Shown here one piece after another: positions 1 to 64,000 of a stretch of 64,000 nt of DNA. Where the stretch lies: the sequence record OL780484.1. One strand, given 5' to 3'. The DNA is from Escherichia phage vB_EcoM-E33. The translations under genes were made by a program, and so were the position numbers. The notes under the pieces were generated by a model. The model had not been told where the DNA came from. It did not search any database and saw nothing but the letters and a program-made list of their open reading frames with translations. Positions within the stretch are counted from its first letter, which is position 1. Each line of letters begins with the position of its first letter.

Positions 1-115
1 CGGTTGGCGCTGGTTTGGTCGTGTGTCTCGTAATACAGACCGTGTTAAAAAGATTACAAATGAAATCCGCGTTAATGCTCAAGTATATCTGGAATTCCCT
101 ATGGAGGGCTGGTAA
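1..115 (+). CDS. 3' end of an upstream gene (partial, hypothetical)
   Basis: Open frame from window edge to TAA at 113-115, overlapping the next ATG (TAATG). Confidence 0.3.
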   Translation, partial: GWRWFGRVSRNTDRVKKITNEIRVNAQVYLEFPMEGW

Positions 116-708
116 TGGCCCTTTATGAACCTGGTTGTATGGGTATTGATACAAACTTCATCCGTCGGTCGGAAAATGCTGGAATTATTATCCCAAGTGG
201 TGAGAATATGATTATTAAAAAGTCCTGGCGAAATATCGATGACTGTGATGAAGGAATTTCAGCCAGTACAATAGATTGGTCAGGTTGTACTGCCGAAATG
301 AAACAGCTTTTAATTGAGGAATATAAAATGGGCTATATTGTAAACGGCTGGCAACCAGTAAAGAAAATCACTCGCACTGACGATAAGTATATTTGTCTCC
401 AAGATGGAAAGGCCAGGCTCATTGATACTGAATGGCTTACGTTCGGACGATATGTTGTAGCGTATTTTATTACTTTACTTCCAATGTTAGTGCTGAGTTC
501 ATTTTTAATCGATGCCAACTGGAATGATGCGCTAGAACGAACTATTATTGGCGCTGGATTAATGAACCTTGCCGCCGCTGGCGCTGCTTTAAGTATTTGG
601 TGCTTGGCTATTGAAATGCCATGGCGTTTACGTCGTCAACAACGTCTTTACGACGAAGGTAAAATCAAACAGAATTTAAATGAGTTTATTGAGGAATGCC
701 GTAAATGA
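115..708 (+). CDS. hypothetical protein with C-terminal hydrophobic segments
   Basis: 197-aa ORF; stop overlaps next start (ATGA); T4 e.x-region position. Confidence 0.5.
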   Translation: MALYEPGCMGIDTNFIRRSENAGIIIPSGENMIIKKSWRNIDDCDEGISASTIDWSGCTAEMKQLLIEEYKMGYIVNGWQPVKKITRTDDKYICLQDGKARLIDTEWLTFGRYVVAYFITLLPMLVLSSFLIDANWNDALERTIIGAGLMNLAAAGAALSIWCLAIEMPWRLRRQQRLYDEGKIKQNLNEFIEECRK

Positions 709-941
709 GTATTGCAATTTATATTAAATCTGAGTCATGTGATTCTTACCTGTATTCCTATGATACCGGAACATCAGAAGAGAAAATTAAAGAAGACTTA
801 GAAAGCGATATGGATATGTTCTGTCCTATTGGTGACTATATGCTTCAAGTGTCTGATAGTGAAAGTCCATCATCAGAAAATAGACTTCAAATTATTATGC
901 AAGATATTTTTAAACAATCATGGGAACGAGACGATGAGTAA
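705..941 (+). CDS. hypothetical acidic protein
   Basis: 78-aa ORF, start and stop both overlap neighbours. Confidence 0.45.
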   Translation: MSIAIYIKSESCDSYLYSYDTGTSEEKIKEDLESDMDMFCPIGDYMLQVSDSESPSSENRLQIIMQDIFKQSWERDDE

Positions 942-1383
942 GAAAGCTAAGGAATTATCGGCAGGTATTTTGTTCATGACCGTTGATAAAGAACTAGTTA
1001 TGGGTCGTGTAACAGGCTCTCGTAATCCAGAGAATATGCGTCATAAATGGGACATTCCTAAGGGTCATGTCGAACCAGGCGAAGAGCCTATTCAAGCGGC
1101 AATGCGCGAAACCGAAGAAGAGATTGGATTCACAGCATACGATCCTGCGTTCCTGAAAGACCTAGGTGAGTTCAAATATTCAAGCAATAAGAATCTACAT
1201 CTGTTCTTATATACAGTGCCTGTGGAACACGAGCAGTTCAAGGATTGCAAATGTACGGCTTACCATACGTTCCCTGATGGTCGTACTATTCCTGAATTCG
1301 ATGCTTTTGCCTTGATTAAACGGCCACAATGGGAATATGTCATGGGCCCGTCGATGTTTAAGGTTTTGGATTCACTCTTTTGA
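934..1383 (+). CDS. nudE: Nudix hydrolase
   Basis: Nudix box GHVEPGEEPIQAAMRETEEEIGF; start taken at internal ATG 934 (MSKKAKEL) overlapping upstream stop; immediately upstream of lysozyme as in T4. Confidence 0.8.
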   Translation: MSKKAKELSAGILFMTVDKELVMGRVTGSRNPENMRHKWDIPKGHVEPGEEPIQAAMRETEEEIGFTAYDPAFLKDLGEFKYSSNKNLHLFLYTVPVEHEQFKDCKCTAYHTFPDGRTIPEFDAFALIKRPQWEYVMGPSMFKVLDSLF

Positions 1384-1411
1384 TATAAATACCTCCTATA
1401 CTCAGGAGGTA
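1384..1411 (+). promoter_or_regulatory. T4-type late promoter TATAAATA (1384-1391) followed by hairpin TACCTCCT/AGGAGGTA that contains the lysozyme SD
   Basis: TATAAATA 23 nt upstream of e ATG; 8-bp inverted repeat 1390-1397/1404-1411 around SD GGAGG. Confidence 0.55.
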
Positions 1412-1413
1412 TT

Positions 1414-1908
1414 ATGGATATTTTTGATATGTTACGTCAAGACGAAGGTCTTGATTTAAATCTTTATAAAGACACTGAAGGTTATTGGACTATTGGCATT
1501 GGCCAATTGATTACTAAGAACCCTTCTAAAGATGTTGCTCGTGCTGAACTTGATAAGCTTATGGGTCGAGTTTGTAATGGTCGTATTACTATGGCTGAAG
1601 CTGAACAACTCTTTAACCGATCGGTTGAAAATGCTCGTAGAGCTATTCTGCGTAATCCTAAATTGAAACCTGTTTATGATGTACTGGACGAAGTTCGTCG
1701 TTGTGCTTTAATTAACATGGTCTTCCAAATGGGTGAAGCAGGCGTAGCAGGGTTCACTAACTCTTTACGTATGCTCCAACAGAAACGTTGGAACGATGCG
1801 GCAGTTAACCTGGCTCAATCCCGTTGGTATAAACAAACTCCTAATCGTGCTAAGCGCGTGATTTCAACATTTAAAACAGGTACTTGGAAAGCATATGAAA
1901 ACTTATAA
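1414..1908 (+). CDS. e: endolysin (T4 lysozyme)
   Basis: 164 aa; near-identical to remembered T4 lysozyme over its length (MxIFxMLRxDEGL...YKDTEGYxTIGIG...RTGTWxAYxNL). Confidence 0.95.
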
Positions 1909-2293
1909 TGAATTTATCGCAGAGAATGTAATTCCTGCATCTAAAGAACTTTTGGCGATGTTTGAATCTGAAGAGTTCACTGAAGAACTGAATGAGAACC
2001 TGACCCAGGCCACTCCTCAGGTTATTCGCGTTCGTAATGCCCTTCAGACAGGCATGCAGGCTCGTGTATCTAAGACTATGAAGCTGGCATTCACCACTTC
2101 TAAAAATGAAGACTATGGTGATGGTATTGCAATGAACACTGGGCAGTATTATGTTGAGTGGAATGGTGAAACCGGTACTGCTAAGATTCGCCAAACGAGA
2201 GCAGCGGGTGGCAAAATGTTGGACCTTAAACTGAACGTTAAAGAGAAAGACGTCGCGGCTTTGTTCAAGAATTGGATGAAGACTTACAAATAA
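1895..2293 (+). CDS. internal head protein (Ip) with capsid targeting sequence
   Basis: N-terminus [10 protein letters not shown] matches the T4 internal-protein capsid targeting sequence; 132 aa. Confidence 0.65.
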
Positions 2294-2343
2294 GTTTACA
2301 TCTCCTGTAGTCATGATACTATAGACCTATCAACTACAGGAGA
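2294..2343 (+). promoter_or_regulatory. early promoter (GTTTAC 2294-2299, TACTAT 2317-2322) with 10-bp inverted repeat TCTCCTGTAG/CTACAGGAGA covering the denV SD
   Basis: -35/-10 spacing 17 with TG extended -10; arms at 2301-2310 and 2334-2343. Confidence 0.6.
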
Positions 2344-2349
2344 TTAAAA

Positions 2350-2766
2350 ATGACTCGTATCAACCTTACCTTAGTATCTGAATTGGCTGACCAACACTTA
2401 ATGGCTGAATATCGTGAATTACCACGTGTTTTCGGTGCAGTTCGTAAGCATGTTGCTAATGGTAAACGTGTCCGTGATTTCAAAATCAGTCCTACTTTTA
2501 TCCTTGGCACAGGCCATGTTACATTCTTTTACGATAAGCTTGAATTTTTACGTAAGCGACAAATTGAGCTTATAGCCGAATGTTTAAAACGTGGTTTTAA
2601 TATCAAGGATACTACTGTCCAGGACATTAGTGACATTCCTCAGGAATTCCGTGGTGACTATACTCCACACGAAGCTTCTATTGCTATATCTCAGGCCCGT
2701 TTGGACGAAAAAATTGCACAACGCTCTACCTGGTACAAACATTACGGCAAGGCTATTTACGCTTAA
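2350..2766 (+). CDS. denV: endonuclease V (pyrimidine dimer DNA glycosylase)
   Basis: 138 aa; near-identical to remembered T4 endonuclease V ([28 protein letters not shown]...). Confidence 0.95.
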
Positions 2767-2808
2767 TTAAATCCGTGATAGAATACTTCTATCAACTTAA
2801 GGAATAAT

Positions 2809-3168
2809 ATGAAAACTTACCAACAATTTATTACTGAATCTACTCAGCGCATTAACGAAGCTATGTCTCCTGAACAATTGGCTAAGGCCAAAGAAGGGCT
2901 GAACCCATCTGAAGTTTTTAAAGTTACAGGTAAAGACTTTGCTTCCATGGCCACTAACCAGAGCTTGGCTAAAGAACTTAAATCTAAATCTAACTTCATT
3001 CATGCTACATGGAATGGTGATTCTCTTACTTCAATAAGTGTGTACAATAAAAAAGGTCTCCTTAAGAGTTCTTATGGCGCGGATGCCATCCGTGTTTCTA
3101 AATCAGATTGGCATAAAAACACTACTAAAGCAGAAAAACCTCATAACCCGGCACTAGACCATCTTTAA
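2809..3168 (+). CDS. internal head protein (Ip) with capsid targeting sequence
   Basis: N-terminus MKTYQQFITEST; 119 aa; first ~36 nt shared with the next gene. Confidence 0.65.
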   Translation: MKTYQQFITESTQRINEAMSPEQLAKAKEGLNPSEVFKVTGKDFASMATNQSLAKELKSKSNFIHATWNGDSLTSISVYNKKGLLKSSYGADAIRVSKSDWHKNTTKAEKPHNPALDHL

Positions 3169-3176
3169 GGCTTAAT

Positions 3177-3434
3177 ATGAAAACTTACCAAGAATTTATT
3201 ACAGAATCCACTTTAGTTTCTAAACGTTGGAATATGATTGTAAACGTTAAACCTTCCGGCACTGAAGTTTCTATGGCCGACCCTAATGATGACGAACTTG
3301 AGCACGCTTTTAGCTCTAAAGAAACTGACGAGAAAGTGGTTAAGCAACTGGTTGCTGATGCAGATCAACTTCGTAAAGTAGCAGATGTTGTTAAGCTGTT
3401 TACTAAGAAAGGTTTTAAACACGAAGAACGTTAA
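3177..3434 (+). CDS. internal head protein (Ip) with capsid targeting sequence
   Basis: N-terminus MKTYQEFITEST; 85 aa. Confidence 0.65.
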   Translation: MKTYQEFITESTLVSKRWNMIVNVKPSGTEVSMADPNDDELEHAFSSKETDEKVVKQLVADADQLRKVADVVKLFTKKGFKHEER

Positions 3435-3584
3435 TTAGCATTTTTAAATGGGAGCAACCTGGACCTCACAATTCTGTGAGGGACTCCCGCCAACCTGTAA
3501 TAAGGTCGAGCCCAAGTGCGGTAATGGGTAAATGCAGAAAGGGACGAATTAATGTGCCAAGGAACGGCCCTCAAAGGAAATACT
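3435..3584 (+). other. structured non-coding spacer (nested hairpins GGGAG..CCTCAC..GTGAGG..CTCCC)
   Basis: About 150 nt without a convincing ORF; nested inverted repeats; no cloverleaf recognised. Confidence 0.3.
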
Positions 3585-4112
3585 ATGAAATTTTTAACTC
3601 CCATTTATCTAACCTTAATGCACGCCTTCGCTGAACGCGCCATTGAACGTTTAGACTCAGACCAATATACCTGGTATGAACCTGCTTCAAGAATGCAAGA
3701 GTTTGGTACTCTTCGACTTGATGGCGGACGCCAAACAGGTAAAACAAGTGCCCTTGCTCAGTTCGCCGCTGATTGGGTTTCCAAGGGTAATGATGTGATT
3801 GTTATGTCGAGTTCTTCGCATCGCTCGCGAGAAATTTGTAATGTAATAAAACAGGTTTCTAAGGCACACCCACATCTCCAAGTCGAAGGTCCTGGTTTTG
3901 TTGTCTATGATACTGTGCGCAGTTTCCTTGATGAAGACAATTTCCATAAGTATCGTGGACTATCTGTTACTCGATTATTGATTATTATCGAAGAGCCAAT
4001 GCGCCTTCCAGCGATGGATAAGTTCTATGAAGCTTACCAGGTAATGATTAATAAATTTATGTGCCAAGGCGACAAGCCTTTGCCTCTGTTCTTTGTGATA
4101 GGAATGCAATGA
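3585..4112 (+). CDS. hypothetical protein with P-loop-like motif (GGRQTGKTSA)
   Basis: ORF 3552-4112; start placed at ATG 3585 after AAGGAAA SD. Confidence 0.45.
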   Translation: MKFLTPIYLTLMHAFAERAIERLDSDQYTWYEPASRMQEFGTLRLDGGRQTGKTSALAQFAADWVSKGNDVIVMSSSSHRSREICNVIKQVSKAHPHLQVEGPGFVVYDTVRSFLDEDNFHKYRGLSVTRLLIIIEEPMRLPAMDKFYEAYQVMINKFMCQGDKPLPLFFVIGMQ

Positions 4113-4405
4113 TGACTGATGAAGAACTTTTTGAGTTCTGTTATTTCTCACGTAAGGTTCGAAGAGAGGACCTTACTGCAAATTTCGAATATGCTTATTT
4201 CTACCCATTGGAATATGTATTCATGTCAGGGCCCTTTAAGGGCTCTCGTTTTAGATGTCATGCTCCTAGTATCCGATTAATGAAACAGGTTCCTTACTTC
4301 ACTCTCGAGTTCATCTCAGGGCCTTGTAAGGGTATTATTACTCGTAGTCTCTTGACTTATGACCAAGAGATTCATATGATTTCTGACTGGAAAAAATATG
4401 TCTAA
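4109..4405 (+). CDS. hypothetical protein with internal duplicated SGP(F/C)KG motif
   Basis: ATG overlaps upstream stop (ATGA); 98 aa. Confidence 0.4.
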   Translation: MMTDEELFEFCYFSRKVRREDLTANFEYAYFYPLEYVFMSGPFKGSRFRCHAPSIRLMKQVPYFTLEFISGPCKGIITRSLLTYDQEIHMISDWKKYV

Positions 4406-4616
4406 ATTGACAATTGAAGGTTCTGAAGAAGCTCTGAAAAGATTTGTTGAATGGCTTAATGGACCAGGTGAACAAGACTTTCTGGAAGTCTGGGATGGCG
4501 GTCGGTGGAATGGTAAAGAAATGATTTACCCGACTACCTATATCTCCGTGCAAGGTTGGACTGAAGGCCTTCGTTTGGTAGAATATGATATCGCAACTGG
4601 CGAGGAAGTGAAATGA
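4398..4616 (+). CDS. hypothetical protein
   Basis: 72-aa ORF in coupled gene chain. Confidence 0.4.
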   Translation: MSKLTIEGSEEALKRFVEWLNGPGEQDFLEVWDGGRWNGKEMIYPTTYISVQGWTEGLRLVEYDIATGEEVK

Positions 4617-4891
4617 TTGAAGATATCAAGGGTTATAAGCCGCATACCGACGATAAAATCGGTAAAGTAAACGCTATCAAAGATGCTGAAGTTCGTCTTG
4701 GGTTAATGTTTAAAGCTCTGGAAGAAGAACATGTTACTCATTATATGAACTTAGATACCGAAGAGGTTTCTGAACAAGAACTAGACCAGGCTCATGAACG
4801 CATCACCCAGATTCGTAATGCAATTGACCGTCTGAAAGAAGCAAGCATGTGGGCGTGTCGTTCCGTTTTCCAACCCGAGGAAAAATACTGA
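4613..4891 (+). CDS. hypothetical protein
   Basis: 92-aa ORF, start overlaps upstream stop. Confidence 0.45.
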   Translation: MIEDIKGYKPHTDDKIGKVNAIKDAEVRLGLMFKALEEEHVTHYMNLDTEEVSEQELDQAHERITQIRNAIDRLKEASMWACRSVFQPEEKY

Positions 4892-5100
4892 TGAAAATTG
4901 AAAGTTTACAAGATTTCCAGCGTATCATCGGTGAAGCCTGTACTGGCTACCACAAATACTTGCTTGACGACCAAATGGCTTGTCTCGAAGAAGGTGAAGT
5001 ACAGTATGCAGCCCAACGCCTTGAACAAGTGAAAGAGTTTTACCCTGTACTGGTAGAAATTTGTTCAGCTGCTGGAAAACTTACCCCATTCCAAGAATAA
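4891..5100 (+). CDS. hypothetical protein
   Basis: 69 aa from ATG overlapping upstream TGA. Confidence 0.4.
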   Translation: MKIESLQDFQRIIGEACTGYHKYLLDDQMACLEEGEVQYAAQRLEQVKEFYPVLVEICSAAGKLTPFQE

Positions 5101-5104
5101 AGCA

Positions 5105-5154
5105 GTTTACATCTCCTGTAGACGTGGTACTATAGACCTATCAACTACAGGAGA
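5105..5154 (+). promoter_or_regulatory. early promoter (GTTTAC 5105-5110, TG-n-TACTAT 5128-5133) with inverted repeat TCTCCTGTAG/CTACAGGAGA covering the regB SD
   Basis: Same architecture and arms as 2294-2343. Confidence 0.6.
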
Positions 5155-5161
5155 TTACAAA

Positions 5162-5620
5162 ATGTCAGAAATTAATTCAGAAGTATTCATCCGCCGCAAT
5201 AAATTACGTCGTCAGTTCGAAACCGAATTCCGTGAACTGAATACGTCCATCAAAAAAGCCGCCATCAAGAGCGGAGTCCCAGCCTTCTTTATTAAGTACT
5301 CTAATCACTTGTTGGACCGTGCTATCCAACGTGAAATCGACGAAAAATACGTTTTTGCTTTATTCAAGCAACTCCATAACCATGTTAAAGAAATTCATGA
5401 ATTTTTAATCCAGGAACCTCTACCTGATGTAGAATCCGAAATTGTCCCTGGTAAAGTGTATCGTCCATTGCGTCTCGAAATTACCGATAAAACCTTATGG
5501 CTAGGTATGACAGTAGACCGTAAACATCCTGATAAAGGATATTCCCTTAAATGTCGTATGGCATTTGTTAACTCTAAACGTTTAGAAGGTAAAACCAGCA
5601 CGAAAGTAATCTATCTTTAA
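5162..5620 (+). CDS. regB: RegB site-specific endoribonuclease
   Basis: 152 aa; EVFIRRNKLRR...HLLDRAIQREIDE...RLEITD matches remembered T4 RegB; T4-like position. Confidence 0.75.
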   Translation: MSEINSEVFIRRNKLRRQFETEFRELNTSIKKAAIKSGVPAFFIKYSNHLLDRAIQREIDEKYVFALFKQLHNHVKEIHEFLIQEPLPDVESEIVPGKVYRPLRLEITDKTLWLGMTVDRKHPDKGYSLKCRMAFVNSKRLEGKTSTKVIYL

Positions 5621-5632
5621 TAATGAGGTCTC

Positions 5633-6172
5633 ATGAAAAAAGTATTAGCCACTTTACTATTGACAGTTAGTATGTCTGCCCATAGCGTAGAGCCTACTTT
5701 CAGTAATGAACAACTCGATAATTTACATTATGCGTATGCTTTCGGTGAACAATACCAAAAGTCGGGAAAGTTCAAAGAAAACCCTAATCAAAAAGGATTA
5801 GGATATATTATGGCCGGATTACTATGGCAGGAATCATCTGCCGGAATTAATCAGGGTTTAAATAAAGATAAGCACCATGCTTATGGCATGTTCCAAAATT
5901 ACTTGCCTACGTTAAGAAGTCGTGTTCAACAGGTAGGTTGGAAGATGTCTGACAAAGAAATAATTCGTATGGTCCAAAAACGACAGAACAGTGCCTCTTG
6001 GGCCTACATTGAACTGTCTTATTGGATTGATGTTCACAAAGGTGACCTGAGAAAAGCGATTGCTTCTTATAATGCGGGCTGGAACGCCAAAGCAGGCAGT
6101 AAATATGCTTCTGAAGTTCTAGAAAAGGCCAATTACCTAAAATCTAAAAAGATGTTTGAGGCGGTGTATTAA
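5633..6172 (+). CDS. secreted lytic-transglycosylase-like protein (SLT domain)
   Basis: Signal peptide; SLT-like motifs WQESSAG, AYGMFQ, ASYNAGW. Confidence 0.5.
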   Translation: MKKVLATLLLTVSMSAHSVEPTFSNEQLDNLHYAYAFGEQYQKSGKFKENPNQKGLGYIMAGLLWQESSAGINQGLNKDKHHAYGMFQNYLPTLRSRVQQVGWKMSDKEIIRMVQKRQNSASWAYIELSYWIDVHKGDLRKAIASYNAGWNAKAGSKYASEVLEKANYLKSKKMFEAVY

Positions 6173-6529
6173 ATGATTAAGCAGATGACTATAGCGCTTA
6201 TGTTGATTGCTCCGGGAGTATTAGCGTCACAAGTTGGTGATAGTAATAATTCAATTGTCGAGTATGCTACCCGTACAGCAAAAGATTATTGTCATCCGAG
6301 TAATACTGAATGCATTATCGAATTCAGTTCAAAAATCACAGCTGCTTTTAAAGATGGGCAGAACGACGTAGAGCATCGTCGAATGAAAGAGAAAACTCTT
6401 TCTAAAAGATACGAGCAACGTCTAAACGTTACTGAATGTATTCCATCTGATAAAAAGTACAAAGAAATGTGCGCGTCTATGGTAGACAGACTCGTTGACT
6501 CTTACAACCGAGGATTAAACTCTAAATGA
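6173..6529 (+). CDS. secreted hypothetical protein
   Basis: N-terminal signal peptide MIKQMTIALMLIAPGVLASQ; 118 aa. Confidence 0.45.
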   Translation: MIKQMTIALMLIAPGVLASQVGDSNNSIVEYATRTAKDYCHPSNTECIIEFSSKITAAFKDGQNDVEHRRMKEKTLSKRYEQRLNVTECIPSDKKYKEMCASMVDRLVDSYNRGLNSK

Positions 6530-6993
6530 TTATTGATTATATTAAGGGCGATATTGTCGCCCTATTTCTTCAAGGTAATAATGTTGCACACGGGTGCAAC
6601 TGTTTCCACACAATGGGTTCAGGTGTAGCTGGACAATTAGCTAAGGCTTATCCGCCTATTCTCGCTATCGATAAAACTACTTATTTAGGTAATTTGGCAA
6701 AACTTGGCACGTTTACTCAAGCCACAGGTAATAATGGCCAAATTTGCTATAATTTATATACCCAATACGAACCAGGCCCTAATCTTGATTATGGTGCTTT
6801 AGTAAACTGTATGATAGAATTAAATCAACAAGCAAAAGGTCTTTTGTTTAAACCAAGAATTTATATCCCTCGCATTGGTTGTGGTATTGCTGGTGGTGAT
6901 TGGGACAAGGTTTATCAATTGATTAATTTGTTTACTCCTGATATTAATTTAGTGGTGGTAGATTATGAAAGCCCATTACCCGCATCCGTTTGA
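6526..6993 (+). CDS. macro-domain protein (putative ADP-ribose binding/processing)
   Basis: GDIV...NVAHGCNC...MGSGVAGQL and PRIGCGIAGG resemble macro-domain signature motifs. Confidence 0.5.
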   Translation: MIIDYIKGDIVALFLQGNNVAHGCNCFHTMGSGVAGQLAKAYPPILAIDKTTYLGNLAKLGTFTQATGNNGQICYNLYTQYEPGPNLDYGALVNCMIELNQQAKGLLFKPRIYIPRIGCGIAGGDWDKVYQLINLFTPDINLVVVDYESPLPASV

Positions 6994-7177
6994 CCCTAAA
7001 AACAAAGCGGAAATTATTCGACGCTGGACCGAAACACGAGTAACTAAATGCCCTATAAAAAGTCAACACAACACCGATAAATGGTATATTGGTGAATATG
7101 TTGAGTATACTTTTATAGATAAAAATAAACGTAAACAGCATGTAGAAGAATATTGCTTAAAGGTGCAATGGTTATGA
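6965..7177 (+). CDS. hypothetical protein
   Basis: 70-aa ORF overlapping upstream gene end. Confidence 0.35.
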   Translation: MKAHYPHPFDPKNKAEIIRRWTETRVTKCPIKSQHNTDKWYIGEYVEYTFIDKNKRKQHVEEYCLKVQWL

Positions 7178-7347
7178 GTCTGAGTAAAGAACAGAAAGAT
7201 AAATTGTTTGAGCTTATCCATGAGCTTATGGAACTCAACATAGAATGTGAATTTGATAACTCTCTGGATTGGGATTGGAGAGGTGGTGAAGAGGATGAGT
7301 TTTCTAAAAAGGAAAATGAATTAATTGCTTATGTAAATAGTCTTTAA
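7174..7347 (+). CDS. hypothetical acidic protein
   Basis: ATG overlapping upstream TGA; 57 aa. Confidence 0.4.
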   Translation: MSLSKEQKDKLFELIHELMELNIECEFDNSLDWDWRGGEEDEFSKKENELIAYVNSL

Positions 7348-7356
7348 GAAGGTAAT

Positions 7357-7929
7357 ATGGCTCAACTTTATTTTCATTATGCGGCGATGAATTCCGGGAA
7401 AACCGCTTCATTGCTAACGGCAGCTCATAACTACAAAGAACGTGGTATGGGCGTACTCCTTTTAAAGCCTGCGATAGACAATAGAGAATCAAGCCATAGC
7501 ATTTCGTCTCGTATAGGGATTAGTCAAGAGGCTAATGCCGTGACTCCGGATATGGACCTATACGAGTTCTATCGTTGGGCTGAATCTCAAAAAGATATCC
7601 ACTGCGTATTTGTGGATGAAGCACAGTTCTTAGAACCTGCACAGATAAAACAACTGGCAAAGATAGTAGACAATTATAATGTTCCGGTTATGTGCTATGG
7701 GCTAAGAACTGATTTTCAGGGTAAACTGTTTCCTGGCTCTGCTGAATTACTCGCTACGGCAGATAAACTCGTTGAGTACAAAGGTGTGTGCCATTGTGGC
7801 CGTAAAGCTACTATGACTGCTAGGGTCCAGGATGGTATCGCAATTAAGGACGGCGCCCAAGTTTCTATAGGTGGCAACGATTCTTACGTGTCATTGTGCA
7901 GGAAGCACTGGATAGAAATAACGAGTTGA
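7357..7929 (+). CDS. tk: thymidine kinase
   Basis: 190 aa; P-loop AAMNSGKTASLL, VPVMCYGLRTDF, CHCGRKATMTAR zinc motif; close to remembered T4 Tk. Confidence 0.9.
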   Translation: MAQLYFHYAAMNSGKTASLLTAAHNYKERGMGVLLLKPAIDNRESSHSISSRIGISQEANAVTPDMDLYEFYRWAESQKDIHCVFVDEAQFLEPAQIKQLAKIVDNYNVPVMCYGLRTDFQGKLFPGSAELLATADKLVEYKGVCHCGRKATMTARVQDGIAIKDGAQVSIGGNDSYVSLCRKHWIEITS

Positions 7930-7936
7930 GGGTATT

Positions 7937-8215
7937 ATGGACCTAAATTCAAAGATTTTAATTCTAGCGTTCGCTGTGGCTATTTCTTATATTGTTCTTT
8001 CGCCTATCATGGATGATGTGGCTTACAAAAGAGAGATAGAGGTTGTAGCAGCGACGTATAATGCTAATAATAAAGAGTGTCCTAATAAAAACGGGATGGA
8101 TTTAATTAAAGCGCATTATATGCTTTCCATTACCTCGCCTATACAGAGGAATTGGGTTGAATATAATTTTAACGACGTGTTCTATTCTTATTGTCGTAAG
8201 CTTAAAAAGCTATAA
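7937..8215 (+). CDS. hypothetical membrane-anchored protein
   Basis: N-terminal TM segment; 92 aa. Confidence 0.45.
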   Translation: MDLNSKILILAFAVAISYIVLSPIMDDVAYKREIEVVAATYNANNKECPNKNGMDLIKAHYMLSITSPIQRNWVEYNFNDVFYSYCRKLKKL

Positions 8216-8307
8216 ATAATAATACTAACCGTAGAGCTTTAGCTTTTGGTAATCGCTATCGGTTAAGGCCGAAAGGCAAATAGTATAAAACAACAAAGGA
8301 CTTTTGT

Positions 8308-8601
8308 ATGGATATTTTCCGTACAGCGGCTTGTATCCTTATGGCGGGATGTTTAAGCCCTACAGTTTCACTAGCAAATGGTGCCAATGATAAATTGATG
8401 GATGCATTTGCTAGTAGTGCGATGCCTGTTTATGCGCAAATGAGTAGACCCAGCGTAAAGGCCTCCGAAGACTATTGGGCCTATGTTACGGCTTCCTGGA
8501 AGATTTCAAGTTGTCGGACTATAGAAGCGTGCTCAATTGAAGGTCGGGCCATCGGAGAGCGTTATGTAAAACTAATGAAGGTGGAAGATGAAGTTCAATG
8601 A
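8308..8601 (+). CDS. secreted/lipoprotein-like 97-aa protein, possibly rI-like by position and size
   Basis: Signal peptide with LMAGC lipobox; T4 rI lies beside tk and is 97 aa; sequence itself not recognised. Confidence 0.35.
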   Translation: MDIFRTAACILMAGCLSPTVSLANGANDKLMDAFASSAMPVYAQMSRPSVKASEDYWAYVTASWKISSCRTIEACSIEGRAIGERYVKLMKVEDEVQ

Positions 8602-8971
8602 TTTCGTACCCAGTCGAGGGTCTGAAGTGGATTCTTATATTGGTTGGCTACTGGTTTCTTTAGCCTATTTTAAGTCAGCCCATTTAGAAACCAAAAGCTA
8701 TGCAAGACACAAAGCGTATGACTTCTATTATGTAGAAGTTCAAGGACCACTGGACCAATTTAGTGAGCAATATCTTGGATTCAGTGGCAAAGAATATAAA
8801 GCATCATTACCGTCTGCTTCAGACTTGCCTAAGGACCCTGTAGATTTCCTTGACGAGCTTCTTAAAGCATCTGATAAAATCTATGATACCCTTCCCAAGG
8901 CCATCCAGTCGACTTTGGACGATATCACTGGCGTCTTTTACCAGACTAAGTATTTGCTGACGTTAGAATAA
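8588..8971 (+). CDS. hypothetical protein
   Basis: 127-aa ORF followed by terminator. Confidence 0.45.
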   Translation: MKFNDFVPSRGSEVDSYIGWLLVSLAYFKSAHLETKSYARHKAYDFYYVEVQGPLDQFSEQYLGFSGKEYKASLPSASDLPKDPVDFLDELLKASDKIYDTLPKAIQSTLDDITGVFYQTKYLLTLE

Positions 8972-8976
8972 TCAAA

Positions 8977-9002
8977 GGTCTCACTTCGGTGGGACCTTTT
9001 TT
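8977..9002 (+). terminator. rho-independent terminator
   Basis: GGTCTCAC-ttcg-GTGGGACC hairpin followed by T6. Confidence 0.7.
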
Positions 9003-9011
9003 CGTTTAGGT

Positions 9012-9040
9012 GTTTACATCCTCTAGGAACATGATACTAT
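9012..9040 (+). promoter_or_regulatory. early promoter (GTTTAC ... TGATACTAT)
   Basis: -35 GTTTAC 9012-9017, extended -10 9035-9040; conserved block ATGATACTATAGACCTATCAA. Confidence 0.55.
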
Positions 9041-9068
9041 AGACCTATCAACTAATGAGGAGAACAGT

Positions 9069-9305
9069 ATGAAACTTACAAGTACTACGGTTTCATTAGA
9101 ATATGAAATCAACGGTCGTATCCTTGAGATTAAGATATTCGACGACCGAAGTATCTTCGCTGATTATCGAGGATACAGAATTCGTCTAGAAAAGGACGAG
9201 CTCAAGGAACCGTGGCTCCTTAAAGACACATTAAAGGGATGTGGATGTAAACTGAATACAGCCCAGGCCCAGGAATTGATTTCTAACATTAACAAATATT
9301 GGTGA
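9069..9305 (+). CDS. hypothetical protein
   Basis: 78-aa ORF downstream of promoter. Confidence 0.45.
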   Translation: MKLTSTTVSLEYEINGRILEIKIFDDRSIFADYRGYRIRLEKDELKEPWLLKDTLKGCGCKLNTAQAQELISNINKYW

Positions 9306-9309
9306 TATT

Positions 9310-9492
9310 ATGTTAACTACTGAACAGATTGAACAAATCCTTAAACTCGCTACTGCTATTGAACGGGATTCTTATGATATTGCAGTAGAACATTGCGAAG
9401 GCTATTCATATTCCGGAATAGAGCAGTGTAAACGAGATTTGGCTAACTCTAAAGCAGCATTGGTTGAGTATCTTAATGAGTTGAAAGCATAA
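9310..9492 (+). CDS. hypothetical protein
   Basis: 60-aa ORF. Confidence 0.4.
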   Translation: MLTTEQIEQILKLATAIERDSYDIAVEHCEGYSYSGIEQCKRDLANSKAALVEYLNELKA

Positions 9493-9749
9493 TGGCTGTC
9501 GGTTTTGCGAAGGATGGAGCCGAACAGCTCGAAATGGAAGCTGTTGTACAAGCCGCTATCACCCATGCGAGAGCACAAGTGGCTGTTGAACGTGAATCCT
9601 CTGAATTCTGTTTTGACTGCGACGAAAAAATTCCTGAAGCGCGGAGACAAGCGATTAAAGGTGTGATATATTGTGTTGGTTGTCAATCAATGCATGATAA
9701 AATTTTTAAACGTGAGCCACGAAATTGTTGGCACAGGAGCATGAGATGA
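9492..9749 (+). CDS. TraR/DksA-family C4 zinc-finger protein
   Basis: CFDCDEKIPEARRQAIKGVIYCVGCQ matches TraR/DksA zinc-finger signature. Confidence 0.5.
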   Translation: MAVGFAKDGAEQLEMEAVVQAAITHARAQVAVERESSEFCFDCDEKIPEARRQAIKGVIYCVGCQSMHDKIFKREPRNCWHRSMR

Positions 9750-9841
9750 TTTACTATCTTGAACCTTGGGCTTGGTTAACAATGACCGTAGGGCCTGTTT
9801 TAATTGGTTTATTCTTTTCGTGGTTGGCGAGGAAACTGTAA
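9746..9841 (+). CDS. small hydrophobic peptide (31 aa)
   Basis: ATG overlaps upstream TGA and its TAA overlaps next ATG; not in ORF track (too short). Confidence 0.3.
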   Translation: MIYYLEPWAWLTMTVGPVLIGLFFSWLARKL

Positions 9842-10038
9842 TGTTATATGACCCGAGTGGTAATTCTGAAGATGGTATTATTGTCCTCTTGGCAGATGTT
9901 GAAGAATCCGACGATGACATCTTTGTTAAAGATTGGGAAGAAAAAGGTGGAATCACGCTCCAACAAGAAAATGATATGATTTGTCTGAATGCAAGCCAAG
10001 TTGAAGAGCTTTATAGTATTTTAAAACATAACCGTTGA
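9841..10038 (+). CDS. hypothetical acidic protein
   Basis: 65 aa from internal ATG of ORF 9766-10038. Confidence 0.4.
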   Translation: MLYDPSGNSEDGIIVLLADVEESDDDIFVKDWEEKGGITLQQENDMICLNASQVEELYSILKHNR

Positions 10039-10048
10039 GGAATAGAAA

Positions 10049-10609
10049 ATGATTATTGAAACAACTGAATTGTTTGGCGAACTGTCCGCTGAAGTAGTTA
10101 ATAACGCAATTGAGCTTTCACAAGAAGACGATAAAATCGTACTGACTATCGCTGATATTAAACCGCTTTATGATTTAATGGTTTTGGATAGACACGATTA
10201 TCTTAATGGTCGTGCTAGTGCTCCTATTGATATCAATGATGATATGTATGCCTATATCTATAAAAACGAAAACGGGTTTAATCTGGAAAATGGTATTGAA
10301 TGTCTGAGCATCAGCGATTCTGATAAATTCTTTGATTGTATTTTCAAACTGTTCCAGGAAGAATGTAAGCCGGAAGTTGAATGGAAAGTCCCAGGCCAAG
10401 ATGCTGTGATTCGTTCTAGTGAAACGTTTGAAGGCACTGAAGAGGAATTAGATTATAATACTGAACTGACTGTGCTTCAACATAACGGCCGTGATTTGCT
10501 ATCCTTGACCCAAAGACACGACGGTGAAAATGAAGTGGTATTTACTAAGGACGAGCTCAAAGCTTTAGTCTCTTATCTGAACTCTGTTATCCCAACTATG
10601 AACTCTTAA
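10049..10609 (+). CDS. hypothetical acidic protein
   Basis: 186-aa ORF. Confidence 0.5.
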   Translation: MIIETTELFGELSAEVVNNAIELSQEDDKIVLTIADIKPLYDLMVLDRHDYLNGRASAPIDINDDMYAYIYKNENGFNLENGIECLSISDSDKFFDCIFKLFQEECKPEVEWKVPGQDAVIRSSETFEGTEEELDYNTELTVLQHNGRDLLSLTQRHDGENEVVFTKDELKALVSYLNSVIPTMNS

Positions 10610-10619
10610 GGAAAATATT

Positions 10620-11078
10620 ATGATTATCAATGCAAACTCTTGGCATGTTAAACTACATGACCGTTTTTATGCCAGTTATTCACGTCCGCGCTCATTATGC
10701 GCATACTTCTGGAAAATGGTTTGGGCGTGCTTTATATGTTCTGTGCTTGCAGGTAGTACTATTTTCGGCTTAACTGTTGCAGGTGCCGGTATATTGGAGC
10801 AGTTCTTTGTATTGAGTACTCCTGTTGGTTTAAGTTTAGGTTTTATTTTAGGACTGGTTACACTAGCTCTTATTCTAGCGGTAGCCGTTGGTATTGTGTA
10901 TTGTATAATGAATTTATGGTCCTGGTATGATTTACGTAAAGAAGAAAAGGAATGGCTACTAATTAAAGCTAAACGTGAAGGAAAGGAAATTAAAGAAAAT
11001 ATCGTTATTCAATATATCAAAGCTCGTAAATCTAAGGTCTGCCCTGTAATCCACTTCGAGAACAAAACAAACCCATAA
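10620..11078 (+). CDS. hypothetical multi-pass membrane protein
   Basis: 152 aa with several hydrophobic helices. Confidence 0.5.
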   Translation: MIINANSWHVKLHDRFYASYSRPRSLCAYFWKMVWACFICSVLAGSTIFGLTVAGAGILEQFFVLSTPVGLSLGFILGLVTLALILAVAVGIVYCIMNLWSWYDLRKEEKEWLLIKAKREGKEIKENIVIQYIKARKSKVCPVIHFENKTNP

Positions 11079-11842
11079 TGAATTATACCAAGCTTTATGA
11101 TAGTCTAATCCAAAGAGGTAAACTTAGAGGATTAGACAAATCCAAATTAAATTTTTATACAGAGTCCCATCATATACTCCCATCATGTATTGGTGGGAGT
11201 GATGAACCTAATAATTTAGTTCTGTTGACAGCCAGAGAACATTTTATAGCACACTGGCTTCTAGCTAGAATTCATTCTGATTCTTCTGGACTAATTTATG
11301 CTTGGTGGTCGTTTTATAGCTTCGGTGAGGATTCTCTAGGAAGAAATCTTAAACTAACTTCTAGAGGATACCAATTAGTTAGAGAAAAATTTTCAGAAAT
11401 TCATTCAAATGCGATGAAAGAAATATGGAAGACTGAAGAGTATAGAAATAAACGTTCTATAACTATGAGTCTACCGGAAATAAAAGATAAAATGTCTGCC
11501 GCTCAAATAGAAGCTCAAAACCGTCCTGAAGTTAAAGAGAAAATTTCTAAAGCTATTAAAGAAGCATTTAAACGCCCTGATGTTAGAGAAAGGCATTCTA
11601 ATGCTGTTAAGAAATCTCTAAATAATCCGGAAACTAAAAAGAGGCAATCTGATGCTTCTAAAGCAAAGCAAAGAATAGGAAAACATTGGCAAGATTATGA
11701 TTTGCTTTATTCTTTATGGGTTAAATTAAATAGGCCTAAGCGTGGGGCTTTTGGTACTTATATTAGTAAATTAGGATATCCCAAATCTAACTACCAACGT
11801 TTAATTATGCAATTTATTGAAGACTATGAAAGAGGTGAATAA
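11078..11842 (+). CDS. Mob-type HNH homing endonuclease
   Basis: HNH motif ESHHILPSCIGGSDEPNNLVLLTAREH; repeated basic NUMOD-like C-terminal motifs; paralog of 46719-47375; T4 mobD-like position. Confidence 0.7.
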   Translation: MNYTKLYDSLIQRGKLRGLDKSKLNFYTESHHILPSCIGGSDEPNNLVLLTAREHFIAHWLLARIHSDSSGLIYAWWSFYSFGEDSLGRNLKLTSRGYQLVREKFSEIHSNAMKEIWKTEEYRNKRSITMSLPEIKDKMSAAQIEAQNRPEVKEKISKAIKEAFKRPDVRERHSNAVKKSLNNPETKKRQSDASKAKQRIGKHWQDYDLLYSLWVKLNRPKRGAFGTYISKLGYPKSNYQRLIMQFIEDYERGE

Positions 11843-12852
11843 TGAGAACAGTTATGAAGGGATATTTTGGCTCCCACCTTTATGGAACAAGTACTCCGGA
11901 ATCTGATGTCGATTTTAAAGAAATCTTTGTTCCACATCCGCGTGATATTCTGTTAGGTACGGCTATGAACCATACCAACCTGAATACGAATAACACTGCT
12001 TCCAAAAACACTAAAGATGATGTTGACCACGAGCTTTACAGTCTGAAATATTTCTTTAAACTAGCGGCTGATGGCGAAACAGTTGCTTTGGATATGCTCC
12101 ACACTCCACCTGAACTGGTGGTTAAATCTGATTTACCTGATGTATGGAAATTTATCCAGGATAACCGTTCTCGGTTCTATACAACCAACATGAAAGCCTA
12201 TTTAGGGTACGTCCGTAAGCAAGCTTCTAAATATGGTGTTAAGGGTTCTCGTCTGGCTGCTCTGCGTGGTGTACTGGCAATCGTTAACCAGATTCCTGAA
12301 CAGTGGGTTGACTATCAAGAAGGAATCCCTGATAGACTTCGTCGTACTAAGGTAGAAGATATCAAACACAGACTCCCTGAAAATGAGTTCTGTGAATGGG
12401 TATTCCATAACCATGAGAAAACAGGCCCTCAAACGTTCTATACTGTTCTAGGACGTAAGTACCAAACTACTTTGTCTTTAATCGAGCTCAAGCAATCTCT
12501 GAATAAGCTCGATGCTGAATATGGTGAACGTGCCCGTAAAGCTGAAGCTAACGAAGGTATTGACTGGAAAGCTCTGAGCCATGCTTATCGGGCTGGGTAT
12601 CAATTGTTGGAAATCTACCAAACAGGCGACCTGGTATTCCCATTGCGCGAAGCCTCTATCATTAAGCTGATTAAGGCCGGTGAACTTCCATTTAAAGAGG
12701 TCCAAGAACTTCTTGAAGACACTGTTGATTTAGTCGAAGTACTGGCTATCCAGGCTCATAAGAACGGTATGCCTGCTAAGGTAGATATGAAGTTCTGGGA
12801 CAAGTTTGTTGAAGAGGTATACCTTGACAACCACAACTCTTATTATCGATAA
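11842..12852 (+). CDS. Pol-beta-superfamily nucleotidyltransferase-like protein
   Basis: N-terminal GSHLYGTSTPESDVD (GS..YG...SD.D nucleotidyltransferase signature); 336 aa. Confidence 0.45.
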   Translation: MRTVMKGYFGSHLYGTSTPESDVDFKEIFVPHPRDILLGTAMNHTNLNTNNTASKNTKDDVDHELYSLKYFFKLAADGETVALDMLHTPPELVVKSDLPDVWKFIQDNRSRFYTTNMKAYLGYVRKQASKYGVKGSRLAALRGVLAIVNQIPEQWVDYQEGIPDRLRRTKVEDIKHRLPENEFCEWVFHNHEKTGPQTFYTVLGRKYQTTLSLIELKQSLNKLDAEYGERARKAEANEGIDWKALSHAYRAGYQLLEIYQTGDLVFPLREASIIKLIKAGELPFKEVQELLEDTVDLVEVLAIQAHKNGMPAKVDMKFWDKFVEEVYLDNHNSYYR

Positions 12853-12859
12853 CGAAGAA

Positions 12860-13048
12860 ATGAAGGTCTTTTTATCATATGGAAGACCCCATAAAACCCG
12901 ACGTTGGTATCTTGAAGCTGTCTGTAAAGAAACCGGACGTCGAGTCAATATCAAGTACGCATGCAAACCTACGCCTAAACAGACAAGACGATTTGTTAAC
13001 TGGGCTGTAAATGATATCCGCTTCTATAATTTTTGGAGCGCAATTTAG
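12860..13048 (+). CDS. small basic hypothetical protein
   Basis: 62 aa from ATG 12860, just after the nucleotidyltransferase stop. Confidence 0.35.
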   Translation: MKVFLSYGRPHKTRRWYLEAVCKETGRRVNIKYACKPTPKQTRRFVNWAVNDIRFYNFWSAI

Positions 13049-13069
13049 GAACCTTCGGGTTCCTTTTTT
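13048..13069 (+). terminator. rho-independent terminator
   Basis: GGAACC-ttcg-GGTTCC followed by T6. Confidence 0.7.
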
Positions 13070-13088
13070 GGGTTTAGTGCAAAAAGGT

Positions 13089-13117
13089 GTTTACAACCTC
13101 GTAGAGCATGATACTAT
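13089..13117 (+). promoter_or_regulatory. early promoter (GTTTAC ... TGATACTAT)
   Basis: -35 13089-13094, -10 13112-13117, conserved ATGATACTATAGACCTATCAA block. Confidence 0.55.
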
Positions 13118-13165
13118 AGACCTATCAAATAAATGAACTGAAACAACTTAAAACGGAGATACAAA

Positions 13166-13420
13166 ATGAATATTAAAGCACCTTTCGCCGGTAATGTTAT
13201 TCGTGAAGATTCAATCGAAATCAACGGTGTGGTAGTTAAAGCGGTTTTAACTGATATCAAAACCTTGGTTAAAGTTGATTACTTAACCTTTAATTTCGAA
13301 AACATTGAAGGTTATATTAATTTCCCACCAAGCATTAAAATGCATGTACGCCATGAAACTTGGTCTAAAGCAGATCAGCAAAAAGCAGTAGATTTTATTA
13401 TTGAGTTCTTCTCAAAATAA
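13166..13420 (+). CDS. hypothetical protein
   Basis: 84-aa ORF. Confidence 0.45.
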   Translation: MNIKAPFAGNVIREDSIEINGVVVKAVLTDIKTLVKVDYLTFNFENIEGYINFPPSIKMHVRHETWSKADQQKAVDFIIEFFSK

Positions 13421-13488
13421 GTGTGTACATATGCTTTAAACGTGTTATTATAGACCTATCAAATCTACTGAGTGAAATGGAGAATATA

Positions 13489-14469
13489 ATGTTAACTATC
13501 AAAATCAACAAAGGTATCTATCGCGGTAATGAAATCTCTGGTACGTTCATGAGTTCAGGTAAAACCTGGTTCCCTAATAAAATTCATGAATCCGAAGCTC
13601 ACCTCGGTGATGGCAAGGTATTCGTACAGATTGATGGTGTTGAACGTGGTGTATGGGTGTTCAAATGTGACGTTGAAATGGAAGGTGCTGAAGCTCCTGC
13701 AGTTGTTACTGAATCCGCTGAAGAAATGAAACATCGCATTAACAAACGTTTTAAAGTAATGAACATGATGACTAATGGAATCATCGATGGTAAAATTCGT
13801 TCCCTTATCATCTCTGGTGCCGCAGGTATTGGTAAAACGTATTCTTTGGATAAAGCATTACAGAATGCCCACGAAAATGAAACTATCGAATATAAATCAA
13901 TCAACGGAAAGATTAGTGGAATCGGTCTTTACGAGCAGCTTTGGAATAACCGCGGCCCTAATAGTGTTCTTCTTATTGATGATGTTGATGTATTCTCTGA
14001 TATGGATATCCTGAACCTGTTAAAAGCAGCATTGGATACTGGTGAAAAACGTAAGGTGTGCTGGAGCACTTCAAGTTCTTATCTTGATGATAAAAATATC
14101 GATAAAGAATTTGAGTATGAAGGCACCATCGTGTTCATCACCAACGTTGATATTGACCGTGAATTAGAGCGTGGAACTAAACTTGCTCCACACCTCCAGG
14201 CTTTAGTATCGCGTTCAGTTTACTTAGACCTCGGAGTTCACTCGAACGAAGAGATTATGGTTCGTGTTGAAGACGTTATCCTGTCCACTGATATGATGCA
14301 AAACCGTGGTCTGACTGATGCCGAGACTTACCAAGCTTTAGCATGGATGAAGGCTAATGTATCTCGTCTTCGTAACGTATCATTACGTACAGCTCTTTAT
14401 CTGGCGGACTTCATTGCCACCGATAAAAATGACTGGAGCGAAATCGCTGAAGTTACACTTCTGAAATAA
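13489..14469 (+). CDS. AAA-type P-loop ATPase
   Basis: Walker A GAAGIGKT, Walker B VLLIDDVD; start at ATG 13489 after GGAG SD. Confidence 0.55.
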   Translation: MLTIKINKGIYRGNEISGTFMSSGKTWFPNKIHESEAHLGDGKVFVQIDGVERGVWVFKCDVEMEGAEAPAVVTESAEEMKHRINKRFKVMNMMTNGIIDGKIRSLIISGAAGIGKTYSLDKALQNAHENETIEYKSINGKISGIGLYEQLWNNRGPNSVLLIDDVDVFSDMDILNLLKAALDTGEKRKVCWSTSSSYLDDKNIDKEFEYEGTIVFITNVDIDRELERGTKLAPHLQALVSRSVYLDLGVHSNEEIMVRVEDVILSTDMMQNRGLTDAETYQALAWMKANVSRLRNVSLRTALYLADFIATDKNDWSEIAEVTLLK

Positions 14470-14478
14470 GGGTGAATT

Positions 14479-14820
14479 ATGTTTGAACAATTTATTTACA
14501 ATCTTTATAACGCAGGTCAGACTTTTTCCAAAGCTATGAAACAGTCCGTCGAGGACTATGATAAAGAACTTATCGATGGATATACTAATAGAGTTTATAA
14601 AACTGATTGTGAAGAAGGAGACTACAAGAGACTGCTCTTGGCCGCGAAGACCCAGGCCTTAATAAATCTAGACCATAAGCAGGTAAAGTTGGCAGGCGAC
14701 TTCCGAGATGAACTCTGCGCCATCAGGAATGAATATCGCATTCGTATTGAACACCAACGGAAAGAGAACACCCAATCCGCCTGGTTTAGTGGTCAAGCCG
14801 GTGAAAAAAGTTTCTATTAG
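14479..14820 (+). CDS. hypothetical protein
   Basis: 113-aa ORF. Confidence 0.45.
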   Translation: MFEQFIYNLYNAGQTFSKAMKQSVEDYDKELIDGYTNRVYKTDCEEGDYKRLLLAAKTQALINLDHKQVKLAGDFRDELCAIRNEYRIRIEHQRKENTQSAWFSGQAGEKSFY

Positions 14821-14822
14821 TT

Positions 14823-14872
14823 GTTTACATCTCCAGTAGAAATGATACTATAGACCTATCAACTACTGGAGG
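14823..14872 (+). promoter_or_regulatory. early promoter (GTTTAC, TACTAT) with inverted repeat TCTCCAGTAG/CTACTGGAGG covering the SD
   Basis: Arms carry compensatory changes relative to 2301-2343 (CTGTAG/CTACAG -> CAGTAG/CTACTG). Confidence 0.6.
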
Positions 14873-14877
14873 TTAAC

Positions 14878-15402
14878 ATGAACGCTAAAGATATTTTTTC
14901 ACTCATCAATTATAACAATGGTAATTTCAAATCCGAAAAACAAAGCAAGTTCTTTAACGACGTTGCTTGTGGTAATGAGATTACTGTATCTGGAGGAGAG
15001 ATTTACAAAAGCCGTTGGAACTGGATTGTTGTCATCGATTCAGTTGGTATTGTAGAGCTCTATAAAAACACTAACAAAAAACGTACTCTTCACTGGAGTC
15101 GTGAAACCAATCAAGCTTATCAAGCTGAACGTAACAAACGTTTAATGCCTACCGAATCTGACCTGGCAAACGTTAAATCTGATATCGCTTATTTCGATAA
15201 TCTGATTGCTGAACAACAAGCTGTTATTGATAAGTTTGACGAAATCAAAGCTTGTAAAGAGATTCCTGAATTCATGCGGGAATCAGTAAACGAACAGTAC
15301 GCCCTCACTTCAGGTCGTATCGAGCAGTACAAATCACAACGAGCTGAACGCCAAGCTCTGCTTCAGAAATTTGAAGAGCGTTTAAAGACGGTTCTCGCAT
15401 AA
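14878..15402 (+). CDS. hypothetical protein with helical C-terminal tail
   Basis: 174-aa ORF behind early promoter. Confidence 0.5.
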   Translation: MNAKDIFSLINYNNGNFKSEKQSKFFNDVACGNEITVSGGEIYKSRWNWIVVIDSVGIVELYKNTNKKRTLHWSRETNQAYQAERNKRLMPTESDLANVKSDIAYFDNLIAEQQAVIDKFDEIKACKEIPEFMRESVNEQYALTSGRIEQYKSQRAERQALLQKFEERLKTVLA

Positions 15403-15465
15403 ACGCTTTATACCAAGGATGGTATAATGGTTCTAGGTTCTTAATTACTTACTGAGGAAATTATT

Positions 15466-16308
15466 ATGTCACAGGCAATTAATCAAATTCGTTCTGAAGT
15501 TAAAAAAGTTGTTAAATTTGGTCGTATTCCGAGTTCTAAAGAAGTGGTTGAAAAGGTTCTATATATGATGTGGGACAAGTTCAATGTTTGTACTGTTAAA
15601 GATGACTTCACTAAAATCTTTGATAAGACCAGGTCGTTTACCTTAGAAGACCGGGTCATGAAAACTCTTCGTAAAACAGGTATGTTGTCTCGTGCTAATG
15701 CCAAAATTATTCTTAAAAATTATAACAAAGGCTACGACCTCTATGGTCGTTTAATCCCGGCGATGTCATTTGACGAAGTGGTTCAAGACCTTCATGCCAA
15801 CCAACGACGTCTACTAGCACTAGGTGCTCGCCTTGCAAAAGGTCAAGATAAACAAATGACCTTTAAGACTAATGGTTCAGGTGATTGGATTATCTTTAGT
15901 ATTGTTAACCACCCCAGAAATGAAAATGAGTATACCATTTCAACTTTTAGTGGTTGTCAATATGACAACTGGAAGTTCCATCTCCGATTAGCCTTGTCCG
16001 AATTAGAACAGCACGGTGTTCTTAGTTTTGGTGATGCCGAAACTGGGGTGGGTCAGCGTATTAAACTTTATAAAATTAAAGACCTGGCTGAAGAGCATTC
16101 AGAACAAGCTCCTAAACCGGAACCTGTGCCAGTGCGCAGCAATGAGAAGCACCAAGCTCAAATCGAGTATTTTAGCAATTTGCTTACTTGTCTTAATGTT
16201 ACAATTCAACAACAAGATGATGAGATTTTCCGACTCTCTGGTCTGAATGCTAAAGCCAAGGCTGAACGTCAAAAATATATCGATATCCTAAATCTTCTTA
16301 AGGATTAA
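15466..16308 (+). CDS. hypothetical protein with helical C-terminal tail
   Basis: 280-aa ORF; TIR ACTGAGGAAATTATTATGTCACA shared with 23290 gene. Confidence 0.5.
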   Translation: MSQAINQIRSEVKKVVKFGRIPSSKEVVEKVLYMMWDKFNVCTVKDDFTKIFDKTRSFTLEDRVMKTLRKTGMLSRANAKIILKNYNKGYDLYGRLIPAMSFDEVVQDLHANQRRLLALGARLAKGQDKQMTFKTNGSGDWIIFSIVNHPRNENEYTISTFSGCQYDNWKFHLRLALSELEQHGVLSFGDAETGVGQRIKLYKIKDLAEEHSEQAPKPEPVPVRSNEKHQAQIEYFSNLLTCLNVTIQQQDDEIFRLSGLNAKAKAERQKYIDILNLLKD

Positions 16309-16310
16309 TT

Positions 16311-16526
16311 ATGGAAATTATTGGTTTTATTCTTGCTTATCTTGTGATAGGATTTATTACTGCTTTGATTGCGCATAAAACAGGCGCGTGGAACCCGGTT
16401 AAAATTGAATCAAGCTATGATGCGGTATTCATTACATTTGTATGGCCAGTATTTTGCTTTGCCTGGTTATGTATGCTAATTCTGTGGCCTATCGCTAAAC
16501 TCTATGAAAAATTATTTGGACTCTGA
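16311..16526 (+). CDS. small membrane protein
   Basis: 71 aa, two hydrophobic helices. Confidence 0.45.
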   Translation: MEIIGFILAYLVIGFITALIAHKTGAWNPVKIESSYDAVFITFVWPVFCFAWLCMLILWPIAKLYEKLFGL

Positions 16527-16527
16527 T

Positions 16528-17397
16528 ATGAACATTAAAACACGTAAAGAATATTCCATCTATGACCATGACACGACTCGTCGTATCGCTATCGATCGGC
16601 TGGCAGACTTTGGCCATATTTGTAATGGTAATTATACTTATGGTGTAGGTCGTAAAGGGACTTATATTAGTTCTTTGAACGATTATTGCCGTTGCCCTGC
16701 TCATTTATTTGGTGCAACACTGCGAGCTAATATCAAAGACCTCTTGGCTACCGCAGGACGTATTTCTACGGTTCCTGTCAATATCAAGAATATTAATTTT
16801 ACGGCTCGTAACCTAGTCATTAATATTCTGCCTGACGGTATTCAAGTTCGTTTCCGTCCTACCTCAAAAGGTAATAAGGCCCTTCGTGAAGCATTCGAAA
16901 CCTTATTCAGAGAGGCAATGACCCGTATTAAGGCAGTAGAATCATATAAAGTTACAACCGATGAATATGCTGATTGTTTTGAGCGGGCTGATGCAGTGTA
17001 TTTTAATGTTAAACTAACTCGTGAATATCTTTTGTCTTATGCCCCTTATCAATCCCAACAAAAGGACCCACAAATGGAACGTCGTATCTCTGCAGTATCA
17101 TGTGACAGTGTAGGCCAGTATGCGGCCTATGACAAATTCAAAACCACTGCTGTACCAAGCCCATTCAATTCCGAACCGTATCATTGGAAAATTAAACCCG
17201 AGAATTCTTTGGTGGTTACTAACCCTACGATGAAACCTATCGAGAAGTATCATGAGGACCACCTCCAGGAATCAATCCACCGTTTAAACGGCCAGATCGA
17301 AGATGAGAAAAAGAGTATCCAAGACGTATTGATTCGCATCAAGAACATGGAACTCCAGCGTGACAAGCTCCGCGCGGCAGTATTAGCTCTAAAATAA
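16528..17397 (+). CDS. hypothetical protein with helical C-terminal tail
   Basis: Start at ATG 16528 just after upstream TGA (alternative 16504). Confidence 0.45.
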   Translation: MNIKTRKEYSIYDHDTTRRIAIDRLADFGHICNGNYTYGVGRKGTYISSLNDYCRCPAHLFGATLRANIKDLLATAGRISTVPVNIKNINFTARNLVINILPDGIQVRFRPTSKGNKALREAFETLFREAMTRIKAVESYKVTTDEYADCFERADAVYFNVKLTREYLLSYAPYQSQQKDPQMERRISAVSCDSVGQYAAYDKFKTTAVPSPFNSEPYHWKIKPENSLVVTNPTMKPIEKYHEDHLQESIHRLNGQIEDEKKSIQDVLIRIKNMELQRDKLRAAVLALK

Positions 17398-17454
17398 TGT
17401 TTACATCCAAGGATGGATGGAGTATAATCTTTTAAATCTACTGAGGAGAATATC

Positions 17455-18465
17455 ATGACTCGTACTGAATACATCAATGCCTTTACTACGTATATCACTA
17501 CCAACACCCCTCCGTTAACCCCATACGAGGTAATAGTTTCTAATATCAATAAATGGGTCGACCAAATTGATGATGCATTATCGCGCTGTTTCAAAGCTGA
17601 AATCGAAAAGATTGCAGGCCGTTTGTGCATTCATGATATCATTAAAACATTTAAAGGTTCTCGACTGCTTTCGCGCCTGGTCAATAAGGACATCCTTTCT
17701 GAGTTCGGTAAAGAGAAATATCCAGGTTCCAACCGTGTTGTTAGCTACAAATGGTTTGGTGATACCATAAAAGGTTATATCAAAATTAAAGGTATGGACC
17801 CTAATAGTTTATTTCCGCAACGTTGGGTTAGCGAATTCAAGGCTAACTCTGCATTAATTCTCAAAGCGGCCTCTAAAACTATAGTTTCCGGTGATTGTCG
17901 TACTATTCACCCGATGGCTAATTGCATGATTAAAACAAATAGTTATAAAGGAAAAGCTATTATTTCTGTTATTTGGTCACCTAATAGGAAACCTAAAGAT
18001 GATGCGGAAGTTGTAAAGTATCAAGATATTGCTTACGATACCTTGAATACTATCGAACAAGCTTTAGCTCTGATGGATACCGTAGAGAAATATGAGACCC
18101 AAGAAGTTAAACACCACTTAGGCTGGAAAGGATATGAGGTCTTAGTAACAGTCCGTGAAATCAAATGTACCGTTCCAAAAACTGATGCTGAAATTTACAA
18201 AGAAAAATGTGAGGAAATTGTGAACACTGATAAAGAGCCTGCTACATTAGAAGATTTGATTAACGACTTGAACAGCCCTATCATGGCCCCTACACCAATT
18301 ACTAAATCCAAGTTACCGGAAGTCGTTGCCTTGGAAAAAGCGTATAAAGACGCCCTTGCTATCAACAAAAAACTGACTGGCCAATATACTGCTGCCAAGA
18401 AACTTTGGGAAGAGTCTACCAATCGTTTAGACCGTCTTGAACAGGCTCTGGAGCTGCTGAAATGA
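17455..18465 (+). CDS. hypothetical protein with helical C-terminal tail
   Basis: 336-aa ORF. Confidence 0.5.
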   Translation: MTRTEYINAFTTYITTNTPPLTPYEVIVSNINKWVDQIDDALSRCFKAEIEKIAGRLCIHDIIKTFKGSRLLSRLVNKDILSEFGKEKYPGSNRVVSYKWFGDTIKGYIKIKGMDPNSLFPQRWVSEFKANSALILKAASKTIVSGDCRTIHPMANCMIKTNSYKGKAIISVIWSPNRKPKDDAEVVKYQDIAYDTLNTIEQALALMDTVEKYETQEVKHHLGWKGYEVLVTVREIKCTVPKTDAEIYKEKCEEIVNTDKEPATLEDLINDLNSPIMAPTPITKSKLPEVVALEKAYKDALAINKKLTGQYTAAKKLWEESTNRLDRLEQALELLK

Positions 18466-18773
18466 AACAACGTTTAGCTGAAGATATTGCTTCAGCATCT
18501 AATACTGGTTTATTGAAATTTATTAAAGCCGCGGATGTTGAAGTTGAATTGGTTGGTAAAATTCATGGTTGTGATGATTATGATGATGCCGTTAATTGGG
18601 ATGCTGTAATGGCTATGGTCGCACGACGAGAACAAGCTTCTAAGAATGTTCCTAACTGTCCTAAGTGCGGCACAGAACAGGTTCAATTGGTCCATTGGCA
18701 GACTAGTAATCTTCGTTACAAATGCCGCCATTGTAAACATAAATTTGAGCGAGAAGAAAATGGCAAAGCGTAA
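18462..18773 (+). CDS. zinc-ribbon protein
   Basis: CPKCG...17 aa...CRHCKHKF C4 zinc ribbon. Confidence 0.5.
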
Positions 18774-18996
18774 AGAATATGTAGAGGCTGCCGATAAGGC
18801 AGTCCGCGAACTTACTTTAGCTTATTATAAAGAGCATGGTAAATTTCCGGACAGTTATTCAGTATTGAAATCTGCTTTAACTCGCTCGTATAATAATATA
18901 CTATCTGATGTGTATAATTTAAAATATGAGCACATGGAAAAATATGGAACAGAACTTGACCGTTCTGAAGCATTCAAACAAATATTAGGAATTTAA
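18760..18996 (+). CDS. hypothetical protein
   Basis: 78 aa from ATG 18760 ([13 protein letters not shown]). Confidence 0.4.
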
Positions 18997-18997
18997 A

Positions 18998-19261
18998 ATG
19001 TTTAAAGTTTATGGTTATGATTCAAATATTCACCGTTGTGTTTTCTGTGATAATGCCAAACGTCTGCTTGATGTTAAGAAACAACCTTACGAATTCATTA
19101 ACGTGATGCCGGAAAAAGGCGTATTTGATGATGAGAAGATTGCTCAACTCCTGGCTGCGCTTGGTCGCGAATCTCAAATCGGTTTGACCATGCCGCAAGT
19201 ATTTGCCCCTGATGGAAGTCATATTGGTGGCTTTGACCAACTGCGAGCGTATTTCAAATGA
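18998..19261 (+). CDS. nrdC: glutaredoxin-like thioredoxin
   Basis: 87 aa; MFKVYGYDSNIHxCVxCDNAKRLL...GSHIGGFDQLRxYFK matches remembered T4 NrdC. Confidence 0.9.
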   Translation: MFKVYGYDSNIHRCVFCDNAKRLLDVKKQPYEFINVMPEKGVFDDEKIAQLLAALGRESQIGLTMPQVFAPDGSHIGGFDQLRAYFK

Positions 19262-19270
19262 TTGAATTAA
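19253..19270 (+). repeat. 18-bp direct repeat TTCAAATGATTGAATTAA (copy 1)
   Basis: Exact second copy at 19411-19428; each spans a stop/start junction. Confidence 0.7.
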
Positions 19271-19419
19271 TGTTGGTTGTTTTGTATCTTATCATCGGTA
19301 TTGGTTATGCTAAGACCCTAGCTAAATTAGATGATTCAGGTGACTTTTGTTGGTGGTTGACGTCTATGATTTGTTGGCCTTTATTTCTGGTTGGTGCTTC
19401 ATTCTGGAACTTCAAATGA
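19258..19419 (+). CDS. small membrane protein (53 aa)
   Basis: ATG overlaps nrdC stop, own stop overlaps next ATG; hydrophobic; bounded by the 18-bp direct repeats. Confidence 0.4.
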   Translation: MIELMLVVLYLIIGIGYAKTLAKLDDSGDFCWWLTSMICWPLFLVGASFWNFK

Positions 19420-19428
19420 TTGAATTAA
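19411..19428 (+). repeat. 18-bp direct repeat TTCAAATGATTGAATTAA (copy 2)
   Basis: Exact copy of 19253-19270. Confidence 0.7.
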
Positions 19429-19724
19429 ACGAACAAACCATTTTTCTAGGTGATGGTACCGAAGATGACCTGGAATATAAACTATACGAATATATGGTTT
19501 GGTTGGCTAAAGCAGAAGGTATAGACTTTGCTGTAGCCCATCCATATGGCGAGAACACTGTTGTAATCGGCGGCACCGCTTACGAAGTCCAATGGCAATA
19601 CGTTGGCCTTGAATCTGAAGAATTTGAAGAAGATGAACACGGTGATTGGCATCCAGTCGGTCCTTGGTACTGGGAACACGGTGAACCTGATTTTGAAGTA
19701 AGTAGTTGGTGGTGTGACCGTTAA
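19416..19724 (+). CDS. hypothetical acidic protein
   Basis: 102 aa from ATG 19416 (MIELNEQ...). Confidence 0.4.
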   Translation: MIELNEQTIFLGDGTEDDLEYKLYEYMVWLAKAEGIDFAVAHPYGENTVVIGGTAYEVQWQYVGLESEEFEEDEHGDWHPVGPWYWEHGEPDFEVSSWWCDR

Positions 19725-19779
19725 GCCATGGTATGTCGCTCGGTGGGATACGATAGAACCTACCGAGCCAGAGGAACCC

Positions 19780-19809
19780 GTTTACAACGATTCCGAAATA
19801 GAGTATAAT
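19780..19809 (+). promoter_or_regulatory. early promoter GTTTAC-18-TATAAT
   Basis: Consensus -35 and -10 hexamers. Confidence 0.5.
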
Positions 19810-19831
19810 GAACCTTCAAACAATGATTTAA

Positions 19832-20032
19832 TTGATATGGAATATGGGTTTTACTATGAAAACTGAACTGATTTATACTGAAAAGTTAAATGGCGGTAAA
19901 GTCTGGAAACTTCTTATTAAAGGAAGTCCTACTGATCAGTTTATGGCCACTTGTGTAGGGTTATACACCCGTCCTACCAAAAAGATGATTCGTCAATTTA
20001 AACGGTTGCATCGCTCATTTTATAATGTTTAA
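19832..20032 (+). CDS. hypothetical basic protein
   Basis: 66-aa ORF; start uncertain (19832 or 19856). Confidence 0.3.
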   Translation: MIWNMGFTMKTELIYTEKLNGGKVWKLLIKGSPTDQFMATCVGLYTRPTKKMIRQFKRLHRSFYNV

Positions 20033-20070
20033 TAAATACCTATATCTAATTATTATTAAAGGTATAGGTC

Positions 20071-21144
20071 ATGCAAGATTTCGGACATTGGGCGGTATTT
20101 GAAGAAACCGATATTAAAAACCATATTGGATTTGTATACGTAATCACTTTTGAAGATGGCAAAAAATATGTGGGTGCTAAAAAGATTTGGAAACGAATTA
20201 AAGCTGCACCTTGCACATTTAAACGCGGCCCTAAAAAAGGATTTGAAGAATCTGATTGGAAAACCTATACCTCATCATCTAATGAACTAAACGCAATGAT
20301 AGAAAAGGGTATAAGTCCTAAAGAGTACCTTATTGTAGGATGGTATCCTACTTGGGGTAAAACTCTTATGGCAGAAATGGAAATGCAATTAGCCAATGAT
20401 GTTTTACGAGACCCTATGTGGCTTAACAAGCAAATTGGCGGACATTTCAACCCTAACTGCTTTGACGATTTAACCGAAGATGATATTGCAAGATGGATGG
20501 AATTTGATAAAGGGAACGAACATGTTTCCTGGCCTATGATGTACAAAATCGGTCAGAAAACCAAATATGTTAAACCTGACGAAGTTGGCAAGTATATTAA
20601 ATCTGGGTGGCAATTTGGTCGTTCTAAAACAGAAAAACATTCTGTTACCTATAATTGCTCTAAATTTACTATATGGGACTATCAAGAAAATAAAGCAGTG
20701 GAAGTTCTAAATCAAAATGAGTTTGCTCGTAATAATGATTTAAGTAGCAACCATCTAACTAGACTACTTCAAGGAACTCTCGACCTTATTAAAGATCGCT
20801 GGGGACTTCCACCAGATATTGCTCGTCAGCGTTATAAATTTCAGGACGTTTCTTCAGGAACAAAATTTTTATCTAATTCTGAGTTAGAAGAATTTTACGG
20901 TATGACTCGCGGTCAGGCTAACAAAGCCGTTAAAGATGGAAGAGCCGTTAAATTGGTAGTCGAAAGCAAAGAAGACCACATTAAAAAACTTGGCTCTATC
21001 GAATTGGTAAAAACCGAAAAGACAAAAGTTACGTCTCAAGTAATGCTTAACAGTTTTAAAGATATAGTTAATCCTATGACCACTGCCGAAAAATCAGAAA
21101 TGATTGAATGGTTGGAAAGTTATATAACTTATTTGAAATCTTAA
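20071..21144 (+). CDS. GIY-YIG-like (Seg-type) putative homing endonuclease
   Basis: GFVYVITFEDGKKYVGAKK...WKR has GIY-x10-YIG spacing followed by basic residues; 357 aa. Confidence 0.4.
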   Translation: MQDFGHWAVFEETDIKNHIGFVYVITFEDGKKYVGAKKIWKRIKAAPCTFKRGPKKGFEESDWKTYTSSSNELNAMIEKGISPKEYLIVGWYPTWGKTLMAEMEMQLANDVLRDPMWLNKQIGGHFNPNCFDDLTEDDIARWMEFDKGNEHVSWPMMYKIGQKTKYVKPDEVGKYIKSGWQFGRSKTEKHSVTYNCSKFTIWDYQENKAVEVLNQNEFARNNDLSSNHLTRLLQGTLDLIKDRWGLPPDIARQRYKFQDVSSGTKFLSNSELEEFYGMTRGQANKAVKDGRAVKLVVESKEDHIKKLGSIELVKTEKTKVTSQVMLNSFKDIVNPMTTAEKSEMIEWLESYITYLKS

Positions 21145-21160
21145 TGAGGAAATCGCTTAA

Positions 21161-21286
21161 ATGATTAATTTTTATGGCTACACATTTTATGCTTTAGCCG
21201 AATCTCTGAATGATGCGGTGCGTATTATGGGTGTTGAGTATCCTGCTCAATGGTTATTTGTTGTAACTAACATGTGGGTTCTTTAA
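21161..21286 (+). CDS. small hypothetical protein (41 aa)
   Basis: ATG after GAGGAAA SD; stop overlaps next ATG; not in ORF track. Confidence 0.3.
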   Translation: MINFYGYTFYALAESLNDAVRIMGVEYPAQWLFVVTNMWVL

Positions 21287-21501
21287 TGAATAAATTTCGT
21301 AATGCTGTTTCTGATATCCTGGCTAATATAACATTGGTTCTGTTTATCGTATGCCTTTTAATCCTGGCTATTCCGTTTGGATTGCTGTTCATGATTATTG
21401 GTGCTCTGAGTACTGAAAAAGGTCTTGAAGGGTCCGAGTTCGACAAACGAATCCAGGCTGTTCATAGTGTTATTGCAAAAATGATGAAGGTGAAAGAATG
21501 A
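21286..21501 (+). CDS. small membrane protein
   Basis: 71 aa, hydrophobic. Confidence 0.4.
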   Translation: MNKFRNAVSDILANITLVLFIVCLLILAIPFGLLFMIIGALSTEKGLEGSEFDKRIQAVHSVIAKMMKVKE

Positions 21502-21794
21502 AACGTTTTGAAGAATATGTAGCTTTGAATTGGACCGCTTGGGACAAGTTTGGTGATGATTGGTACTTCCATGACTGTGACCTGAACCCTGAATTCTTTA
21601 AAGGTAAGGAAGACGACCTCAAGGACATCTATGCTCTGTCAGAGATTCATGGTATTAAACCTACTGTCTATTTCTCTTTTGATGATACCGGGTTCCTTAT
21701 CCAGATTTACGTCCCATACGGAACTAATGAAGACGAAGTTCTAAAAACTTGGGACTACCAAGGAGTTATTTCCTGTGGACCAAAAGTTAACTAA
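21498..21794 (+). CDS. hypothetical protein
   Basis: 98-aa ORF. Confidence 0.45.
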   Translation: MKRFEEYVALNWTAWDKFGDDWYFHDCDLNPEFFKGKEDDLKDIYALSEIHGIKPTVYFSFDDTGFLIQIYVPYGTNEDEVLKTWDYQGVISCGPKVN

Positions 21795-22092
21795 AATTGA
21801 GATTTACGGTATCCCTGAGACAGTCATGCGCTGTCCAGGGTGCATTGCTGTTCTATCGCTCCTAAATTCCCTTTCTATCCCACATACTTTCTATCCTGTG
21901 ATTAACCAGACGCCGTCAGGCGCAGTATACGACAAGCCTCTTATAGTATCATTGGCCAAACGTGCAGGCTTCAAGAGCTTAGCGATACGCTATCCTGTCA
22001 TATTTGTCGATAATAAGAAAATAGAAAATATTCCTGCCTTCAAATCGCTTTTGATTGAACTTGGTTATGACCAAGATTTAATTGAAGATTAG
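21775..22092 (+). CDS. glutaredoxin/NrdH-like redoxin
   Basis: IYGIP...CPGC CxxC motif and VIFVDNKKIENIP; T4 nrdH-like position upstream of 55. Confidence 0.4.
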   Translation: MDQKLTKIEIYGIPETVMRCPGCIAVLSLLNSLSIPHTFYPVINQTPSGAVYDKPLIVSLAKRAGFKSLAIRYPVIFVDNKKIENIPAFKSLLIELGYDQDLIED

Positions 22093-22093
22093 T

Positions 22094-22145
22094 ATTTACT
22101 TCCTCTCCTCACGTGTTATAGTCTATCCTATCAACACATGAGGAG
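22094..22145 (+). promoter_or_regulatory. early promoter (ATTTAC, TATAGT) with inverted repeat CTCCTCACGTGTT/AACACATGAGGAG covering the SD
   Basis: 13-bp arms with one mismatch flank the -10. Confidence 0.5.
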
Positions 22146-22151
22146 AACATT

Positions 22152-22334
22152 ATGACTATCCAAGATAAAGAAATTAAAGCCGACCAGTATTATTTGGTAA
22201 ATGGCTACCCTGTTCAAGTAACAAAGGTAACAAATCTCGATGTATGGTATCAACCTTTGACTCACCCTGATGCTCCATTGATGGTGTGCGACCGTTCTTT
22301 ATTTTGTTCAGTAGCTAAGGAAATTAAATCATGA
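22152..22334 (+). CDS. hypothetical protein
   Basis: 60-aa ORF. Confidence 0.4.
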   Translation: MTIQDKEIKADQYYLVNGYPVQVTKVTNLDVWYQPLTHPDAPLMVCDRSLFCSVAKEIKS

Positions 22335-22585
22335 GTCTGAAATTACATTCAATGAAAAATATCATTACCCTTAATCTGGATGATGAGCGCCTGATTTTTC
22401 TCACCGTCACTGATAAGAATATTGAAATTGCAAATGGTCCTAAGACTTATTGTTGCCCAGTGAAGAATTGGAAACATGTAACCTTTTTGACCCTGTGCGA
22501 CCGTCTGAAAGATATTAAGTTAGATTTGGATGTCAAAGATGTCCAATACATTAAAAATCTTATTGGATACAAACTGCTGAGGTAA
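22331..22585 (+). CDS. hypothetical protein
   Basis: 84-aa ORF. Confidence 0.4.
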   Translation: MSLKLHSMKNIITLNLDDERLIFLTVTDKNIEIANGPKTYCCPVKNWKHVTFLTLCDRLKDIKLDLDVKDVQYIKNLIGYKLLR

Positions 22586-22587
22586 CT

Positions 22588-22881
22588 ATGGGTAAAACTA
22601 TTCGTCGTAAAGAATTGTCTGTAAAAGATTTTTATTATTCCGGACGTCGTAAAGCACCTGACGGCGTAAGTCAGGAACTGGTTGAAGAAAATATATTCCG
22701 TTCCGACAAGTGGAAACGTATGCGCGGTGTTGATTCTGAAGTTAAGAATGAAATGAATCGCCAACTTCGTAAAGAAGTGAGAAAGCTGAAAAAAGATGTT
22801 TACAACGACGATGAACCTGATTACAATACTTCTCATCGAGTTGCAAAACGTAAATCAAACGAATGTTATCGTTATAGCTGA
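22588..22881 (+). CDS. hypothetical basic protein
   Basis: 97-aa ORF. Confidence 0.4.
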   Translation: MGKTIRRKELSVKDFYYSGRRKAPDGVSQELVEENIFRSDKWKRMRGVDSEVKNEMNRQLRKEVRKLKKDVYNDDEPDYNTSHRVAKRKSNECYRYS

Positions 22882-22888
22882 GGAAAAT

Positions 22889-23020
22889 ATGAATATCAAA
22901 CGAATGCTTTTTAAGCAAGGACTATACACTTTAAATGTTAGTCCAAAGGGCGATACAACCACGTGGTCAGTAAATGACTGGATTAAATTCATTGATAAAC
23001 ACGGAAACTGGAAAATTTAA
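22889..23020 (+). CDS. small hypothetical protein
   Basis: 43 aa from ATG 22889 after GAGGAAA SD. Confidence 0.3.
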   Translation: MNIKRMLFKQGLYTLNVSPKGDTTTWSVNDWIKFIDKHGNWKI

Positions 23021-23221
23021 ATGAATCCTGAATCTAAATTATCACAGCGAATTGCTGAAGCTCGTCGTCAGTTCTTTGAAAATATGATAGCCCAAGGTAT
23101 TGATGACGAAGTTTTTCTGAACTGGTTTTGGAACCACAAATATTCAAGTTGTTCAGGCGCTTTATTAATTTCAGCTGCATCTATGTACGAAGGCTGGAAA
23201 GGTGCAATGAGTCAAAAATAG
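23021..23221 (+). CDS. hypothetical protein
   Basis: 66-aa ORF. Confidence 0.4.
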   Translation: MNPESKLSQRIAEARRQFFENMIAQGIDDEVFLNWFWNHKYSSCSGALLISAASMYEGWKGAMSQK

Positions 23222-23289
23222 TTTACAAACTCTTGGGACCAGAGTATAATGGTCCTACGGATTATAACTTTAAAACTGAGGAAATTATT

Positions 23290-23619
23290 ATGTCACAAGC
23301 TATTAAAAACGTACTGAACTCTTTCGCTTTCGATAAAGTAAACGAACTGATGAAAACAGGTTTTGTAACTCCTCAGGTTCTTGACCAATGGGTTGCTGAA
23401 CTGTTACCAATCATGCACTCTAAAGACCAGAAAATTGGTAAGAACGGTATTCGTGAAATCCTGGTTCAATATATCCTTGATGAATTCGATGTCGCTGCCT
23501 TTGGTGTTGAATCCAAAGCTTGGTGCCCTGGCGAAATCACGGATAAAACTATCCGTCGTATGAAAAACCAACGTAAGAAAAAATTCGTTGACCTGAAAAT
23601 TGTTAAGGCAGCGAAATGA
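23290..23619 (+). CDS. hypothetical protein
   Basis: 109 aa from ATG 23290 (MSQAIKN) after TGAGGAAA SD. Confidence 0.45.
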   Translation: MSQAIKNVLNSFAFDKVNELMKTGFVTPQVLDQWVAELLPIMHSKDQKIGKNGIREILVQYILDEFDVAAFGVESKAWCPGEITDKTIRRMKNQRKKKFVDLKIVKAAK

Positions 23620-23882
23620 TTAAAATAAAACTCTCTAATTACGATAAAAACTTGGAAATGATTGCTATGAAAGAAGAACTCTTGAATGATGTCCGCTTTA
23701 CCGGTTATGCAGTTCAATTTAATGGTGATGGGGCTCTCCAGATTGAGGGTGACCACTTCATCATCGAATACGAATTTAAACAGTACTGGCTTTATGCGAA
23801 GGACGAAGTTGGTGGTGTTGATTACGTCGACGAGTTCGATAACCTGGATGATGCCTTAGAAGGAGCTCGATTCCTACAATGA
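23616..23882 (+). CDS. hypothetical protein
   Basis: 88-aa ORF. Confidence 0.45.
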   Translation: MIKIKLSNYDKNLEMIAMKEELLNDVRFTGYAVQFNGDGALQIEGDHFIIEYEFKQYWLYAKDEVGGVDYVDEFDNLDDALEGARFLQ

Positions 23883-24142
23883 AACCCATATCCACCACCC
23901 TCGCCTACGAAGGTCTCGGATTTTTCTTAATAGATAACTGTATGGATGTTGAGTTTGTTTGTGGTGAGACTTCTTTAGTATGGAAGTCTCATATTTCCAA
24001 ATACAACCATCGCGAATATCCAAGTCTTTTTAAAGAATTTTGTGGATATATGTCTGAACACGGGTGTACTGATACAATTTCTTATTCCGAGTTCACACAA
24101 ATCCTTGAAACAGTATTTCAGGCTTATTGCTTACTCCGTTGA
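23879..24142 (+). CDS. hypothetical protein
   Basis: 87-aa ORF. Confidence 0.45.
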   Translation: MKPISTTLAYEGLGFFLIDNCMDVEFVCGETSLVWKSHISKYNHREYPSLFKEFCGYMSEHGCTDTISYSEFTQILETVFQAYCLLR

Positions 24143-24177
24143 TGCTTTAAAAGGGTCTTCAAATACTATGATATAAT
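24143..24177 (+). promoter_or_regulatory. possible promoter upstream of gene 55 (TGCTTTA box, TACTAT/TATAAT)
   Basis: MotA-like box 24143-24149; -10 candidates at 24164-24169 and 24172-24177; spacing non-ideal. Confidence 0.3.
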
Positions 24178-24208
24178 AGACCTATGATTTGAGTTATCTG
24201 AGGTAACA

Positions 24209-24766
24209 ATGACCGAAATTAAACTGACTAAAAATAACTATGTAAATAATAAGGAGCTTCTGAAAGCTATCACCCAATGGAAAACAGAACTCAGAGAAAA
24301 TACCGATCCTAATAAAATAGTTCGCCAGAACGACGTTATCGGCTTGGCTATTATGCTCATTGCTGAAGGACTAAGTAAACGTTTCAACTTCTCAGGATAT
24401 ACCCAATCTTGGAAGCAAGAAATGATTGCTGATGGAATCGAAGCTTCGATTAAAGGTCTTCACAACTTCGACGAAACAAAATACGACAACCCACATGCAT
24501 ATATCACTATGGCTTGTTTTAATGCCTTCGTTCAGCGTATCAAAAAAGAACGTAAAGAAATGGCAAAGAAATATAGCTACTTCGTCCATAATGTCTATGA
24601 CAGTAATGATGACGACATGGTAGGTATTGCAGATGAAACCTTTATCCAAGATATCTACGACAAAATGACTCAGTATGAAACCTCTTTAACTAAAGCACCA
24701 GGGTCTGATAAGAGTGCCGAACCTAAAGTTGGTGAACTGGATTTTTTATATGGAACATCAGATTAA
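24209..24766 (+). CDS. 55: late-transcription sigma factor gp55
   Basis: 185 aa; YVNNKELL...[55 protein letters not shown] matches remembered T4 gp55. Confidence 0.9.
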
Positions 24767-24980
24767 TATCACTCCACTTTTAGATGGAATGGAAGACTTC
24801 GAAGCACTCCCTTATTTTATTAAATTGATATTACGGGATGTTAAAGGTCTTCCTATTGATATTGACCCACTTAACGTCAGGAATATTGAATTCACTTCTC
24901 CTGACAATAACGTAGATTACCGTTATCATGTTGAGAACGCTAATTTCTACTTCACTATTGAATTGACTCCAAAGGATTAA
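24750..24980 (+). CDS. hypothetical protein
   Basis: 76 aa; start uncertain. Confidence 0.35.
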
Positions 24981-24981
24981 T

Positions 24982-25293
24982 ATGCAAAGCCATGACATTT
25001 CTCAATTGACTGATGAGCAAATTGAAGAAGCCCAGCAACGTTTAGAAGAGCACAATATTAAAGAAGCTAATTCTCAAGCGGCTAAGATTCTTAAGAAGAA
25101 TGCTCGTGAAATCCGTCGTTTAAATCTCCATGCCCAAGGCGCTGTACTTGAAAACAACTTTGAAGCATATAAGTACGCTTTAATTAAATTACGTGGTATT
25201 TACCGTCAACCTGTTACTGATGAACTTGTTCAATTGATGTGGGAATCTACCCGCAAACAAATTTGGGAAATCGTCAATGGCCCTAGTAAATAA
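24982..25293 (+). CDS. hypothetical protein
   Basis: 103-aa ORF. Confidence 0.45.
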   Translation: MQSHDISQLTDEQIEEAQQRLEEHNIKEANSQAAKILKKNAREIRRLNLHAQGAVLENNFEAYKYALIKLRGIYRQPVTDELVQLMWESTRKQIWEIVNGPSK

Positions 25294-25477
25294 ACCCTTT
25301 AAACGGCTTCTTATTGGAGCCGCCTTTAGACTTCGCTCATACGGTAATATCTGTATTAAGCAGTCCGAAACCGAATATAAAATGGTCGGCCAGTATTCCG
25401 ATGGAATTTTTCGGATTGAGCCTGTAGCCAAGGTTTGGGTAGATTCTCATCAACTTAAGAAATGGTGGCAACGATGA
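25277..25477 (+). CDS. hypothetical protein
   Basis: 66-aa ORF. Confidence 0.35.
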   Translation: MALVNKPFKRLLIGAAFRLRSYGNICIKQSETEYKMVGQYSDGIFRIEPVAKVWVDSHQLKKWWQR

Positions 25478-25535
25478 TAACGTGGACAGGCGGCTAATGA
25501 AAGACGAATACGAAAAAGTTTAAGAGGTTGTATGA

Positions 25536-25709
25536 ATGACGAATTCGATGGATTTTGATAAGATTAAATCTGACAAAAATGAGATGATACTTCAATTTGA
25601 AGCCGCTCGTATTAAAGCAGAAAATGAAGGTACTATTACCTATAAGCCTATCAAGTTCAGGTCTAATCACGAACCTCTGTACGGTGTATTAGTTGGTAAA
25701 GGAGCTTAG
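25536..25709 (+). CDS. small hypothetical protein (57 aa)
   Basis: AAGAGG SD then ATG 25536; stop lies inside the terminator hairpin; not in ORF track. Confidence 0.3.
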   Translation: MTNSMDFDKIKSDKNEMILQFEAARIKAENEGTITYKPIKFRSNHEPLYGVLVGKGA

Positions 25710-25720
25710 GCTCCTTTTTT
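25701..25720 (+). terminator. rho-independent terminator
   Basis: GGAGC-ttag-GCTCC followed by T6. Confidence 0.65.
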
Positions 25721-25743
25721 GCTTTCTGAATGGATGATAAAAT
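25720..25743 (+). promoter_or_regulatory. possible MotA-dependent middle promoter for gene 47
   Basis: TGCTTTC box, 11-nt spacer, TAAAAT; T4 46/47 are middle genes. Confidence 0.35.
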
Positions 25744-25774
25744 AAATCTATGAAATACATTATAAAGGTAGATT

Positions 25775-26797
25775 ATGAAAATTTTGAATATAGGTGATTT
25801 GCATATCGGAGTAAAAGCCGATGACCCTTGGATTCAGGAAATCCAGCTTAACGGTATTAAACAGGCTGTAGAATATTCTAAAGCAAACAATATTGATACA
25901 TGGATTCAATATGGTGATTGGTTCGATGTACGCAAGGCTATCACCCATAAATGTATGGAATTTAATCGTGGTCTGGTGGAAATTATCAGCGATGCAGGTA
26001 TTAAAGTCCATGTTATAATTGGTAACCATGATGCAACGTTTAAAAATAGCATAACTCCTAATGCGGTTTCTGAACTTCTTACTCAGTATGAAAATTTTAC
26101 TGTTTACGAGAAACCTACTACGGTTAATTTTGATGGCACCGAAATTGATTTGATTCCATGGATGTGTGAAGAAAACACGACCGATATCATGGACCATATC
26201 AAAAATACTACAGCAGATTTCTGCATTGGCCACTGGGAATTAAATGGTTTCTATTTCTATAAAGGAATGAAATCACATGGTTTAGAACCTGATTTCCTTA
26301 AGAAGTATAAGCAAGTATGGTCTGGTCACTTCCACACCATTTCTGATGCAGCAAACGTCAAGTATATTGGTACGCCATGGACCCTGACTGCAGGTGATGA
26401 GAACGACCCTCGTGGCTTCTGGATTTTCGATACAGAAACCCATAAAATGGATTTCATCATCAATGAAACTTGTTGGCACCGTAAGATTCATTATCCAAAC
26501 GCGACTATCGATTACAAAGATTTTACAAATATCGCAGTTCGTGTTATAGTCGATAAAATTGATGACGGTCTTACTAAGTTCGAATCAGAGCTTGAAAAGG
26601 TTGTCCACTCTTTACGTATCGTGTCTAAGGTAGATAACAGTGTTGATATCGATGATTCTGAAGAGGAAGATGAAGTTAAGTCCCTCTTGGATATAATGTA
26701 TGATTATATCGATGCCCTTCCTGATGGCCACACTGAAGACGATGTTAAAGCCCTTAAGACTATGGCCGCACAACTTTATAATGAGGTTACACGATGA
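25775..26797 (+). CDS. 47: recombination endonuclease subunit gp47 (Mre11-like)
   Basis: 340 aa; calcineurin-like phosphoesterase motifs GDLH, GNHD; followed by gp46 as in T4. Confidence 0.85.
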   Translation: MKILNIGDLHIGVKADDPWIQEIQLNGIKQAVEYSKANNIDTWIQYGDWFDVRKAITHKCMEFNRGLVEIISDAGIKVHVIIGNHDATFKNSITPNAVSELLTQYENFTVYEKPTTVNFDGTEIDLIPWMCEENTTDIMDHIKNTTADFCIGHWELNGFYFYKGMKSHGLEPDFLKKYKQVWSGHFHTISDAANVKYIGTPWTLTAGDENDPRGFWIFDTETHKMDFIINETCWHRKIHYPNATIDYKDFTNIAVRVIVDKIDDGLTKFESELEKVVHSLRIVSKVDNSVDIDDSEEEDEVKSLLDIMYDYIDALPDGHTEDDVKALKTMAAQLYNEVTR

Positions 26798-27057
26798 CTT
26801 TAGATGAATTCAAAAAATCAGGCCTTGAACTAGAACACGACTGCATCGTTATTGATGACGATAACCAAACGAATATCATTAAGTTCTGGTTTGAAGCCGT
26901 GAGCACTCGCGATACCAACGAGCTTATTAAAGTTTATGTTGCTACTGATTGGGCTGTAGAATTTAGCTTTAATGTAATGGTAGATGATACTCCAGAAACA
27001 TTAATTCATATGGCTGAATCATGCATCAAGGATGCTTATAATGACGAAAATGTATAA
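26794..27057 (+). CDS. hypothetical acidic protein
   Basis: 87-aa ORF. Confidence 0.45.
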   Translation: MTLDEFKKSGLELEHDCIVIDDDNQTNIIKFWFEAVSTRDTNELIKVYVATDWAVEFSFNVMVDDTPETLIHMAESCIKDAYNDENV

Positions 27058-27256
27058 ACATGATTTTCATATTGGCGATGGCTGGTTCGGTAATGTAGAA
27101 TGGGACGTGGATGGTTCTTGGTATACCGGAACTATGTATGTCACTTCTGGATATTCTGAAGGTGTTTCATGGGCCATGGAACTTGACGACGTGTTTGCTT
27201 CTTCCGAAGAAATGCTAGAATATGCCGAACAAACAATTCGTGAGAACAATACATGA
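27041..27256 (+). CDS. hypothetical acidic protein
   Basis: 71 aa; start at ATG 27041 after AAGGA. Confidence 0.4.
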   Translation: MTKMYKHDFHIGDGWFGNVEWDVDGSWYTGTMYVTSGYSEGVSWAMELDDVFASSEEMLEYAEQTIRENNT

Positions 27257-28935
27257 AGACTTTTAAGTTAAAGAAAGTAACGTATAAAAATATCATGTCA
27301 GTAGGCCAGCAACCTATTACAATCCAACTTGATAAGGTCCAAAAGACCTTAGTCACCGGTAAAAACGGCGCTGGTAAATCTACGTTCCTTGAAGCCGTTA
27401 CATTTGCTCTGTTCGGTAAGCCTTTTCGTGATGTTAAGAAAGGGCAGTTGATTAACTCAAGTAATAAGAAAGACCTTTTGGTCGAACTGTGGATGGAATA
27501 TGATGGCAAAGAATACTATATCAAGCGCGGGCAAAAACCCAATATTTTTGAAATCTCTTGTGGCGGTGAACGTCTTGATGAATCTGCCAGCAGTAAAGAC
27601 TTCCAAGCAGAATTTGAACAGCTTATCGGAATGTCATATACCAGTTTCAAACAGATTGTCGTACTTGGTACAGCAGGGTATACCCCTTTCATGGGTTTGT
27701 CGACCCCTGCGCGCCGAAAGCTTGTGGAAGACCTCTTAGAGGTTTCTGTATTAGCGGATATGGATAAGTTGAACAAATCTTTGATTCGTGAGACTAATAG
27801 CCAAATCCAAGTAATCGACGTTAAGCAGGATTCTATTACCCAACAGATTAAAATTTATAATGACAACGAAGAACGTCAGCGTAAATTATCCGGCGAGAAC
27901 GCAGCACGTCTACAAGTAATGTATGACGAGCTAGTTAAAGAAGCCAGGACTGCGAAGGGCAATATAGAAAAACTAACTGATGAATTACTCAATGTCATCG
28001 TCGATGATGACCCTAGCAACTCTATGAGTGACCTGAGCAATAAAGGATTTGCAATCAAGAATGATATGGCAACCTTTACTAAGGTCGTGAAATTATACGA
28101 AACTGGCGGTAGCTGTCCTACGTGTATGCAAGGGTTAGAAGAGCATGGGAACATCCTTACTAAAATTAAGGACAAGAACTTTGAACTTCAAAAATCTTTG
28201 GATAAGATTAATGAGCAGTACCAAGAACTCAAGCTCATTAAGGACCAAGTAACCGAACAACGTAATAAAGCGCTGGCTATTAAATCTCAGATAGCTACTC
28301 ATAAGCAACAAGCCATTACTGCCGTAGAGAAAGCTAAAAAAGTTAAAGTATTAATAGACCAAGCCGCTGCTGAGTTCGTAAGTAATGCCGAAGAGATTGC
28401 CACGCTTCAAGCAGAGCTTGATAAAATCGTCTCTACCAAATCGTCCTTAGTAATGGAAAAATATCATCGTGGAATTCTGACAGAAATGTTGAAGGATACC
28501 GGTATTAAAGGTTCCATTATTAAGAAATACATTCCTATCTTTAATAAGCAGATAAATTCTTATTTGAAGATTATGGAAGCCGACTACGTCTTTACCCTAG
28601 ACGAAGAATTCAATGAGACGATTAAATCACGTGGACGTGAAGACTTTAGTTATGCTTCATTTTCACAGGGTGAGAAAGCACGTATTGATATCGCACTACT
28701 TTTTACCTGGCGTGATATTGCTTCAAAGGTATCCGGTGTTAATATCAGCACATTAATTCTTGATGAAGTTTTTGACAGTGCTACTGACGCCGAGGGTGTT
28801 AAGAGCATTGCAACCATCTTGAATAGCCTTGAAGATACGAACGTGTTCATTATCTCTCACCGAGACCATGACCCACAAGCTTATGGCCAACATCTTCAAA
28901 TGAAGAAAGTTGGACGATTCACGGTGATGGAATGA
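27253..28935 (+). CDS. 46: recombination endonuclease subunit gp46 (Rad50/SbcC-like ATPase)
   Basis: 560 aa; Walker A GKNGAGKST, central coiled coil and zinc hook CPTC, C-terminal LILDEVFD. Confidence 0.9.
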   Translation: MKTFKLKKVTYKNIMSVGQQPITIQLDKVQKTLVTGKNGAGKSTFLEAVTFALFGKPFRDVKKGQLINSSNKKDLLVELWMEYDGKEYYIKRGQKPNIFEISCGGERLDESASSKDFQAEFEQLIGMSYTSFKQIVVLGTAGYTPFMGLSTPARRKLVEDLLEVSVLADMDKLNKSLIRETNSQIQVIDVKQDSITQQIKIYNDNEERQRKLSGENAARLQVMYDELVKEARTAKGNIEKLTDELLNVIVDDDPSNSMSDLSNKGFAIKNDMATFTKVVKLYETGGSCPTCMQGLEEHGNILTKIKDKNFELQKSLDKINEQYQELKLIKDQVTEQRNKALAIKSQIATHKQQAITAVEKAKKVKVLIDQAAAEFVSNAEEIATLQAELDKIVSTKSSLVMEKYHRGILTEMLKDTGIKGSIIKKYIPIFNKQINSYLKIMEADYVFTLDEEFNETIKSRGREDFSYASFSQGEKARIDIALLFTWRDIASKVSGVNISTLILDEVFDSATDAEGVKSIATILNSLEDTNVFIISHRDHDPQAYGQHLQMKKVGRFTVME

Positions 28936-29123
28936 GTGATTTTATAACAGGCCAGCATTTGTTGGCCGTTCCTGAACTAAAGCGGTATGTTTTAGTTAAC
29001 AACTTCTCTGGAGACGAACATCTTGTTACTGAAGATTATCTCCGAAATGCTTTTAAGTCAGAGTATGATAGAATCATGTCGAACAGGAACCCTGCCTGGT
29101 TCGTTTATGAATACTTTGATTAA
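28932..29123 (+). CDS. hypothetical protein
   Basis: 63-aa ORF. Confidence 0.45.
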   Translation: MSDFITGQHLLAVPELKRYVLVNNFSGDEHLVTEDYLRNAFKSEYDRIMSNRNPAWFVYEYFD

Positions 29124-29131
29124 ACGTTAAG

Positions 29132-29155
29132 TGCTTTAAAATATTGATTTATAAT
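29132..29155 (+). promoter_or_regulatory. MotA-type middle promoter (TGCTTTA-11-TATAAT)
   Basis: Mot box 29132-29138, -10 29150-29155. Confidence 0.5.
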
Positions 29156-29185
29156 ACATCTACCAACCAAATGAGAGAAAATATT

Positions 29186-29599
29186 ATGTTTGCTAACGCT
29201 ATTACTGTTAAAGATATCCAAGTTAAAACCATTCGTACTGACTCCAACCCACACAATCAAAACCGTATCCGTAAATCATGGGTACTGAATATTGATACCG
29301 ACTCTGCACGTCGTCTGCAGTCTCTTCCACAAGAAACTAAGTTCATGCTCTACGGTATCATTGATAACGACGTATCTGATAAGTGGGTAGAAATTATGCG
29401 TCGCCATTATAATGATTCATTGGCCGCAGGTGCTAAACTGGTTATCGACCGTGATGGTTCTGAACGTCTCGAAGATGATTATTGCGTAGATTTTGACGAA
29501 CAACTGCTTGAAGCCGGTGCTATTGTTGCTTCCCAGATTCCAGAGTATATTGAATCTCTGCCTGAATCCATTCGTAAACAAATGATCGTTATTGCTTAA
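29186..29599 (+). CDS. RpbA-like protein (RNA polymerase binding), by position
   Basis: 137 aa between 46 and 45 as T4 rpbA; start at ATG 29186 downstream of the middle promoter. Confidence 0.4.
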   Translation: MFANAITVKDIQVKTIRTDSNPHNQNRIRKSWVLNIDTDSARRLQSLPQETKFMLYGIIDNDVSDKWVEIMRRHYNDSLAAGAKLVIDRDGSERLEDDYCVDFDEQLLEAGAIVASQIPEYIESLPESIRKQMIVIA

Positions 29600-29623
29600 T
29601 TTTTGACTTGATAAGGAAACATT

Positions 29624-30322
29624 ATGAAATTCTCTAAAGAAACTCTGAACATTCTGAAAAACTTCTCCAGTATTAACCCAGGTATCATGCTTAAGCCTGG
29701 TAACACTATTCTAACTCGTTCAGTAACGGGTGCAAGTTATGGTGAAGCTACTGTAAGTGATACCTTTGATATCGAAGCCGCAATCTATGATTTGAACGGC
29801 TTCTTAAGTATTCTGTCATTGGTATCTGATAGTGCTGAAGTTTCGGTAAGTGAAGACCAAACCACTCTAATTATTAAAGACCAACGTTCAACTATTAAGT
29901 GGCCTATTGCCGACCCAAGTACAATTGCATTCCCAAGCAAAGCTATTCCGTTCCCGGTGGCTGAAGTTATTTTTGACCTTAAAGCCGAAGATTACCAACA
30001 GTTGATGCGTGTGTCCTCTGGACTGAGTATTGACACATTTGCTATTACTGTAGACAATGGTAAAATTGTAATCAATGGCTACAAACAAGTTGATGATAAG
30101 GACCTGGCACGTCCATTGTATTCCTTAGTGGTTGCAGACCATGATGGCCCTGAATTCAAATTCATTATCAACAAAACTAATATGAAAATGATGCCTGCCG
30201 ATTACCATGTACTGTTATGGGCTCGTGGTGAAGGTCAGGACGCTCGTTTCGCAGCCAAGTTTGAAGGTTCACAAGCTTCTTATGTATTGGCTATGGAAGC
30301 AGGCTCAAGCCACTCGTTCTAA
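29624..30322 (+). CDS. 45: sliding clamp gp45
   Basis: 232 aa; colinear match to remembered T4 gp45 (KNFxxINxGIMLKxG..., FNFIINxxNMKMxP). Confidence 0.95.
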   Translation: MKFSKETLNILKNFSSINPGIMLKPGNTILTRSVTGASYGEATVSDTFDIEAAIYDLNGFLSILSLVSDSAEVSVSEDQTTLIIKDQRSTIKWPIADPSTIAFPSKAIPFPVAEVIFDLKAEDYQQLMRVSSGLSIDTFAITVDNGKIVINGYKQVDDKDLARPLYSLVVADHDGPEFKFIINKTNMKMMPADYHVLLWARGEGQDARFAAKFEGSQASYVLAMEAGSSHSF

Positions 30323-30328
30323 AGCATA

Positions 30329-30346
30329 GGGAGGAATATTCCTCCC
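30329..30346 (+). terminator. palindromic hairpin GGGAGGAAT/ATTCCTCCC (terminator-like, weak T-tract) followed by GGAGTATAATG
   Basis: 18-bp perfect palindrome after gp45 stop; TATAAT at 30353-30358. Confidence 0.4.
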
Positions 30347-30384
30347 TTGGAGTATAATGTAAAAACAAACCTGAGGAAATTAAT

Positions 30385-31344
30385 ATGCTTACAGTAAACA
30401 ATAATGAATTCATGTTCGAACAGAAATATCGTCCAGGTACTTTATCTGAGTGTATTCTGCCTGCGCATGATAAAGAAACCCTCCAAGCCATTGTTAATAA
30501 GGGCCTAATCCCTAACATTATCCTAGTCTCTGCTTCACCAGGCACAGGTAAAACTACCGTAGCTAAAGCATTGTGTGCTGATACAAATTCAGACATGTTG
30601 TTTGTTAACGGTTCTGACTGCCGTATTGATTTCGTTCGTAATGAACTTACTCGTTTTGCATCTTCCAAATCTATCGAAGGTAAACGTAAGGTAATTGTTA
30701 TCGACGAATTCGACCGCGCCGGTGTTGCTGAAGCTCAACGTCACCTTCGTTCGTTCTTAGAAGCCTATTCCTCAAACTGTTCTGTAATTATTACAGCAAA
30801 CAATATTGATGGTATTATCGGTCCACTTCAATCCCGTTGTCGTGTTATTAAATTTGGTGAAGCCACTCCGGCCGACCAAACATCCATGATGAAAGAAATG
30901 ATTCATCGTGCTGTAGCAATCTGTAAAAACGAAAATATCGAAGTCGAAGACCTTAAAGTTATTGCTGCCTTAGTTAAACAAAACTTTCCTGACTTCCGTA
31001 AAACAGTTAACCAACTAGACCGTTACTCATCCAGTGGTAAAATCGATACAGGCATTTTGAGTATTGTAATGAATACCAATTCGCCTATTGATGAAGTAGT
31101 GGCTGCACTTAAAGATAAAAACTTTAAAGAACTCCGTGCATTAGCTCCACGCCATGTCAATGACTATTCCAACTTTATTATGTCACTGGCTAACGAACTC
31201 TATGGTAAATTGCCTGGGCCAAGCATTGTTAGAATGTATGAAATTGTCGGTGAAAATAACCAATACCACGGTATTGCGGCTAACCCAGAAATTCACATGA
31301 CTTATCTGTTCATCCAACTTGCTCTGGAGCTCCAATGGCTATAA
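30385..31344 (+). CDS. 44: clamp loader large subunit gp44
   Basis: 319 aa; AAA+ motifs SPGTGKTT, VIVIDEFD. Confidence 0.95.
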   Translation: MLTVNNNEFMFEQKYRPGTLSECILPAHDKETLQAIVNKGLIPNIILVSASPGTGKTTVAKALCADTNSDMLFVNGSDCRIDFVRNELTRFASSKSIEGKRKVIVIDEFDRAGVAEAQRHLRSFLEAYSSNCSVIITANNIDGIIGPLQSRCRVIKFGEATPADQTSMMKEMIHRAVAICKNENIEVEDLKVIAALVKQNFPDFRKTVNQLDRYSSSGKIDTGILSIVMNTNSPIDEVVAALKDKNFKELRALAPRHVNDYSNFIMSLANELYGKLPGPSIVRMYEIVGENNQYHGIAANPEIHMTYLFIQLALELQWL

Positions 31345-31907
31345 GTCTTTTTGATGATGACGTTGAACTGAACGAACATGAAGTTGCTTGGAAATCACGT
31401 AACGACGCTGCAATTCAAGCCTTGGCCGATTCATTTAAAGAAAAGGCTGAAAACGAACTGTTCGCCATTATGAATGATATCACATATGGTAAGAACCAAC
31501 GTAACTTGGCTCAGTCGGAAAACTACAATCAATTTTGGCTCGATAATAGTTTGAGCCAACATGTGGATTGTATTATGCAGGCTGCAATGGTTAACTGTCT
31601 GAAACTTGATGACCAAAGTCATTTCAACTATCTTTTACACGCTGTTCCTAAGGGTAAGAGGTTTGGTAAATGGGCTAAGGCCCATGATGATGAAGTTAGT
31701 GTAGTTTTTATTACTCGTTTATTGATGAAATACCATTCAATTAATAATGATGACGCTTATCGTTATCTCGAGACTTATAAAATTAAAGGCCATCTTCCTG
31801 CAGTGCTTAAGAAGATGAAAGGGTTGGTTACGGACGAATTCCTGAAATCCGTAACTAAAAATGTTAAAGAACAAAAAGACTTGAAAAAGAAAGCATTGGA
31901 ATGGTAA
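31335..31907 (+). CDS. 62: clamp loader small subunit gp62
   Basis: 190 aa; position between 44 and regA. Confidence 0.85.
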   Translation: MAISLFDDDVELNEHEVAWKSRNDAAIQALADSFKEKAENELFAIMNDITYGKNQRNLAQSENYNQFWLDNSLSQHVDCIMQAAMVNCLKLDDQSHFNYLLHAVPKGKRFGKWAKAHDDEVSVVFITRLLMKYHSINNDDAYRYLETYKIKGHLPAVLKKMKGLVTDEFLKSVTKNVKEQKDLKKKALEW

Positions 31908-31913
31908 ATTAAA

Positions 31914-32276
31914 ATGATTGAAATTACTCTGAAACAACCTGAAGACTTCTTGAAAGTGAAAGAGACCCTAACTCGTATGGGTATCGCTAATAATAAAGAA
32001 AAGAAACTATATCAATCCTGCCACATTCTGCAAAAGCAAGGGCTATACTATATCGTCCACTTTAAAGAGATGTTGCGTATGGATGGCCGCCAAGTTGATA
32101 TCGATGGTGAAGACTACCAACGTCGTGATTCAATTGCCCAGCTTCTTAAGGAGTGGGGACTGATTGATATAGTAGACGACTCTGAGCTGTTCGAAATCAC
32201 TAATAATTTCCGTGTCATTTCCTTTAAGCAGAAAAATGACTGGGAACTACTGTCTAAGTATACCATTGGTAATTAA
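31914..32276 (+). CDS. regA: translational repressor RegA
   Basis: 120 aa; MIEITLKxPEDFLKVKETLTRMGIANNK...YYIVHFKEMLRMDGRQV matches remembered T4 RegA. Confidence 0.9.
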   Translation: MIEITLKQPEDFLKVKETLTRMGIANNKEKKLYQSCHILQKQGLYYIVHFKEMLRMDGRQVDIDGEDYQRRDSIAQLLKEWGLIDIVDDSELFEITNNFRVISFKQKNDWELLSKYTIGN

Positions 32277-32277
32277 T

Positions 32278-32493
32278 ATGATTCTTGAAATTGAAACGTG
32301 TGAACGTCTTAAAGAGGTATACGGACTTTCTCCAACTCAAACGATTTTTGACCTTTCCGAAGAGCTCCAAATAGAATTTCAAAAGGACCTCCAAAAGTTA
32401 CTACATCCTGGCCAGCAAGTCTTCCAGGCTATGATTAAAACTAAAGACGAAGATGGTAATTCAACTATTAAACGTCAGACAATAGAAATTTAA
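32278..32493 (+). CDS. hypothetical protein
   Basis: 71 aa from ATG 32278, one nt after regA stop. Confidence 0.35.
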   Translation: MILEIETCERLKEVYGLSPTQTIFDLSEELQIEFQKDLQKLLHPGQQVFQAMIKTKDEDGNSTIKRQTIEI

Positions 32494-32498
32494 GCAAA

Positions 32499-32516
32499 GG
32501 GACTTCGGTCCCTTTT
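32499..32516 (+). terminator. hairpin GGGAC-ttcg-GTCCC + T4 followed by GGAGTATAATG
   Basis: Stem-loop and T-run; same downstream motif as 30347-30359. Confidence 0.5.
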
Positions 32517-32574
32517 GGAGTATAATGATTCATCAACAAACAAAAGACAATCACTCGTCTATAAAGGAAATGAA

Positions 32575-35286
32575 ATGCAAGAATTCTATTTGACAGTCGA
32601 ACAAATCGGTGATAATATTCTCGAACGTTACATCGATAAAAATGGTAACGAACGTAGTCGTGAAGTTCCTTACAAGCCTACAATGTTTATGCATGCTAAT
32701 CCAGAGCAAGCCGTAAAATACATTGATATCTATGGTAAGGGTTGTGTTAAGAAAGAATTCGACTCTATGCGTGATGCATCCCAATGGATGAAACGTATGG
32801 ACGATATGGGTCTCGAAGCCCTGGGTATGGACGACTATAAATTAGCCTATTTGTCTGATACCTATCGTAAAGAAATCAGATATGATTCTTCTAAGATTCG
32901 TATTGCTAACTTCGACATCGAGGTAACATCTCCTGATGGATTCCCTGAACCAGCTCAGGCTAAACATCCTATCGATGCCATTACCCACTACGACTCGATT
33001 GACGATAAATTCTATGTATTCGACCTTTTAGTTTCGCCTTATGGTACTGTCGAAGAGTGGTCGATTAAAATCGCTGAGAAACTCCAAGACGAAGGCGGTG
33101 ACGAAGTTCCACAAGAAATCATTGACAAAATCGTTTATCTTCCGTTTAATTCTGAAGAAGAAATGATGCTTGAGTACTTGAATTTCTGGCAACAGAAAAC
33201 TCCTGTGATTTTGACTGGATGGAACGTTGAGTCGTTTGACGTACCGTACGTTTATAACCGTCTGAAAAATCTGTTCGGTGAGAACACTGCTAAGCGATTA
33301 AGCCCACATCGTAAAACTCGTGTTAAAGTTATTGAGAACATGTACGGGGCTCGTGAAATCATTACATTGTTCGGTATCTCTGTTCTGGATTATATCGACC
33401 TCTATAAAAAATTCAGCTTCACCAACCAGCCTTCTTATTCTCTGGATTATGTTTCTGAATATGAATTGAAAGTAGGTAAGTTGAAATATGATGGCCCAAT
33501 CTCCAAGTTACGTGAGACGAACCACCAACGATATATTTCCTATAACATTATCGACGTATATCGTGTAGTGCAGATTGATATGAAGCGTCAGTTCATTCTT
33601 CTGAGTTTGGACATGGGTTATTATGCCAAGATGCAGATTCAGTCGGTGTTCAGCCCAATTAAGACTTGGGACGCTATTATCTTTAATAGCCTTAAAGAAC
33701 AAGGCAAGGTAATTCCACAAGCTCGCTCACACGTGGTCCAACCTTATCCTGGTGCTTTCGTTAAGGAACCGATTCCTAACGCTTACAAATATGTAATGAG
33801 TTTCGACCTTACATCTCTGTATCCGAGTATCATTCGACAAGTGAATATAAGCCCAGAGACCATCGCAGGGACATTCGCTAACGCACCGATACATGAATAT
33901 ATTGCCGGAACTGCTCAGCGTCCTAGCGACACCTACAGTTGCTCTCCTAACGGCATGATGTACTATAAAGACCGTGAAGGTGTGATTCCGACAGAAATCA
34001 CCAAGGTATTCTTGCAGCGTAAAGAACATAAAGGTTACATGCTTGCAGCTCAACGTAATGGTGAGTTAATTAAAGAAGCATTGGAAAATCCTAATCTCTC
34101 AGTTGATAGTCCACTGGATATCGATTATCGTTTTGACTTCTCTGACGAAATCAAAGCCAAGATTAAAGCACTGTCAGCGCCTTCTTTAAGAGAAATGTTG
34201 AAGAAAGCCGAGCTCACTGAAGTTGCAGGTAACACTGCTCAGATTAACCGTAAGTTGCTTATCAACTCCCTTTATGGTGCACTTGGTAACGTATGGTTCC
34301 GTTACTATGACCTCAGGAACGCAACTGCAATCACATTGTTTGGTCAAATGGCCCTCCAATGGATTGAACGTAAGGTTAACGAATATCTGAATAGCGTGTG
34401 TAAGACTGAAAACCAGAAGTTCGTGCTCTACGGTGATACTGACTCCATTTATGTTAAGGCAGATGCAATCATCAATAAAGTAGGCGAAGATAAATTCCGT
34501 GATACTAACCACTGGGTCGACTTCTTAGATAAATTTGCACGTGAACGTATGGAACCAGCTATTGATGCAGGCTTCCGTGAGATGTGCGAATACATGAACA
34601 ACAAACAACACTTGATGTTCATGGACCGAGAAGCTATCGCAGGTCCTCCACTTGGTTCTAAAGGCCTTGGTGGATTCTGGACAGGCAAGAAACGTTATGC
34701 ACTTAACGTTTGGGACATGGAAGGTACTCGTTATGCTGAACCACACTTGAAAATCATGGGTCTCGAAACTCAGAAATCAAGTACACCTAAAGCAGTTCAG
34801 AAAGCTCTGAAGGAATGTATCCGTCGTATGCTTCAGGAAGGCGAGGCATCTTTGCAAGAATATTTCAAACAGTTTAATAAGGAATTTAACGAACTCGATT
34901 ATGTAAGCATTGCAGCAGTATCCAGTGCTAACAACATCGAGAAATATAATGAAGGTGGATTCCCGGGTTCTAAATGTCCATACCACATCAAAGGTTGCTT
35001 AGCTTACATGCGTGCTTCTGCAGGTGATTTGACTATGCCTCGTATCGTTGATGGTGAAAAGGTATATGTACTGCCACTTAAAGAAGGCAACCCGTTCGGT
35101 GAAGCTTGTATGGCATGGCCGTCAGGTATTGAACTTCCGGTTCAGATTCGTGACCAAGTCCTCCGTTGGATGGACTACAACGTACTGTTCCAAAAGACCT
35201 TTATCAAACCTCTGACCGGTTTTACTGAGTCTGCTAAAATCGACTACGAGAAAAAAGCAACATTATTTGATATGTTCGACTTTTAA
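32575..35286 (+). CDS. 43: DNA polymerase gp43 (family B)
   Basis: Start at MQEFYLTVEQIG; exo motifs FDIE, polymerase motifs DxxSLYPSI and YGDTDS; long colinear match to remembered T4/RB69 gp43. Confidence 0.95.
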   Translation: MQEFYLTVEQIGDNILERYIDKNGNERSREVPYKPTMFMHANPEQAVKYIDIYGKGCVKKEFDSMRDASQWMKRMDDMGLEALGMDDYKLAYLSDTYRKEIRYDSSKIRIANFDIEVTSPDGFPEPAQAKHPIDAITHYDSIDDKFYVFDLLVSPYGTVEEWSIKIAEKLQDEGGDEVPQEIIDKIVYLPFNSEEEMMLEYLNFWQQKTPVILTGWNVESFDVPYVYNRLKNLFGENTAKRLSPHRKTRVKVIENMYGAREIITLFGISVLDYIDLYKKFSFTNQPSYSLDYVSEYELKVGKLKYDGPISKLRETNHQRYISYNIIDVYRVVQIDMKRQFILLSLDMGYYAKMQIQSVFSPIKTWDAIIFNSLKEQGKVIPQARSHVVQPYPGAFVKEPIPNAYKYVMSFDLTSLYPSIIRQVNISPETIAGTFANAPIHEYIAGTAQRPSDTYSCSPNGMMYYKDREGVIPTEITKVFLQRKEHKGYMLAAQRNGELIKEALENPNLSVDSPLDIDYRFDFSDEIKAKIKALSAPSLREMLKKAELTEVAGNTAQINRKLLINSLYGALGNVWFRYYDLRNATAITLFGQMALQWIERKVNEYLNSVCKTENQKFVLYGDTDSIYVKADAIINKVGEDKFRDTNHWVDFLDKFARERMEPAIDAGFREMCEYMNNKQHLMFMDREAIAGPPLGSKGLGGFWTGKKRYALNVWDMEGTRYAEPHLKIMGLETQKSSTPKAVQKALKECIRRMLQEGEASLQEYFKQFNKEFNELDYVSIAAVSSANNIEKYNEGGFPGSKCPYHIKGCLAYMRASAGDLTMPRIVDGEKVYVLPLKEGNPFGEACMAWPSGIELPVQIRDQVLRWMDYNVLFQKTFIKPLTGFTESAKIDYEKKATLFDMFDF

Positions 35287-35288
35287 GT

Positions 35289-35318
35289 GTTTACATACCA
35301 CAAGGAACGTGGTAGTAT
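35289..35318 (+). promoter_or_regulatory. early promoter (GTTTAC ... TG-n-TAGTAT)
   Basis: -35 35289-35294, -10 35313-35318. Confidence 0.5.
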
Positions 35319-35348
35319 CCTTCCTATCAACTACATGAGGAAATTACA

Positions 35349-35585
35349 ATGGAAGCTTTAATCGTTAGTGCTGGTGTTTTAGGATTCGGTTCTCTGGTTA
35401 TTATGTTCATCGGTTACTTTTTACCATGGATTCTGGCTCTTCTGCGAGGCACTCGTAGTAATGTAGGAATTTTCTTCCTTAATCTCCTGTTAGGCTGGAC
35501 GATGATTGGTTGGGTAGTGGCTTTAATCTGGGCTATCGTCGCTGAACGTAAATCAAACGCACAAATCATTATTGTTAAACAATGA
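35349..35585 (+). CDS. small two-helix membrane protein (Imm-like by position)
   Basis: 78 aa, two hydrophobic helices; T4 imm/imm.1 follow gene 43. Confidence 0.4.
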   Translation: MEALIVSAGVLGFGSLVIMFIGYFLPWILALLRGTRSNVGIFFLNLLLGWTMIGWVVALIWAIVAERKSNAQIIIVKQ

Positions 35586-35719
35586 AAATAATTGTTTTAT
35601 TTCTTATAATGGCTGCCTTTACCGTTTATTGGGCAGTGGCAATTCCGCCAATGATTCCGACACTCATCATTGGATGGATTATTCTTATAGCACAAATTAA
35701 GTATAACTGTTTTAATTGA
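35582..35719 (+). CDS. small membrane peptide (45 aa)
   Basis: ATG overlapping upstream TGA; hydrophobic; not in ORF track. Confidence 0.3.
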   Translation: MKIIVLFLIMAAFTVYWAVAIPPMIPTLIIGWIILIAQIKYNCFN

Positions 35720-35726
35720 GGATATT

Positions 35727-36227
35727 ATGAAAAAGTTAATTATCGCAATGAGTATGCTCCTATCAGGTTGCGCGGTCCAATATGGTGATACAGTTTCGGC
35801 CGATGAAGTTGGTAAAGCTCGTATCGCAGCTGAACAGAAACAATTCGATGGCGAAATGAAATTCCGTGCAGGTTCTGGACTTGTGTACACCCGAGCTAAT
35901 AATCAATGCGGTAATAACTGTGCAAAATATGCTCAACAAGAAATCGAATTCCAACGTGAACAAGAGTCCAAGCGTGAAGCGGTACTAGCCAAACACCAGG
36001 CAGAAATGAAGCGTCAAGATGATTTGTACAAAAAGCAGAAACTGTATGCGATGTGCGTAAACCATATCAATCTACAGATTTCCATCCACGAGGCTCGTTA
36101 TTACGAAATGCTCGAAACCGAGAGCTTCGGTAAAGCTCGTGATTATAAGAAACAAATCGATAAGCTCAAGACCAAAGTACCGGCGGCAATAGAACAGTGT
36201 ATTGAAATCGGTAAAGATAAGATTTAA
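35727..36227 (+). CDS. putative lipoprotein
   Basis: Signal peptide with lipobox LLSGC; 166 aa. Confidence 0.5.
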   Translation: MKKLIIAMSMLLSGCAVQYGDTVSADEVGKARIAAEQKQFDGEMKFRAGSGLVYTRANNQCGNNCAKYAQQEIEFQREQESKREAVLAKHQAEMKRQDDLYKKQKLYAMCVNHINLQISIHEARYYEMLETESFGKARDYKKQIDKLKTKVPAAIEQCIEIGKDKI

Positions 36228-36287
36228 GCAATACCAATTTATTAAAAATAGTGTATAATGTACCTACATTCACTTGAGGAACAGATA

Positions 36288-37961
36288 ATGAAAAAGGTTG
36301 TTATTTTAGGCGCGGGTCTTGGCTCACGGTTGTATCCAATTACCAACGAAATCCCGAAGGTACTGGTTAACTACAAACAACATACTGTATTAAAACATTT
36401 GTATGATTTGTATAGTAATCAATCAGATGAAATTATTCTGGTTATTCACAGCAAATTTAACGACCTCGTTAAAGGCTATATTAAATCCATTAACATGATT
36501 AATAGTGATAAGCCTAAATTCACTATTCGTAACGTTGATGTTGCCAATGGTTCGGCTCATGCTATCGATTGCATTGCCGAAGATATCATTGGGCACAATG
36601 TCTTGTTTAACTGGTGTGATATTATTCCTGAAGGTCATAAAGTTGAGTGGGATAACGACTACTGTTATACCTATGGGACTGACTGTCGTTTTACATTTGA
36701 AGAACCGTACTTGCGTGAAATTGGTACCGGTGGTGGCGTAGTTGGCTTGTATCAGGTGGCTAATTGGACAGGTTTCGACCGTTCTAATTATGGTGAAGAC
36801 CTTGCTGACAACCTGGATTCAATGGTCCATTTGACTGAACGTAAGTTAGACTTTGTAGTTGATGTTGGTGACAAACTGAAACTGGCTAAGGCGCATGAAG
36901 ATTCTGAAATTAACCGTGAATTTAATAAATTAGAGTTCACCGAGAATCTAGCTATTAAAGTACCAACTAACGAATTGGGTAAAGAAATCCAATCTAAAGA
37001 AATCAATTGGTATAATTCTATTGATTCCGAATTCGTTCCTAGCATTGTAGACTTTGCTCCAGGCGAATTCATTAAAATGGAACGTATCTTTGGTCGAACC
37101 ATGGCAGATGCCTACCGGTTTATGTCTAAAGAAACTAAAGTCCTAATGGTTTATAAGGTTATTAGTGCATTACGTTCGTTCGGTGGAACTATCGATAATC
37201 CGTCCGATGAGCAATGGTATTCTGATGTTAAGAAAGAAGTATTGGACAAGGTCCTTATTCGTAATGCTTCTATTGCCGGATTGATTGAAGGCTTTGCTCC
37301 ACAGGGTATTACCCATGTTAACGACTTCAAGGTAGGCGACCCAGAAAAACTTCTTCGTCACGCCTTAGAAATTCTGTCTGAACATAAAGAACCGTACCAA
37401 CTTATTCATGGCGACCCGCACTACAGTAATATTATGTTGTCGGACGAAGGTAATATTAAAATCATCGACCCACGTGGTTATTTTGGTAATAGTTCTAAAG
37501 GCCCTGCGATTTATGATGAAGCTAAGGTGCTTTATTCTATCGATGGTTATGACAAATTTAACTCTGACCCTCTATGGGGTGGCTTAACTCGTAACGGAAC
37601 TCGTGTATTCGTTGATATTGAAAAGGTTATGCCTTTAGATGATATTCCGATGTGTACATTTAAGCACAAGCTCTGGATTGCTGTTATCTGGATGGCATTG
37701 GCAGGTTACTTTAAAAATAACCCTCTGAAAGCTCTGGGCGCTTATTACAATGGGCTATATCAACTGAGTGTGCTGCTGAAGCGGCATCCTCGTAAGCGTA
37801 AGCTTATCACAGGTGAATTCGTTGATGAAGTTCGCGACCCTATCACGGCTCAAATTATCACTCGTTGTCCTGATAAGTGGGTTTTGCTTGACCAGGAAAC
37901 TGGTGTAAAATATAAACCTACAGGTTCTACCGAACTCCACAAACAATGGAAGAAAATTTAA
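36288..37961 (+). CDS. bifunctional sugar-phosphate nucleotidyltransferase / kinase-like protein
   Basis: N-term ILGAGLGSRL (G-x-G-x-R nucleotidyltransferase motif); C-term HGDPHYSNIML...IIDPRG (APH/choline-kinase-like catalytic loop); start at ATG 36288 after GAGGA. Confidence 0.55.
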   Translation: MKKVVILGAGLGSRLYPITNEIPKVLVNYKQHTVLKHLYDLYSNQSDEIILVIHSKFNDLVKGYIKSINMINSDKPKFTIRNVDVANGSAHAIDCIAEDIIGHNVLFNWCDIIPEGHKVEWDNDYCYTYGTDCRFTFEEPYLREIGTGGGVVGLYQVANWTGFDRSNYGEDLADNLDSMVHLTERKLDFVVDVGDKLKLAKAHEDSEINREFNKLEFTENLAIKVPTNELGKEIQSKEINWYNSIDSEFVPSIVDFAPGEFIKMERIFGRTMADAYRFMSKETKVLMVYKVISALRSFGGTIDNPSDEQWYSDVKKEVLDKVLIRNASIAGLIEGFAPQGITHVNDFKVGDPEKLLRHALEILSEHKEPYQLIHGDPHYSNIMLSDEGNIKIIDPRGYFGNSSKGPAIYDEAKVLYSIDGYDKFNSDPLWGGLTRNGTRVFVDIEKVMPLDDIPMCTFKHKLWIAVIWMALAGYFKNNPLKALGAYYNGLYQLSVLLKRHPRKRKLITGEFVDEVRDPITAQIITRCPDKWVLLDQETGVKYKPTGSTELHKQWKKI

Positions 37962-38320
37962 TGCATCTGTGTTTTGATATCGATAATACCATTACTCACT
38001 GGCAAGATGACCGTGATTACGAAAACTTTAAACCGGACACCGAAATGGTGTCCATGATTAATAAGCTTTATGATGAAGGGTACGAGATTACCTTGTTCAC
38101 TGCCCGTGGTATGACTTCATGCGGCCCGGGTCGAATCTTGGTTGAAGTAGTTCCTGCATTAGTTAAGAACCTTGAAAAGATTGGATTGAAATATCACAAT
38201 CTGCTTACACATAAGCCGAGTTATACTTTTATCATCGATGACCGAGCAATCCGTCCTGACCACTTTAAAGAAATGGTTCGTGAAGGAACTCTTGAAACCT
38301 ATAAGGCATATCATCCGTGA
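37961..38320 (+). CDS. HAD-superfamily phosphatase-like protein
   Basis: Motif I FDIDNTIT (DxDxT), LFTARG, IIDDR; TAATG overlap with upstream gene. Confidence 0.5.
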   Translation: MHLCFDIDNTITHWQDDRDYENFKPDTEMVSMINKLYDEGYEITLFTARGMTSCGPGRILVEVVPALVKNLEKIGLKYHNLLTHKPSYTFIIDDRAIRPDHFKEMVREGTLETYKAYHP

Positions 38321-38853
38321 AACCAAAAATCATTGTTATCGACGGCCCGGATAATTCCGGGAAGTCTACTTTAATTGAATCACTTTTATCTGATAAGAAA
38401 TATCGTCTTATTGATTTCCCTAAAAAGATTAATGGCAAATGCATTTCATTAGGGACCGATAATGACAAGGCTTTAGTCGAGACGTTGTATAAGTTTTTAG
38501 ACCCTAATTTCGTTTACATCCTTGACCGTGGTTATCCAAGTAATATTGTTTACTCGGGATTCCTTCGCGGTGAAATGGACCCTTATGTAGAACTGGAAGA
38601 TTGGAAAAGGTTTAAATCTGAATTCAATATTATTGAGGTTATTTTAACCCGTAATCCACTGGATAAAGACTTTGAAGATGACCTTATTAAATTAACCAAA
38701 GATGAGTTCAACCTAACTATCCGCCAATACGAAACATGTTTTGAAAACGTGTTTAAAATCTTAAATCACGACGGCCATAATAACTTGCTTAACGTCGATA
38801 TGGTAGAATTAAAACGTCTGAATGAATATATTGAAAATAAGGTGAATAAATGA
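38317..38853 (+). CDS. thymidylate-kinase-like P-loop nucleotide kinase
   Basis: IVIDGPDNSGKSTL Walker A, RLIDFP and LDRGYPSNIVYSGF resemble TMPK motifs. Confidence 0.5.
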   Translation: MKPKIIVIDGPDNSGKSTLIESLLSDKKYRLIDFPKKINGKCISLGTDNDKALVETLYKFLDPNFVYILDRGYPSNIVYSGFLRGEMDPYVELEDWKRFKSEFNIIEVILTRNPLDKDFEDDLIKLTKDEFNLTIRQYETCFENVFKILNHDGHNNLLNVDMVELKRLNEYIENKVNK

Positions 38854-39548
38854 AACACATTACCGCTGTTAGTTTTGAAAACGCGTTTAAGCAAATGAAC
38901 GAAGAAATCCTGGAAGCTCCACAGTTTGCAGTTGATTCTCGTATCGGCCGTTGTTATGAAATTGGTTCTGCTTCGGTAGAAGTACTGGATGCAAGCACCT
39001 ATAAATTCACCGACCCTCGTATTAATCGTATCAACTATGATTATGCCGAATCTTTCTGGAAGTTTATGATTTCTGGTGGTACTGACGCCGCCGAAGCATT
39101 TAAGGAATACCCTAATGTTGCTAAGTTCATTGATAAGCCGAAAAGTGACGTATTGCCTGCAAACTTCAACACTTTCTATGGACCTAGAATTGTGGCCCAA
39201 CTCCCAGCCTTACTTAAAGAGCTTAAAGAGAAGCCTAACTCAAGACGAGTTGTGTTCCAAATTCTCCAAGAACAAGACCAAGCCCTCCTTGATTCTGACG
39301 AATCCTTAGAATATCCATGTACTGATTCAGTGACATATTATATTCGTGATGGACGTCTTTATGCACATACCCATATGCGTTCACAGAACTGTGCTATTGT
39401 TATGCAGCTGGATTTCTATCTGCAGGGTAAACTGATGGCCTTTATTGCTGAACAGTGTGGTGTTGGTCTGGGTACGTATTCCCATACTATGGTTAGTGCA
39501 CACGTATTTGAACGTGATTTTGACTACGTTCGAGGATTCCTGAAATGA
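38850..39548 (+). CDS. thymidylate-synthase-family pyrimidine hydroxymethylase (divergent gp42-like)
   Basis: KPNSRRVVF, catalytic-Cys motif YPCTDSVTYYIRD, MRSQN, SAHVF align to remembered T4 gp42 motifs; low overall identity. Confidence 0.5.
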   Translation: MKHITAVSFENAFKQMNEEILEAPQFAVDSRIGRCYEIGSASVEVLDASTYKFTDPRINRINYDYAESFWKFMISGGTDAAEAFKEYPNVAKFIDKPKSDVLPANFNTFYGPRIVAQLPALLKELKEKPNSRRVVFQILQEQDQALLDSDESLEYPCTDSVTYYIRDGRLYAHTHMRSQNCAIVMQLDFYLQGKLMAFIAEQCGVGLGTYSHTMVSAHVFERDFDYVRGFLK

Positions 39549-40438
39549 GTTTGTTTATCGTTCCTATTTTCAGTATGCGTAGTTACGAAACAGGTGAATA
39601 TGCCGTCCTTAAGGACGGTAATTTTCAACTCCATTTAAACCGTGCTTGCCAAGGTGATTATCTGGCTTATCCTAGAAATTCGAGCGATATCAAAGAATGC
39701 ATTGAATTATTTCCTGAACTGAATTTTGTACCTCTTTGGTATAAAGAAAATGCTTATGAAACTCGTAAACATTTTTGGTCTGAAAATGAGTTCGTTGTTG
39801 ATTCGTTAATCGAATACTATGACTGCTCAGGATTGGTAACCGATATCACAGGTTATGATGGCACTCAGACTGTACAATTCAACTTTAACATTACAATGGA
39901 CCCTGAAGTTCCTCGTTATTATATCGACGAGTTTATTGATACCGACGTGTCCTCAGTTGAACGTTCGATTTATACCACAGTCCTGAATCAATGCCAGAAA
40001 GACGTCCTGGTGTCACGAGGTGCGTCCTCTGATAAGATTTTTGTAGACCAAAAGGTAATTAATCCGGCAGTAATTGAGCGTTACTCTGAAGGCCTAGCGC
40101 CTATTAAAATTGATGGTATTTTCCATCCATTCCGTATCTCTGATAAATGTTATCAATTCGAAAGAGTTGTAGACCAAGCTGCGGCTGAAGGTTCTCGCCT
40201 TTATATCACCGATCCGAATGATTCATTTAAGCGTGAAGACTATCGTCCTGATGTAGAGATTATTAAATTCAAACCGAGTAAGGTTGAATATTATCAGATT
40301 CTGAAATCAAGACCTCATATCATTTATCATGAGAATCCCAGTTTAGTATTTCATCCTGGCCTGGCTGAATTCATTTATTTCGGTGCCCACATCCATTCTG
40401 AGCACGAAATGCCAAGTTATGAGGACGTGGTCCTTTAA
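39545..40438 (+). CDS. hypothetical protein (occupies T4 beta-glucosyltransferase slot)
   Basis: 297-aa ORF coupled to the upstream gene; no motif recognised. Confidence 0.45.
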   Translation: MSLFIVPIFSMRSYETGEYAVLKDGNFQLHLNRACQGDYLAYPRNSSDIKECIELFPELNFVPLWYKENAYETRKHFWSENEFVVDSLIEYYDCSGLVTDITGYDGTQTVQFNFNITMDPEVPRYYIDEFIDTDVSSVERSIYTTVLNQCQKDVLVSRGASSDKIFVDQKVINPAVIERYSEGLAPIKIDGIFHPFRISDKCYQFERVVDQAAAEGSRLYITDPNDSFKREDYRPDVEIIKFKPSKVEYYQILKSRPHIIYHENPSLVFHPGLAEFIYFGAHIHSEHEMPSYEDVVL

Positions 40439-40515
40439 CGCTGTAAATGTGAAGTGATATAATTACCCTATCTTAAAACGTGAGTAAAATATAATGATGC
40501 CTATGGAAAAATATA

Positions 40516-41688
40516 ATGTCTGATTTAAAATCCCGTTTGATTAAAGCTTCTACTTCTAAAATGACCGCCGACCTGACCAAATCTAAATTGTTTAATGGTC
40601 GTGACGAAGTTCCTACTCGTATCCCTATGCTGAATATTGCATTAGGCGGTGCGTTGAATGCAGGCTTACAATCAGGTTTGACAATCTTTGCTGCTCCATC
40701 TAAACACTTTAAAACGTTGTTTGGACTTACCATGGTTGCGGCATATATGAAGAAATATCCAGACGCAATTTGTTTGTTCTATGACTCTGAGTTTGGTGCT
40801 TCAGAATCTTATTTCCGTTCGATGGGTGTTGATTTGGAACGTGTGGTTCATACACCAATCCAGTCAGTCGAACAGCTTAAAGTTGATATGACCAACCAGT
40901 TAGAAGAAATTACTCGTGGCGAAAAGGTTATTATCTTTATCGACTCCATTGGTAACACTGCTTCTAAGAAAGAAACCGAAGATGCTTTGAACGAGAAAGT
41001 TGTAGGTGATATGACTCGTGCTAAATCACTGAAATCTCTGTTCCGTATCGTAACACCTTATCTGACCATCAAAGATATCCCTTGTGTAGCAATTAACCAC
41101 ACGGCTATGGAAATTGGTGGAATGTACCCTAAAGAGATTATGGGTGGTGGTACTGGTATTCTGTACTCTGCTTCTACCGTGTTCTTTATCTCTAAACGTC
41201 AGGTTAAAGATGGTACTGAGCTCACTGGTTATGACTTCACACTGAAGGCCGAGAAATCTCGTACGGTTAAAGAGAAATCAACGTTCCCGATTACAGTGAA
41301 CTTCGAAGGTGGTATCGACCCATTCAGTGGATTGCTTGAAATGGCTACTGATATTGGCTTTGTCGTGAAACCTAAAGCTGGCTGGTATAATCGTGCATTC
41401 CTTGACGAAACCACAGGCGAAATGGTTCAAGAAGAAAAAGCATGGCGTGCTAAAGCTACCGATTGTGTCGAGTTCTGGGGACCGCTGTTTAAACATGCCC
41501 CGTTCCGTGAAGCAATCGAGAATAAGTATAAGCTCGGTGCAATTAATTCTATTAAAGAAGTTGACGATGCAGTGAACGACCTTATTAACTCTCGTGTCTC
41601 TAAGAACGTTGCTGTTAAATTAGGTGGTAATGCCCAAAGCGCCGCTGATATCGAAAACGATTTGGAAGAGATGAATTTAGATGACTGA
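40516..41688 (+). CDS. uvsX: recombinase UvsX (RecA-like)
   Basis: 390 aa; MSDLKSRLIKASTSK..., Walker A GPSKxFKT, colinear with remembered T4 UvsX. Confidence 0.95.
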   Translation: MSDLKSRLIKASTSKMTADLTKSKLFNGRDEVPTRIPMLNIALGGALNAGLQSGLTIFAAPSKHFKTLFGLTMVAAYMKKYPDAICLFYDSEFGASESYFRSMGVDLERVVHTPIQSVEQLKVDMTNQLEEITRGEKVIIFIDSIGNTASKKETEDALNEKVVGDMTRAKSLKSLFRIVTPYLTIKDIPCVAINHTAMEIGGMYPKEIMGGGTGILYSASTVFFISKRQVKDGTELTGYDFTLKAEKSRTVKEKSTFPITVNFEGGIDPFSGLLEMATDIGFVVKPKAGWYNRAFLDETTGEMVQEEKAWRAKATDCVEFWGPLFKHAPFREAIENKYKLGAINSIKEVDDAVNDLINSRVSKNVAVKLGGNAQSAADIENDLEEMNLDD

Positions 41689-42010
41689 TTTATCTGATTT
41701 AGATAATTTCGTTAAAGATACCGAAGAGGGTCCTAGTGACCCTCGTTATTATGAGAAATCATTAGATATAATCCGTAAGTCAATGGGTTCTGTTAAGCAG
41801 GAAATTATGCTTACTTTACCCGATGGCACTGCTCACATCGTTTATGTGATGAATATTGTTATTGAGAAAGATGGAAAAGTGTCGGTTGATTTCGGAACAC
41901 CTTCCGAAGACCGAAAAGAAGAGCTAGCGCTTCATGTAGAAAAATGTGTTACAATGCAAATACAAGAAGAACTGGATAAAATTAAATCTAAGAGGTGGTG
42001 GAAGTGGTAG
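41681..42010 (+). CDS. gp40-like protein (by position between uvsX and 41)
   Basis: 109-aa ORF overlapping both neighbours. Confidence 0.4.
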   Translation: MTDLSDLDNFVKDTEEGPSDPRYYEKSLDIIRKSMGSVKQEIMLTLPDGTAHIVYVMNIVIEKDGKVSVDFGTPSEDRKEELALHVEKCVTMQIQEELDKIKSKRWWKW

Positions 42011-43434
42011 AAACTATTTTGGCTCAACTGCTAGGCAATAGTGATTATTTCACTAAGGTCTGGCCTTATATGAATGATTCTTATTTTGACCAGGGTCCTG
42101 CAAAGACCCTTTTCAAAGAAATTAAAAAACACGTCAATGAATATAATGCAGTGCCTTCTAAGAACGCATTGAGCATTGCATTAGATAACAGTACGCTTTC
42201 AGAAGTTGAACATCAAGGCGCTAAAGAGCTTTTAAGTTCGCTGAACGCCGGGCCTGAAGACCAAGAATGGTTGGTTAAAGAGACGGAGAAATACGTTCAG
42301 AAAGCAGCGATGTATAATGCAACTTCAAAAATCATTGAAATCCAAACTAATGCCGACCTTCCAGTTGAGCAACAAAATAGAAAACTTCCAGGTATTGGTG
42401 CTATTCCAGATATCATGCGTGATGCATTATCGATTTGTTTCGATTCTGAATTAGGTCATGACTGGATGGATGACTATGAAGAACGATTCAAAAGTTATTC
42501 CGATAAAGCACGTAAGGTTCCGTTCCGTCTTAATATTCTGAATAAGATTACCAAAGGTGGTGCTGAGTTTGGTACTGAAAACGTATTGTTGGCAGGAACA
42601 AACGTAGGTAAGTCTCTTGGTCTTTGTTCATTGGCTGCTGATTACCTTCAATCTGGTTACGATGTTCTTTATATCTCCATGGAGATGGCAGAGGAAGTAT
42701 GTGCTAAGCGTATCGATGCCAACCTTCTGGACGTGTCGCTGGATGATATCGATGATGGTCACGTCTCGTGGCCTGAATATAAAGCTAAGATGGATAAATG
42801 GCGTTCAACTGCTACTTTAGGTCGTTTAAAGATTAAACAGTATCCTACTGGCGGTGCTAATGCCGATACATTCCGTGCATTATTAAACGAATACAAGCTC
42901 AAACAAAACTTTGTCCCACAGGTCGTTATCGTTGACTACTTGGCTATCTGTGCATCGTCTCGTACGAAAGTTTTCTCTGAAAACAGTTACGGATTGATTA
43001 AGATGGTTGCTGAAGAACTACGTGGACTTGCAGTAGAGAAGAAATTACTGTTGTGGACTGCAGCCCAGACTACTCGTGGTGCGAACGTTGCAGCCGAAAT
43101 CGATATGGCCGATATTGCTGAATCCTTTGGTATTGCACATACTGCAGACTTCATGTTGGGTGTGGTCGAGACAGAAGAGTTCGCTCAGATGGGTATGCAG
43201 ATGGTTAAGCAGCTTAAATCTCGTTATGGCGATAAGAGCTACTACAACAAATTTAAGATTGGTGTTAAGAAAGGAAATCAACGTTGGTACGAAGTTGAAG
43301 ATGATTCCAACCCAGGCCCAGTGAACACTGTTCGTGAGGCTACAGGTGAGATGAATCGCCAGGCCGAGGTCAATCGACAGACGCGTGTTAATAGAAGTGA
43401 TTTGGACGATTTAGCAGCATCTATCAAATTTTAA
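41995..43434 (+). CDS. 41: replicative DNA helicase gp41
   Basis: 479 aa; Walker A GTNVGKS, YISMEMAEEVCAKRIDAN, colinear with remembered T4 gp41. Confidence 0.95.
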   Translation: MVEVVETILAQLLGNSDYFTKVWPYMNDSYFDQGPAKTLFKEIKKHVNEYNAVPSKNALSIALDNSTLSEVEHQGAKELLSSLNAGPEDQEWLVKETEKYVQKAAMYNATSKIIEIQTNADLPVEQQNRKLPGIGAIPDIMRDALSICFDSELGHDWMDDYEERFKSYSDKARKVPFRLNILNKITKGGAEFGTENVLLAGTNVGKSLGLCSLAADYLQSGYDVLYISMEMAEEVCAKRIDANLLDVSLDDIDDGHVSWPEYKAKMDKWRSTATLGRLKIKQYPTGGANADTFRALLNEYKLKQNFVPQVVIVDYLAICASSRTKVFSENSYGLIKMVAEELRGLAVEKKLLLWTAAQTTRGANVAAEIDMADIAESFGIAHTADFMLGVVETEEFAQMGMQMVKQLKSRYGDKSYYNKFKIGVKKGNQRWYEVEDDSNPGPVNTVREATGEMNRQAEVNRQTRVNRSDLDDLAASIKF

Positions 43435-43454
43435 GGAGCTTCGGCTCCTTTTTT
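43435..43454 (+). terminator. rho-independent terminator
   Basis: GGAGC-ttcg-GCTCC followed by T6. Confidence 0.7.
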
Positions 43455-43463
43455 GTTTTAAGG

Positions 43464-43492
43464 GTTTACATCTCCTGTAGGCGTGATACTAT
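43464..43492 (+). promoter_or_regulatory. early promoter (GTTTAC ... TGATACTAT)
   Basis: -35 43464-43469, -10 43487-43492, conserved block. Confidence 0.55.
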
Positions 43493-43516
43493 AGACCTAT
43501 CAACTTGGAGAACAAA

Positions 43517-43834
43517 ATGAAAACCATCGACTGTAAAGCAGAATATAAAGTGTATTATCATGGAAGTTGTAGTGTTGCTAATATCGGTAATATGCTTTGT
43601 CCTCCTGAGGAAACAGGAGTTCTGTCTGAAACCAGTCGTAAGAAAAACCTGAATCGTGTGTTCTTTACTGAAGATATCGGTTTGGCTAAGATTTATGCTG
43701 GACGTGCAGCCCGTTCAGTGGGAGGAGAACCTCGTCTTTATCGTGTAATTGCTCCGGTAGATGTGGTTTGTTTAAATGATACTAAAGGCGCTACGGTTTA
43801 TCATGCTGAATGGGCCTTCTGTGAGGAAATCTAA
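43517..43834 (+). CDS. hypothetical protein
   Basis: 106 aa from ATG 43517 after GGAGA SD; lies between 41 and dmd. Confidence 0.45.
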   Translation: MKTIDCKAEYKVYYHGSCSVANIGNMLCPPEETGVLSETSRKKNLNRVFFTEDIGLAKIYAGRAARSVGGEPRLYRVIAPVDVVCLNDTKGATVYHAEWAFCEEI

Positions 43835-44038
43835 ATGCCTAAATTAGAGAAAGTAGTGTTTATTGGTTGGTTTGAAAATGGTAATATGTTTACCAAAGAA
43901 ACCGTTCTGGATGTTAGTGACCAAAATATGATTGAATGGGTTACAGTGCAGTATGCAGAAGTGAATAATGCGCTGGTGAAAGCCTTTGTTGATGACAATA
44001 AAGTTTTTGAGTGTGATTACCGTTCTAACGAAAAATAA
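43835..44038 (+). CDS. dmd: Dmd antitoxin (anti-RnlA/LsoA)
   Basis: 67 aa; KVVFxGWFxNxxMFTKE...TQYAEVNxALVKAFxDDxKV matches remembered T4 Dmd; position between 41 and 61. Confidence 0.6.
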   Translation: MPKLEKVVFIGWFENGNMFTKETVLDVSDQNMIEWVTVQYAEVNNALVKAFVDDNKVFECDYRSNEK

Positions 44039-44040
44039 CA

Positions 44041-44070
44041 GTTTACATCAAAGGGATAATGCAGTATATT
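44041..44070 (+). promoter_or_regulatory. early promoter (GTTTAC ... TATATT) with inverted repeat GGGATAAT/ATTATCCC
   Basis: -35 44041-44046, -10 44065-44070. Confidence 0.5.
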
Positions 44071-44098
44071 ATCCCTATCAACTACCGAGGAGAACATT

Positions 44099-44392
44099 AT
44101 GAAAAAGTTATTAATCGCAGCAATTCTTGCCGTAGCATCATGTGGTACAGCCCCAGTTACTGCTGGACTTGATAAAGACCTTTGTGAATGGTCTATGACT
44201 GCAGACCAAGAATCAGTCGAACATCAGATTTATGCTGATATCATGAACATCACTAAACGTGACCGCCCTGATATGGTTAAAGAAGTGTCAGACCAATTGG
44301 CTTCAAGCGGCGTTATGCAGTATAACTATGTTCTGTATTGTGACGCTAATTTCGATAACAAAAACATCGTTAAAGAGGTGACAGGTGAATAA
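44099..44392 (+). CDS. Spackle-like periplasmic protein
   Basis: 97 aa with signal peptide/lipobox VASC; size and position match T4 sp (61.3). Confidence 0.4.
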   Translation: MKKLLIAAILAVASCGTAPVTAGLDKDLCEWSMTADQESVEHQIYADIMNITKRDRPDMVKEVSDQLASSGVMQYNYVLYCDANFDNKNIVKEVTGE

Positions 44393-44825
44393 GATTAACA
44401 GAAATTTAGTTATCAAAAAACTTCGTTGTAAAAATCCAAATGCACAGGCATACAGGATGTTTTGGAGCGACGACCACCAATACCTAGGTTATTTTCTTGT
44501 TGATAGTGATGATAGAATTACAATGGCTCATAAACTTCTTAACAGAGAATTAAACCATTGGCAAGAACTTATTGCGGTGAGGTCTAAATTATTTTCATGC
44601 AATACAATGCACCAATTGGTTTATTTTTTCGCCGATGGTATTCCTGACAAGGTTGAGTTTGATGGGTTTGAATTTAAAGACATCCTCCCGGACAACGAAT
44701 TGAACGACTGTGTTAATATGGATATCCCTAGCAAGTATATCAAAAACAGTCTGTTGAAAATTCTGGAAGCTCCGGTTTATTCAATTGACGACCAGATTTT
44801 TAATGCCTTTATGAATCGAGGTTAA
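44385..44825 (+). CDS. hypothetical protein
   Basis: 146-aa ORF. Confidence 0.45.
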   Translation: MNKINRNLVIKKLRCKNPNAQAYRMFWSDDHQYLGYFLVDSDDRITMAHKLLNRELNHWQELIAVRSKLFSCNTMHQLVYFFADGIPDKVEFDGFEFKDILPDNELNDCVNMDIPSKYIKNSLLKILEAPVYSIDDQIFNAFMNRG

Positions 44826-44826
44826 T

Positions 44827-45048
44827 ATGTTTGTTTTAACTCAATTCTCTAAAGCGGTATATGGTTACTCCTGCCAGTGGGAAGTCTTTATCGATTCTCC
44901 TTCACCTAAGTACGGTGTTTTTGGACGAGTAACTACTCAAGCTTATGTTGCACGGCCGACTAAGCGCCAGCTTCGTAAACTTAAAAAGGCCCATCGCCAA
45001 CTGATTGAAAGAAGGGAACAATATGAGTGCAATGTGTACGGGCTCTAA
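44827..45048 (+). CDS. hypothetical basic protein
   Basis: 73-aa ORF. Confidence 0.4.
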   Translation: MFVLTQFSKAVYGYSCQWEVFIDSPSPKYGVFGRVTTQAYVARPTKRQLRKLKKAHRQLIERREQYECNVYGL

Positions 45049-45214
45049 GATTTCTGTATTCGAGTTATTCGAAGAATATGAAATCATATCAAAAGACCAA
45101 GAAGCTATCCATATTATTGCTGATGATGGTGTGACTTGGATTATTCCACTTTACCACGAAGATACCTATGAAGTCACTGATGCAAATGGTGATAAAGCTA
45201 TTTTCGTAATATAA
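45023..45214 (+). CDS. hypothetical acidic protein
   Basis: 63 aa; start uncertain (45005 or 45023). Confidence 0.3.
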   Translation: MSAMCTGSKISVFELFEEYEIISKDQEAIHIIADDGVTWIIPLYHEDTYEVTDANGDKAIFVI

Positions 45215-45217
45215 ATA
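45210..45217 (+). promoter_or_regulatory. T4-type late promoter TATAAATA
   Basis: TATAAATA followed by GGAG SD and ATG 45231. Confidence 0.4.
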
Positions 45218-45230
45218 AGGCCAGGAGCCT

Positions 45231-45392
45231 ATGAAATCTTTTAAAGAAGTTATGAACGAAGATATGGTCGCAGGCGATGCAGGTGGTAACCCATCTAATA
45301 TTGCCTCCGGAACTACCTCAGGCGCGGTCGTCAACAAAGGGCCTGAACAAATCCCATCTAAAAAGCGTAAAGAAAAATCCGAAAACGAATGA
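45231..45392 (+). CDS. small hypothetical protein (53 aa)
   Basis: Strong SD AGGAG 4 nt upstream; late-promoter motif just upstream; not in ORF track. Confidence 0.35.
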   Translation: MKSFKEVMNEDMVAGDAGGNPSNIASGTTSGAVVNKGPEQIPSKKRKEKSENE

Positions 45393-45430
45393 TATAATGG
45401 CTCTATTAATTTAGAGCCCAAGGAAAAATA

Positions 45431-46459
45431 ATGTCATATGTCGATAGAGAATTTGCTGTACGTGCCTTGAATTACCAACCTAAATTCAGACAAGTAACCG
45501 GTAGTGATTTTAAATTAAACTGCCGTTGTCGTGTATGTGGCGACTCCCTAAAAGATGAGAACAAAGCTCGTTTTTGGGCCTATCCGGCCAATGACGGCTC
45601 CGTAATGCTGCACTGTTTTAACTGTGACTATTCAGCAGGAATTAAGAAGTATCTATACGAATATGAGCCTGATTTATATCGAGAATATATTCTTGAGAAA
45701 CATAAAGAGCAATCGTTCGGGAGACAAGCTGCACCTAAGGTGGAGATATCAGAAAAGATTAAAGCCAAGATGCCTGTCATCGAAAAGCTTAATTTCTGTG
45801 AACGTCTGGATAGAATGCCAAAGGACCATCCTATTATCAAATATGTAACACTACGTTGCATTCCTGAAAACAAATGGAATCGCTTATGGTTTACTAAAGA
45901 ATGGCCGGCATTGGTGAACTCTGTCAATCCAGGGACCTATTCTAAAGAAATGCCTGAGCCTCGTTTGGTTATTCCAATTTTCAATAAGAATAAACAAATT
46001 GAAAGTTTTCAGGGTCGAGCCTTACGTAAAGATGCTCCACAAAAATATATTACAATAAAAGCTCATGACCAAGCTACAAAAATATATGGAATGGATACAG
46101 TTGACGAACGTCAGTTGGTGTGGGTAATGGAAGGCCCTATTGACTCTTTGTTTGTTCCGAATGCAATAGCAATTACTGGCGGGTCGTTGGACTTGGCTAT
46201 GGTTCCATGTAAAGAAACTCGTGCCTGGGTAATGGACAATGAACCCCGCCATCCTGACACAATTAAGCGTATGCAACGATTAGTTGATGCTGGCGAAAGG
46301 GTTCTATTCTGGGACAAGGCTCCATGGCCTTCTAAAGATATAAATGATATGATTATGAAAGATAAAGCTGATATAAATGATGTACTGGCATATATGAAAG
46401 CTAATATAGCCCAAGGTCTAATGGCTAAAATGAGACTTTCAAAATATTCTAAAATTTAG
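45431..46459 (+). CDS. 61: DNA primase gp61
   Basis: 342 aa; zinc-ribbon CRCRVCGDS...CFNCDY and EPDLYREYI match remembered T4 primase. Confidence 0.9.
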   Translation: MSYVDREFAVRALNYQPKFRQVTGSDFKLNCRCRVCGDSLKDENKARFWAYPANDGSVMLHCFNCDYSAGIKKYLYEYEPDLYREYILEKHKEQSFGRQAAPKVEISEKIKAKMPVIEKLNFCERLDRMPKDHPIIKYVTLRCIPENKWNRLWFTKEWPALVNSVNPGTYSKEMPEPRLVIPIFNKNKQIESFQGRALRKDAPQKYITIKAHDQATKIYGMDTVDERQLVWVMEGPIDSLFVPNAIAITGGSLDLAMVPCKETRAWVMDNEPRHPDTIKRMQRLVDAGERVLFWDKAPWPSKDINDMIMKDKADINDVLAYMKANIAQGLMAKMRLSKYSKI

Positions 46460-46656
46460 GCAGGAACTCCGCTAAAGAATCCAATTATGCTTAATACGTG
46501 TTCCATTGTAACCGCTGGTAAAATTATCCCTTGGCTAGCGGCTACAGGGACTACTAGAAGATTCCAAAGGAATACGTCTAGCGCAAGAAAACCTAACATC
46601 ATTTTCTTGTCTTTCTTTTCGGCCAATTTCCAGATTTGGTAAAAAATACTGCCCAT
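46456..46656 (-). CDS. small membrane protein (minus strand)
   Basis: 66 aa; AGGAGG SD 5 nt upstream of ATG on minus strand; hydrophobic; lies in an otherwise intergenic gap. Confidence 0.5.
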   Translation of the reverse strand: MGSIFYQIWKLAEKKDKKMMLGFLALDVFLWNLLVVPVAASQGIILPAVTMEHVLSIIGFFSGVPA

Positions 46657-46677
46657 GTTATCCTCCTGTTAAATTAA

Positions 46678-46685
46678 TATTTATA
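46678..46685 (-). promoter_or_regulatory. T4-type late promoter TATAAATA (minus strand)
   Basis: Reverse complement of TATTTATA, ~10 nt upstream of the SD of the minus-strand gene. Confidence 0.4.
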
Positions 46686-46688
46686 ACT

Positions 46689-46712
46689 TGCTTTACAAAT
46701 TAATGATACAAT
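46689..46712 (+). promoter_or_regulatory. possible MotA-type middle promoter (TGCTTTA-11-TACAAT)
   Basis: Mot box 46689-46695, -10 46707-46712; very short leader before ATG 46719. Confidence 0.3.
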
Positions 46713-46718
46713 TATCCC

Positions 46719-47375
46719 ATGAATTACGAAAAAATATACCAGGAATTAATATCTAAAGGAAAATTAAGAGGTTCTAAGCGGTCTTTATCATATTATACGG
46801 AAGAACACCATGTTATACCTAGATGTATGAATGGTTCTGATGATAAAAACAATTTAGTTGCTTTATTGCCAAGAGAACACTTTGTAGCTCATAGGCTTTT
46901 AACAAAAATATATCCCGAAGTAAAAGGTCTACATTATGCTGTTAATTTAATGAGATATAATAAAGGAGTTAAATTAACTAGTAGAACTATAGCCACGTTA
47001 AGAGAAAATAACGCTAAAGCATTTTCAGGAAAAAATAACCCGATGTTTGGTAAACCTTCCTGGATTAGAGGGATGAAAACTCCTGAAGAAACTAAAGCCA
47101 AAATGCGCCTGGCTCATAAAGATAAAATTATATCTGATGAAGCCAAGGCCAATATGAGTAAAGCTAGAAAAGGAAGATTTAGTGGTAAAGATTCCCCTAG
47201 ATATGGTTTGCCGAATCCTAGGCGTGGAGAAATATGGAATAGTTACGATATGCTTTACGAATTATGGGTTTACAATAATAAACCTAAACGCACCAAATTT
47301 AATAAAATAGCTGTTGATAATGGATATCCTGATATTTGTTATCGACGAATGATAGAAAACTTTAATAGGAAATAA
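46719..47375 (+). CDS. Mob-type HNH homing endonuclease
   Basis: HNH motif EEHHVIPRCMNGSDDKNNLVALLPREH; NUMOD3-like GKNNPMFGK; AT-rich; paralog of 11078-11842. Confidence 0.7.
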   Translation: MNYEKIYQELISKGKLRGSKRSLSYYTEEHHVIPRCMNGSDDKNNLVALLPREHFVAHRLLTKIYPEVKGLHYAVNLMRYNKGVKLTSRTIATLRENNAKAFSGKNNPMFGKPSWIRGMKTPEETKAKMRLAHKDKIISDEAKANMSKARKGRFSGKDSPRYGLPNPRRGEIWNSYDMLYELWVYNNKPKRTKFNKIAVDNGYPDICYRRMIENFNRK

Positions 47376-47379
47376 TATA

Positions 47380-47901
47380 ATGGCATTTTTTAACGAATGT
47401 AGTGGTTTGATTTCTGGTGTTGATAAAGCTGAGGAAGCTTATTTTAATGCTCTGATTCATGAAGATAAAGACCCTCTGCAGGTTATGCTTGATATGCAGA
47501 AATCATTACAGGTCCGTTTGGCTACTGAAAAATCTGAATTTAACTCTAACCCCGATGAACTGGCTACTGCAGGTCAAGTTGTCGATTGGCTTCGCAACCA
47601 GAAAGATTATATTGATGACGAATTCCGTGAACTGTTGACTTCTCTTGGTGGCATGAGTAATGGTGAGAAAGCCGCATCTAGCGTCTGGAAGCCTTGGAAA
47701 GCTCAGCACGGTGAATTCCGTAACCGTCGTATTGACGAACTCTCTCCTGAAGACCAGCTTGAAATTAAATTCGAGATGATTGATATTCTGCACTTTGTTC
47801 TGAATATGTTCCAAGGTCTTGGTCTGTCAGCCGAAGAAATCTTTAAGTTGTATTACCTGAAAAACGCTGAGAACTTTGCTCGTCAAGACCGAGGTTATTA
47901 A
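47380..47901 (+). CDS. 56: dCTP pyrophosphatase gp56 (MazG-like all-alpha NTP-PPase)
   Basis: 173 aa; DDEFRELL and EMIDILHFVL resemble MazG-type motifs; T4-like position next to 61. Confidence 0.6.
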   Translation: MAFFNECSGLISGVDKAEEAYFNALIHEDKDPLQVMLDMQKSLQVRLATEKSEFNSNPDELATAGQVVDWLRNQKDYIDDEFRELLTSLGGMSNGEKAASSVWKPWKAQHGEFRNRRIDELSPEDQLEIKFEMIDILHFVLNMFQGLGLSAEEIFKLYYLKNAENFARQDRGY

Positions 47902-48041
47902 TGCCTCGTTTAAATAAACGTCAACTAAAAAAGTTGAATAAGAAAAGGGCGAAAGCCTTTACTGCCTTATTACGTAATGAAATAACTAAAGAAATAGACC
48001 AAGAGATTATTGAACAACTTTGGAAAGCCGCCAAATTGTAA
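47901..48041 (+). CDS. small basic hypothetical protein (46 aa)
   Basis: TAATG overlap with gp56 stop; not in ORF track. Confidence 0.3.
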   Translation: MPRLNKRQLKKLNKKRAKAFTALLRNEITKEIDQEIIEQLWKAAKL

Positions 48042-48043
48042 GT

Positions 48044-48051
48044 TATAAATA
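48044..48051 (+). promoter_or_regulatory. T4-type late promoter TATAAATA upstream of soc
   Basis: TATAAATA 31 nt upstream of soc ATG; soc is a late gene. Confidence 0.45.
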
Positions 48052-48082
48052 CACCTGTAATTAAACAACAAAGGAGTTAATT

Positions 48083-48316
48083 ATGGGTGGTTTCGTTAAT
48101 ATCAAAACCTTTACACATCCAGCTGGTGAAGGTAAAGAAGTTAAAGGTACTGAGGTTTCGGTTCCGTTTGAGATTTATTCAAACGAGCACCGTATTGCAG
48201 ACTCTCATTATCAGACTTTCCCTTCGGCCGTTGCAGCCTATACTACTGTAGTGACTGATGCAGCCGATTGGCGAACTAAGAACGCAGCAATGTTCACGCC
48301 GACCCCAGTAGTTTAA
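48083..48316 (+). CDS. soc: small outer capsid protein Soc
   Basis: 77 aa; VNIKTF...HYQTFPS...AAY matches remembered T4 Soc. Confidence 0.65.
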   Translation: MGGFVNIKTFTHPAGEGKEVKGTEVSVPFEIYSNEHRIADSHYQTFPSAVAAYTTVVTDAADWRTKNAAMFTPTPVV

Positions 48317-48322
48317 TTATAA

Positions 48323-48345
48323 GGAACCTTCGGGTTCCTTTTTTT
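48323..48345 (+). terminator. rho-independent terminator
   Basis: GGAACC-ttcg-GGTTCC followed by T7. Confidence 0.7.
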
Positions 48346-48411
48346 GGTTTTAAGGGTTTACTTTCTAGGAAGGCCGTGTTAAGATGGTCTTATCTTATAG
48401 AGGAGAACACT

Positions 48412-48621
48412 ATGTTAAATCGTTGGATTAAACCAAATAAAACTTTGGATGAAATTATCGCTAATCATGTATTGAAAAAGTACTTTTATACTCCTTGGTA
48501 TACCGAAGTTATTGTCCATTCATTTATGATGCATGAAGACGGTTCTATCGAATTTAATGCTGAAATCCGTCACGAGACTGATGATAACGATAAAGTTGAA
48601 TTTAAACGAGGTTTCCTATGA
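48412..48621 (+). CDS. hypothetical protein
   Basis: 69 aa from ATG 48412 after GAGGAG SD. Confidence 0.4.
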   Translation: MLNRWIKPNKTLDEIIANHVLKKYFYTPWYTEVIVHSFMMHEDGSIEFNAEIRHETDDNDKVEFKRGFL

Positions 48622-48953
48622 TTCGTTGGCTTAAGAATTTTTTCAAGATTACCCCTGGCGAAGGGCCGGTTCCTATTAGTCCATCAGACGTTAAGTTAAG
48701 GGAATATGTTTATGTGGGCGATGGTATGATGGAAGAAGTTATCCGTCAACCTGAAAAAGCCGGTAATGTAGGCCCGGGTGCCCTTCCTTTGAATTCTAAA
48801 AAGTTTAAAGAGCATCTAGAAGCTCGTCGCACAAGCCATATTGATACTACTCCTATTATGGTTGCGGCTGCTGTCAGTTCTTGGACTGGTGATTCTTCTT
48901 ATTCGTCTTATGACTCAGGAAGCTGTGACTCATCGTCCGGCTCGTGTGATTAA
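48618..48953 (+). CDS. hypothetical protein with Ser/Cys-rich C-terminal tail
   Basis: 111 aa; tail SSWTGDSSYSSYDSGSCDSSSGSCD. Confidence 0.45.
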   Translation: MIRWLKNFFKITPGEGPVPISPSDVKLREYVYVGDGMMEEVIRQPEKAGNVGPGALPLNSKKFKEHLEARRTSHIDTTPIMVAAAVSSWTGDSSYSSYDSGSCDSSSGSCD

Positions 48954-49153
48954 TGAAACCTTTATCATGGCTTAAAGATTGGCTGGACCGTCCTGGTGAT
49001 TATCTTGATGACGGGTGGTTGGACCAAGCTAATGCAGAAATGAAACGCGAGTCCGAAGAATGGATTCTTAAAGGTATCCGTGAAGAACGCGAAAAGAAAT
49101 TAGAACGCGAAGCTCTTAGAATTATGCGTGACATCTATGGGGATAAATCATGA
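48953..49153 (+). CDS. hypothetical protein
   Basis: 66-aa ORF. Confidence 0.4.
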
Positions 49154-49317
49154 CTACTGAAGAGGCCGAAAAACAAGCTAAAGAGGCACTGGATTTGCTT
49201 CTTAAAATTGGTAGTAAAATGATGAAAGAAAACGAGAAATACATCCAAGAAAATAAAATTCCGGATGGTCCTTTAGTAGGTAAACTAAGAAGAGGAAATC
49301 ATAATGAAAGTTTATGA
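49150..49317 (+). CDS. small hypothetical protein (55 aa)
   Basis: ATGA overlap with upstream stop; not in ORF track. Confidence 0.3.
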
Positions 49318-49792
49318 ACTAGAATTCCATGTACGTGATTCATCTGGACAGACACGTCCTTATGATGCTACAGTGTGTCTTATCTTTGTCGACAATGGTA
49401 CGAATTCTATAACCCAGTTAGAAACACGATTAAAAGATATTAAGCTTCCAGAAAATATTATGATGAAGGCTTACCATAACAAAAATGTTGATGTTGCTGA
49501 AGATTGTCCTTTTAGCCTGGCTGAAGCATTACATATCAAGGGTTATCGCCATCCGGACCCGTATGGCGAAGGAACAATGGACATTTTCTATAAAGATACC
49601 GATAGAATGTCCAACGAACGTCTTAAAGGTCGTACTTATCTTATTTCCGCTACCGAAGACCTTATTGAAGTTGAACGTCAGATTTGGAAGCACTTTGATA
49701 TTGGATTGCGCTTTACCATGACTGAAGACGCTATTCGTGATGCTAAGGTACGAGCTCGTATGTACGAGTACGGTCCTATCGGTGGTTACTAA
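49304..49792 (+). CDS. hypothetical protein
   Basis: 162-aa ORF. Confidence 0.45.
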
Positions 49793-49980
49793 TGGACTTA
49801 TTTGATATGTTTGTCATTCCGGACCCTGAGCCTGAAACAACTCAGGAGCCGCCTGTTGACCTTGTCAACGAACTTGATATGATTATACAGAAGCATGGTT
49901 TTAAGTTGCCTAAAGATGTTCTTAGTGACCTAGCTTCTTATTACTTAGACCCTCCACCCTGGGCTCCTTGGGTAAAATAA
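49792..49980 (+). CDS. hypothetical acidic protein
   Basis: 62-aa ORF. Confidence 0.4.
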   Translation: MDLFDMFVIPDPEPETTQEPPVDLVNELDMIIQKHGFKLPKDVLSDLASYYLDPPPWAPWVK

Positions 49981-49982
49981 AG

Positions 49983-50034
49983 TTTTACACCTCCTCCCTT
50001 CATGTTATAATGACCTCTAAATCACTGGAGGTCA
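49983..50034 (+). promoter_or_regulatory. early promoter (TTTTAC ... TATAAT 50006-50011) followed by inverted repeat TGACCTC/GAGGTCA containing the SD
   Basis: 7-bp arms at 50011-50017 and 50028-50034; SD GGAGGT lies in the 3' arm. Confidence 0.5.
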
Positions 50035-50035
50035 T

Positions 50036-50605
50036 ATGAACATCGAACAAAAATGTCTTTATCAAGACCGAATCAATTCCAAATTCTCAAAACACGAACA
50101 GAATCTTTTAGAAAAATGTCTGGATGCTAAAAAAGACCCTAACTTCCATTACGACCTTGACAAACTGGTTCGCAAGCATGTTACTTCAGCGGTTCCAGTA
50201 GAGTTGTATCGTGGGATTACCACCAGAGAACTTGAGCAATTAGAGCTCCTTTCAGTAGGGTGTCAATGGTCTCCTGGTCGAGTTACTTCTTTTAGTACAC
50301 AATACTCTCAGGCTCGTCAGTTCGCAGGGGCGTGGGAATATGGAACCAAAACCATTTTAAGTCTCAGGAATGCACCGTTCATTTTCGACTACTACAACCA
50401 TGCTATAGACCTTGTTCTTGCAGGGAATGTAGACGCCCTTGAAATTGATGAAACTCGTATTGACCTCTATGATATGGTCGAAACTGAATGTGAGTTCATG
50501 GTCTCTAGCCAATCGCGATTTGAGATTGTTGCAATCGAAACCGTCAAAAGAGACCCGTATGATATCGAGTACAAAACAATTCATTTAAAAATGTTGGATT
50601 TTTAG
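50036..50605 (+). CDS. Mod-type ADP-ribosyltransferase (ModA/ModB family)
   Basis: R-S-E motifs: LYRGI, SFS, ECEF; tandem paralog of the next gene; T4 mod-like position. Confidence 0.55.
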   Translation: MNIEQKCLYQDRINSKFSKHEQNLLEKCLDAKKDPNFHYDLDKLVRKHVTSAVPVELYRGITTRELEQLELLSVGCQWSPGRVTSFSTQYSQARQFAGAWEYGTKTILSLRNAPFIFDYYNHAIDLVLAGNVDALEIDETRIDLYDMVETECEFMVSSQSRFEIVAIETVKRDPYDIEYKTIHLKMLDF

Positions 50606-50659
50606 TTTACAGGCAAGGAAGCTTGTGGTACTATCTTTCTACCAACTGAGGAGAATAAT

Positions 50660-51274
50660 ATGTTATACCCTAACCACAGATTATCAGAGTTCTATGACAA
50701 TGTTAAGTGCGATGATTTCCGTGAAAACATTCAGTGTGAAATCGACCAGCAGTATTCTGATTTAGAACAGAGTACCCTCTGGCTGTGTATGGAAAATAAA
50801 CCGGATTGCATCCAAGAAACTCTGAATAAAATTATCCGTAAGAATCTGACTTCTGTAGTGCCTGACAAGCTGTACCGTGGAATTTCTAAGAAAACTTTGA
50901 AATACCTTGAATCGGTAGGATGTGTCGGCGCTACTATTGAATTTGACAGGGTAATGAGCTTCTCTAAAGATTTTAAGATTGCCCGTAATTTTGCTTCATA
51001 TAATTTTTACGGAACTAAAAATATTTTCTGTATTAACGATGCCCCCTTTGCATTTGATTATCAGGAAGCAATCTTTAAAATGATTTGTGGCGCTCCTCCC
51101 GAAGAGTTCAACGGGCCGTATCCTGAAATAACTCGAACTTCAAACTTACAACTAGTGAATGATGAGGATGAGATGATGTTCCCTGCGGGAACTACGCTGC
51201 GCGTAGACTCTATTGAGAAGGTTTATGGATGGCAAGATTATACATTATGGAATCTTTCCGTTCTTTCTTACTGA
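50660..51274 (+). CDS. Mod-type ADP-ribosyltransferase (ModA/ModB family)
   Basis: LYRGIS, SFS, DEDEMMF; paralog of 50036-50605. Confidence 0.55.
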   Translation: MLYPNHRLSEFYDNVKCDDFRENIQCEIDQQYSDLEQSTLWLCMENKPDCIQETLNKIIRKNLTSVVPDKLYRGISKKTLKYLESVGCVGATIEFDRVMSFSKDFKIARNFASYNFYGTKNIFCINDAPFAFDYQEAIFKMICGAPPEEFNGPYPEITRTSNLQLVNDEDEMMFPAGTTLRVDSIEKVYGWQDYTLWNLSVLSY

Positions 51275-51343
51275 ACCACCCGGTTTAATTGAAAGGCAAA
51301 GTCCTTGATTCATTATACCGTCGAAAATTTAAAGCAAAAAAGT

Positions 51344-51372
51344 GTTTACTTTATCAAGCAACATGATACTAT
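51344..51372 (+). promoter_or_regulatory. early promoter (GTTTAC ... TGATACTAT)
   Basis: -35 51344-51349, -10 51367-51372. Confidence 0.55.
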
Positions 51373-51414
51373 AGACACCTATCAACTAATCGTCCGTAAG
51401 ATGAGAAAAATACC

Positions 51415-52149
51415 ATGACCCCTGAATTTGAATTAAAGGTTTACAAACGTCGCGAACACACTAAAGCCTCTGCCAAAAAACGTGGTAAGGACTTCAATCT
51501 GTCTAGTAATTATGTTCGTAGACTTCTCGAACAAAAAGTGTGTGCTTATTCAGGCGAACGTTTTGATGAGAATTCAGTTAGTGATAAGATTTCATTTGAA
51601 CGTTTTAATAATGATATTGGTTATATCGAAGGTAATGTAATCCCAGTTAAAGTCAAGTACAATAGCTTACGTGCTGATTTGTCTTTAGATGAATTGAAAC
51701 GTGCACAGACTCGTTTAGCGTCCCGTATTTCAGGTGGTTCTAAAATGCCTAATAGTTTTAAAGTTACCCCAGATAATTATTATAAAATTCGTAAAATAGT
51801 TAAAAATATTAAAGATACCCAAAGAGGTCTTAAAAAGCGTGAAAAACGTCTTAAGGACCTTATTAAATCAGGAGCTACTGATAAGACCCCTTCTGTCATC
51901 GCGGTTAAGGCCCGTATCCATGGTTCTAACGCTTCAATAGGTACTATGGAAAAGGGTCTTAAATCTTTAATTGGTGGGCCTGATTGGCGTGTCAAGTTTA
52001 AATTGTCTGAAGCAGAAACGCGTTACGATATGTATGATAAAATTATTCAAGGTCTGGAGCGTTTAGAACACCTTTCTTTTATTGACAAAATGAAGTTGAA
52101 AAAAGGTCTTCCGCTGAATGCTTCAATTTTTTCACTGATTAGAGGTTAA
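51415..52149 (+). CDS. hypothetical protein (Srd-position)
   Basis: 244 aa between mod genes and dda, where T4 has srd; sequence not recognised. Confidence 0.4.
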   Translation: MTPEFELKVYKRREHTKASAKKRGKDFNLSSNYVRRLLEQKVCAYSGERFDENSVSDKISFERFNNDIGYIEGNVIPVKVKYNSLRADLSLDELKRAQTRLASRISGGSKMPNSFKVTPDNYYKIRKIVKNIKDTQRGLKKREKRLKDLIKSGATDKTPSVIAVKARIHGSNASIGTMEKGLKSLIGGPDWRVKFKLSEAETRYDMYDKIIQGLERLEHLSFIDKMKLKKGLPLNASIFSLIRG

Positions 52150-52150
52150 C

Positions 52151-52450
52151 GTGATGTACTATGCATACGTATTAGTTCACAAGGACAAAGACGGGTACGA
52201 AATTCCATTAGAAGAGGCCGGTGAGGTGACTTTGTATTCGACAAAGATTGGAGCCGATACCGCTCTATCCGTTTATGAAATGTCAACAAAAAGATATCTT
52301 CGGCTTGGACGCCTTGAAACGGTGTGCACACCTAGAAAATGGTGGTTTGATAAGTGGGAAACTAAAACAGTATATCCTACCGAAGAACGAGCCCGAGAAC
52401 TTAAATTAGTTTTAGACACTTTATATGTTAAGCGAGTAAAATTGGCATGA
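52151..52450 (+). CDS. hypothetical protein
   Basis: 99-aa ORF upstream of dda. Confidence 0.4.
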   Translation: MMYYAYVLVHKDKDGYEIPLEEAGEVTLYSTKIGADTALSVYEMSTKRYLRLGRLETVCTPRKWWFDKWETKTVYPTEERARELKLVLDTLYVKRVKLA

Positions 52451-53778
52451 TTACATTTGAAGACTTGAACATCGGCCAGAGGACGGCCTTTAAAGAAATC
52501 ATTGAAGCTATTAAACGACGTAAGGGCGAATGGATTACATTGAACGGCCCTGCTGGTACGGGTAAAACAACCCTTACCAAATTTATTCTTGACCATCTAG
52601 TCAAGAATGGTGAACTCGGAGTTATTTTGACTGCACCTACCCATGCGGCCAAAAAGGTGTTGTCGAAACTCGCAGGTCAAGAAGCATCAACAATCCATAG
52701 AATCTTAAAGATTAACCCTACTACGTACGAAGACCAGGACATCTTTGAACAACGCGAAGCTCCTGACTTGAGCAAATGTAACGTTCTGGTTGTTGATGAA
52801 GGCTCGATGATTGACGGTAAGCTGTTTAAGATTATCGAATCTTCAGTGCCACCATGGTGTACTGTATTAGGGATTGGCGACAGAGCTCAGCTACAGCCAG
52901 TGGAACCTGGAAGTGATGGTAGTCCACAGTTGTCTCCGTTCTTTACCCATCCAAAAATCAAGCAATTGCATTTGACCGAAGTAATGCGTAGCAATGCTCC
53001 AATCATTGAGGTTGCTACTGAAATCCGTAATGGTGGGTGGTTTAGAGATTGTGTATTCGAAGGACATGGTGTCCATGGTTTTAAATCCCAAACAGCATTA
53101 AAAGATTTTATGATGAATTATTTTTCCATTGTAAAAGATGCTGATGCCCTGTTTGAGAATAGGATGTTTGCTTATACCAATAAATCGGTTGAAAAGCTGA
53201 ATAGCATTATTCGTAAAAAGCTTTATGAAACCGATGCACCTTATATCAAGGGCGAAATCCTAGTGATGCAAGAGCCTTTTATGAAGGAACTTGAATACGA
53301 TGGTAAGAAATTCTCTGAAACCATTTTTAATAATGGACAAATGGTTCGTATTCTGGATGTGAACCATACCTCGTTGTTTTTGTCTGCTAAGGATGTAGGC
53401 ACTCGTCAAATGATTAATTACTGGGACCTGCAAGTAGAATCTGTTGATGAAGACGACGAGTACTATGTAGAGCATTTAAAGGTTATCGATGAGGCTTCAG
53501 TTGAGAAGTTCCATTATTTCTTGGCTAAGGTTGCTACAGAGTACAAAGCCATGCGTGGTAGTGGTAAGAAACCTAAGTGGGCTGATTTCTGGAAAGCCAA
53601 GCGAATGTTCAGTAAGGTTCGAGCTCTTCCTGTGAGCACTGTTCATAAATCCCAAGGACTTACAGTCCAAAACAGTTTCATCTATACTCCATGCATGCAT
53701 ATGGCTGATGCGAATTTAGCTTCACAGCTGGCTTATGTTAGTATTACTCGTGCTCGTACTGACGCCTACTACGTTTGA
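52447..53778 (+). CDS. dda: Dda DNA helicase (SF1B)
   Basis: 443 aa; Walker A GPAGTGKTT, AAPTHAAKK, colinear with remembered T4 Dda. Confidence 0.9.
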   Translation: MITFEDLNIGQRTAFKEIIEAIKRRKGEWITLNGPAGTGKTTLTKFILDHLVKNGELGVILTAPTHAAKKVLSKLAGQEASTIHRILKINPTTYEDQDIFEQREAPDLSKCNVLVVDEGSMIDGKLFKIIESSVPPWCTVLGIGDRAQLQPVEPGSDGSPQLSPFFTHPKIKQLHLTEVMRSNAPIIEVATEIRNGGWFRDCVFEGHGVHGFKSQTALKDFMMNYFSIVKDADALFENRMFAYTNKSVEKLNSIIRKKLYETDAPYIKGEILVMQEPFMKELEYDGKKFSETIFNNGQMVRILDVNHTSLFLSAKDVGTRQMINYWDLQVESVDEDDEYYVEHLKVIDEASVEKFHYFLAKVATEYKAMRGSGKKPKWADFWKAKRMFSKVRALPVSTVHKSQGLTVQNSFIYTPCMHMADANLASQLAYVSITRARTDAYYV

Positions 53779-53785
53779 GGAAAAT

Positions 53786-54025
53786 ATGATTAAAGTAACT
53801 AAAGACCAATTTTATAAGTTGAAATTCGAAACCGAACATATTATTAAAGTCAACCAAAATAATATCAGCATTAGGCAAAAGGCCCATACTGTCCTGAACT
53901 CTCTTAAAGAGATTGAAAGTGATTTTATTGCAGTACAAAATCTGATGGACGACAATATCTCTTCGGTTTATATTGAAGACTACACTGTTGGCCAAATCCG
54001 AGACCTTATGAGGTACGTTAAATGA
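53786..54025 (+). CDS. hypothetical protein
   Basis: 79 aa from ATG 53786 after GAGGAAA SD. Confidence 0.4.
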   Translation: MIKVTKDQFYKLKFETEHIIKVNQNNISIRQKAHTVLNSLKEIESDFIAVQNLMDDNISSVYIEDYTVGQIRDLMRYVK

Positions 54026-54696
54026 AAGATATAATTATTGACTTTGAAACCTTTGCCACTACTCAAAATGCAGCGGTTATCGACCTAGCCGTAATTGCTT
54101 ACGACCCTAATCCAGAGGTTGTAGAAACGTTTGAAGAGCTTACTCAACGAGGCCTTCGTATTAAATTTGACCTCGCTTCTCAACGTGATAAACGACTGTT
54201 TTCTAAAAGCACGTTGCAGTGGTGGAAAGAGCAAGGGCCTGAAGCGCGTAAAAACCTGGCTCCATCTGAAATTGATGTGTCCACTTCTATTGGTCTCGGT
54301 AATTTCCTGGAATACTGCCGTAAAAACGAAGTGGACCAATGGAAATCTCAGATGTGGTGCCGTGGAATGTCCTTTGACTTTCCTATCTTAGTAGACCTAA
54401 TCCGTGATGCTTATCGTTCTGAAGGTGTTCCTGAGAATGAAATTGATACCAGTAAATTAGAACCGGTTAAATTCTGGAACCAACGTGACATCCGTACAGC
54501 TATTGAAGCATATTCACTAACTCGTGGATTGAGCATGTGTCCTCTGCCTAACGGAACATTGAATGGCTTTGTTGCTCATGACTCCATCCATGACTGTGCT
54601 AAGGATATCTTGATGCTTAAATATGCCCAACGATACGCCTTGGGTCTGGAAGATGTCCCTGAGAATCCTGACCCATTAAGTATAAAAAATCGATAA
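54022..54696 (+). CDS. dexA: exonuclease A (DnaQ-like 3'-5' exonuclease)
   Basis: 224 aa; Exo I motif IIIDFET; position next to dda. Confidence 0.75.
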   Translation: MKDIIIDFETFATTQNAAVIDLAVIAYDPNPEVVETFEELTQRGLRIKFDLASQRDKRLFSKSTLQWWKEQGPEARKNLAPSEIDVSTSIGLGNFLEYCRKNEVDQWKSQMWCRGMSFDFPILVDLIRDAYRSEGVPENEIDTSKLEPVKFWNQRDIRTAIEAYSLTRGLSMCPLPNGTLNGFVAHDSIHDCAKDILMLKYAQRYALGLEDVPENPDPLSIKNR

Positions 54697-54700
54697 AAGT

Positions 54701-54751
54701 GTTTACTTCTCCTCATGACATGATATTATCTACCCTATCAACATGAGGAGA
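54701..54751 (+). promoter_or_regulatory. early promoter (GTTTAC, TG-n-TATTAT) with 10-bp inverted repeat TCTCCTCATG/CATGAGGAGA covering the SD
   Basis: Arms at 54708-54717 and 54742-54751; differ in sequence from 2301/2334 but keep complementarity. Confidence 0.6.
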
Positions 54752-54756
54752 ACAAA

Positions 54757-55266
54757 ATGAAAATTTATCGAGTGGAGTCATCGTTCAGTATCTTAGATAA
54801 CAGCGATGTTATAGCAATCACTCACCAACAGTGCCGCCAATTAACACCGTATAGAGGCTCGTTTGATGAATGGAGCGAAGGTTGGTTATTAGAAGTAGGT
54901 TTCGACAAACCTAATTTTAGACACCACCATACCAATAATAAAAATATTCCACTACCAGGTCAAGACAAGTTGTTGGTGGAAAATTCTAATAAAACCATTC
55001 GAACTAAGTGGAACCAGCCTGATTATGAAGGCTGTGATGATTATATTCCAGGTTGGTTTGTTAATCTCTACCATTTTGCTTTTGCCAGTGAGTATGATAT
55101 GATGCGCTGGTTCACTCGTGAAGAGCGTGAAGAATTATCTTCTAAAGGATTCTATCTTGCCGTTTACGAAATCCCTGAAGATGAGGTTGTCATTGGTGGC
55201 CACCAAGTAATGTTCCGCAAATCCCATGCTGAACTCGTAGATTTTATTGAATTGAGAACAATATGA
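54757..55266 (+). CDS. hypothetical protein
   Basis: 169-aa ORF. Confidence 0.45.
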   Translation: MKIYRVESSFSILDNSDVIAITHQQCRQLTPYRGSFDEWSEGWLLEVGFDKPNFRHHHTNNKNIPLPGQDKLLVENSNKTIRTKWNQPDYEGCDDYIPGWFVNLYHFAFASEYDMMRWFTREEREELSSKGFYLAVYEIPEDEVVIGGHQVMFRKSHAELVDFIELRTI

Positions 55267-55811
55267 AATTTAATTACAACCCTAAATACACCCCGAATCC
55301 GGCAGCTAAACTGATTGATTTTGATGTTTTAAGCACTTATGTATGCCCTGTTAAACCACTGGAAATTAAGGAACCTGCTATGAATACTCAGACTATCGAA
55401 ATCGGCAAAACCTACAAACTGGTTGAACCTGAAATTAAAACTAAGGCCTTGATTTCTGGCCATAAAACTCTGACTGAGGTTTTTGGCGAAGGCGAATTTA
55501 TTGTTGAAGAATTTACCAAAAGTGACTGGTTTACTAAATCTTACGTCATCCACGGCCGTCGATTAGATAATAACAAAATAGAGAAAATCTTGGTTTATGA
55601 AGATGAGTTCATCCTGTTCCAAGAAGTTGAAGAACAAGAACCTACCGACCTTCTGTGTGCTGCTGTGTCTATCCGTCGTCCTTTTGATAATCCTATCTGT
55701 GGTTGGGTAACAGACCAGTGGGTTGAAGACGGTGTTGAGCTGCTGAACGTTGTACATGCTGGTGATTTTAGCGTAGTACCTCGTAGTGCAGTGGTTAATG
55801 TATTGAATTAG
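55263..55811 (+). CDS. hypothetical protein (paralog A)
   Basis: C-terminal TDQWVEDGVELLNVVHAGDFSVVP shared with the next gene. Confidence 0.45.
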   Translation: MKFNYNPKYTPNPAAKLIDFDVLSTYVCPVKPLEIKEPAMNTQTIEIGKTYKLVEPEIKTKALISGHKTLTEVFGEGEFIVEEFTKSDWFTKSYVIHGRRLDNNKIEKILVYEDEFILFQEVEEQEPTDLLCAAVSIRRPFDNPICGWVTDQWVEDGVELLNVVHAGDFSVVPRSAVVNVLN

Positions 55812-55813
55812 TA

Positions 55814-55849
55814 GTTTACTTTATCGAGAGCCATGTTATAATGGCTCTC
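55814..55849 (+). promoter_or_regulatory. early promoter (GTTTAC ... TATAAT) inside inverted repeat GAGAGCCAT/ATGGCTCTC
   Basis: -35 55814-55819, -10 55837-55842. Confidence 0.5.
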
Positions 55850-55884
55850 ATGGAGAATAAACTTATTAACCAAGAGAGAAAATT

Positions 55885-56436
55885 ATGATTACTATCGGTG
55901 AAATTGTTCGTGTATCCAAAGAATCTCGCTCAAAAGCCGCGGGTCGTTTTGTTGAAGTTGCTGGTATTCGTACTAATTTAGTAGGTGGAATTAAAGAAGT
56001 TAAAGTGCGTATTATTCCTAAAAATGGCCAGACTGAAACTCAATTCGCTTATGTGCATCCTAAATTCCTGGAATCAACTGAATTCACTGGACACATCGCT
56101 CCTGTAGTTGAAGAAGTTGAATCCCATGATGGGTATGTATGTGAAAGCAATGATATCCGTGGCGTAGTAGCTCAAGACGTTGAAACTATTGACCAATCTC
56201 ATGTTGGTGTTGATTTCAAATGGAAATTAGGTAAAGGTGTCTTTTTCGTTTCACCTAAACCGTTTGAATACAATTGCAAGTATGGTCCGACTTATGAAAC
56301 CACTAGTATGTCCGGTTACATCACAGACCAATGGGTTGAAGAAGGTGTTAAGCTGTATAACATCGTGTTCCTTGGCACCTTTAAAGTAGTTCCTGAAAGT
56401 TTTATTGTTGAGTACGCTGATATTCATTTTGCATAA
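55885..56436 (+). CDS. hypothetical protein (paralog B)
   Basis: C-terminal TDQWVEEGVKLYNIVFLGTFKVVP shared with the previous gene. Confidence 0.45.
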   Translation: MITIGEIVRVSKESRSKAAGRFVEVAGIRTNLVGGIKEVKVRIIPKNGQTETQFAYVHPKFLESTEFTGHIAPVVEEVESHDGYVCESNDIRGVVAQDVETIDQSHVGVDFKWKLGKGVFFVSPKPFEYNCKYGPTYETTSMSGYITDQWVEEGVKLYNIVFLGTFKVVPESFIVEYADIHFA

Positions 56437-56448
56437 AGTTTAAAAACA

Positions 56449-56478
56449 GTATACAACAGGGTAGTAGTGTGATACTAT
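56449..56478 (+). promoter_or_regulatory. early promoter (GTATAC ... TGATACTAT)
   Basis: -10 56473-56478. Confidence 0.45.
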
Positions 56479-56508
56479 TACCCTATCAACAAATGAGAGG
56501 AAAATAAA

Positions 56509-56727
56509 ATGGCTAAAGTTACTGTGAACTCGACTCGTGAAGAATTTGAAGATGTTCTGTTCAACCCTGATTTAATCGTGGTTCAAAAGGAACATTCTGA
56601 TACGTTTTCTCATTTATCGTCGGTTTATGTATACGAAAACCAAGGTGATGAAAACCCTATCTATGCGGTGTTCCGTGAAATCACTGCTGAAGGCACCGAC
56701 TTCTGGAAGGAAACTTATAATGCTTAA
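56509..56727 (+). CDS. hypothetical protein
   Basis: 72-aa ORF. Confidence 0.4.
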   Translation: MAKVTVNSTREEFEDVLFNPDLIVVQKEHSDTFSHLSSVYVYENQGDENPIYAVFREITAEGTDFWKETYNA

Positions 56728-57157
56728 TCAAGAACTTGAATTTGAAAAAGGTAAATGGTACTATTTTAAAGATGATGCGGCAGAAGCTGAATTCCGTAAG
56801 CTGAATTCCCATAATATTAGGAATCCTAATAATTCTTCTATAGCAGATATCATTGTCAATTCTGAAGGTTTTTGCCCTGTTAGATTAGCGGCAGGTTATG
56901 TGATGAACGTGGACTTGGCTTATGGTGATAACACTGATATGGTTTTATATCCAAGCGAGCGTAAATTCTTTACGGAAATGGTTGTAGTTGACAGTGAAGA
57001 CGAATGGGCCGAAGATGGTTTCTCTGAAGACGAAGACACGTCTGAAGATGCAGCTCCATTCGAACCGAGTGATTTTCCTTTAACTAAAATCACTATCTCT
57101 AATAATTCTGAAGCCTGGTCAGTTTTCCAGATGTTGAAAGCTCACTTTAAGGAATAA
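56720..57157 (+). CDS. hypothetical acidic protein
   Basis: 145 aa from ATG 56720. Confidence 0.4.
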   Translation: MLNQELEFEKGKWYYFKDDAAEAEFRKLNSHNIRNPNNSSIADIIVNSEGFCPVRLAAGYVMNVDLAYGDNTDMVLYPSERKFFTEMVVVDSEDEWAEDGFSEDEDTSEDAAPFEPSDFPLTKITISNNSEAWSVFQMLKAHFKE

Positions 57158-57158
57158 T

Positions 57159-57335
57159 ATGCCACTTTATGATTACAAATGCCAATCTGAAGACTGTGCA
57201 AAAGAATACGAAAAAATCAAGAAAATCTCTGAAAGAGATAATGATGTTTGTCCTGATTGCCATCGGCTGGCTGTTCGGTTAGTCTCGGCTCCTAAACATG
57301 TTAATGGCGGTTTTTACGACCTGCTGACTAAGTGA
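57159..57335 (+). CDS. small zinc-ribbon protein (58 aa)
   Basis: YKCQSEDC...CPDCH zinc ribbon; not in ORF track. Confidence 0.4.
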   Translation: MPLYDYKCQSEDCAKEYEKIKKISERDNDVCPDCHRLAVRLVSAPKHVNGGFYDLLTK

Positions 57336-57341
57336 GAAATT

Positions 57342-57602
57342 ATGAAATATATTAATCGTTCTATTGCAGCTCTCGTATTAGCAGTTTCTTTGGTTGGATG
57401 TACTGATGCCGATAATGCTACCCGTGTATTGGATGCAAATGGCTACGAACAAATCCAAATCACAGGATACAACCTATTTGGCTGCTCTGAAGATGATTTC
57501 CAACGTACAGGCTTTATTGCTGTGGGTCCGACAGGTAAAAGGGTTGAAGGAACTGTTTGTTCTGGATTATTCTTTAAAAAGTCGACCATTCGATTTGATT
57601 AA
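57342..57602 (+). CDS. putative lipoprotein
   Basis: Signal peptide with lipobox LVGC; 86 aa. Confidence 0.45.
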   Translation: MKYINRSIAALVLAVSLVGCTDADNATRVLDANGYEQIQITGYNLFGCSEDDFQRTGFIAVGPTGKRVEGTVCSGLFFKKSTIRFD

Positions 57603-57618
57603 GGGCTTCGGCCCTTTT
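57603..57618 (+). terminator. rho-independent terminator
   Basis: GGGC-ttcg-GCCC followed by T4. Confidence 0.55.
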
Positions 57619-57619
57619 A

Positions 57620-57644
57620 TGCTTTAAGTGAAATGGGATAATAT
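57620..57644 (+). promoter_or_regulatory. MotA-type middle promoter (TGCTTTA-12-TAATAT) upstream of gene 39
   Basis: Mot box 57620-57626, -10 57639-57644. Confidence 0.45.
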
Positions 57645-57668
57645 TCTCCTACTACATGAGGAAATAAC

Positions 57669-59486
57669 ATGATTAAGAATGAAATTAAAGTACTGTCCGA
57701 CATTGAACATATCAAAAAACGTAGTGGGATGTATATTGGCTCAAGTGCTAATGAAGCTCACGGTCGATTCCTGTTTGGTAATTTTACACAGGTAAACTAT
57801 GTTCCTGGACTGGTTAAATTAATTGATGAAATCATTGATAACTCTGTCGATGAAGCTATTCGTACCAATTTTAAATTCGCAAATAAAATTGATGTTCAAA
57901 TTAAGAATAACCAGGTTTCAGTTTCTGATAATGGTCGTGGTATTCCACAAGCAATGGTCACCGACCAAAATGGTGAACAGATTCCAGGTCCTGTAGCTGC
58001 ATGGACTATTCCAAAGGCAGGTGGTAACTTTGGAGATGACGCTGAGCGTAAGACAGGCGGCATGAATGGTGTCGGTAGTAGTTTAACTAATATCTTCTCT
58101 GTTTTGTTCACAGGCATCACCTCTGATGGTGAGAATGAGATTACTGTTAACTGTTCAAACGGAATGGAAAACAAAGGTTGGTCTACTAAGAAATCTAAAG
58201 GTAAGGGTACTTCGGTTATATTCACCCCAGACTTTAATCATTTCGAAGAAAATAGCCTGTCACAAATTTATCTGGATATTACATTAGACCGATTGCAAAC
58301 TCTGGCCGTAGTTTATCCTGATATTCAATTTACTTTTAATGGTAAAAAAGTAGATGGCAACTTTAAAAAGTATGCTAAGCAATTTGGTGAAGACTTTGTA
58401 ATCCAAGAAACCGATAATGTTTCGATGGCGTTCACTCCTTCTCCGGATGGATTCCGTCAACTGACTTATGTAAACAATATCCACACCAAGAATGGTGGCC
58501 ACCACGTTGAATGTGTATTCGATGATATTTGTGAACACCTTCTGCCAGGCATTAAAAAGAAATACCGTGGAATTGAAGTAACTAAAGCTCGTGTTAAAGA
58601 ATGCCTTACGATGGTGATGTTCATTCGTGATATGAGCAACATGCGTTTTGATTCACAGACTAAAGAACGTTTGACCTCTCCTTTTGGTGAGATTCGCAAT
58701 CATATCCAAATTGATGCTAAAAAAATTGCTCAAGCCATTCTTAAAGTTGATGGGTTGATTATGCCTATCGTTGAAGCTGCTTTAGCACGTAAATTAGCAG
58801 CTGAAAAGGCTGCCGAAACTAAAGCCGCTAAGAAAGCTTCTAAAGCCAAGGTCCATAAGCATATTAAAGCTAACCTATACGGCAAAGATGCTGATACAAC
58901 CCTGTTCCTAACCGAAGGTGATTCCGCTATGGGTCCTTTCATTGAAGTCCGTAATAAAGACCTTCAAGGTGGCTATCCATTACGTGGTAAGGTTATGAAT
59001 ACCTGGGGAATGACAGCAACAGATATCATGAAGAACAAGGAACTATTTGATATCTGTGCAATCACTGGATTGGTTATTGGTGAACCCGCAGAGAAAACCA
59101 ACTATCGTAATATTGCTATTATGACCGATGCCGATGTGGATGGTACTGGTTCGATTTATCCATCATTGCTAGCCTTCTTTAGTCAATGGCCTGAATTGTT
59201 CGAACAAGGCCGAGTACGTTTCTGTAAAACTCCGGTAATTATTGCCCAGGTTGGTAAAGAACAGGAATGGTTCTATGATGTGCCTAGTTATACCAAAGCT
59301 AAGGATTCTCTACCAAAACATTCTATTCGTTATATCAAAGGACTAGGTTCTCTTGAGAAAGCTGAATACCGTCGAATGATTCAAGACCCTAAATTTGATG
59401 TGGTTCAATTACCTGAAGATTGGAAAGAACAGTTCGAAATGCTCCTTGGTAATGACCCTCAACTCCGTAAGGCCTGGATGTCGTAA
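57669..59486 (+). CDS. 39: DNA topoisomerase II large (ATPase) subunit gp39, fused 39/60 size
   Basis: 605 aa; GHKL ATPase N-terminus MIKNEIKVLSDIEHIKKRSGMYIGS matches remembered T4 gp39; TOPRIM-like C-terminus. Confidence 0.9.
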   Translation: MIKNEIKVLSDIEHIKKRSGMYIGSSANEAHGRFLFGNFTQVNYVPGLVKLIDEIIDNSVDEAIRTNFKFANKIDVQIKNNQVSVSDNGRGIPQAMVTDQNGEQIPGPVAAWTIPKAGGNFGDDAERKTGGMNGVGSSLTNIFSVLFTGITSDGENEITVNCSNGMENKGWSTKKSKGKGTSVIFTPDFNHFEENSLSQIYLDITLDRLQTLAVVYPDIQFTFNGKKVDGNFKKYAKQFGEDFVIQETDNVSMAFTPSPDGFRQLTYVNNIHTKNGGHHVECVFDDICEHLLPGIKKKYRGIEVTKARVKECLTMVMFIRDMSNMRFDSQTKERLTSPFGEIRNHIQIDAKKIAQAILKVDGLIMPIVEAALARKLAAEKAAETKAAKKASKAKVHKHIKANLYGKDADTTLFLTEGDSAMGPFIEVRNKDLQGGYPLRGKVMNTWGMTATDIMKNKELFDICAITGLVIGEPAEKTNYRNIAIMTDADVDGTGSIYPSLLAFFSQWPELFEQGRVRFCKTPVIIAQVGKEQEWFYDVPSYTKAKDSLPKHSIRYIKGLGSLEKAEYRRMIQDPKFDVVQLPEDWKEQFEMLLGNDPQLRKAWMS

Positions 59487-59530
59487 TAAATATGTATGGT
59501 ACTAATTGGTGCCATACAAAAGGAGACTTT

Positions 59531-59692
59531 ATGAGAAAGTACTGGGTTACGCTCGTCACCGGTGAATACGGTTATATCTGGACTGATACTAGACCTCAGT
59601 TTGCAGAATACGTGACTATTACAGTCGAGACATGGGACGGCGAAGTTTACCAAACCCGCGGACAAGTCTATAAGGTCGATTCAAGTAACTAA
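59531..59692 (+). CDS. small hypothetical protein
   Basis: 53 aa from ATG 59531 after AAGGAG SD. Confidence 0.35.
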   Translation: MRKYWVTLVTGEYGYIWTDTRPQFAEYVTITVETWDGEVYQTRGQVYKVDSSN

Positions 59693-59700
59693 ACTAATAA

Positions 59701-59718
59701 GGGCCTTCGGGCCCTTTT
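59701..59718 (+). terminator. rho-independent terminator
   Basis: GGGCC-ttcg-GGCCC followed by T4. Confidence 0.6.
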
Positions 59719-59722
59719 CGGG

Positions 59723-59747
59723 GTTTACAAAGACCTGTGGTTATGAT
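59723..59747 (+). promoter_or_regulatory. early promoter (GTTTAC ... TATGAT)
   Basis: -35 59723-59728, -10 59742-59747. Confidence 0.45.
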
Positions 59748-59769
59748 AGGATTATCTAGAGGTGAGAAT

Positions 59770-60093
59770 ATGATTATGCAAGATAACAGTATAGTGAACA
59801 CTGACAATCTAGCTTTATCCTTTATGGAAACGGCCATTCGTAACTGTAAAGATGAAGGAGTAGTGACTACAAGCGGTAAGGGACTTGAATACCTTAAGGC
59901 TGTAAAATCTATTGCCTTAAAGATTAAAGATAACCAGGCGCTCTCTCCTGTGGTCCAGGAAAAGGTTTTAGAGATAATGTATCGCCACAGAGAGCACAAA
60001 AGTACAATGGGTTCTATGAGAAGAATTCTGGCTGAACTAGGTTCTACCAGAGAATATGTTCAACATGAGGTAGTTAAAAATGACAAACTTTAA
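59770..60093 (+). CDS. hypothetical protein (rIIA.1 position)
   Basis: 107 aa from ATG 59770. Confidence 0.4.
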   Translation: MIMQDNSIVNTDNLALSFMETAIRNCKDEGVVTTSGKGLEYLKAVKSIALKIKDNQALSPVVQEKVLEIMYRHREHKSTMGSMRRILAELGSTREYVQHEVVKNDKL

Positions 60094-60283
60094 AGTGAAT
60101 ATTGATTTGTTCGATAAAGCCGTCCATAAAGAATTCCGGTTAATCCAACGATTTTTTGATATCAATGCGGCTGAGGATTTTAAAGAACGCTTTAAAGAAA
60201 TCAGATATAAAATACTCAACGACATCGCTACTAAGGACGAGCTCCTTGAAGTGGCAGACATTTTTAAACGTAACCTGAATTGA
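60080..60283 (+). CDS. hypothetical protein
   Basis: 67-aa ORF. Confidence 0.35.
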   Translation: MTNFKVNIDLFDKAVHKEFRLIQRFFDINAAEDFKERFKEIRYKILNDIATKDELLEVADIFKRNLN

Positions 60284-60290
60284 GAAAAAT

Positions 60291-62501
60291 ATGATTATTG
60301 AAACCGAAAAAGAACAAATCATTGGTAATGGTGCTAAGTCCACAGGCTTTACTATTCAGGCATCGCCTAAGGTCTTTAAAATTTTGTCATCAGACCTTTA
60401 TAGTAATAAAGTACGTGCCGTAGTTCGTGAACTAATTACCAACATGATTGATGCCCATATTCTAAATGGTAATAAAGAACGTTGGAAAGTACAGGTTCCT
60501 GGTAAACTAGACCCTCGCTTTGTATGTCGTGATTTCGGTCCGGGTATGAGTGATTTCCAAATTCGTGGTGATGAAAACGAAACAGGTTTGTATAACTCTT
60601 ATTTCGCGTCGTCCAAAACCGCTTCTAACGATTTCATCGGCGGCTTTGGCCTTGGTTCAAAATCTCCGTTCAGTTATACCGAAACGTTTAATATTACCTC
60701 ATGGCACAATGGCGAAGTTCGCGGTTATGTAGCATATATGGATGGTGATGGCCCGCAGATTAAACCTACTTTCGTAGAACCTATGCAGCCAGGTGATAAA
60801 ACAGGTATCGAAATCACGGTTCCTGTTGATGAAGAAGATTTCCGTAAGTTTGAAACTGAAGTTCGTTATATCATGCGGCCTTTCATTGGTCTTGGTGATG
60901 TAGACGGTGTTGAAGTTGATTATTTCCCTGAATTTGACGATTACCATCCTGTAACCACTACAAATTATGGCAGCTTCGAACGTTCAGGACTTTATGCAGT
61001 TTATGGTGGTATTGTTTATCCATTGGATTCTGCCTATAATAAAGGCACATGGATGCGTACTCGCCATGATGTAGTTTATATTAAGTTCCCTATGGGTTCA
61101 CTGGATATTGCTCCGTCTCGTGAAGTGTTGTCTCTTGATAAACGTACGATGGAAAATATTGCAACCCGTATCGAAGCACTGGATGCAGTGGTCTTTAAAA
61201 ACGATACACAGGAATGGGTTGAATCTGATAATCCACGCCATGTTTATCGTGACCTTTCTAACCTTGGTTACAGTGCTCGTGACTATCTTACCAAAAAAGG
61301 TGGAACTAGCCTGTTTACTACAGAAAAATTGACATATGAGAAATTATACCAGCGTTATACCCTTCAAAACGACCTTATTAATTTAGGTGTGGTTTACGAA
61401 GTCGTTTCAGACCCACGTTTGAAACGAATTAAGTCAAGTGGTAATACTTCTTCGGTAGCAGGACTTAGTAATTTATTAGGCATTAATAAGAAAGAAATCC
61501 ATGTTGTTTATGATGATGAAAAAGGTCGTGTGCCATTAGTTCGAGGTCTTTGGGCTCTGGCAATGGACAACAGTGCTTCGGCTAAGAAAATTGTTAAAGA
61601 GAACAATATTCCTAAATACGGAACTGACCTTATTTTTGTCGACCCAAATTCAATGTTGCAAATGCAACAACTTGAAAAGGTTAAAGAACTTTTTAAAGGT
61701 GACACAATTCATTTTTATAAAGTCTCTGAACTGAATAAAATTGTTAAGCCATGGATTCCGGTTACTGTCCGTTCATCAGAACCGCGTCCTAAAACACCGA
61801 GTGCTTATCGTTGGTTCATTAAAGACGGGCGCTGGCAACAAGAGACCATGTATTTGACTGCTGCCGAAGCAGAAGAAATTACAGGTTATGTTCTGTTTGG
61901 CAGTCGTTCTGATATTATGGGAATGGATGAAGCTTATGGTATCTTTGACATCAATACCACTACCATGTGTCGTATGGCTAATTTGATTGGTGCTACCGAA
62001 TTCCATATCATTCGCCCTCAGATTGCCAAAAAGATTAAAAAGTTAGGCCAATGCGAATGCTTGATGGAAGCTACATTAGAAGCTTATGCTGAAGCCTTAG
62101 ACGCGGTAGATGTTGATGACTACCTTGGTAGCAATACTCGAGCTCGGTATTACCTTGAAATCATTGCTAAGTTCCCTCAGCTTAATTTCATGACCAAGTA
62201 TTTCAGTGATAAGCCGGTGACTGAAGCATATACTCGTCTGAGTAATTTCTATGATATATTCCGTTATATGAATTTCGGCGGATATATCACTGATGATAAG
62301 CTTTCCGTTATCAAGAAAATTTGTAACAATACTTTTTTTAAGTTGACTGATAATGCTTCAAGCAACAATGATAAAATGACTGTACAGTTTGAATCTGATT
62401 ACCATTTAGTTTCAGACTACATGTATCGTCGTGGAACATCCATTACCGAGGCTTCTGTAGCTCAAATTGTTAAATTCATGAAAGCCGTGGAAGCGGCTTA
62501 A
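60291..62501 (+). CDS. rIIA: rIIA protein
   Basis: 736 aa; HATPase-like N-terminus (RELITNMIDA, GGFGLGSKSPF); size and position before rIIB. Confidence 0.8.
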   Translation: MIIETEKEQIIGNGAKSTGFTIQASPKVFKILSSDLYSNKVRAVVRELITNMIDAHILNGNKERWKVQVPGKLDPRFVCRDFGPGMSDFQIRGDENETGLYNSYFASSKTASNDFIGGFGLGSKSPFSYTETFNITSWHNGEVRGYVAYMDGDGPQIKPTFVEPMQPGDKTGIEITVPVDEEDFRKFETEVRYIMRPFIGLGDVDGVEVDYFPEFDDYHPVTTTNYGSFERSGLYAVYGGIVYPLDSAYNKGTWMRTRHDVVYIKFPMGSLDIAPSREVLSLDKRTMENIATRIEALDAVVFKNDTQEWVESDNPRHVYRDLSNLGYSARDYLTKKGGTSLFTTEKLTYEKLYQRYTLQNDLINLGVVYEVVSDPRLKRIKSSGNTSSVAGLSNLLGINKKEIHVVYDDEKGRVPLVRGLWALAMDNSASAKKIVKENNIPKYGTDLIFVDPNSMLQMQQLEKVKELFKGDTIHFYKVSELNKIVKPWIPVTVRSSEPRPKTPSAYRWFIKDGRWQQETMYLTAAEAEEITGYVLFGSRSDIMGMDEAYGIFDINTTTMCRMANLIGATEFHIIRPQIAKKIKKLGQCECLMEATLEAYAEALDAVDVDDYLGSNTRARYYLEIIAKFPQLNFMTKYFSDKPVTEAYTRLSNFYDIFRYMNFGGYITDDKLSVIKKICNNTFFKLTDNASSNNDKMTVQFESDYHLVSDYMYRRGTSITEASVAQIVKFMKAVEAA

Positions 62502-62515
62502 TCTAAGGAAATATT

Positions 62516-63484
62516 ATGTACAATATTAAGTGTTTGACCTCCGCTGAGCAAGTTGAAATCGCTAAGTTATATATTTCTGGTAATTATACTCAGAATGAGT
62601 TGGCTGACTGGTACAGTGTATCAGTTGATACAATCCGTAAAGTCCTGAAAAATGCTAAAGGAGCTGGACAGGCCCAGGTAGTTATTACCGGAAATATCAA
62701 AGTAACAGTTCCTAACGAGCCTCGTGAAGTTCCCGTTGAAGTTACTATTGGCGGCTCTCGCCCTGAAATTATCTGGAACGCGAGTTCTAAATTCGTATCC
62801 ATCACTGAAGGTCGTACAGTATGGAACACCACTAATAAGAACAAACATTTTGATGCCATCGTACAGGCTCTTAAAGAATCTCGTTTCGATGACGCGATTA
62901 AACTGATTTCCATTAAAGAAGCCGTTAAGGCCTTTGTTAAAGGCAACGTTCGTATTGAAGGTGGACGTCTGGTTTACCAAGGCATTGAATTGCGTTCAGG
63001 GTTGATTGACCGTATTATCACTTCAATGGAAAACGGTGAAGACTTCGAATTCTACCTGCCGTTCCTTGAGAACCTGTTAGAAAACCCAAGCGAAAAAGCT
63101 GTACAACGTTTGTTCGACTTCTTGGTGGCAAACGACATCAAAATTACTGAAGATGGTCACTTTATTACGTGGAAGGTGGTTAACTCCGATTACACCGACT
63201 GCCGTACCGGTACGTTTGATAACTCACCAGGCAAACCGGTTAAAATGCCTCGTTCTCGTGTAAATGACGATGATGAAGTAACCTGTTCAAGTGGTCTGCA
63301 CGTTTGCTCTCGTAGTTATATCAGTCATTTTGGTAACTCAAGCTGTAAAGTGGTTTCATGTAAAGTTAACCCACGTGATGTTGTTAGTATTCCGGTCGAT
63401 TACGGTGATGCTAAAATGCGTGTATGTTATTATGAAGTTCTAGAAGACGTCACCGAACAGTTCGCAAACGAATACAAATACTAA
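62516..63484 (+). CDS. rIIB: rIIB protein
   Basis: 322 aa directly downstream of rIIA. Confidence 0.75.
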   Translation: MYNIKCLTSAEQVEIAKLYISGNYTQNELADWYSVSVDTIRKVLKNAKGAGQAQVVITGNIKVTVPNEPREVPVEVTIGGSRPEIIWNASSKFVSITEGRTVWNTTNKNKHFDAIVQALKESRFDDAIKLISIKEAVKAFVKGNVRIEGGRLVYQGIELRSGLIDRIITSMENGEDFEFYLPFLENLLENPSEKAVQRLFDFLVANDIKITEDGHFITWKVVNSDYTDCRTGTFDNSPGKPVKMPRSRVNDDDEVTCSSGLHVCSRSYISHFGNSSCKVVSCKVNPRDVVSIPVDYGDAKMRVCYYEVLEDVTEQFANEYKY

Positions 63485-63493
63485 ATCAATAAC

Positions 63494-63509
63494 GGAGGCT
63501 TCGGCCTCC
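63494..63509 (+). terminator. stem-loop GGAGGC-ttcg-GCCTCC (terminator-like, no T-tract)
   Basis: 6-bp GC-rich stem immediately after rIIB stop. Confidence 0.35.
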
Positions 63510-63521
63510 TAATGAGGAATT

Positions 63522-63719
63522 ATGTTAGGTTACCAAGCACGTGTAGTTGAAGAATACGACCAGTTGGTTCTTAAAATTAACGCACTAGAAACCTTTATTG
63601 AAGGTGGTGTTTTTGAAACTCTTGATATCCGTCAACAAGGGTTACTGATTGCACAACTGGATGCGATGGGCGCTTATGCTCATTGTTTAGAGGTTCGTAT
63701 TTCTTATTTCGGTGAGTAA
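63522..63719 (+). CDS. hypothetical protein
   Basis: 65-aa ORF. Confidence 0.4.
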   Translation: MLGYQARVVEEYDQLVLKINALETFIEGGVFETLDIRQQGLLIAQLDAMGAYAHCLEVRISYFGE

Positions 63720-63720
63720 A

Positions 63721-64000
63721 ATGATTAATTACCTGAATGTCGGTGAACGTGGTATCAAGATTTCTAATTTGCGTGGATTCCATAAAGCAGGTACTGTTTA
63801 TTGTGCTAAGCTCGTTAAACACCCGGGTGATGTTCATTACGCTTTTCTAGAATGCGATGAGGTGGTCGAAGGCGAATTTCCTTTAGCAGATTCTGATACT
63901 TTAGAACCCGACGACCGAATTTATTACGGTGAACTTCATATTCGAGGCATTTATGGTGAAGACGAACCCGGGACTACTCCGATTGGCAGCGATGCCGACA
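63721..64000 (+). CDS. hypothetical protein (5' part, runs off window end)
   Basis: ATG one nt after upstream stop; frame open to end of window. Confidence 0.35.
   Translation, partial: MINYLNVGERGIKISNLRGFHKAGTVYCAKLVKHPGDVHYAFLECDEVVEGEFPLADSDTLEPDDRIYYGELHIRGIYGEDEPGTTPIGSDAD

Follow-up and report, generated by a model that had tools for sequence, protein, structure and literature searches.

The gene at positions 6526-6993 of the window (the whole 64,000-nt stretch of DNA analysed, from Escherichia phage vB_EcoM-E33, OL780484.1; tk.4 and the neighbouring features described with it lie on the + strand) encodes a 155-aa stand-alone macrodomain protein and is the syntenic orthologue of tk.4, also called adfM, of phage T4. 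We give a probability of roughly 60% to the reading that the E33 protein shares the role of T4 tk.4 against the host system DarTG2, acting by DNA de-ADP-ribosylation. The sequence-only reading of this ORF had proposed a macro-domain protein with an anti-defence function: its observation was confirmed and its interpretation is supported. As a new candidate the gene did not stand, being already annotated in GenBank and already named.

Gene neighbourhood and orthology with T4 tk.4

The reading frame extends from the ATG at 6526 to the TGA at 6991-6993, stop included. The ATG shares an ATGA (6526-6529; sequence and ORF table) with the stop of the upstream gene vs, and the same 4-nt overlap is present in T4 between vs (61386-61733) and tk.4 (60922-61389), which suggests translational coupling. 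The gene vs (6173-6529, valyl-tRNA synthetase modifier) was recognised by PHROG 1256 (E=2.7e-34) and by the annotation of phages QL01 and T4, and its position upstream of tk.4 fixes the synteny. Downstream, the tk.3 orthologue (6965-7177; PHROG 2008, E=1e-38; "tk.3 gene product" in QL01) starts 29 nt inside the 3′ end of tk.4, whereas the corresponding overlap in T4 is of 4 nt. As a further synteny anchor we considered tk (thymidine kinase, 7357-7929; ORF and QL01 annotation), which agrees with the early-region location near tk proposed beforehand. The gene order regB-vs.1-vs-tk.4-tk.3-tk.2-tk is common to the window and T4, and an Aeromonas T4-like phage has a tk.4 homologue at the equivalent vs/tk.3 position. 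In the 2.4 kb compared (5600-8000) the window is 99.3% identical to QL01, and its source is a Dhakavirus (JS98/QL01-like), a T4-type coliphage.

E33 Tk.4 aligned with T4 Tk.4 (NP_049723) over 155/155 aa, with 53% identity and 73% positives (E=8e-63). T4 Tk.4 is thus closer to it than the Adpp-type proteins (38% identity) or PhiKZ AdfM (20%). In a simple and rough neighbour-joining tree, built without bootstrap support, the E33 protein and T4 Tk.4 grouped together, in a single clade made up of T4-like phages (Straboviridae). Pairwise dN/dS values between orthologues ranged from 0.09 to 0.30, indicating purifying selection. Besides their length of 155 aa, their place between vs and tk.3 and the ATGA overlap, the two proteins have H22, N25, Q80, G118 and G120 in common, and their genes share a hairpin in codons 7-13. 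They differ at 47% of residues, in the second glycine loop (GCGIAGG in E33, GAGIGKG in T4) and in the C-terminal tail, which is disordered and 4 residues longer in E33; at 53% identity, and with these different loops, the specificity of E33 Tk.4 could differ from that of the T4 protein.

The function of T4 tk.4 was reported in a 2025 preprint, in which the gene was the sole significant hit when transposon mutants were screened on a host carrying DarTG2, its clean deletion sensitised T4 to DarTG2, and it was renamed adfM (anti-DarT factor, macrodomain) (bioRxiv 10.1101/2025.11.20.689424). These data, which come from a single preprint and from T4, not from E33, support the earlier proposal of an anti-defence protein reversing host-imposed ADP-ribosylation, in which DarTG was one of the two defence systems suggested for a test. 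In a literature search for "tk.4" combined with either "macro" or "bacteriophage T4", the HIDEN-SEQ preprint alone was relevant and no biochemical study of Tk.4 was retrieved.

A homologue of gp30.3/AdfN is present in QL01 outside the region corresponding to the window (Pfam Phage_30_3, 215 bits). AdfN is an enzyme of the same logic directed against DarTG1 (PMC11825919), and the QL01 protein would be expected to act as a parallel counter-defence covering DarTG1.

Fold, active site and comparison with known hydrolases

The sequence profile, the predicted fold and a fold search all identify E33 Tk.4 as a macrodomain protein. The HMM check against Pfam Macro suggested earlier, once run, gave a match to PF01661 of 33.4 bits (cut-off 22; E=4.9e-8) over profile positions 2-117 of 118 (117/118 in another part of our analysis), and the match to PHROG 335 had E=6e-67. 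Searched against PDB, the family profile found BT1257 (1.5e-19), human TARG1 (also called OARD1; 1.7e-17), SCO6735 (3e-16), Poa1p (9e-15) and Mycobacterium tuberculosis DarG (6.6e-11). The AlphaFold2 model had a mean pLDDT of 93.8. The fold is that of macrodomains, alpha/beta in three layers, and its ADP-ribose cleft is lined by two glycine-rich loops. The motif and profile matches are far above chance, and we consider the protein a predicted hydrolase consisting of a stand-alone macrodomain, in the TARG1/ALC1-like class.

All the macro-domain motifs quoted in the sequence-only reading were located in the ORF: G8-D9-I10-V11, N19-V-A-H-G-C-N-C26, M30-G-S-G-V-A-G-Q-L38 and P115-R-I-G-C-G-I-A-G-G124. 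Invariance was evaluated on 38 family members. In the segment H22-G23-C24-N25 (6589-6600), H22, G23 and N25 are invariant; H22 aligns with Poa1p H23 (hhalign) and TARG1 H32, N25 with DarG N22 (hhalign) and SCO6735 N27. The first glycine-rich loop, M30-G-S-G-V-A-G36 (6613-6633), in which G33 and A35 are invariant, aligned to the MGAGIA and MGKGVA loops of TARG1 and DarG and is the putative binding site of the ADP-ribose diphosphate. The second, P115-R-I-G-C-G-I-A-G-G124 (6868-6897), is predicted to bind the substrate; P115, G118 and G120 are invariant, G118 and G120 align with SCO6735 G126 and G128, and A122 sits at the position of TARG1 D125.

Q80 (codon 6763-6765) is invariant within the motif N76-L-Y78-T79-Q80. 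At its position DarG and TARG1 have their catalytic lysine (K80 and K84, respectively) and SCO6735 has Gln85; in the alignments it stands opposite "LITK" in TARG1, "MIGQ" in BT1257, "FPTK" in DarG (hhalign, probability 98.7%) and S84 in Poa1p. SCO6735, which has a glutamine at the lysine position, cleaves the thymidine-ADP-ribose made by DarT on DNA faster than either DarG or TARG1 does, and it rescues cells from the toxicity of DarT (PMC9411070). In the same work Gln85 was essential for activity, roles were described for N27 and for the DarG asparagine, and the G128E mutation lowered activity (PMC9411070). The Tk.4 counterparts of Gln85, Asn27 and Gly128, that is Q80, N25 and G120, are invariant in the 38 members.

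SCO6735 (Streptomyces coelicolor, PDB 5E3B) and BT1257 (Bacteroides, 2FG1/2AFC) share with E33 Tk.4 the glutamine in place of lysine, the asparagine, the histidine and the PRIGCG(L/I)AGG loop, but are encoded by bacterial chromosomal genes, not by phages, with 25-30% identity. A second difference concerns the "mobile loop", which in SCO6735 is extended, positively charged and about five residues longer than in DarG/TARG1, and was proposed to aid activity on DNA (PMC9411070). This insertion of roughly 6 residues is a defining trait of the bacterial subclass. BT1257 has a 6-residue insertion at this loop relative to the phage family profile, whereas the Tk.4 family, including the E33 and T4 proteins, is short-looped.

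The macrodomain of the DarG antitoxin (PDB 5M3I, 5M31; the lysine of its FPTK motif is K80 in Thermus aquaticus DarG) and PhiKZ gp104, also named AdfM, have in common with E33 Tk.4 the conserved asparagine and the proposed job of taking DarT2-made ADP-ribose off DNA thymidine, a reaction shown biochemically for PhiKZ AdfM (PMC13309987). Membership of E33 Tk.4 in the DarG family was nevertheless rejected. Precisely, Q80 stands opposite the DarG lysine; the PADLOC DarG model scored 25 bits, against 133 bits for PhiKZ AdfM, and matched at positions 3-142 of 329 only; the DarG equivalog NCBIfam NF048014, whose cut-off is 250, scored 20.6 bits. DarG, moreover, has a C-terminal DarT-binding domain and darT alongside, whereas the 155-aa E33 protein has neither and is flanked by vs and tk.3. 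PhiKZ AdfM, about 20% identical, is of DarG type and has the FPTK catalytic lysine. The name AdfM thus spans two separate, unrelated macrodomain lineages, a lysine type (PhiKZ) and a glutamine type (T4). What this comparison adds to the literature is that the catalytic site of the Tk.4 lineage does not resemble that of DarG and has an invariant Q80, as in SCO6735. Net charge proved uninformative on whether DNA is the substrate and was dropped: the pI of E33 Tk.4 is 5.5 and that of PhiKZ AdfM, a proven DNA de-ADP-ribosylase, is 5.05.

In the mechanism that we propose, the host toxin DarT2 would put ADP-ribose on thymidines of single-stranded phage DNA during infection, blocking replication. Tk.4 would hold the ADP-ribose moiety between the loops M30-G36 and P115-G124, with Q80 at the catalytic position held by N25, and would hydrolyse the linkage at C1″ of the distal ribose, so as to release free ADP-ribose and restore the thymidine. 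With Q80 in this position a lysine-independent, water-mediated route of SCO6735 type would be expected, not the lysine route of DarG and TARG1.

Adpp-type phosphatases and other possible substrates

The same phage family contains proteins with a different demonstrated activity. Homologues with the conserved residues lie in Adps-Namat (NARP1) operons of a Vibrio Thalassavirus, an Acinetobacter Saclayvirus and a Pseudomonas Pakpunavirus. One of them, Kronos gp179, is 38% identical to E33 Tk.4 (E=2e-23). Vibrio phage Gary encodes, at the corresponding locus next to Adps, a protein with 94.3% identity to Kronos gp179. The macrodomain protein of the Gary NARP1 operon, Adpp (KNV71_gp137), converts ADP-ribose-1″-phosphate (ADPR-1P) to ADP-ribose in vitro and lets NARP1 overcome the defence enzyme aRES, which produces ADP-ribose-1″-phosphate by cleavage of NAD+ (bioRxiv 10.64898/2026.01.28.702374). 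By tblastn, E33 Tk.4 and Kronos gp179 each retrieved some 2,730 records of phages, and the two sets had the same taxonomic composition. That Tk.4 homologues of about 38% identity sit in NARP1 operons, and that Adpp is 94% identical to one of them, is the second point that these sequence comparisons add to the literature.

We tried the catalytic residues as a discriminator between the Adpp type and the Tk.4 type and they failed, H22, N25, Q80 and the GxG loops being found in both. The two types differ only in the length of the loop, in where they fall in the tree and in their gene context. Since a proven phosphatase has the same catalytic residues, the two activities cannot be told apart from sequence alone. 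Which Adpp residues were mutated is not stated in the text of the aRES preprint (bioRxiv 10.64898/2026.01.28.702374).

A possible but tentative interpretation joins both activities. The T4-type AdfM would not be a captured DarG but part of a phage-wide glutamine-type family including Adpp, in which one active site would cleave any group attached to C1″, either DNA thymidine or phosphate, so that Tk.4 would be a dual eraser against DarTG2 and RES-type NADases. In fact, the thymidine-ADP-ribose and ADP-ribose-1″-phosphate reactions both break the C1″ bond of ADP-ribose, and we infer that one site might serve both. If this were true, activity against DarT2 would have been reached at least two times independently, by the lysine-type PhiKZ AdfM and by the glutamine-type T4 Tk.4.

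We consider it unlikely that E33 Tk.4 is mainly a small-molecule enzyme, an ADP-ribose-1″-phosphate phosphatase like phage Adpp or yeast Poa1p, which would produce ADP-ribose from ADP-ribose-1″-phosphate, whether this is made by aRES and other NADases with a RES domain or is left over from RNA 2′-phosphotransferase reactions. The word "phosphatase" in the old GenBank label implies such an activity, and the Poa1p residue opposite H22, H23, is the target of the H23A mutant in PDB 6LFS. In Poa1p, however, the residue opposite Q80 is Ser and the second loop is preceded by a large insertion, and T29, opposite Poa1p S30, is not conserved within the Tk.4 family. In the same unbootstrapped tree the T4-like clade does not include the NARP1-linked proteins, and the loop after Q80 is longer in Kronos gp179 and phiAbaA1 gp060 than in the Tk.4 type. 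Gene context also differs: Adpp is encoded between Adps and Namat, whereas tblastn with two queries for each of these proteins gave no match with an E value under 0.3, either in the window or in the whole QL01 genome, and the QL01 annotation has no Adps or Namat gene. The phosphatase explanation thus loses its pathway context, and production of ADP-ribose would not rebuild NAD+ as the NARP1-AP pathway does. In the accessible part of the T4 preprint, moreover, DarTG2 sensitivity is the sole phenotype reported for the direct orthologue (bioRxiv 10.1101/2025.11.20.689424). We regard a NARP1-pathway role as the weaker rival to the anti-DarTG2 role.

Reversal of protein ADP-ribosylation, either to tune the marks of the phage's own Alt, ModA and ModB or to erase those of host enzymes, is highly improbable. 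The two Mod-type ADP-ribosyltransferases reported earlier at 50036-51274 are indeed encoded in the window: the ORFs 50036-50605 (E=2.5e-37) and 50660-51274 (E=3.9e-41) match PHROG 832, RNA polymerase ADP-ribosylase. Their QL01 counterparts are modB and modA, and the QL01 genome has three Alt-like genes. The functional tie to these enzymes proposed with them found no support. Alt and Mod enzymes modify arginine, and macrodomains of the class of Tk.4 are not known to cleave the arginine linkage, which counts against Tk.4 as eraser of their marks. Neither the alt nor the mod genes adjoin tk.4, the catalytic pair K84/D125 of TARG1 is replaced by Q80/A122 in the profile alignment, and the phenotype of the T4 deletion is reported on a DarTG2 host only, as far as the accessible part of the preprint goes (bioRxiv 10.1101/2025.11.20.689424).

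We give equally little credence to Tk.4 stripping ADP-ribose from RNA (CmdT-type mRNA marks or RNA phosphate ends) or binding or degrading Thoeris-like immune signals derived from ADP-ribose, even if such marks on RNA phosphate ends are removed by several macrodomains, TARG1 among them (PMC11833690), and a comparative-genomics survey proposed phage Macro domains to act mostly against soluble ADP-ribose derivatives (PMC9503650). CmdTAC is a robust defence against T-even phages, which carry tk.4 (PMC11618068, abstract), so Tk.4 evidently does not neutralise it. SCO6735, a close characterised glutamine-type relative, was inactive on 5′-phosphate-linked ADP-ribosylated RNA/DNA and on 2′-OH ADP-ribosylated RNA (PMC11833690, Results; one sentence of its Discussion contradicts these Results on SCO6735 and phosphate ends).

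Annotation of the family and an internal hairpin

Since tk.4/adfM is already known and E33 provides one more orthologue in a well-sampled coliphage group, the E33 gene itself brings little new, and the wider use of the comparison is in annotation. Of 50,697 phage records, some 2,700 contain a member of PHROG 335, and T4-like phages have "A1pp phosphatase motif" or "macro domain protein" as GenBank labels. With two different roles demonstrated among its members, the labels "phosphatase", "macro domain protein" and "AdfM" need a check of gene context before transfer. With regard to phage therapy and host range, Dhakavirus phages bearing tk.4 would be expected to resist DarTG2. As a side observation, PDB sequence searches with the ORF 43517-43834 gave no match and the fold search alone was informative.

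Within tk.4, a scan for terminator-like sites found at 6545-6563 (codons 7-13) an 8-bp GC-rich hairpin, AGGGCGAT-ATT-GTCGCCCT, followed by a U-rich stretch; the arrangement resembles an intrinsic terminator. T4 has exactly the same stem, even though dS over the whole gene is 1.6. In 13 distinct sequences, which had been picked for having the hairpin, pairing was present everywhere, with compensatory changes at two pairs. Synonymous-codon resampling of a single sequence gave only p ~0.05, because the KGDIVAL peptide is inherently palindromic at the DNA level. We considered the cross-species conservation and covariation more persuasive than this resampling, though obtained on sequences selected for the hairpin.

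Identity and fold of the tk.4 product

The sequence-only reading had described a 155-aa macrodomain protein encoded at 6526-6993. We found this ORF on the + strand, with start codon ATG at 6526 and stop codon TGA at 6991-6993, and all the motifs quoted for its product were present: GDIV (residues 8-11), NVAHGCNC (19-26), MGSGVAGQL (30-38) and PRIGCGIAGG (115-124). In the Pfam search that had been proposed as a check, the protein matched Macro (PF01661) with 33.4 bits, where the cut-off is 22, spanning nearly the entire model, and it matched PHROG 335 with E=6e-67. A family profile was built from 38 relatives, 36-96% identical to the window protein, and matched in the PDB BT1257 (1.5e-19), TARG1 (1.7e-17), SCO6735 (3e-16), Poa1p (9e-15) and M. 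tuberculosis DarG (6.6e-11). The AlphaFold2 model on the same 38-relative alignment had a mean pLDDT of 93.8, with disorder confined to the last five residues. The macrodomain call was hence upheld by every test (Pfam, PHROG, PDB profile search and AlphaFold2 model). Purifying selection acts on the gene: pairwise dN/dS against three orthologues was 0.09-0.30.

Between window positions 5600-8000 and Escherichia phage QL01, a Dhakavirus (Straboviridae, Tevenvirinae), identity is 99.3%, and the QL01 protein is 100% identical to the window protein. The gene is named tk.4 in the records of relatives with T4 nomenclature (Bp7, IME08, AR1 and RB43), and the T4 record labels tk.4 as 'phosphatase; contains A1pp phosphatase motif'. 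T4 Tk.4 has 53% identity and 73% positives over 155/155 residues (E=8e-63), and the window phage and T4 have in common both the order regB, vs.1, vs, tk.4, tk.3, tk.2, tk and an ATGA in which the end of vs overlaps the start codon of tk.4. Given this full-length identity, gene order and overlap, the gene is the syntenic orthologue of T4 tk.4; its identity as a Tk.4 macrodomain is nearly certain. The gene is already known, as the orthologue of the named T4 tk.4/adfM, and what is added here is limited to the glutamine-versus-lysine distinction in the active site and to an ancestry common with Adpp, the NARP1-associated ADPR-1''-phosphate phosphatase.

Active site and probable action against DarTG2

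Sixteen residues are invariant among the 38 relatives in the family alignment, including H22, G23, N25, G33, A35, N76, Y78, T79, Q80, P115, G118, G120 and W126. The profile alignment pairs Q80 with TARG1 K84 and with the Gln of BT1257, and A122 stands where TARG1 has the partner residue D125; hhalign pairs Q80 with the FPTK lysine of DarG-type macrodomains (probability 98.7%) and N25 with the asparagine conserved in DarG. Q80 thus holds the catalytic-lysine position of related enzymes, and the closest characterised chemistry is that of SCO6735. In SCO6735 the lysine is replaced by an essential Gln85, which Asn27 positions, and Gly128 is also important; the enzyme outpaces DarG and TARG1 in cleaving the thymidine-ADPr that DarT makes on DNA, it rescues DarT toxicity, and a water-mediated mechanism was proposed (PMC9411070). 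Unlike the window protein, SCO6735 and BT1257 carry a 'mobile loop' insertion of roughly 6 residues.

DarT2 attaches ADP-ribose to thymidine in single-stranded DNA, a modification that is undone by DarG2. According to the HIDEN-SEQ preprint of November 2025 (10.1101/2025.11.20.689424), a T4 transposon library was screened on a DarTG2-expressing host, tk.4 was the sole significant hit and T4 with a clean tk.4 deletion became DarTG2-sensitive; the authors note that Tk.4 structurally resembles the DarG macrodomain, rename the gene adfM and suggest removal of ADP-ribose from DNA. The sequence-only reading had proposed an anti-defence role and a test on DarTG-carrying hosts, both of which agree with these later data on the T4 orthologue; its observation is confirmed and its interpretation supported in substance. 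The matching counter to DarTG1 is gp30.3 (AdfN), a NADAR protein (PMC11825919). We consider that the main role of the window protein is probably to remove DarT2-made ADP-ribose from phage DNA, with a probability of about 0.6 because the evidence is one preprint, on T4, together with an inferred mechanism.

The name AdfM was also given, in a 2026 paper, to PhiKZ gp104, which was biochemically shown to take DarT2-made ADP-ribose off an oligonucleotide (PMC13309987). PhiKZ gp104 has the FPTK lysine, whereas the window protein has Q80, and the two are only 20% identical. PhiKZ gp104 matched M. tuberculosis DarG with E=9e-25. On the PADLOC DarG model PhiKZ gp104 scored 133 bits, T4 Tk.4 36 and the window protein 25, and on the NCBIfam DarG equivalog, which has a cut-off of 250 bits, the window protein reached 20.6. 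The window protein is thus no member of the DarG family. It may nevertheless work in a DarG-like manner.

Alternative substrates

Both thymidine-ADPr removal and ADPR-1''-phosphate dephosphorylation break a bond at the ADP-ribose C1'' carbon, hence one protein with both activities is conceivable, though less likely than not. That the window protein is an Adpp-like phosphatase acting on ADPR-1''-phosphate seems to us improbable. Adpp of Vibrio phage Gary dephosphorylates this compound, the product of the RES-domain defence aRES, after which NARP1 rebuilds NAD+ (January 2026 preprint, bioRxiv 10.64898/2026.01.28.702374). Relatives of the window protein were found by tblastn in 2,733 of 50,697 phage records, some of them within NARP1 (Adps-Namat) operons: the order is Adps, macrodomain, Namat in Vibrio phage Kronos and Adps, hypothetical gene, Namat, macrodomain in Acinetobacter phage phiAbaA1, and Pseudomonas Pakpunavirus Ab1 has this neighbourhood too. 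Kronos gp179 has 94.3% identity to the product of the corresponding Gary locus and 38% to the window protein, whose H, N, Q and GxG residues are retained in the NARP1-linked proteins. However, in Kronos gp179 and phiAbaA1 gp060 the loop that follows the Gln is longer, and the NARP1 context is absent, no Adps or Namat homologue being found in the window or in the full QL01 genome. In a rough neighbour-joining tree T4 Tk.4 groups with the window protein and the NARP1-linked proteins lie elsewhere, and the syntenic tk.4 position persists in an Aeromonas T4-like phage (38% identity).

The marks laid down by the phage's own Alt, ModA and ModB are unlikely targets of the window protein, because it lacks the TARG1 catalytic pair and because those enzymes modify arginine. 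Reversal of CmdT mRNA ADP-ribosylation is also unlikely, because CmdTAC still restrains T-even phages with tk.4 well (PMC11618068). According to the Results of another paper, SCO6735 does not act on RNA ADP-ribosylated through phosphate or 2'-OH linkages, although one sentence in its Discussion differs (PMC11833690). A link of the macrodomain family with Thoeris signals is likewise improbable.

A hairpin inside tk.4 and neighbouring loci

Within tk.4 codons 7-13, at 6545-6563 (+), lies a GC-rich hairpin of 8 bp, AGGGCGAT-ATT-GTCGCCCT, which together with the U-rich stretch after it resembles an intrinsic terminator. T4, sb3, QL01 and ESCO10 all have the same stem despite saturation of synonymous sites across tk.4 (dS 1.6 vs T4), and the loop bases vary freely. 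Among 13 distinct sequences, chosen for having the hairpin, compensatory double changes affect two pairs of the stem (G-C to A-U and C-G to A-U), the latter accompanied by Val-Ala to Ile-Ser in the peptide. Of 79 related viral loci, 13 have the hairpin, with the peptide always KGD[IL]VAL or EGDLISL, and its single-sequence significance is weak (p about 0.05, synonymous resampling). It may serve as an attenuator or terminator separating vs from tk.4, or may affect translation or RNA stability.

In the slot where T4 has gene 61.2 (adfA), encoding AdfA (anti-DarT factor A), the window has a 146-aa ORF at 44385-44825 (+), flanked by spackle and 61.1. Only its last 14 residues (SIDDQIFNAFMNRG, 100% identical) are common with T4 gp61.2, the rest being unrelated; it belongs to PHROG 8539 and scores 16 bits on Pfam AdfA, under the cut-off. 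Since the slot holds a mosaic replacement, canonical AdfA is probably missing from this phage. At 46719-47375 (+) a homing-endonuclease gene of the HNH/NUMOD3 type (218 aa; PHROG 655, E=2e-54) separates gene 61 (primase) from gene 56, whereas QL01 has there only a small opposite-strand ORF; this gene explains part of the coordinate offset, roughly 1.7 kb, between the window and QL01.

Between uvsX and imm, QL01 carries at 21758-26469 (estimated counterpart, roughly 36-41 kb of the window) genes annotated as hypothetical, thymidylate-synthase-like, kinase, phosphoheptose-isomerase-like and 557-aa and 166-aa hypotheticals, instead of the beta-gt and gene 42 of T4. The thymidylate-synthase-like gene is probably the dCMP hydroxymethylase and, judged from the annotation and from related phages, the cluster may serve to place a non-glucose sugar on hydroxymethylcytosine. 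QL01, the closest relative, has three tandem Alt-like ADP-ribosyltransferase genes and, at 130413-130871 (22179-22637 of comparison record L008), beyond the window, a homologue of gp30.3, the NADAR enzyme that counters DarTG1 (Pfam Phage_30_3, 215 bits); the lineage therefore pairs NADAR with a macrodomain, like T4. In a Felixounavirus (Escherichia typing phage 1, 2495-3280 of record L011), the homologous macrodomain makes up the N-terminus of a longer protein, 261 aa and annotated as 'phosphatase', with a C-terminal extension.

Follow-up and report, generated by a model that had tools for sequence, protein, structure and literature searches.

The 336-aa open reading frame (ORF) analyzed here is, judged by sequence and gene order, an ortholog of T4 NrdC.11, and its product is a predicted nucleotidyltransferase (NTase) of the RlaP family (PF10127) with a Pol-beta fold. 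It is an ordinary, widely conserved gene of T4-like phages that was already known. By analogy with characterized enzymes, the protein is rather likely to extend RNA 3'-OH ends by one or two nucleotides, without a template, in tRNA repair, where it would act together with Pnkp and an RNA ligase. The gene is located in a 64,000-nt stretch of DNA from Escherichia phage vB_EcoM-E33 (OL780484.1), referred to below as the window. The features of the locus are listed in Table 1.

Table 1. Features of the NTase gene and its surroundings, in window coordinates.
Feature	Position	Strand	Basis
mobD homing endonuclease (HNH); context, outside the NTase unit	11078..11842	+	PHROG 655, E=6e-56; identity to T4 MobD
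NrdC.11-type nucleotidyltransferase (RlaP family, PF10127)	11842..12852	+	336 aa, ATG start; T4 identity, Pfam, PHROG, AF2 model
Catalytic signature G10-S11-x3-G15 ... S21-D22-x-D24	11869..11913	+	Conservation; aligns with GS...DxD of canonical RlaP
D60-V-D62, beta-strand 61-67	12019..12027	+	D60 97% and D62 95% conserved; strand from AF2 model
Small basic protein DUF7279 (PF23945), 62 aa	12860..13048	+	ATG 12860; alternative TTG 12824 gives 74 aa
Intrinsic terminator closing the transcription unit	13047..13070	+	7-bp stem, 4 GC pairs, TTCG loop, T-run
T4-early-type promoter-like site, start of next unit (84-aa ORF, nrdC.10)	13090..13117	+	Consensus match

Identity and family of the nucleotidyltransferase

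The orthology to T4 NrdC.11 (NP_049709, annotated in RefSeq as 'nucleotidyltransferase') is indicated by 81.8% identity across the full 336 aa and by a synteny like that of T4 (tk, rI, mobD.x, mobD, nrdC.11, nrdC.10), with mobD/mobD.1 upstream and nrdC.10 downstream of the gene. The gene carries the annotation NrdC.11 in VR26, IME341 and JS98. T4 differs in lacking a DUF7279 gene, its terminator following nrdC.11 directly within a 114-nt gap, whereas in the window mobD.1 and mobD are separated by an additional gene for a membrane protein.

The initial annotation had proposed a Pol-beta-type NTase, and the profile search it called for bore this out. The protein matches PHROG 388 'nucleotidyltransferase' (E=5e-132) and Pfam PF10127 (RlaP; E=1.8e-11, 44.7 bits, gathering cutoff 23), the latter match spanning only positions 25-143 of the 249 in the profile. 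PF10127 is precomputed for every listed homolog, and an hhalign comparison with canonical RlaP gave a probability of 94% (E=1.3e-7). The rest of the protein had been regarded as unrecognised. This description has to be abandoned, as the whole 336 aa fall into the full-length family of T4 NrdC.11 and PF10127, which comprises 3273 cluster representatives. The window contains no second NTase, no tRNA gene and no Rfam family.

The match of T4 NrdC.11 to a nucleotidyltransferase domain dates from 2006 (PMC1524935), and the gene carries little weight as a discovery. Burroughs and Aravind, 2016, as cited in PMC12776372 and PMC7824862, assigned T4 nrdC.11 to the RNA-repair-associated RlaP family. A 2025 preprint (PMC12776372) places T4 NrdC.11 inside the RlaP sequence-similarity network, in cluster 5, separate from the Pseudomonas enzymes. 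A literature search under 'nrdC11' found nothing. The outcome that the initial annotation had named as speaking against its proposal, a uniformly present gene with a known T4 function, is essentially what was found, with the qualification that the function of T4 nrdC.11 is itself a prediction.

Catalytic motif and predicted fold

The GS-x-YG...SD-x-D signature noted at the N-terminus is present as G10-S11-H-L-Y-G15 followed by S21-D22-V-D24. In an alignment of 107 homologs with 33-82% identity, G10, G15, S21, D22 and D24 are invariant. A fortuitous motif, in which the catalytic Asp residues would vary among homologs, is thus not what is seen. The Pol-beta pattern hG[GS], followed by [DE]h[DE] on the next beta-strand, is recognizable in G10-S11 and D22-V-D24, which are invariant in the same alignment. 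An AF2 model (pLDDT 94.4) positions G10-S11 where strand 2-9 ends and D22-V-D24 where strand 23-30 begins. Two further acidic residues, D60 and D62, are highly conserved (Table 1), as is D84 (at least 95%). D62, which hhalign aligned to the invariant Asp in the canonical RlaP motif 'LDxNGWD', is probably the third catalytic carboxylate. Its location on a neighbouring beta-strand, together with the alpha/beta NTase fold, is as expected for the Pol-beta superfamily.

Canonical RlaP of P. fluorescens and P. aeruginosa (PMC12776372) shares the GS...DxD...D core and the first helices with the NTase. The model contains helices at 99-150 and 213-335, and past about residue 133 hhalign found no resemblance in sequence to canonical RlaP. 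Canonical RlaP comprises about 250 aa, whereas NrdC.11-type proteins continue after about residue 133 with some 200 further residues. Judged by sequence, only the NrdC.11 subfamily has this C-terminal region, in which residues 151-210 form a variable beta insert. In the crystal structure of PfRlaP, a C-terminal helical domain and a terminal helix are packed on the NTase domain (PMC12776372). Searches of a PDB copy with the NTase sequence, the 107-sequence profile and a canonical-RlaP profile returned no solved relative.

The adjacent mobD gene is the inserted element

The upstream ORF had been annotated as a Mob HNH endonuclease, in agreement with its match to PHROG 655 and its 79.4% identity to T4 MobD over 252 aa. 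It is accordingly classified by sequence as MobD, a predicted HNH homing endonuclease. PMC2988022 lists nrdC.11/mobD.1 as the site of mobD insertion in T4. Only a few sequences, namely the window, VR26, TH40 and T4, contain mobD at this site, and it is missing there from the closest relatives IME341, IME281 and QL01 as well as from most other relatives. Since mobD forms a clean insertion of about 765 nt, with the membrane-protein gene on one side and the start of the NTase on the other, and has no counterpart in the closest relatives, the NTase is best described from these comparisons as a resident gene and not as mobD cargo.

The position of the NTase and the small ORF next to mobD, and the tight spacing between them, could speak for both being cargo of a mobD cassette, or for a toxin-antitoxin-like selfish pair. 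This explanation is almost certainly wrong. The NTase occurs in 1548 phage records but mobD at this site in very few, the junction in IME341 shows that mobD alone was inserted, and T4, CC31, Acj9 and most other phages possess the NTase without the small ORF. The cargo part is already refuted by these comparative data. Likewise, comparison with relatives does not reveal a variably present unit of mob, NTase and small ORF as had been envisaged: mobD varies, the NTase stays, and the small ORF is confined to 211 records.

A small basic protein encoded downstream

The basic 62-aa ORF reported to follow the NTase after 7 nt was recovered as such. Counted from the NTase stop codon (12850-12852) to ATG 12860 the gap is indeed 7 nt, and the product has a pI of 10.55, with 14 K+R against 3 D+E. 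It matches DUF7279 (PF23945; E=6.6e-9, 36 bits, cutoff 24.5) and PHROG 8921 (E=4.9e-32), and a third-codon-position substitution bias supports its coding nature. Every checked genome that carries the small ORF has it directly 3' of the NTase, although its 211 records compare with 1548 for the NTase. By these signs it is a real conserved gene that is lineage-specific and tightly juxtaposed to the NTase. No literature was found under 'DUF7279'.

The start codon of the small ORF is ambiguous. ATG 12860 is conserved as ATG in nine of 17 distinct versions, and five have ATT or ATC instead. Translation from the in-frame TTG at 12824, which has GAGG ahead of it, would yield 74 aa and a 29-nt overlap with the 3' end of the NTase gene, and gene callers mostly predicted 71-76 aa in other genomes. 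The non-conserved ATG also prompted consideration of a +1 frameshift fusion of the small ORF to the NTase. This was rejected, as there is no conserved slippery site and in-frame starts of the small ORF are present in every genome. Moreover, T4 conserves the GAGG...TTG element just as well without having the small ORF, so its conservation reflects the NTase C-terminus EEVYLDNH. At most, the DUF7279 protein may assist the NTase as an accessory or RNA-binding factor.

Transcription unit

The strong terminator annotated after the small ORF was also confirmed: the stem AGGAACC-TTCG-GGTTCCT at 13047-13064 is followed by T6. An equivalent hairpin is situated directly 3' of nrdC.11 in T4 and 3' of the small ORFs in PKO111. 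The promoter-like site downstream, TTTACA-16-TACTAT preceded by a TG, was assigned from its match to the consensus only; T4 and PKO111 show the same layout of terminator and promoter. In the favoured reading the NTase gene is transcribed early, in one unit ending at the terminator at 13047.

RNA-repair genes surround cellular homologs

Full-length homologs with 34-53% identity were sampled from 80 bacterial and archaeal loci, and RNA-repair genes were scored within 6 kb. Such neighbours occur in 36 loci and are absent from the other 44. They comprise canonical RlaP (25 loci), Pnkp-type proteins (11), RtcB (10), Hen1 (8) and Ro60 (2). One locus (L044) has the order Ro60-RtcB-NTase-RlaP-Hen1-Pnkp, and two (L065 and L090) show Hen1-Pnkp-NTase-RlaP. 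A genomic link to RNA ligase or RNA-repair genes, a hallmark of RlaP, is therefore found for the cellular homologs of the NrdC.11 subfamily as well, and both types are tied to RtcB, Pnkp or ligase operons. No homologs of NrdC.10, DUF7279, the 84-aa ORF, the membrane protein or MobD.1 were found beside the cellular NTases.

The tandem arrangement with canonical RlaP in 25 of the 80 loci suggests that the two enzymes are non-redundant and possibly differ in activity, so the NrdC.11 type could be functionally distinct from RlaP. It is distinctly unlikely, though, that it constitutes a separate second RNA-repair enzyme to which DUF7279 has been coupled in some T4-like phages as an RNA-binding or specificity subunit. 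If this were the case, translation of DUF7279 would be coupled to that of the NTase, and its product could, for example, determine the tRNA break to be filled or the nucleotide used.

Proposed function and alternatives

For the NTase, a role in the repair of broken tRNAs is favoured. Pseudomonas RlaP adds one or two NMPs to RNA 3'-OH ends with a preference for Mn2+, favours mimics of broken tRNA, leaves DNA and protein unlabelled and partly restores aminoacylation of a tRNA that lacks one nucleotide (PMC12776372). This RNA 3'-OH activity is reported for two Pseudomonas enzymes only, which belong to another subfamily than NrdC.11 (PMC12776372). The same role in tRNA repair has been predicted for phage RlaP (PMC7824862). 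From these precedents we infer the RNA substrate of the NTase, the number and identity of the nucleotides added and a role against host defence.

According to this proposal, two divalent cations, probably Mn2+, would be bound by D22, D24 and D62, and the 3'-OH of a damaged RNA would receive one or two NMPs from NTPs in a template-free reaction. The enzyme would act mainly on tRNA halves left after a host anticodon nuclease of the RloC type has cut the anticodon loop and trimmed off a nucleotide. The phage Pnkp (PseT) would heal the ends first, and Rnl1 or Rnl2 would then reseal the full-length tRNA. The proposed partner is thus the T4 tRNA-repair system directed against PrrC, consisting of Pnkp/PseT and Rnl1, whose genes are found in this phage lineage. 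These two enzymes can heal and seal RNA ends but have no means of restoring a nucleotide that was lost, and it is this step that is proposed for the NTase.

JS98, a member of Dhakavirus, the genus of the nearest relatives of the window, encodes pseT, rnlA and rnlB. The record counts of NTase, PseT and RnlA per host genus are nearly identical, which may mean nothing more than that all three are near-core genes of Straboviridae. The NTase gene itself shows no linkage to the kinase or ligase genes: pseT, rnlA and rnlB lie elsewhere in the JS98 genome. A T4 deletion from nrdC.11 to mobD.3 is viable (PMC9825161).

The same enzymology could instead serve to tail RNA 3' ends elsewhere, either at a trimmed tRNA 3'-CCA or on host or phage transcripts whose stability would be changed. 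This is consistent with the lack of linkage to ligase or kinase genes, with the distinct C-terminal region, which could confer another RNA specificity, and with the labelling of rRNA- and tRNA-sized species and single-stranded RNA by Pseudomonas RlaP with little NTP specificity (PMC12776372). However, cellular homologs of the same subfamily adjoin Pnkp/Hen1 and RtcB ligase systems, which points to the repair of breaks. The host also has its own CCA-adding enzyme, and tailing of this kind is regarded as unlikely.

Among the uses of NTases listed in the initial annotation, nucleic-acid tailing fits, but toxin-antitoxin and signalling functions found no support. Kanamycin nucleotidyltransferase, Hailong HalB and MNT are structural neighbours of the NTase, but with a sequence identity of only 9-15%, in other gene contexts and with an aminoglycoside, a DNA oligomer and a protein as acceptors. 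An MNT-like protein nucleotidylyltransferase that acts as an antitoxin mimic by AMPylating a host HEPN-type RNase toxin is very unlikely. Both family scores lie far under their cutoffs, the NCBIfam MntA model reaching 15.2 bits where 60 are required, with only about 18 motif residues matched, and no HEPN toxin gene is adjacent, the neighbours being MobD, DUF7279, the 84-aa ORF and NrdC.10. In addition, E. coli proteins were not labelled by Pseudomonas RlaP (PMC12776372), and the cellular homologs reside in RNA-repair operons and not in toxin-antitoxin pairs. Synthesis of a nucleotide or oligonucleotide signal, such as a HalB-like oligodeoxyadenylate that mimics or jams host immune signalling, is highly improbable. 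Here the sequence identity is only 12%, the match covers the generic NTase core, the C-terminal domain differs, and the context of cellular homologs is RNA repair. PADLOC hits were at noise level (PDC-S09, E=0.004, 17 residues), and PADLOC and NCBIfam searches with the NTase, the small ORF, the 84-aa ORF and NrdC.10 yielded nothing meaningful.

With tRNA repair as the preferred function, the NTase would extend the classic T4 tRNA-repair counter-defence. In T4-like phages, NrdC.11 might be a third component of this counter-defence, directed against anticodon nucleases of the RloC type that excise nucleotides. The tandem of NrdC.11-type protein and canonical RlaP in bacterial operons and the strict adjacency of DUF7279 to the NTase in phages provide modest leads on this point.

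Identity and genomic context of the nucleotidyltransferase

The window is part of the genome of a T4-like Tevenvirinae phage, with the Dhakavirus members IME281, QL01, IME341 and JS98 and the Gaprivervirus VR26 as nearest relatives; its plus strand corresponds to the minus strand of T4. The elements described in the initial annotation, i.e. the nucleotidyltransferase (NTase) ORF with its GS/SD-x-D motif, the small basic ORF 7 nt behind it, the terminator and the HNH gene upstream, are all present in the sequence (see table). The HNH ORF stop and the NTase ATG share one base, and the NTase N-terminus, MRTVMKGYFGSHLYGTSTPESDVDF, contains G10-S11, G15 and S21-D22-V-D24. T4 NrdC.11 shares 81.8% identity with the NTase across all 336 residues, and the orthologs of VR26, IME341, JS98, CC31 and Acj9 are annotated as NrdC.11 or 'nucleotidyltransferase'. 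The T4-like gene order is tk, rI, mobD.x genes, MobD.1 (which contains y05I domains), optionally mobD, nrdC.11 and nrdC.10. Using tblastn, the NTase was located in 1548 phage records (1442 full-length), from T4-like phages of Escherichia, Klebsiella, Shigella, Aeromonas, Acinetobacter, Vibrio and even Caulobacter. Judged by sequence, the NTase gene is T4 nrdC.11, a well-known and near-universal gene of the T4 family. Its nucleotidyltransferase nature was recognized in 2006 via a match to COG3541 (PMC1524935), and a December 2025 preprint assigned T4 NrdC.11 to the RlaP family, cluster 5 of a sequence-similarity network (PMC12776372). Many database orthologs are misnamed 'thioredoxin', carried over from the locus label nrdC.11, and isolated ones bear the name 'HNH homing endonuclease' or 'ArsR family regulator'; such errors could mislead automated pipelines. 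In record OL964745.1 ('Escherichia phage T4', 159,752 bp) nrdC.11 is reduced to its last ~35 codons. This looks like a laboratory deletion and agrees with the reported dispensability of the nrdC.11-mobD.3 fragment, as T4 with deletions across this stretch remains viable under laboratory conditions (PMC9825161).

Features of the nrdC.11 region in the window and operons at cellular loci encoding NTase homologs
Feature	Location	Strand	Details
T4-early-type promoter-like site	9013-9040		TTTACA, 16 nt, TACTAT, upstream TG
Predicted membrane protein	10620-11078		152 aa; PHROG 944; weak oleosin-like match; between mobD.1 and mobD
HNH homing endonuclease ORF (mobD)	11078-11842	+	PHROG 655, E=6e-56
NTase ORF (nrdC.11)	11842-12852	+	ATG start; 336 aa; stop codon 12850-12852
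Small ORF (DUF7279)	12860-13048	+	ATG 12860, 7 nt past NTase stop; 62 aa
Terminator	13047-13070	+	Hairpin and T-run
T4-early-type promoter-like site	13090-13117	+	TTTACA, 16 nt, TACTAT, upstream TG
84-aa ORF	13166-13420		Behind early promoter-like site; hypothetical in IME341
NrdC.10-like P-loop ATPase	13423-14469		PHROG 1250, E=3e-163; weak AAA_14, AAA_22 and nSTAND matches
T4-early-type promoter-like site	14824-14851		TTTACA, 16 nt, TACTAT, upstream TG
Operon Ro60-RtcB-NTase-RlaP-Hen1-Pnkp	L044 1672-12910		
Operon Hen1-Pnkp-NTase-RlaP	L065 2088-7799		
Operon Hen1-Pnkp-NTase-RlaP	L090 2074-5990		

The HNH protein upstream of the NTase is 79.4% identical to T4 MobD, whose reported insertion site is nrdC.11/mobD.1 (PMC2988022). 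Coverage of at least 80% of the region 10600-13500 was reached in only three of 482 matching records, representing VR26 (two entries) and TH40, and both phages carry mobD at the site. The closest relatives, IME281, QL01 and IME341 (NTase identity 93-99%), lack mobD; in IME341 ...CACTTCGAGAACAAAGA is joined directly to ATGAGAACAGTTATGAA, whereas the window harbors ~765 nt of mobD between identical flanks. Because of these relatives and the clean IME341 junction, mobD is the mobile insertion and the NTase a resident gene. The suggestion that the NTase might be cargo of a mobile insertion was thus wrong, as mobD alone is inserted and the NTase occurs in 1548 phage records. It is highly improbable that the NTase, with or without the small ORF, is cargo of a mobD cassette, or that the two form a toxin-antitoxin pair; gene distribution and junction comparison contradict both. 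At the position of the 152-aa membrane protein, T4 has no gene.

Conserved residues and predicted structure

NTase residues 8-135 match Pfam PF10127 (RlaP, 'RNA repair pathway DNA polymerase beta family'; E=1.8e-11, 44.7 bits versus a cutoff of 23), and residues 1-335 match PHROG 388 'nucleotidyltransferase' (E=5e-132). When 1.84 billion cluster representatives were searched exhaustively with HMMER, 3273 relatives were recovered at E<=1e-3, 832 of which reach E<=1e-30; for most of them the alignment is full-length. In an alignment of 107 of these (33-82% identity), G10, G15, S21, D22, D24, Y131, R230, H247, R250 and P267 are invariant, and conservation is 92% or higher at S11, D60, D62, D84, K130, K134, G135, D241, W242, K243, K278 and G280. 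The retention of D22 and D24 in all 107 homologs, together with the PF10127 and PHROG 388 matches, indicates at the level of sequence that the motif is no chance match.

AlphaFold2 produced a confident model from this 107-sequence alignment (pLDDT 94.4, pTM 0.85). Its alpha/beta NTase core spans residues ~1-100 and is followed by helices at 99-150; a beta insert of five strands (154-208) then leads to a helical bundle at 213-335. Conservation is lowest in the beta insert, with a mean top-residue frequency of 0.26 and an occupancy of 0.81. Sequence searches of the PDB found no sequence-related solved structure. Profile-profile comparison with canonical RlaPs, the ~250-aa type found in Pseudomonas, gave a probability of 94% (E=1.3e-7) for residues 7-133 only. 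Here, D22/D24 lie opposite the DxD of canonical RlaP and D62 (strand 61-67) opposite the invariant Asp of its 'LDxNGWD' motif, so D22, D24 and D62 form a putative catalytic triad. The C-terminal 200 residues are at the sequence level specific to the NrdC.11 subfamily. An MNT-like protein AMPylase directed against HEPN toxins, for which sub-threshold motif matches and a HEPN-like bundle are the sole indications, is improbable; a HalB-like signal synthase, suggested solely by a generic fold match with 12% identity, appears marginally less probable still.

The DUF7279 gene and predicted transcription signals

The small ORF belongs to DUF7279 (PF23945; Pfam E=6.6e-9, PHROG 8921 E=4.9e-32) and encodes a product with a pI of 10.55 (14 Lys and Arg versus 3 Asp and Glu). 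Compared to VR26 it shows 11, 3 and 26 substitutions at codon positions 1, 2 and 3, corresponding to 21 synonymous and 9 non-synonymous codon changes, and its own frame is the only one open in all genomes. Family match, substitution pattern and open frame establish the small basic ORF as a real gene. DUF7279 is a very small family restricted to T4-like phages (211 phage records, and 16 clusters in a set of 5.8 billion proteins), and the gene starts 4-10 nt past the NTase stop in every genome examined. This sample consisted of 10 GenBank phages from Dhakavirus, Gaprivervirus, Jiaodavirus, Kanagawavirus, Moonvirus, Mosugukvirus and Winklervirus plus two unclassified Serratia phages, together with IMG/VR loci (14 of 14), which partly represent these very genomes. 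T4 differs in lacking DUF7279, its terminator following directly behind nrdC.11. Nothing on this strict adjacency was found in the searchable literature. As all carriers come from one phage subfamily, one insertion in a common ancestor, and not selected coupling, may account for the adjacency; the protein may serve the NTase as an accessory or RNA-binding factor. The start codon is uncertain between ATG 12860 and an in-frame TTG at 12824, which has GAGG 6 nt upstream and would give a 74-aa protein; most gene callers give 71-76 aa. In five of 17 distinct DUF7279 versions (including those of phage loci L095, L106, L107, L108 and L008), ATT or ATC stands in place of ATG 12860, the ORF being otherwise intact. 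This implies that translation begins upstream, at a TTG or ATG within the NTase gene, or else uses a non-canonical codon via termination-reinitiation coupling. The GAGG...TTG is found in T4 too, so it owes its conservation to the NTase C-terminus (E-E-V-Y-L-D) encoded there.

The small ORF stop overlaps the terminator, a hairpin with a 7-bp stem (AGGAACC-TTCG-GGTTCCT) and T6 directly behind it. Matching terminator-promoter pairs occur in T4 and PKO111 after nrdC.11 or its trailing small ORFs. Based on this pair of predicted signals (consensus matches), NTase and DUF7279 appear to be last in an early transcription unit, and NrdC.10, with its own early promoter-like site ahead, appears to open a new one. 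Three near-identical promoter-like sites are spaced along this stretch of small early genes. NrdC.10 lies downstream of nrdC.11 in all examined T4-like genomes with an identifiable downstream gene (T4, IME341, CC31, Acj9, PM2 and CHI14); no homolog was found beside cellular NTases in the fetched loci. The GTG listed as its start probably lies too far upstream, as the PHROG profile starts at residue 23. The gap between the two genes (12853-13165 in the window; compared across phage loci L002-L013) is a variable small-gene slot, containing DUF7279 and the 84-aa ORF in the window, nothing in T4, DUF7279, a transmembrane protein and another ORF in PKO111, a transmembrane protein and four ORFs in CC31, and an unrelated 99-aa ORF in Acj9. 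The 84-aa ORF has no matches in Pfam, PHROGs or PADLOC.

Association with RNA repair and likely function

A scan of 185,579 species genomes revealed 156 full-length NTase relatives, and 80 loci (34-53% identity) were fetched and examined by neighbor clustering, Pfam scans and tblastn. RNA-repair genes are located within 6 kb in 36 of these 80 NrdC.11-type loci. Canonical full-length PF10127 RlaP (E=5e-79) is encoded in 25, from both bacteria and archaea (among L014-L093), usually directly downstream and frequently with a 4-nt start/stop overlap. Other neighbors are Pnkp-type kinase-phosphatase(-ligase) (11 loci), RtcB (10), Hen1 (8) and Ro60/TROVE (2). By rough reasoning, RtcB or Pnkp/Hen1 would be expected in well under 1% of random 12-kb windows, so the enrichment appears strong. 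The tandem pairing argues against redundancy of the NrdC.11 type and canonical RlaP and suggests distinct roles for two paralogous NTases per RNA-repair operon. The searchable literature yielded nothing on this tandem in bacterial RNA-repair operons; it may already be covered in a 2016 paper by Burroughs and Aravind.

Two characterized Pseudomonas RlaPs extend RNA 3'-OH ends by one or two NMPs, with a preference for Mn2+ and for mimics of broken tRNA; they do not label DNA or protein, and they enable a tRNA missing a nucleotide to be partly aminoacylated again (PMC12776372). It was proposed that RlaP refills nucleotides cut out by 'smart' anticodon nucleases, RloC for example, before ligation (PMC12776372; earlier by Aravind's group, PMC7824862). 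JS98 possesses pseT, rnlA and rnlB, unlinked to the NTase gene. Record counts of NTase, PseT and RnlA per host genus are almost identical (Klebsiella 286/286/287, Shigella 83/83/83, Enterobacter 56/56/56). The main alternative, RNA tailing directed at something else, for instance CCA ends or mRNAs, is rather unlikely. Fold, conserved residues, family, orthology and the operon context in cells are shown by the present data, and substrate, product and biological role are inferred. We favor, with some reservation in view of the tandem pairing with canonical RlaP and the viable T4 deletions, an enzyme that would add nucleotides to RNA 3' ends without a template. The NTase would thereby join T4 Pnkp/Rnl tRNA repair and probably extend this pathway as a counter-defence of the phage.

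Follow-up and report, generated by a model that had tools for sequence, protein, structure and literature searches.

The window, by which we mean the whole stretch of 64,000 nucleotides analysed here, covers the early genes of a T4-like phage, a Dhakavirus, and is 93-98% identical to QL01, IME341 and ABTNLS3. The interval 13089-13132 reaches from a -35 hexamer to about position +4 of a predicted transcript and contains the 21-mer ATGATACTATAGACCTATCAA, which a motif search of both strands of the 64-kb window located exactly at 2313, 9031, 13108 and 14842, with one mismatch at 43483, with two at 5124 and with three at 13442. A core variant with a 2-base insertion, ATGATACTATAGACACCTATCAA, lies at 51363-51385. 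Together, the exact matches and close variants amount to eight copies, all on the plus strand (Table 1); no motif copy and no co-located feature was found on the minus strand of the window. Chance can be ruled out as the origin of the copies, since 100 dinucleotide-preserving shuffles of the window yielded no match to the 21-mer. The preliminary description of this locus, which had reported at least seven near-identical repeats, is borne out: its positions are correct to within 1 base, and its seventh site (about 51364) is genuine, being the variant with the insertion. The copy at 13442 was absent from its list.

Six of the eight copies fall within the first 15 kb, a region dense in small ORFs and indels. 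Each copy is situated 45-75 nt 5' of a start codon, on the coding strand and with a Shine-Dalgarno (SD) sequence in between, and the downstream genes include denV, regB (named from the ABTNLS3 and QL01 annotation), nrdC.10, nrdC.8 and srd, among others. The ORFs 3' of the core copies, including the 78-aa ORF behind copy 3 and the 84-aa ORF behind copy 4, matched no Pfam family, and an Rfam scan of the whole window returned no family at gathering score. In IMG/VR, each complete Dhakavirus genome has roughly 11-17 matches to the 16-mer ACTATAGACCTATCAA, always on one strand; outside genomes of Dhakavirus size it gave single matches, about the chance level for a 16-mer.

Table 1. Early promoters of the window and the elements associated with them; hairpin values are folding energy in kcal/mol and z-score against dinucleotide shuffles.
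Feature	Extent	Strand	-35	-10	21-mer or variant	ATG	Other elements	Hairpin
Copy 1, denV early promoter cassette	2295-2352	+	TTTACA 2295-2300	TACTAT 2317-2322	2313-2333	2350	TGa 2314-2316; predicted +1 A2329; 5' arm TCTCCTGTAG 2301-2310; 3' arm CTACAGGAGA, SD inside, 2334-2343	-19.2; z -6.2
Copy 2, regB early promoter cassette	5106-5164	+	5106-5111	5128-5133	GTGGTACTATAGACCTATCAA 5124-5144	5162	arms 5112-5121 and 5145-5154	-17.2; z -4.1
Copy 3, intrinsic terminator then early promoter	8974-9071	+	9013-9018	9035-9040	9031-9051	9069 (78-aa ORF)	terminator 8974-8999 plus T-run	not significant; z -0.03
Copy 4 (13089-13132), intrinsic terminator then early promoter	13047-13168	+	13090-13095	13112-13117	13108-13128	13166	terminator 13047-13064 plus T-run	none overlying; z +1.1
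84-aa ORF cassette between copies 4 and 5	13166-13420	+						
Copy 5, weaker variant promoter before nrdC.10	13424-13491	+	TGTACA 13424-13429	TATTAT 13446-13451	GTGTTATTATAGACCTATCAA 13442-13462	13489		
Copy 6, nrdC.8 early promoter cassette	14824-14880	+	14824-14829	14846-14851	14842-14862	14878	arms TCTCCAGTAG 14830-14839 and CTACTGGAGG 14863-14872, compensatory variant of copy 1 arms	-16.9; z -4.2
Copy 7, downstream of gene 41, terminator-like stem then early promoter	43435-43519	+	43465-43470	43487-43492	43483-43503	43517	stem GGAGCTTCGGCTCC 43435-43448 plus T-run (to about 43454)	weak; z -1.05
Copy 8, before srd	51345-51417	+	TTTACT 51345-51350	51367-51372		51415		
Related early promoter without AGACC block	22095-22154	+					spacer-SD hairpin, other arms: TCTCCTCACGTGT with ACACATGAGGAGA	-21.1; z -5.9
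Early promoter with divergent -35 to -10 half	44042-44101	+					alleles join at CCTATCAAC	
Related early promoter, motB.2 region	54702-54759	+					spacer-to-SD hairpin: TCTCCTCATG with CATGAGGAGA	-18.0; z -5.8
Related early promoter, motB	55815-55887	+					inverted repeat GAGAGCC/GGCTCTC tightly around -10 hexamer	-19.2; z -5.0

Promoter layout and consensus

The core copies combine a GTTTACA -35 element, a 16-nt spacer, TGn and a TACTAT -10 hexamer, the components of a sigma-70 early promoter of the T4 type. GTTTAC(A/T) is present at -35 in seven of the eight (copy 5 has GTGTACA), and in all eight a TG stands one base ahead of TACTAT or TATTAT with a spacer of 16 nt. An independent consensus scan scored every core copy as sigma-70-like with TG. 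Most copies also carry an A-rich stretch at about -38 to -46, which is short and in three of them overlaps the T-run of a terminator. By this layout of boxes, the block was correctly described at the outset as a promoter core made up of the extended -10 and the initial transcribed region.

The T4 early promoters (Pe, 'UP/-35/TGn/-10'; Hinton 2010, PMC2988021) likewise have GTTTAC(A/T), a spacer of 16-17 nt, TGn, TAnnAT and a position before early genes; their upstream region is A-rich, a trait to which the short stretch in the copies may correspond, and their consensus extends past these elements (PMC2988021); TTTACW-N17-TAYWAT is the early promoter consensus given in PMC4122927. The difference is one of number: the denV-type core, TACTAT-AGACC-TATCAA, is found once in T4, at 3-7 places per Mosigvirus genome and at 13-16 per Dhakavirus genome. 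The single T4 version, at denV, is identical to copy 1 in the 21-mer and in both hairpin arms. Because the first 150 nt of denV itself are 95% identical between T4 and the window, this shared promoter may reflect lateral exchange rather than long conservation. A homologous site in Yersinia phage fPS-90 is labelled 'promoter' in that phage's annotation, and a literature search for a map of transcription start sites in T4 or a Dhakavirus found none.

About 16 of the 21 bases coincide with the T-even early-promoter consensus; they make up TGn, the -10 hexamer and the TATCAA box at the start site. Among 39 early promoters from the window, T4 and Mosigvirus phiEC1, TATCA follows the -10 hexamer by 5-7 nt in 22, and the looser TAnCA is present in 24, compared with 5.5% of random 16-mers. 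In the non-core early promoters of the window, conservation past the -10 is low apart from CCT. Since TGn, the -10 hexamer and TATCAA belong to the general consensus, the 5-nt discriminator AGACC is left as the sole part specific to the 21-mer family. The proposal that the block is more conserved than promoter function needs is accordingly right only in part, and a share of the extra constraint comes from a stem-loop that straddles the -10. We rejected the idea that the TATCA box is kept mainly as a pairing partner of TGnTA: TATCA shows no covariation with the third base of TGn (13 TGA, 4 TGT and 3 TGG), and its offset is fixed in three genera.

Hairpins around the promoters

Many early promoters of the window sit in a covarying hairpin, in which the spacer between -35 and -10 is paired with the downstream SD. 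When promoter regions were folded and compared with dinucleotide shuffles, 7 of 20 reached z <= -4, and the hairpins at this level that overlap the -10 include those at 2295, 5106, 14824, 22095, 54702 and 55815. In a non-redundant set of 18 promoters, each spacer paired with its own downstream region at -11.7 kcal/mol, as against -7.4 kcal/mol with the regions of other promoters (0 of 20,000 permutations as low), and this preference of each spacer for its own region recurs in Mosigvirus (p=0.0006). Three variants of the arms stay complementary through double changes, with 96.3% of cells paired; only 1 of 500 shuffles did as well, and slid controls gave 33-56%. Several of the arm changes hold the pairing through G-U only, and natural variants with an uncompensated broken pair exist, for example at denV of CLBP2.

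The hairpin is not common to all copies. No significant hairpin was detected in five of the eight (9013, 13090, 13424, 43465 and 51345), so it cannot account for conservation of the block in every copy. Copy 7 (43465) has a truncated 3' arm; in Mosigvirus phiEC1 the orthologous promoter forms a perfect hairpin. Copies 3, 4 and 7 are preceded by terminators (Table 1); copies 5 and 8 (13424 and 51345) lack both a terminator and a significant hairpin.

GGAG or GAGG forms the centre of the 3' arm at 2295, 5106, 14824, 22095 and 54702. The predicted accessibility of the SD is 0.44-0.72 in the promoter's own transcript and 0.01-0.22 in a read-through transcript (2295, 14824, 22095, 43465 and 54702). 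At 55815, at 44042 and in the AGGTCTATAG class the hairpin misses the SD, and masking of the SD is therefore not universal. The arrangement is reminiscent of the T4 hairpins described by Uzan and Miller (2010, PMC3014915), which sequester the ribosome-binding sites (RBS) of e, soc, 49 and I-TevI: there too the SD is paired with an upstream arm and the hairpin encloses a promoter, leaving the SD free only in transcripts of that promoter. For the window this masking is predicted, and the stem is backed by covariation. In the T4 genes, however, a late promoter (TATAAATA) sits inside and it is early or middle transcripts that are masked, whereas the internal promoter here is an early sigma-70 promoter. 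The element in the window thus works like the T4 class without being a member of it, its effect on translation being a prediction from folding. On inverted repeats within early promoters of T4, a literature search yielded the papers on PeSLs (promoter-early stem-loop cassettes) and two Virology Journal reviews and no others, and we found no description of a spacer-SD hairpin device for early promoters in the accessible literature.

Cassette exchange between promoter copies

The preliminary description had also suggested that the block could be a substrate for homologous recombination, to be checked by whether breakpoints between relatives coincide with it. Individual loci agree with the suggestion. 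The 84-aa ORF between copies 4 and 5 is present in IME341 and absent in QL01, ABTNLS3, LQ5 and CLBP2; the relatives without it have one chimeric promoter, in which copies 4 (13108) and 5 (13442) are merged, and Ec2 has an unrelated 76-aa ORF between the same two promoters. The internal-protein (IP) locus adjoining the copy at 2313 is combinatorial among relatives. The -35 to -10 half of the 44042 promoter is unlike that of six of six relatives, which have core-type sequence there, and hybrid copies exist whose arms are combined from different variants. At the srd site, the core is uninterrupted in relatives.

A general association of indel breakpoints with promoters is unsupported against a gene-junction null. 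Indels hit 8 of 19 junctions with a promoter and 39 of 101 others (p=0.48), and 5 of 8 junctions with a core copy and 42 of 112 others (p=0.15). The raw breakpoint count is higher than expected (21 of 75 against 15.8%, p=0.005) because the events cluster at a few junctions that were hit repeatedly. Judged from the comparison of relatives, then, the block appears to be an occasional crossover point for small-ORF cassettes, in the particular cases named above.

This behaviour resembles that of the PeSLs of RB49/phi1, PST/T4 and nt-1/KVP40 (Arbiol 2010, PMC2839356; Comeau 2014, PMC4122927). Their stem-loops lie 'most commonly between -35 and -10 or overlapping the -10 box', and the elements bring about the shuffling of modules (PMC2839356, PMC4122927). 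As in the window, they consist of promoter, stem-loop, SD and ATG; the stem-loop is either upstream as a terminator or over the -10; the elements are repeated in plastic regions; and close relatives differ by indels and ORF exchanges located at copies or between them, with chimeric elements as the remnant, which in the window holds for individual cases. The window departs from them in that the outer stem typically forms between spacer and SD, that indel enrichment at junctions is not significant, and that there is no sequence homology to the RB49 elements, which have TTGACA/TATAAT boxes and G-run/C-run stems. For the Dhakavirus JS98, PeSL-like sequences were mentioned at the gene 43 locus only (PMC2839356).

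The conserved regulatory sequences that separate T-even IP genes (Repoila et al. 1994, as described in PMC2839356) appear related as well, the copy at 2313 lying in that locus, e-denV. There, relatives differ by 0-2 IP cassettes, of which two of the three kinds have an early promoter of their own and all share the leader MKTY.EFI.E. Unlike the IP sequences as that paper describes them, the 21-mer family also stands before regB, nrdC.10, nrdC.8, srd and the gene after gene 41.

Origin and function of the block

From the box layout, the consensus and the relatives, we consider it likely that the block is the TGn/-10/discriminator/start-site segment of a T4-type early promoter family that is read by host sigma-70 and embedded in PeSL-type cassettes. 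Host sigma-70 RNA polymerase would bind GTTTACA (-35), TGn and TACTAT (-10) and start at the A of cTATCAA, 7 nt past the -10, to produce a leader that would begin with AUCAAC and run through the SD to the start codon. The uniformity of the copies would then have several sources: most of the 21-mer is T-even early-promoter consensus; the copies would go back to a single 'denV-type' cassette, as paralogs that spread through Dhakavirus genomes or were homogenised there; and a stem-loop would straddle the -10, its inner stem (TGATA/TATCA) lying within the 21-mer and its outer stem formed by spacer and SD. A transcript from the embedded promoter would lack the 5' arm, so that its SD would be free, while an upstream read-through transcript could fold the hairpin and would be masked at the SD or attenuated; expression of the gene would in this way track its own early promoter. 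The 30-60 bp shared by the copies would permit occasional crossovers, by which ORF cassettes between two copies could be deleted, inserted or exchanged.

It is possible, if on balance doubtful, that this arrangement extends further, covarying spacer-SD hairpins being a systematic feature of early promoters throughout the T-even phages (Tequatrovirus, Mosigvirus, Dhakavirus); translation would then be efficient only from own-promoter transcripts or when a ribosome completing the upstream ORF melts the hairpin.

Several other accounts of the block have to be weighed. It could be a strong promoter and nothing else, the 21-mer being kept by polymerase contacts and selection for early strength, with the stem-loops and the recombination as by-products. 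The consensus of TGn, -10 and start box across three genera would be expected on that account, the entire 21 bp lie inside the RNA polymerase footprint, T4 early promoters have been described as unusually information-rich (PMC2988021), and a significant hairpin is missing from five copies. We nevertheless judge it unlikely, as other early promoters of the same genome differ in discriminator and spacer, and neither the own-spacer pairing nor the compensatory arm variants would be expected from polymerase contacts. Somewhat less unlikely, in our estimate, is that the stem-loop mainly attenuates or terminates RNA coming from upstream, or stabilises its 3' end, rather than mainly masking translation. 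This is the function put forward by the PeSL authors, in whose work the RB49 PeSL211/210 stem-loop cut lacZ read-through as strongly as rrnB T1 (PMC2839356), and it would suit the hairpins at 55815 and 44042 that exclude the SD. Strong spacer-to-downstream pairing was seen in 0 of 10 terminator-preceded promoters and in 17 of 52 others, a weak trend towards complementarity of terminator and hairpin (Fisher one-sided p=0.03, from data points that depend on one another; Mann-Whitney p=0.21). Against such a role stand the hairpins at 2295, 5106, 14824, 22095 and 54702: they are followed by A-rich sequence and no U-run, so they are not canonical intrinsic terminators, and their 3' arms are centred on the SD motif.

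The block or its inverted repeat might also be the site of a phage or host protein, for example a factor that shuts off early promoters, or a cruciform that is cut by endonuclease VII and starts recombination. The mechanism of T4 early promoter shut-off is not known (PMC3014915, PMC2988021), the element has dyad symmetry (TGATA-N9-TATCA plus outer arms), and the PeSL authors speculated on a protein that recognises the stem-loop (PMC2839356). The arm sequences, however, vary between promoters and covary, which points to selection on pairing and not on a fixed recognition sequence, and the pairs kept through G-U suit RNA of the sense strand, while the other DNA strand receives A-C mismatches. 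We regard this account as very improbable, and the earlier proposal that a phage or host factor binds the block finds no support in these data.

The repeated blocks match the published PeSL concept, and the picture drawn for PeSLs and T4 early promoters is thereby extended to another genus; these findings do not overturn current understanding. For annotation, the blocks mark the early transcription units of Dhakavirus genomes, in whose public records this region mostly bears the label 'hypothetical protein'. Part of the way in which small early genes are gained, lost and exchanged as cassettes can be traced to them, and such genes include those for the internal proteins that are injected and act against host defences. 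The covarying spacer-SD hairpins suggest a rule that links immediate-early translation in T-even phages to the genes' own promoters, and such a rule would be relevant to how early expression is so rapidly shut off. If it is true, the hairpins would be a general device that keeps immediate-early expression strictly promoter-bound and silences it once the early promoters are shut off.

Copies and composition of the repeated promoter core

The window was assigned to the genus Dhakavirus (Straboviridae, Tevenvirinae) by megablast and taxonomy, with 93-98% identity to IME341, QL01, ABTNLS3, LQ5, PSD9 and others and no identical record among the megablast matches. Its long ORFs all read along the + strand. 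By the annotation of relatives the gene order is nudE, e, denV, regB, tk, rI, the nrdC cluster, gene 55, genes 47/46/45/44/62, regA, 43, uvsX, 41, 61, 56, modA/B, srd, dda, dexA, motB, 39 and rIIA/rIIB, which corresponds to the classical early/middle region of T4-type genomes.

The preliminary description, whose interpretation is partly supported overall, reported a promoter core repeated at least seven times. We confirmed the repeat: the 21-mer ATGATACTATAGACCTATCAA has seven copies by match, and a variant core with a 2-base insertion corresponds to the seventh site of that description, whereas no match arose in 100 dinucleotide-preserving shuffles. All seven sites listed there are real; the copy at 13442 had been missed. 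In each copy the -35 element is GTTTACA, with the sole exception of one GTGTACA, and a 16-nt spacer with TGn at its 3' end separates it from TACTAT or TATTAT; AGACC and TATCAA follow. A Shine-Dalgarno sequence (SD), either GGAG or GAGG, and an ATG lie 45-75 nt past the -35. A separate consensus scan flagged a sigma-70-type site with TG ahead of the -10 at each copy. The core is found in 8 of the approximately 21 early-type promoters in intergenic positions of the window.

Core copies (named by the start of the -35 element) and other hairpin-bearing promoters, with mismatches to the 21-mer, folding energies and predicted probability of an unpaired SD
Promoter	Core	Mismatches	Strand	Downstream gene	ATG	Hairpin (kcal/mol)	z	SD unpaired, read-through	SD unpaired, own transcript
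2295	2313	0	+	denV	2350	-19.2	-6.2	0.12	0.44
5106	5124	2	+	regB	5162	-17.2	-4.1
9013	9031	0	+	78-aa ORF	9069
13090	13108	0	+	84-aa ORF	13166
13424	13442	3	+	nrdC.10	13489
14824	14842	0	+	nrdC.8	14878	-16.9	-4.2	0.01	0.54
43465	43483	1	+	ORF after gene 41	43517			0.22	0.72
51345	51363-51385	2-base insertion	+	srd	51415
22095						-21.1	-5.9	0.15	0.59
49984			+	modB		-14.3	-4.3
54702						-18.0	-5.8	0.01	0.62
55815						-19.2	-5.0

Two published descriptions fit the copies: the consensus TTTACW-N17-TAYWAT for T4/PST early promoters (PMC4122927) and, for T4, the 'UP/-35/TGn/-10' early promoter architecture (PMC2988021). The T4 denV promoter reads GTTTACATCTCCTGTAGGTATGATACTATAGACCTATCAACTACAGGAGA, and its 21-mer and flanking arms (the two halves of a hairpin, the 5' arm in the -35/-10 spacer and the 3' arm in the 5' UTR with the SD) are the same as those of the window. 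By their sequence the elements qualify as T4 early promoters, and by their structure as promoter-early stem-loop cassettes (PeSLs) (PMC2839356, PMC4122927).

In an alignment of the 21 window promoters anchored at the -10 hexamer, the 13 outside the core family had in common TTTAC, TG, TAnnAT and, just 5' of the start site, a run rich in C, but little else. Among 39 early promoters from the window, a T4 fragment and one Mosigvirus, TATCA lies 5-7 nt past the -10 in 22, the looser TAnCA occurs in 24 (compared with 5.5% of random 16-mers), and there is no covariation between TATCA and the n of TGn. On this alignment and count, three elements, TGn (3 nt), the -10 hexamer (6 nt) and a start box of 6-7 nt, belong to the T-even early promoter consensus, and the AGACC discriminator is the sole family-specific part. 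The proposal that the core is more conserved than promoter function needs is only partly right. Transcription would start at the A of cTATCAA, 7 nt past the -10.

A 60-bp query spanning the denV copy found 13-16 places per genome in Dhakavirus, 3-7 in Mosigvirus (84.7% identity), and one, at denV, in T4 and most Tequatrovirus. The regB promoter, of unlike sequence in T4, is in Dhakavirus a near copy of the denV cassette, both arms included. Given these counts and the near-invariance of the core at orthologous loci of six relatives, its uniformity is best accounted for by paralogy, or homogenisation, of a single cassette type atop the general consensus. The first 150 nt of denV are 95% identical between T4 and the window, and the common denV promoter may reflect lateral exchange instead of deep conservation.

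Hairpins joining the spacer to the SD

At copies 2313, 5124 and 14842, the spacer 3' of the -35 (TCTCCTGTAG or TCTCCAGTAG) is the reverse complement of the SD-containing 5' UTR (CTACAGGAGA or CTACTGGAGG), with an inner stem TGATA/TATCA inside the 21-mer and the loop CUAUAGACC. Folding from the -35 end to the start codon, scored against dinucleotide shuffles, gave hairpins at these copies and at four non-core promoters (22095, 54702, 55815 and 49984) whose arms are of wholly different sequence, and no significant hairpin at the other five core copies, three of which have a canonical terminator (stem and T-run) upstream instead. Strong pairing was found in 0 of 10 terminator-preceded promoters versus 17 of 52 others; because these 62 promoters are non-independent data (Fisher p=0.03, Mann-Whitney p=0.21), the separation between terminator-preceded and strongly pairing promoters is only a trend.

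Pairing is promoter-specific. Across 26 promoters of the window and T4, each spacer paired with its own downstream 32 nt at a mean of -11.2 kcal/mol versus -7.2 with those of others; for the 18 non-redundant promoters the means were -11.7 and -7.4 kcal/mol, with 0 of 20,000 permutations as low. For nine Mosigvirus promoters, whose arm pairs include new ones such as TCTCCTCTGGTT and AACCAGAGGAGA, the values were -10.5 versus -6.8 (p=0.0006). From 106 unique family members collected from Dhakavirus genomes, 23 unique sequences were selected by the 3' arm alone, and in 20 of them the 5' arm was complementary at both of its variable positions; the arms have three states (TG/CA, AG/CT and AT/AT). 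When 16 distinct sequences were aligned, 96.3% of cells were paired and two pairs were altered on both sides; 1 of 500 shuffles was as good, and slid controls reached 33-56%. Several arm changes keep pairing via G-U only, which fits sense-strand RNA better than a DNA cruciform.

Transcripts from upstream would contain both arms, and those from the embedded promoter would lack the 5' arm, with the predicted effect on the SD listed in the table. The same SD-masking logic is known for T4 e, soc, 49 and I-TevI, but there the internal promoter is late (PMC3014915), whereas those of the window are early. The upstream ORF stops just 5' of the -35 at 2295, 5106, 14824, 22095 and 54702; a terminating ribosome there would cover the 5' arm, so that translational coupling via the ribosome finishing the upstream ORF is possible. 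The hairpins might also, or instead, attenuate read-through. PeSL stem-loops lie most commonly in the -35 to -10 interval or over the -10, and one from RB49 blocked read-through as well as rrnB T1 (Arbiol et al., PMC2839356), so attenuation stays a serious alternative or additional function; the sequence 3' of the hairpins is A-rich with no U-run, so that they are not terminators of the canonical kind.

The hairpin of the modB promoter (49984-50038), unlike the spacer-to-SD design of other window promoters, lies wholly inside its own transcript (stem AUGACCUCUA and UGGAGGUCAU, centre GACCUC/GAGGUC) and is predicted to pair the SD and first AUG bases even in promoter-proximal mRNA. In the T4 ipII early promoter (NC_000866 58000-67500) the -10 hexamer is flanked by a perfect inverted repeat of 14 bp, TCCTAGAATTGTGA and TCACAATTCTAGGA, and the ipIII promoter has one of 8 bp; the -10 element makes up essentially the whole loop in both.

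Recombination at and around the core

Chained BLAST alignments with six relatives (ABTNLS3, QL01, LQ5, CLBP2, Ec2 and Esco_phi_B-01) gave 53 distinct indel or replacement events. The core had been suggested as a recombination substrate, and individual loci bear this out. The 84-aa ORF (13166-13420, +) flanked by copies 13108 and 13442 is present with both copies in IME341 and absent from QL01, ABTNLS3, LQ5 and CLBP2, which have a single chimeric promoter whose -35 and spacer are those of 13108 and whose TTATTAT -10 is that of 13442; alignments flanking the missing ORF overlap by 22-50 bp. Ec2 has in this slot an unrelated 76-aa ORF, after a terminator, flanked by two same-family promoters. The e-denV interval of relatives contains zero, one or two extra internal protein (IP) cassettes, all with an MKTY.EFI.E leader and two of the three kinds with their own early promoter; the junctions coincide with the -35 of copy 2313, which lies in the locus of the conserved regulatory repeats of Repoila et al. 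(1994, as cited in PMC2839356). At 44042, the -35 to -10 half of the window promoter differs from all six relatives, which are of core type there, and the alleles join at CCTATCAAC. The denV promoter of ABTNLS3 is outside the core family, and in rare hybrid copies the 5' and 3' arms come from different variants.

Although some breakpoints thus coincide with the core, indels are not generally enriched at promoters. In most events neither end lies at a promoter (e.g. 9495-9728, 11066-11838, 27048-27253, 32276-32487, 47901-48039 and several homing-endonuclease insertions). Under a gene-junction null, promoter junctions were hit no more often than others (8/19 versus 39/101, p=0.48), and core-copy junctions in 5/8 versus 42/112 (odds ratio 2.8, p=0.15). 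Breakpoints at promoters (21/75 versus 15.8% expected, p=0.005) are in only apparent excess, because of repeated events at few loci. Without junction-level enrichment, the core acts only occasionally as a crossover site in the window, in line with the PeSL model, and is not a dominant driver.

Other variable sites were observed. IP-like ORFs of the window (1895-2293 and 2809-3168, +) and relatives start with MKTY(N/K/Q)(E/Q)FI(A/T)E, a leader conserved among injected internal proteins; a replacement breakpoint (2838) lies inside it, and the leader is therefore a second shared crossover sequence beside the promoter. A 254-aa ORF (11078-11842, +) without a Pfam match is absent from all six relatives, with a clean deletion junction (2-bp overlap, no promoter repeat), and appears unique to vB_EcoM-E33 among the genomes examined. 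An HNH/NUMOD3 ORF (46719-47375, +) is shared with ABTNLS3 and LQ5 and absent from QL01, CLBP2, Ec2 and Esco_phi_B-01; relatives have homing-endonuclease genes at ~7227-7372 and ~25760-25775 (NUMOD3 in ABTNLS3, HNH in QL01) where the window has none. A 357-aa ORF (20071-21144, +) with an N-terminal SegE-type GIY-YIG domain (PF19835, E 1e-33) occupies the exact slot of gene 49 (endonuclease VII, 157 aa) in QL01, CLBP2, Ec2 and Esco_phi_B-01; its C-terminus (EMIEWLESYITYLKS) resembles an internal gp49 segment, and tblastn with QL01 gp49 found no match in the window or in 65-68 kb of ABTNLS3 and LQ5.

Relation to described cassettes

The literature searched, in which older T4 work is largely not covered, yielded no description of the ATGATACTATAGACCTATCAA promoter family or of early-promoter spacer-to-SD hairpins, and the window gave no Rfam family match. 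For the Dhakavirus JS98, PeSL-like sequences are mentioned only for the gene 43 region (PMC2839356). On their sequence, the elements are T4-type Dhakavirus early promoters in PeSL-like cassettes. Their promoter-specific, covarying spacer-to-SD hairpins, found in three genera, are testable and the most interesting by-product of this analysis, yet close to the content of the PeSL papers.
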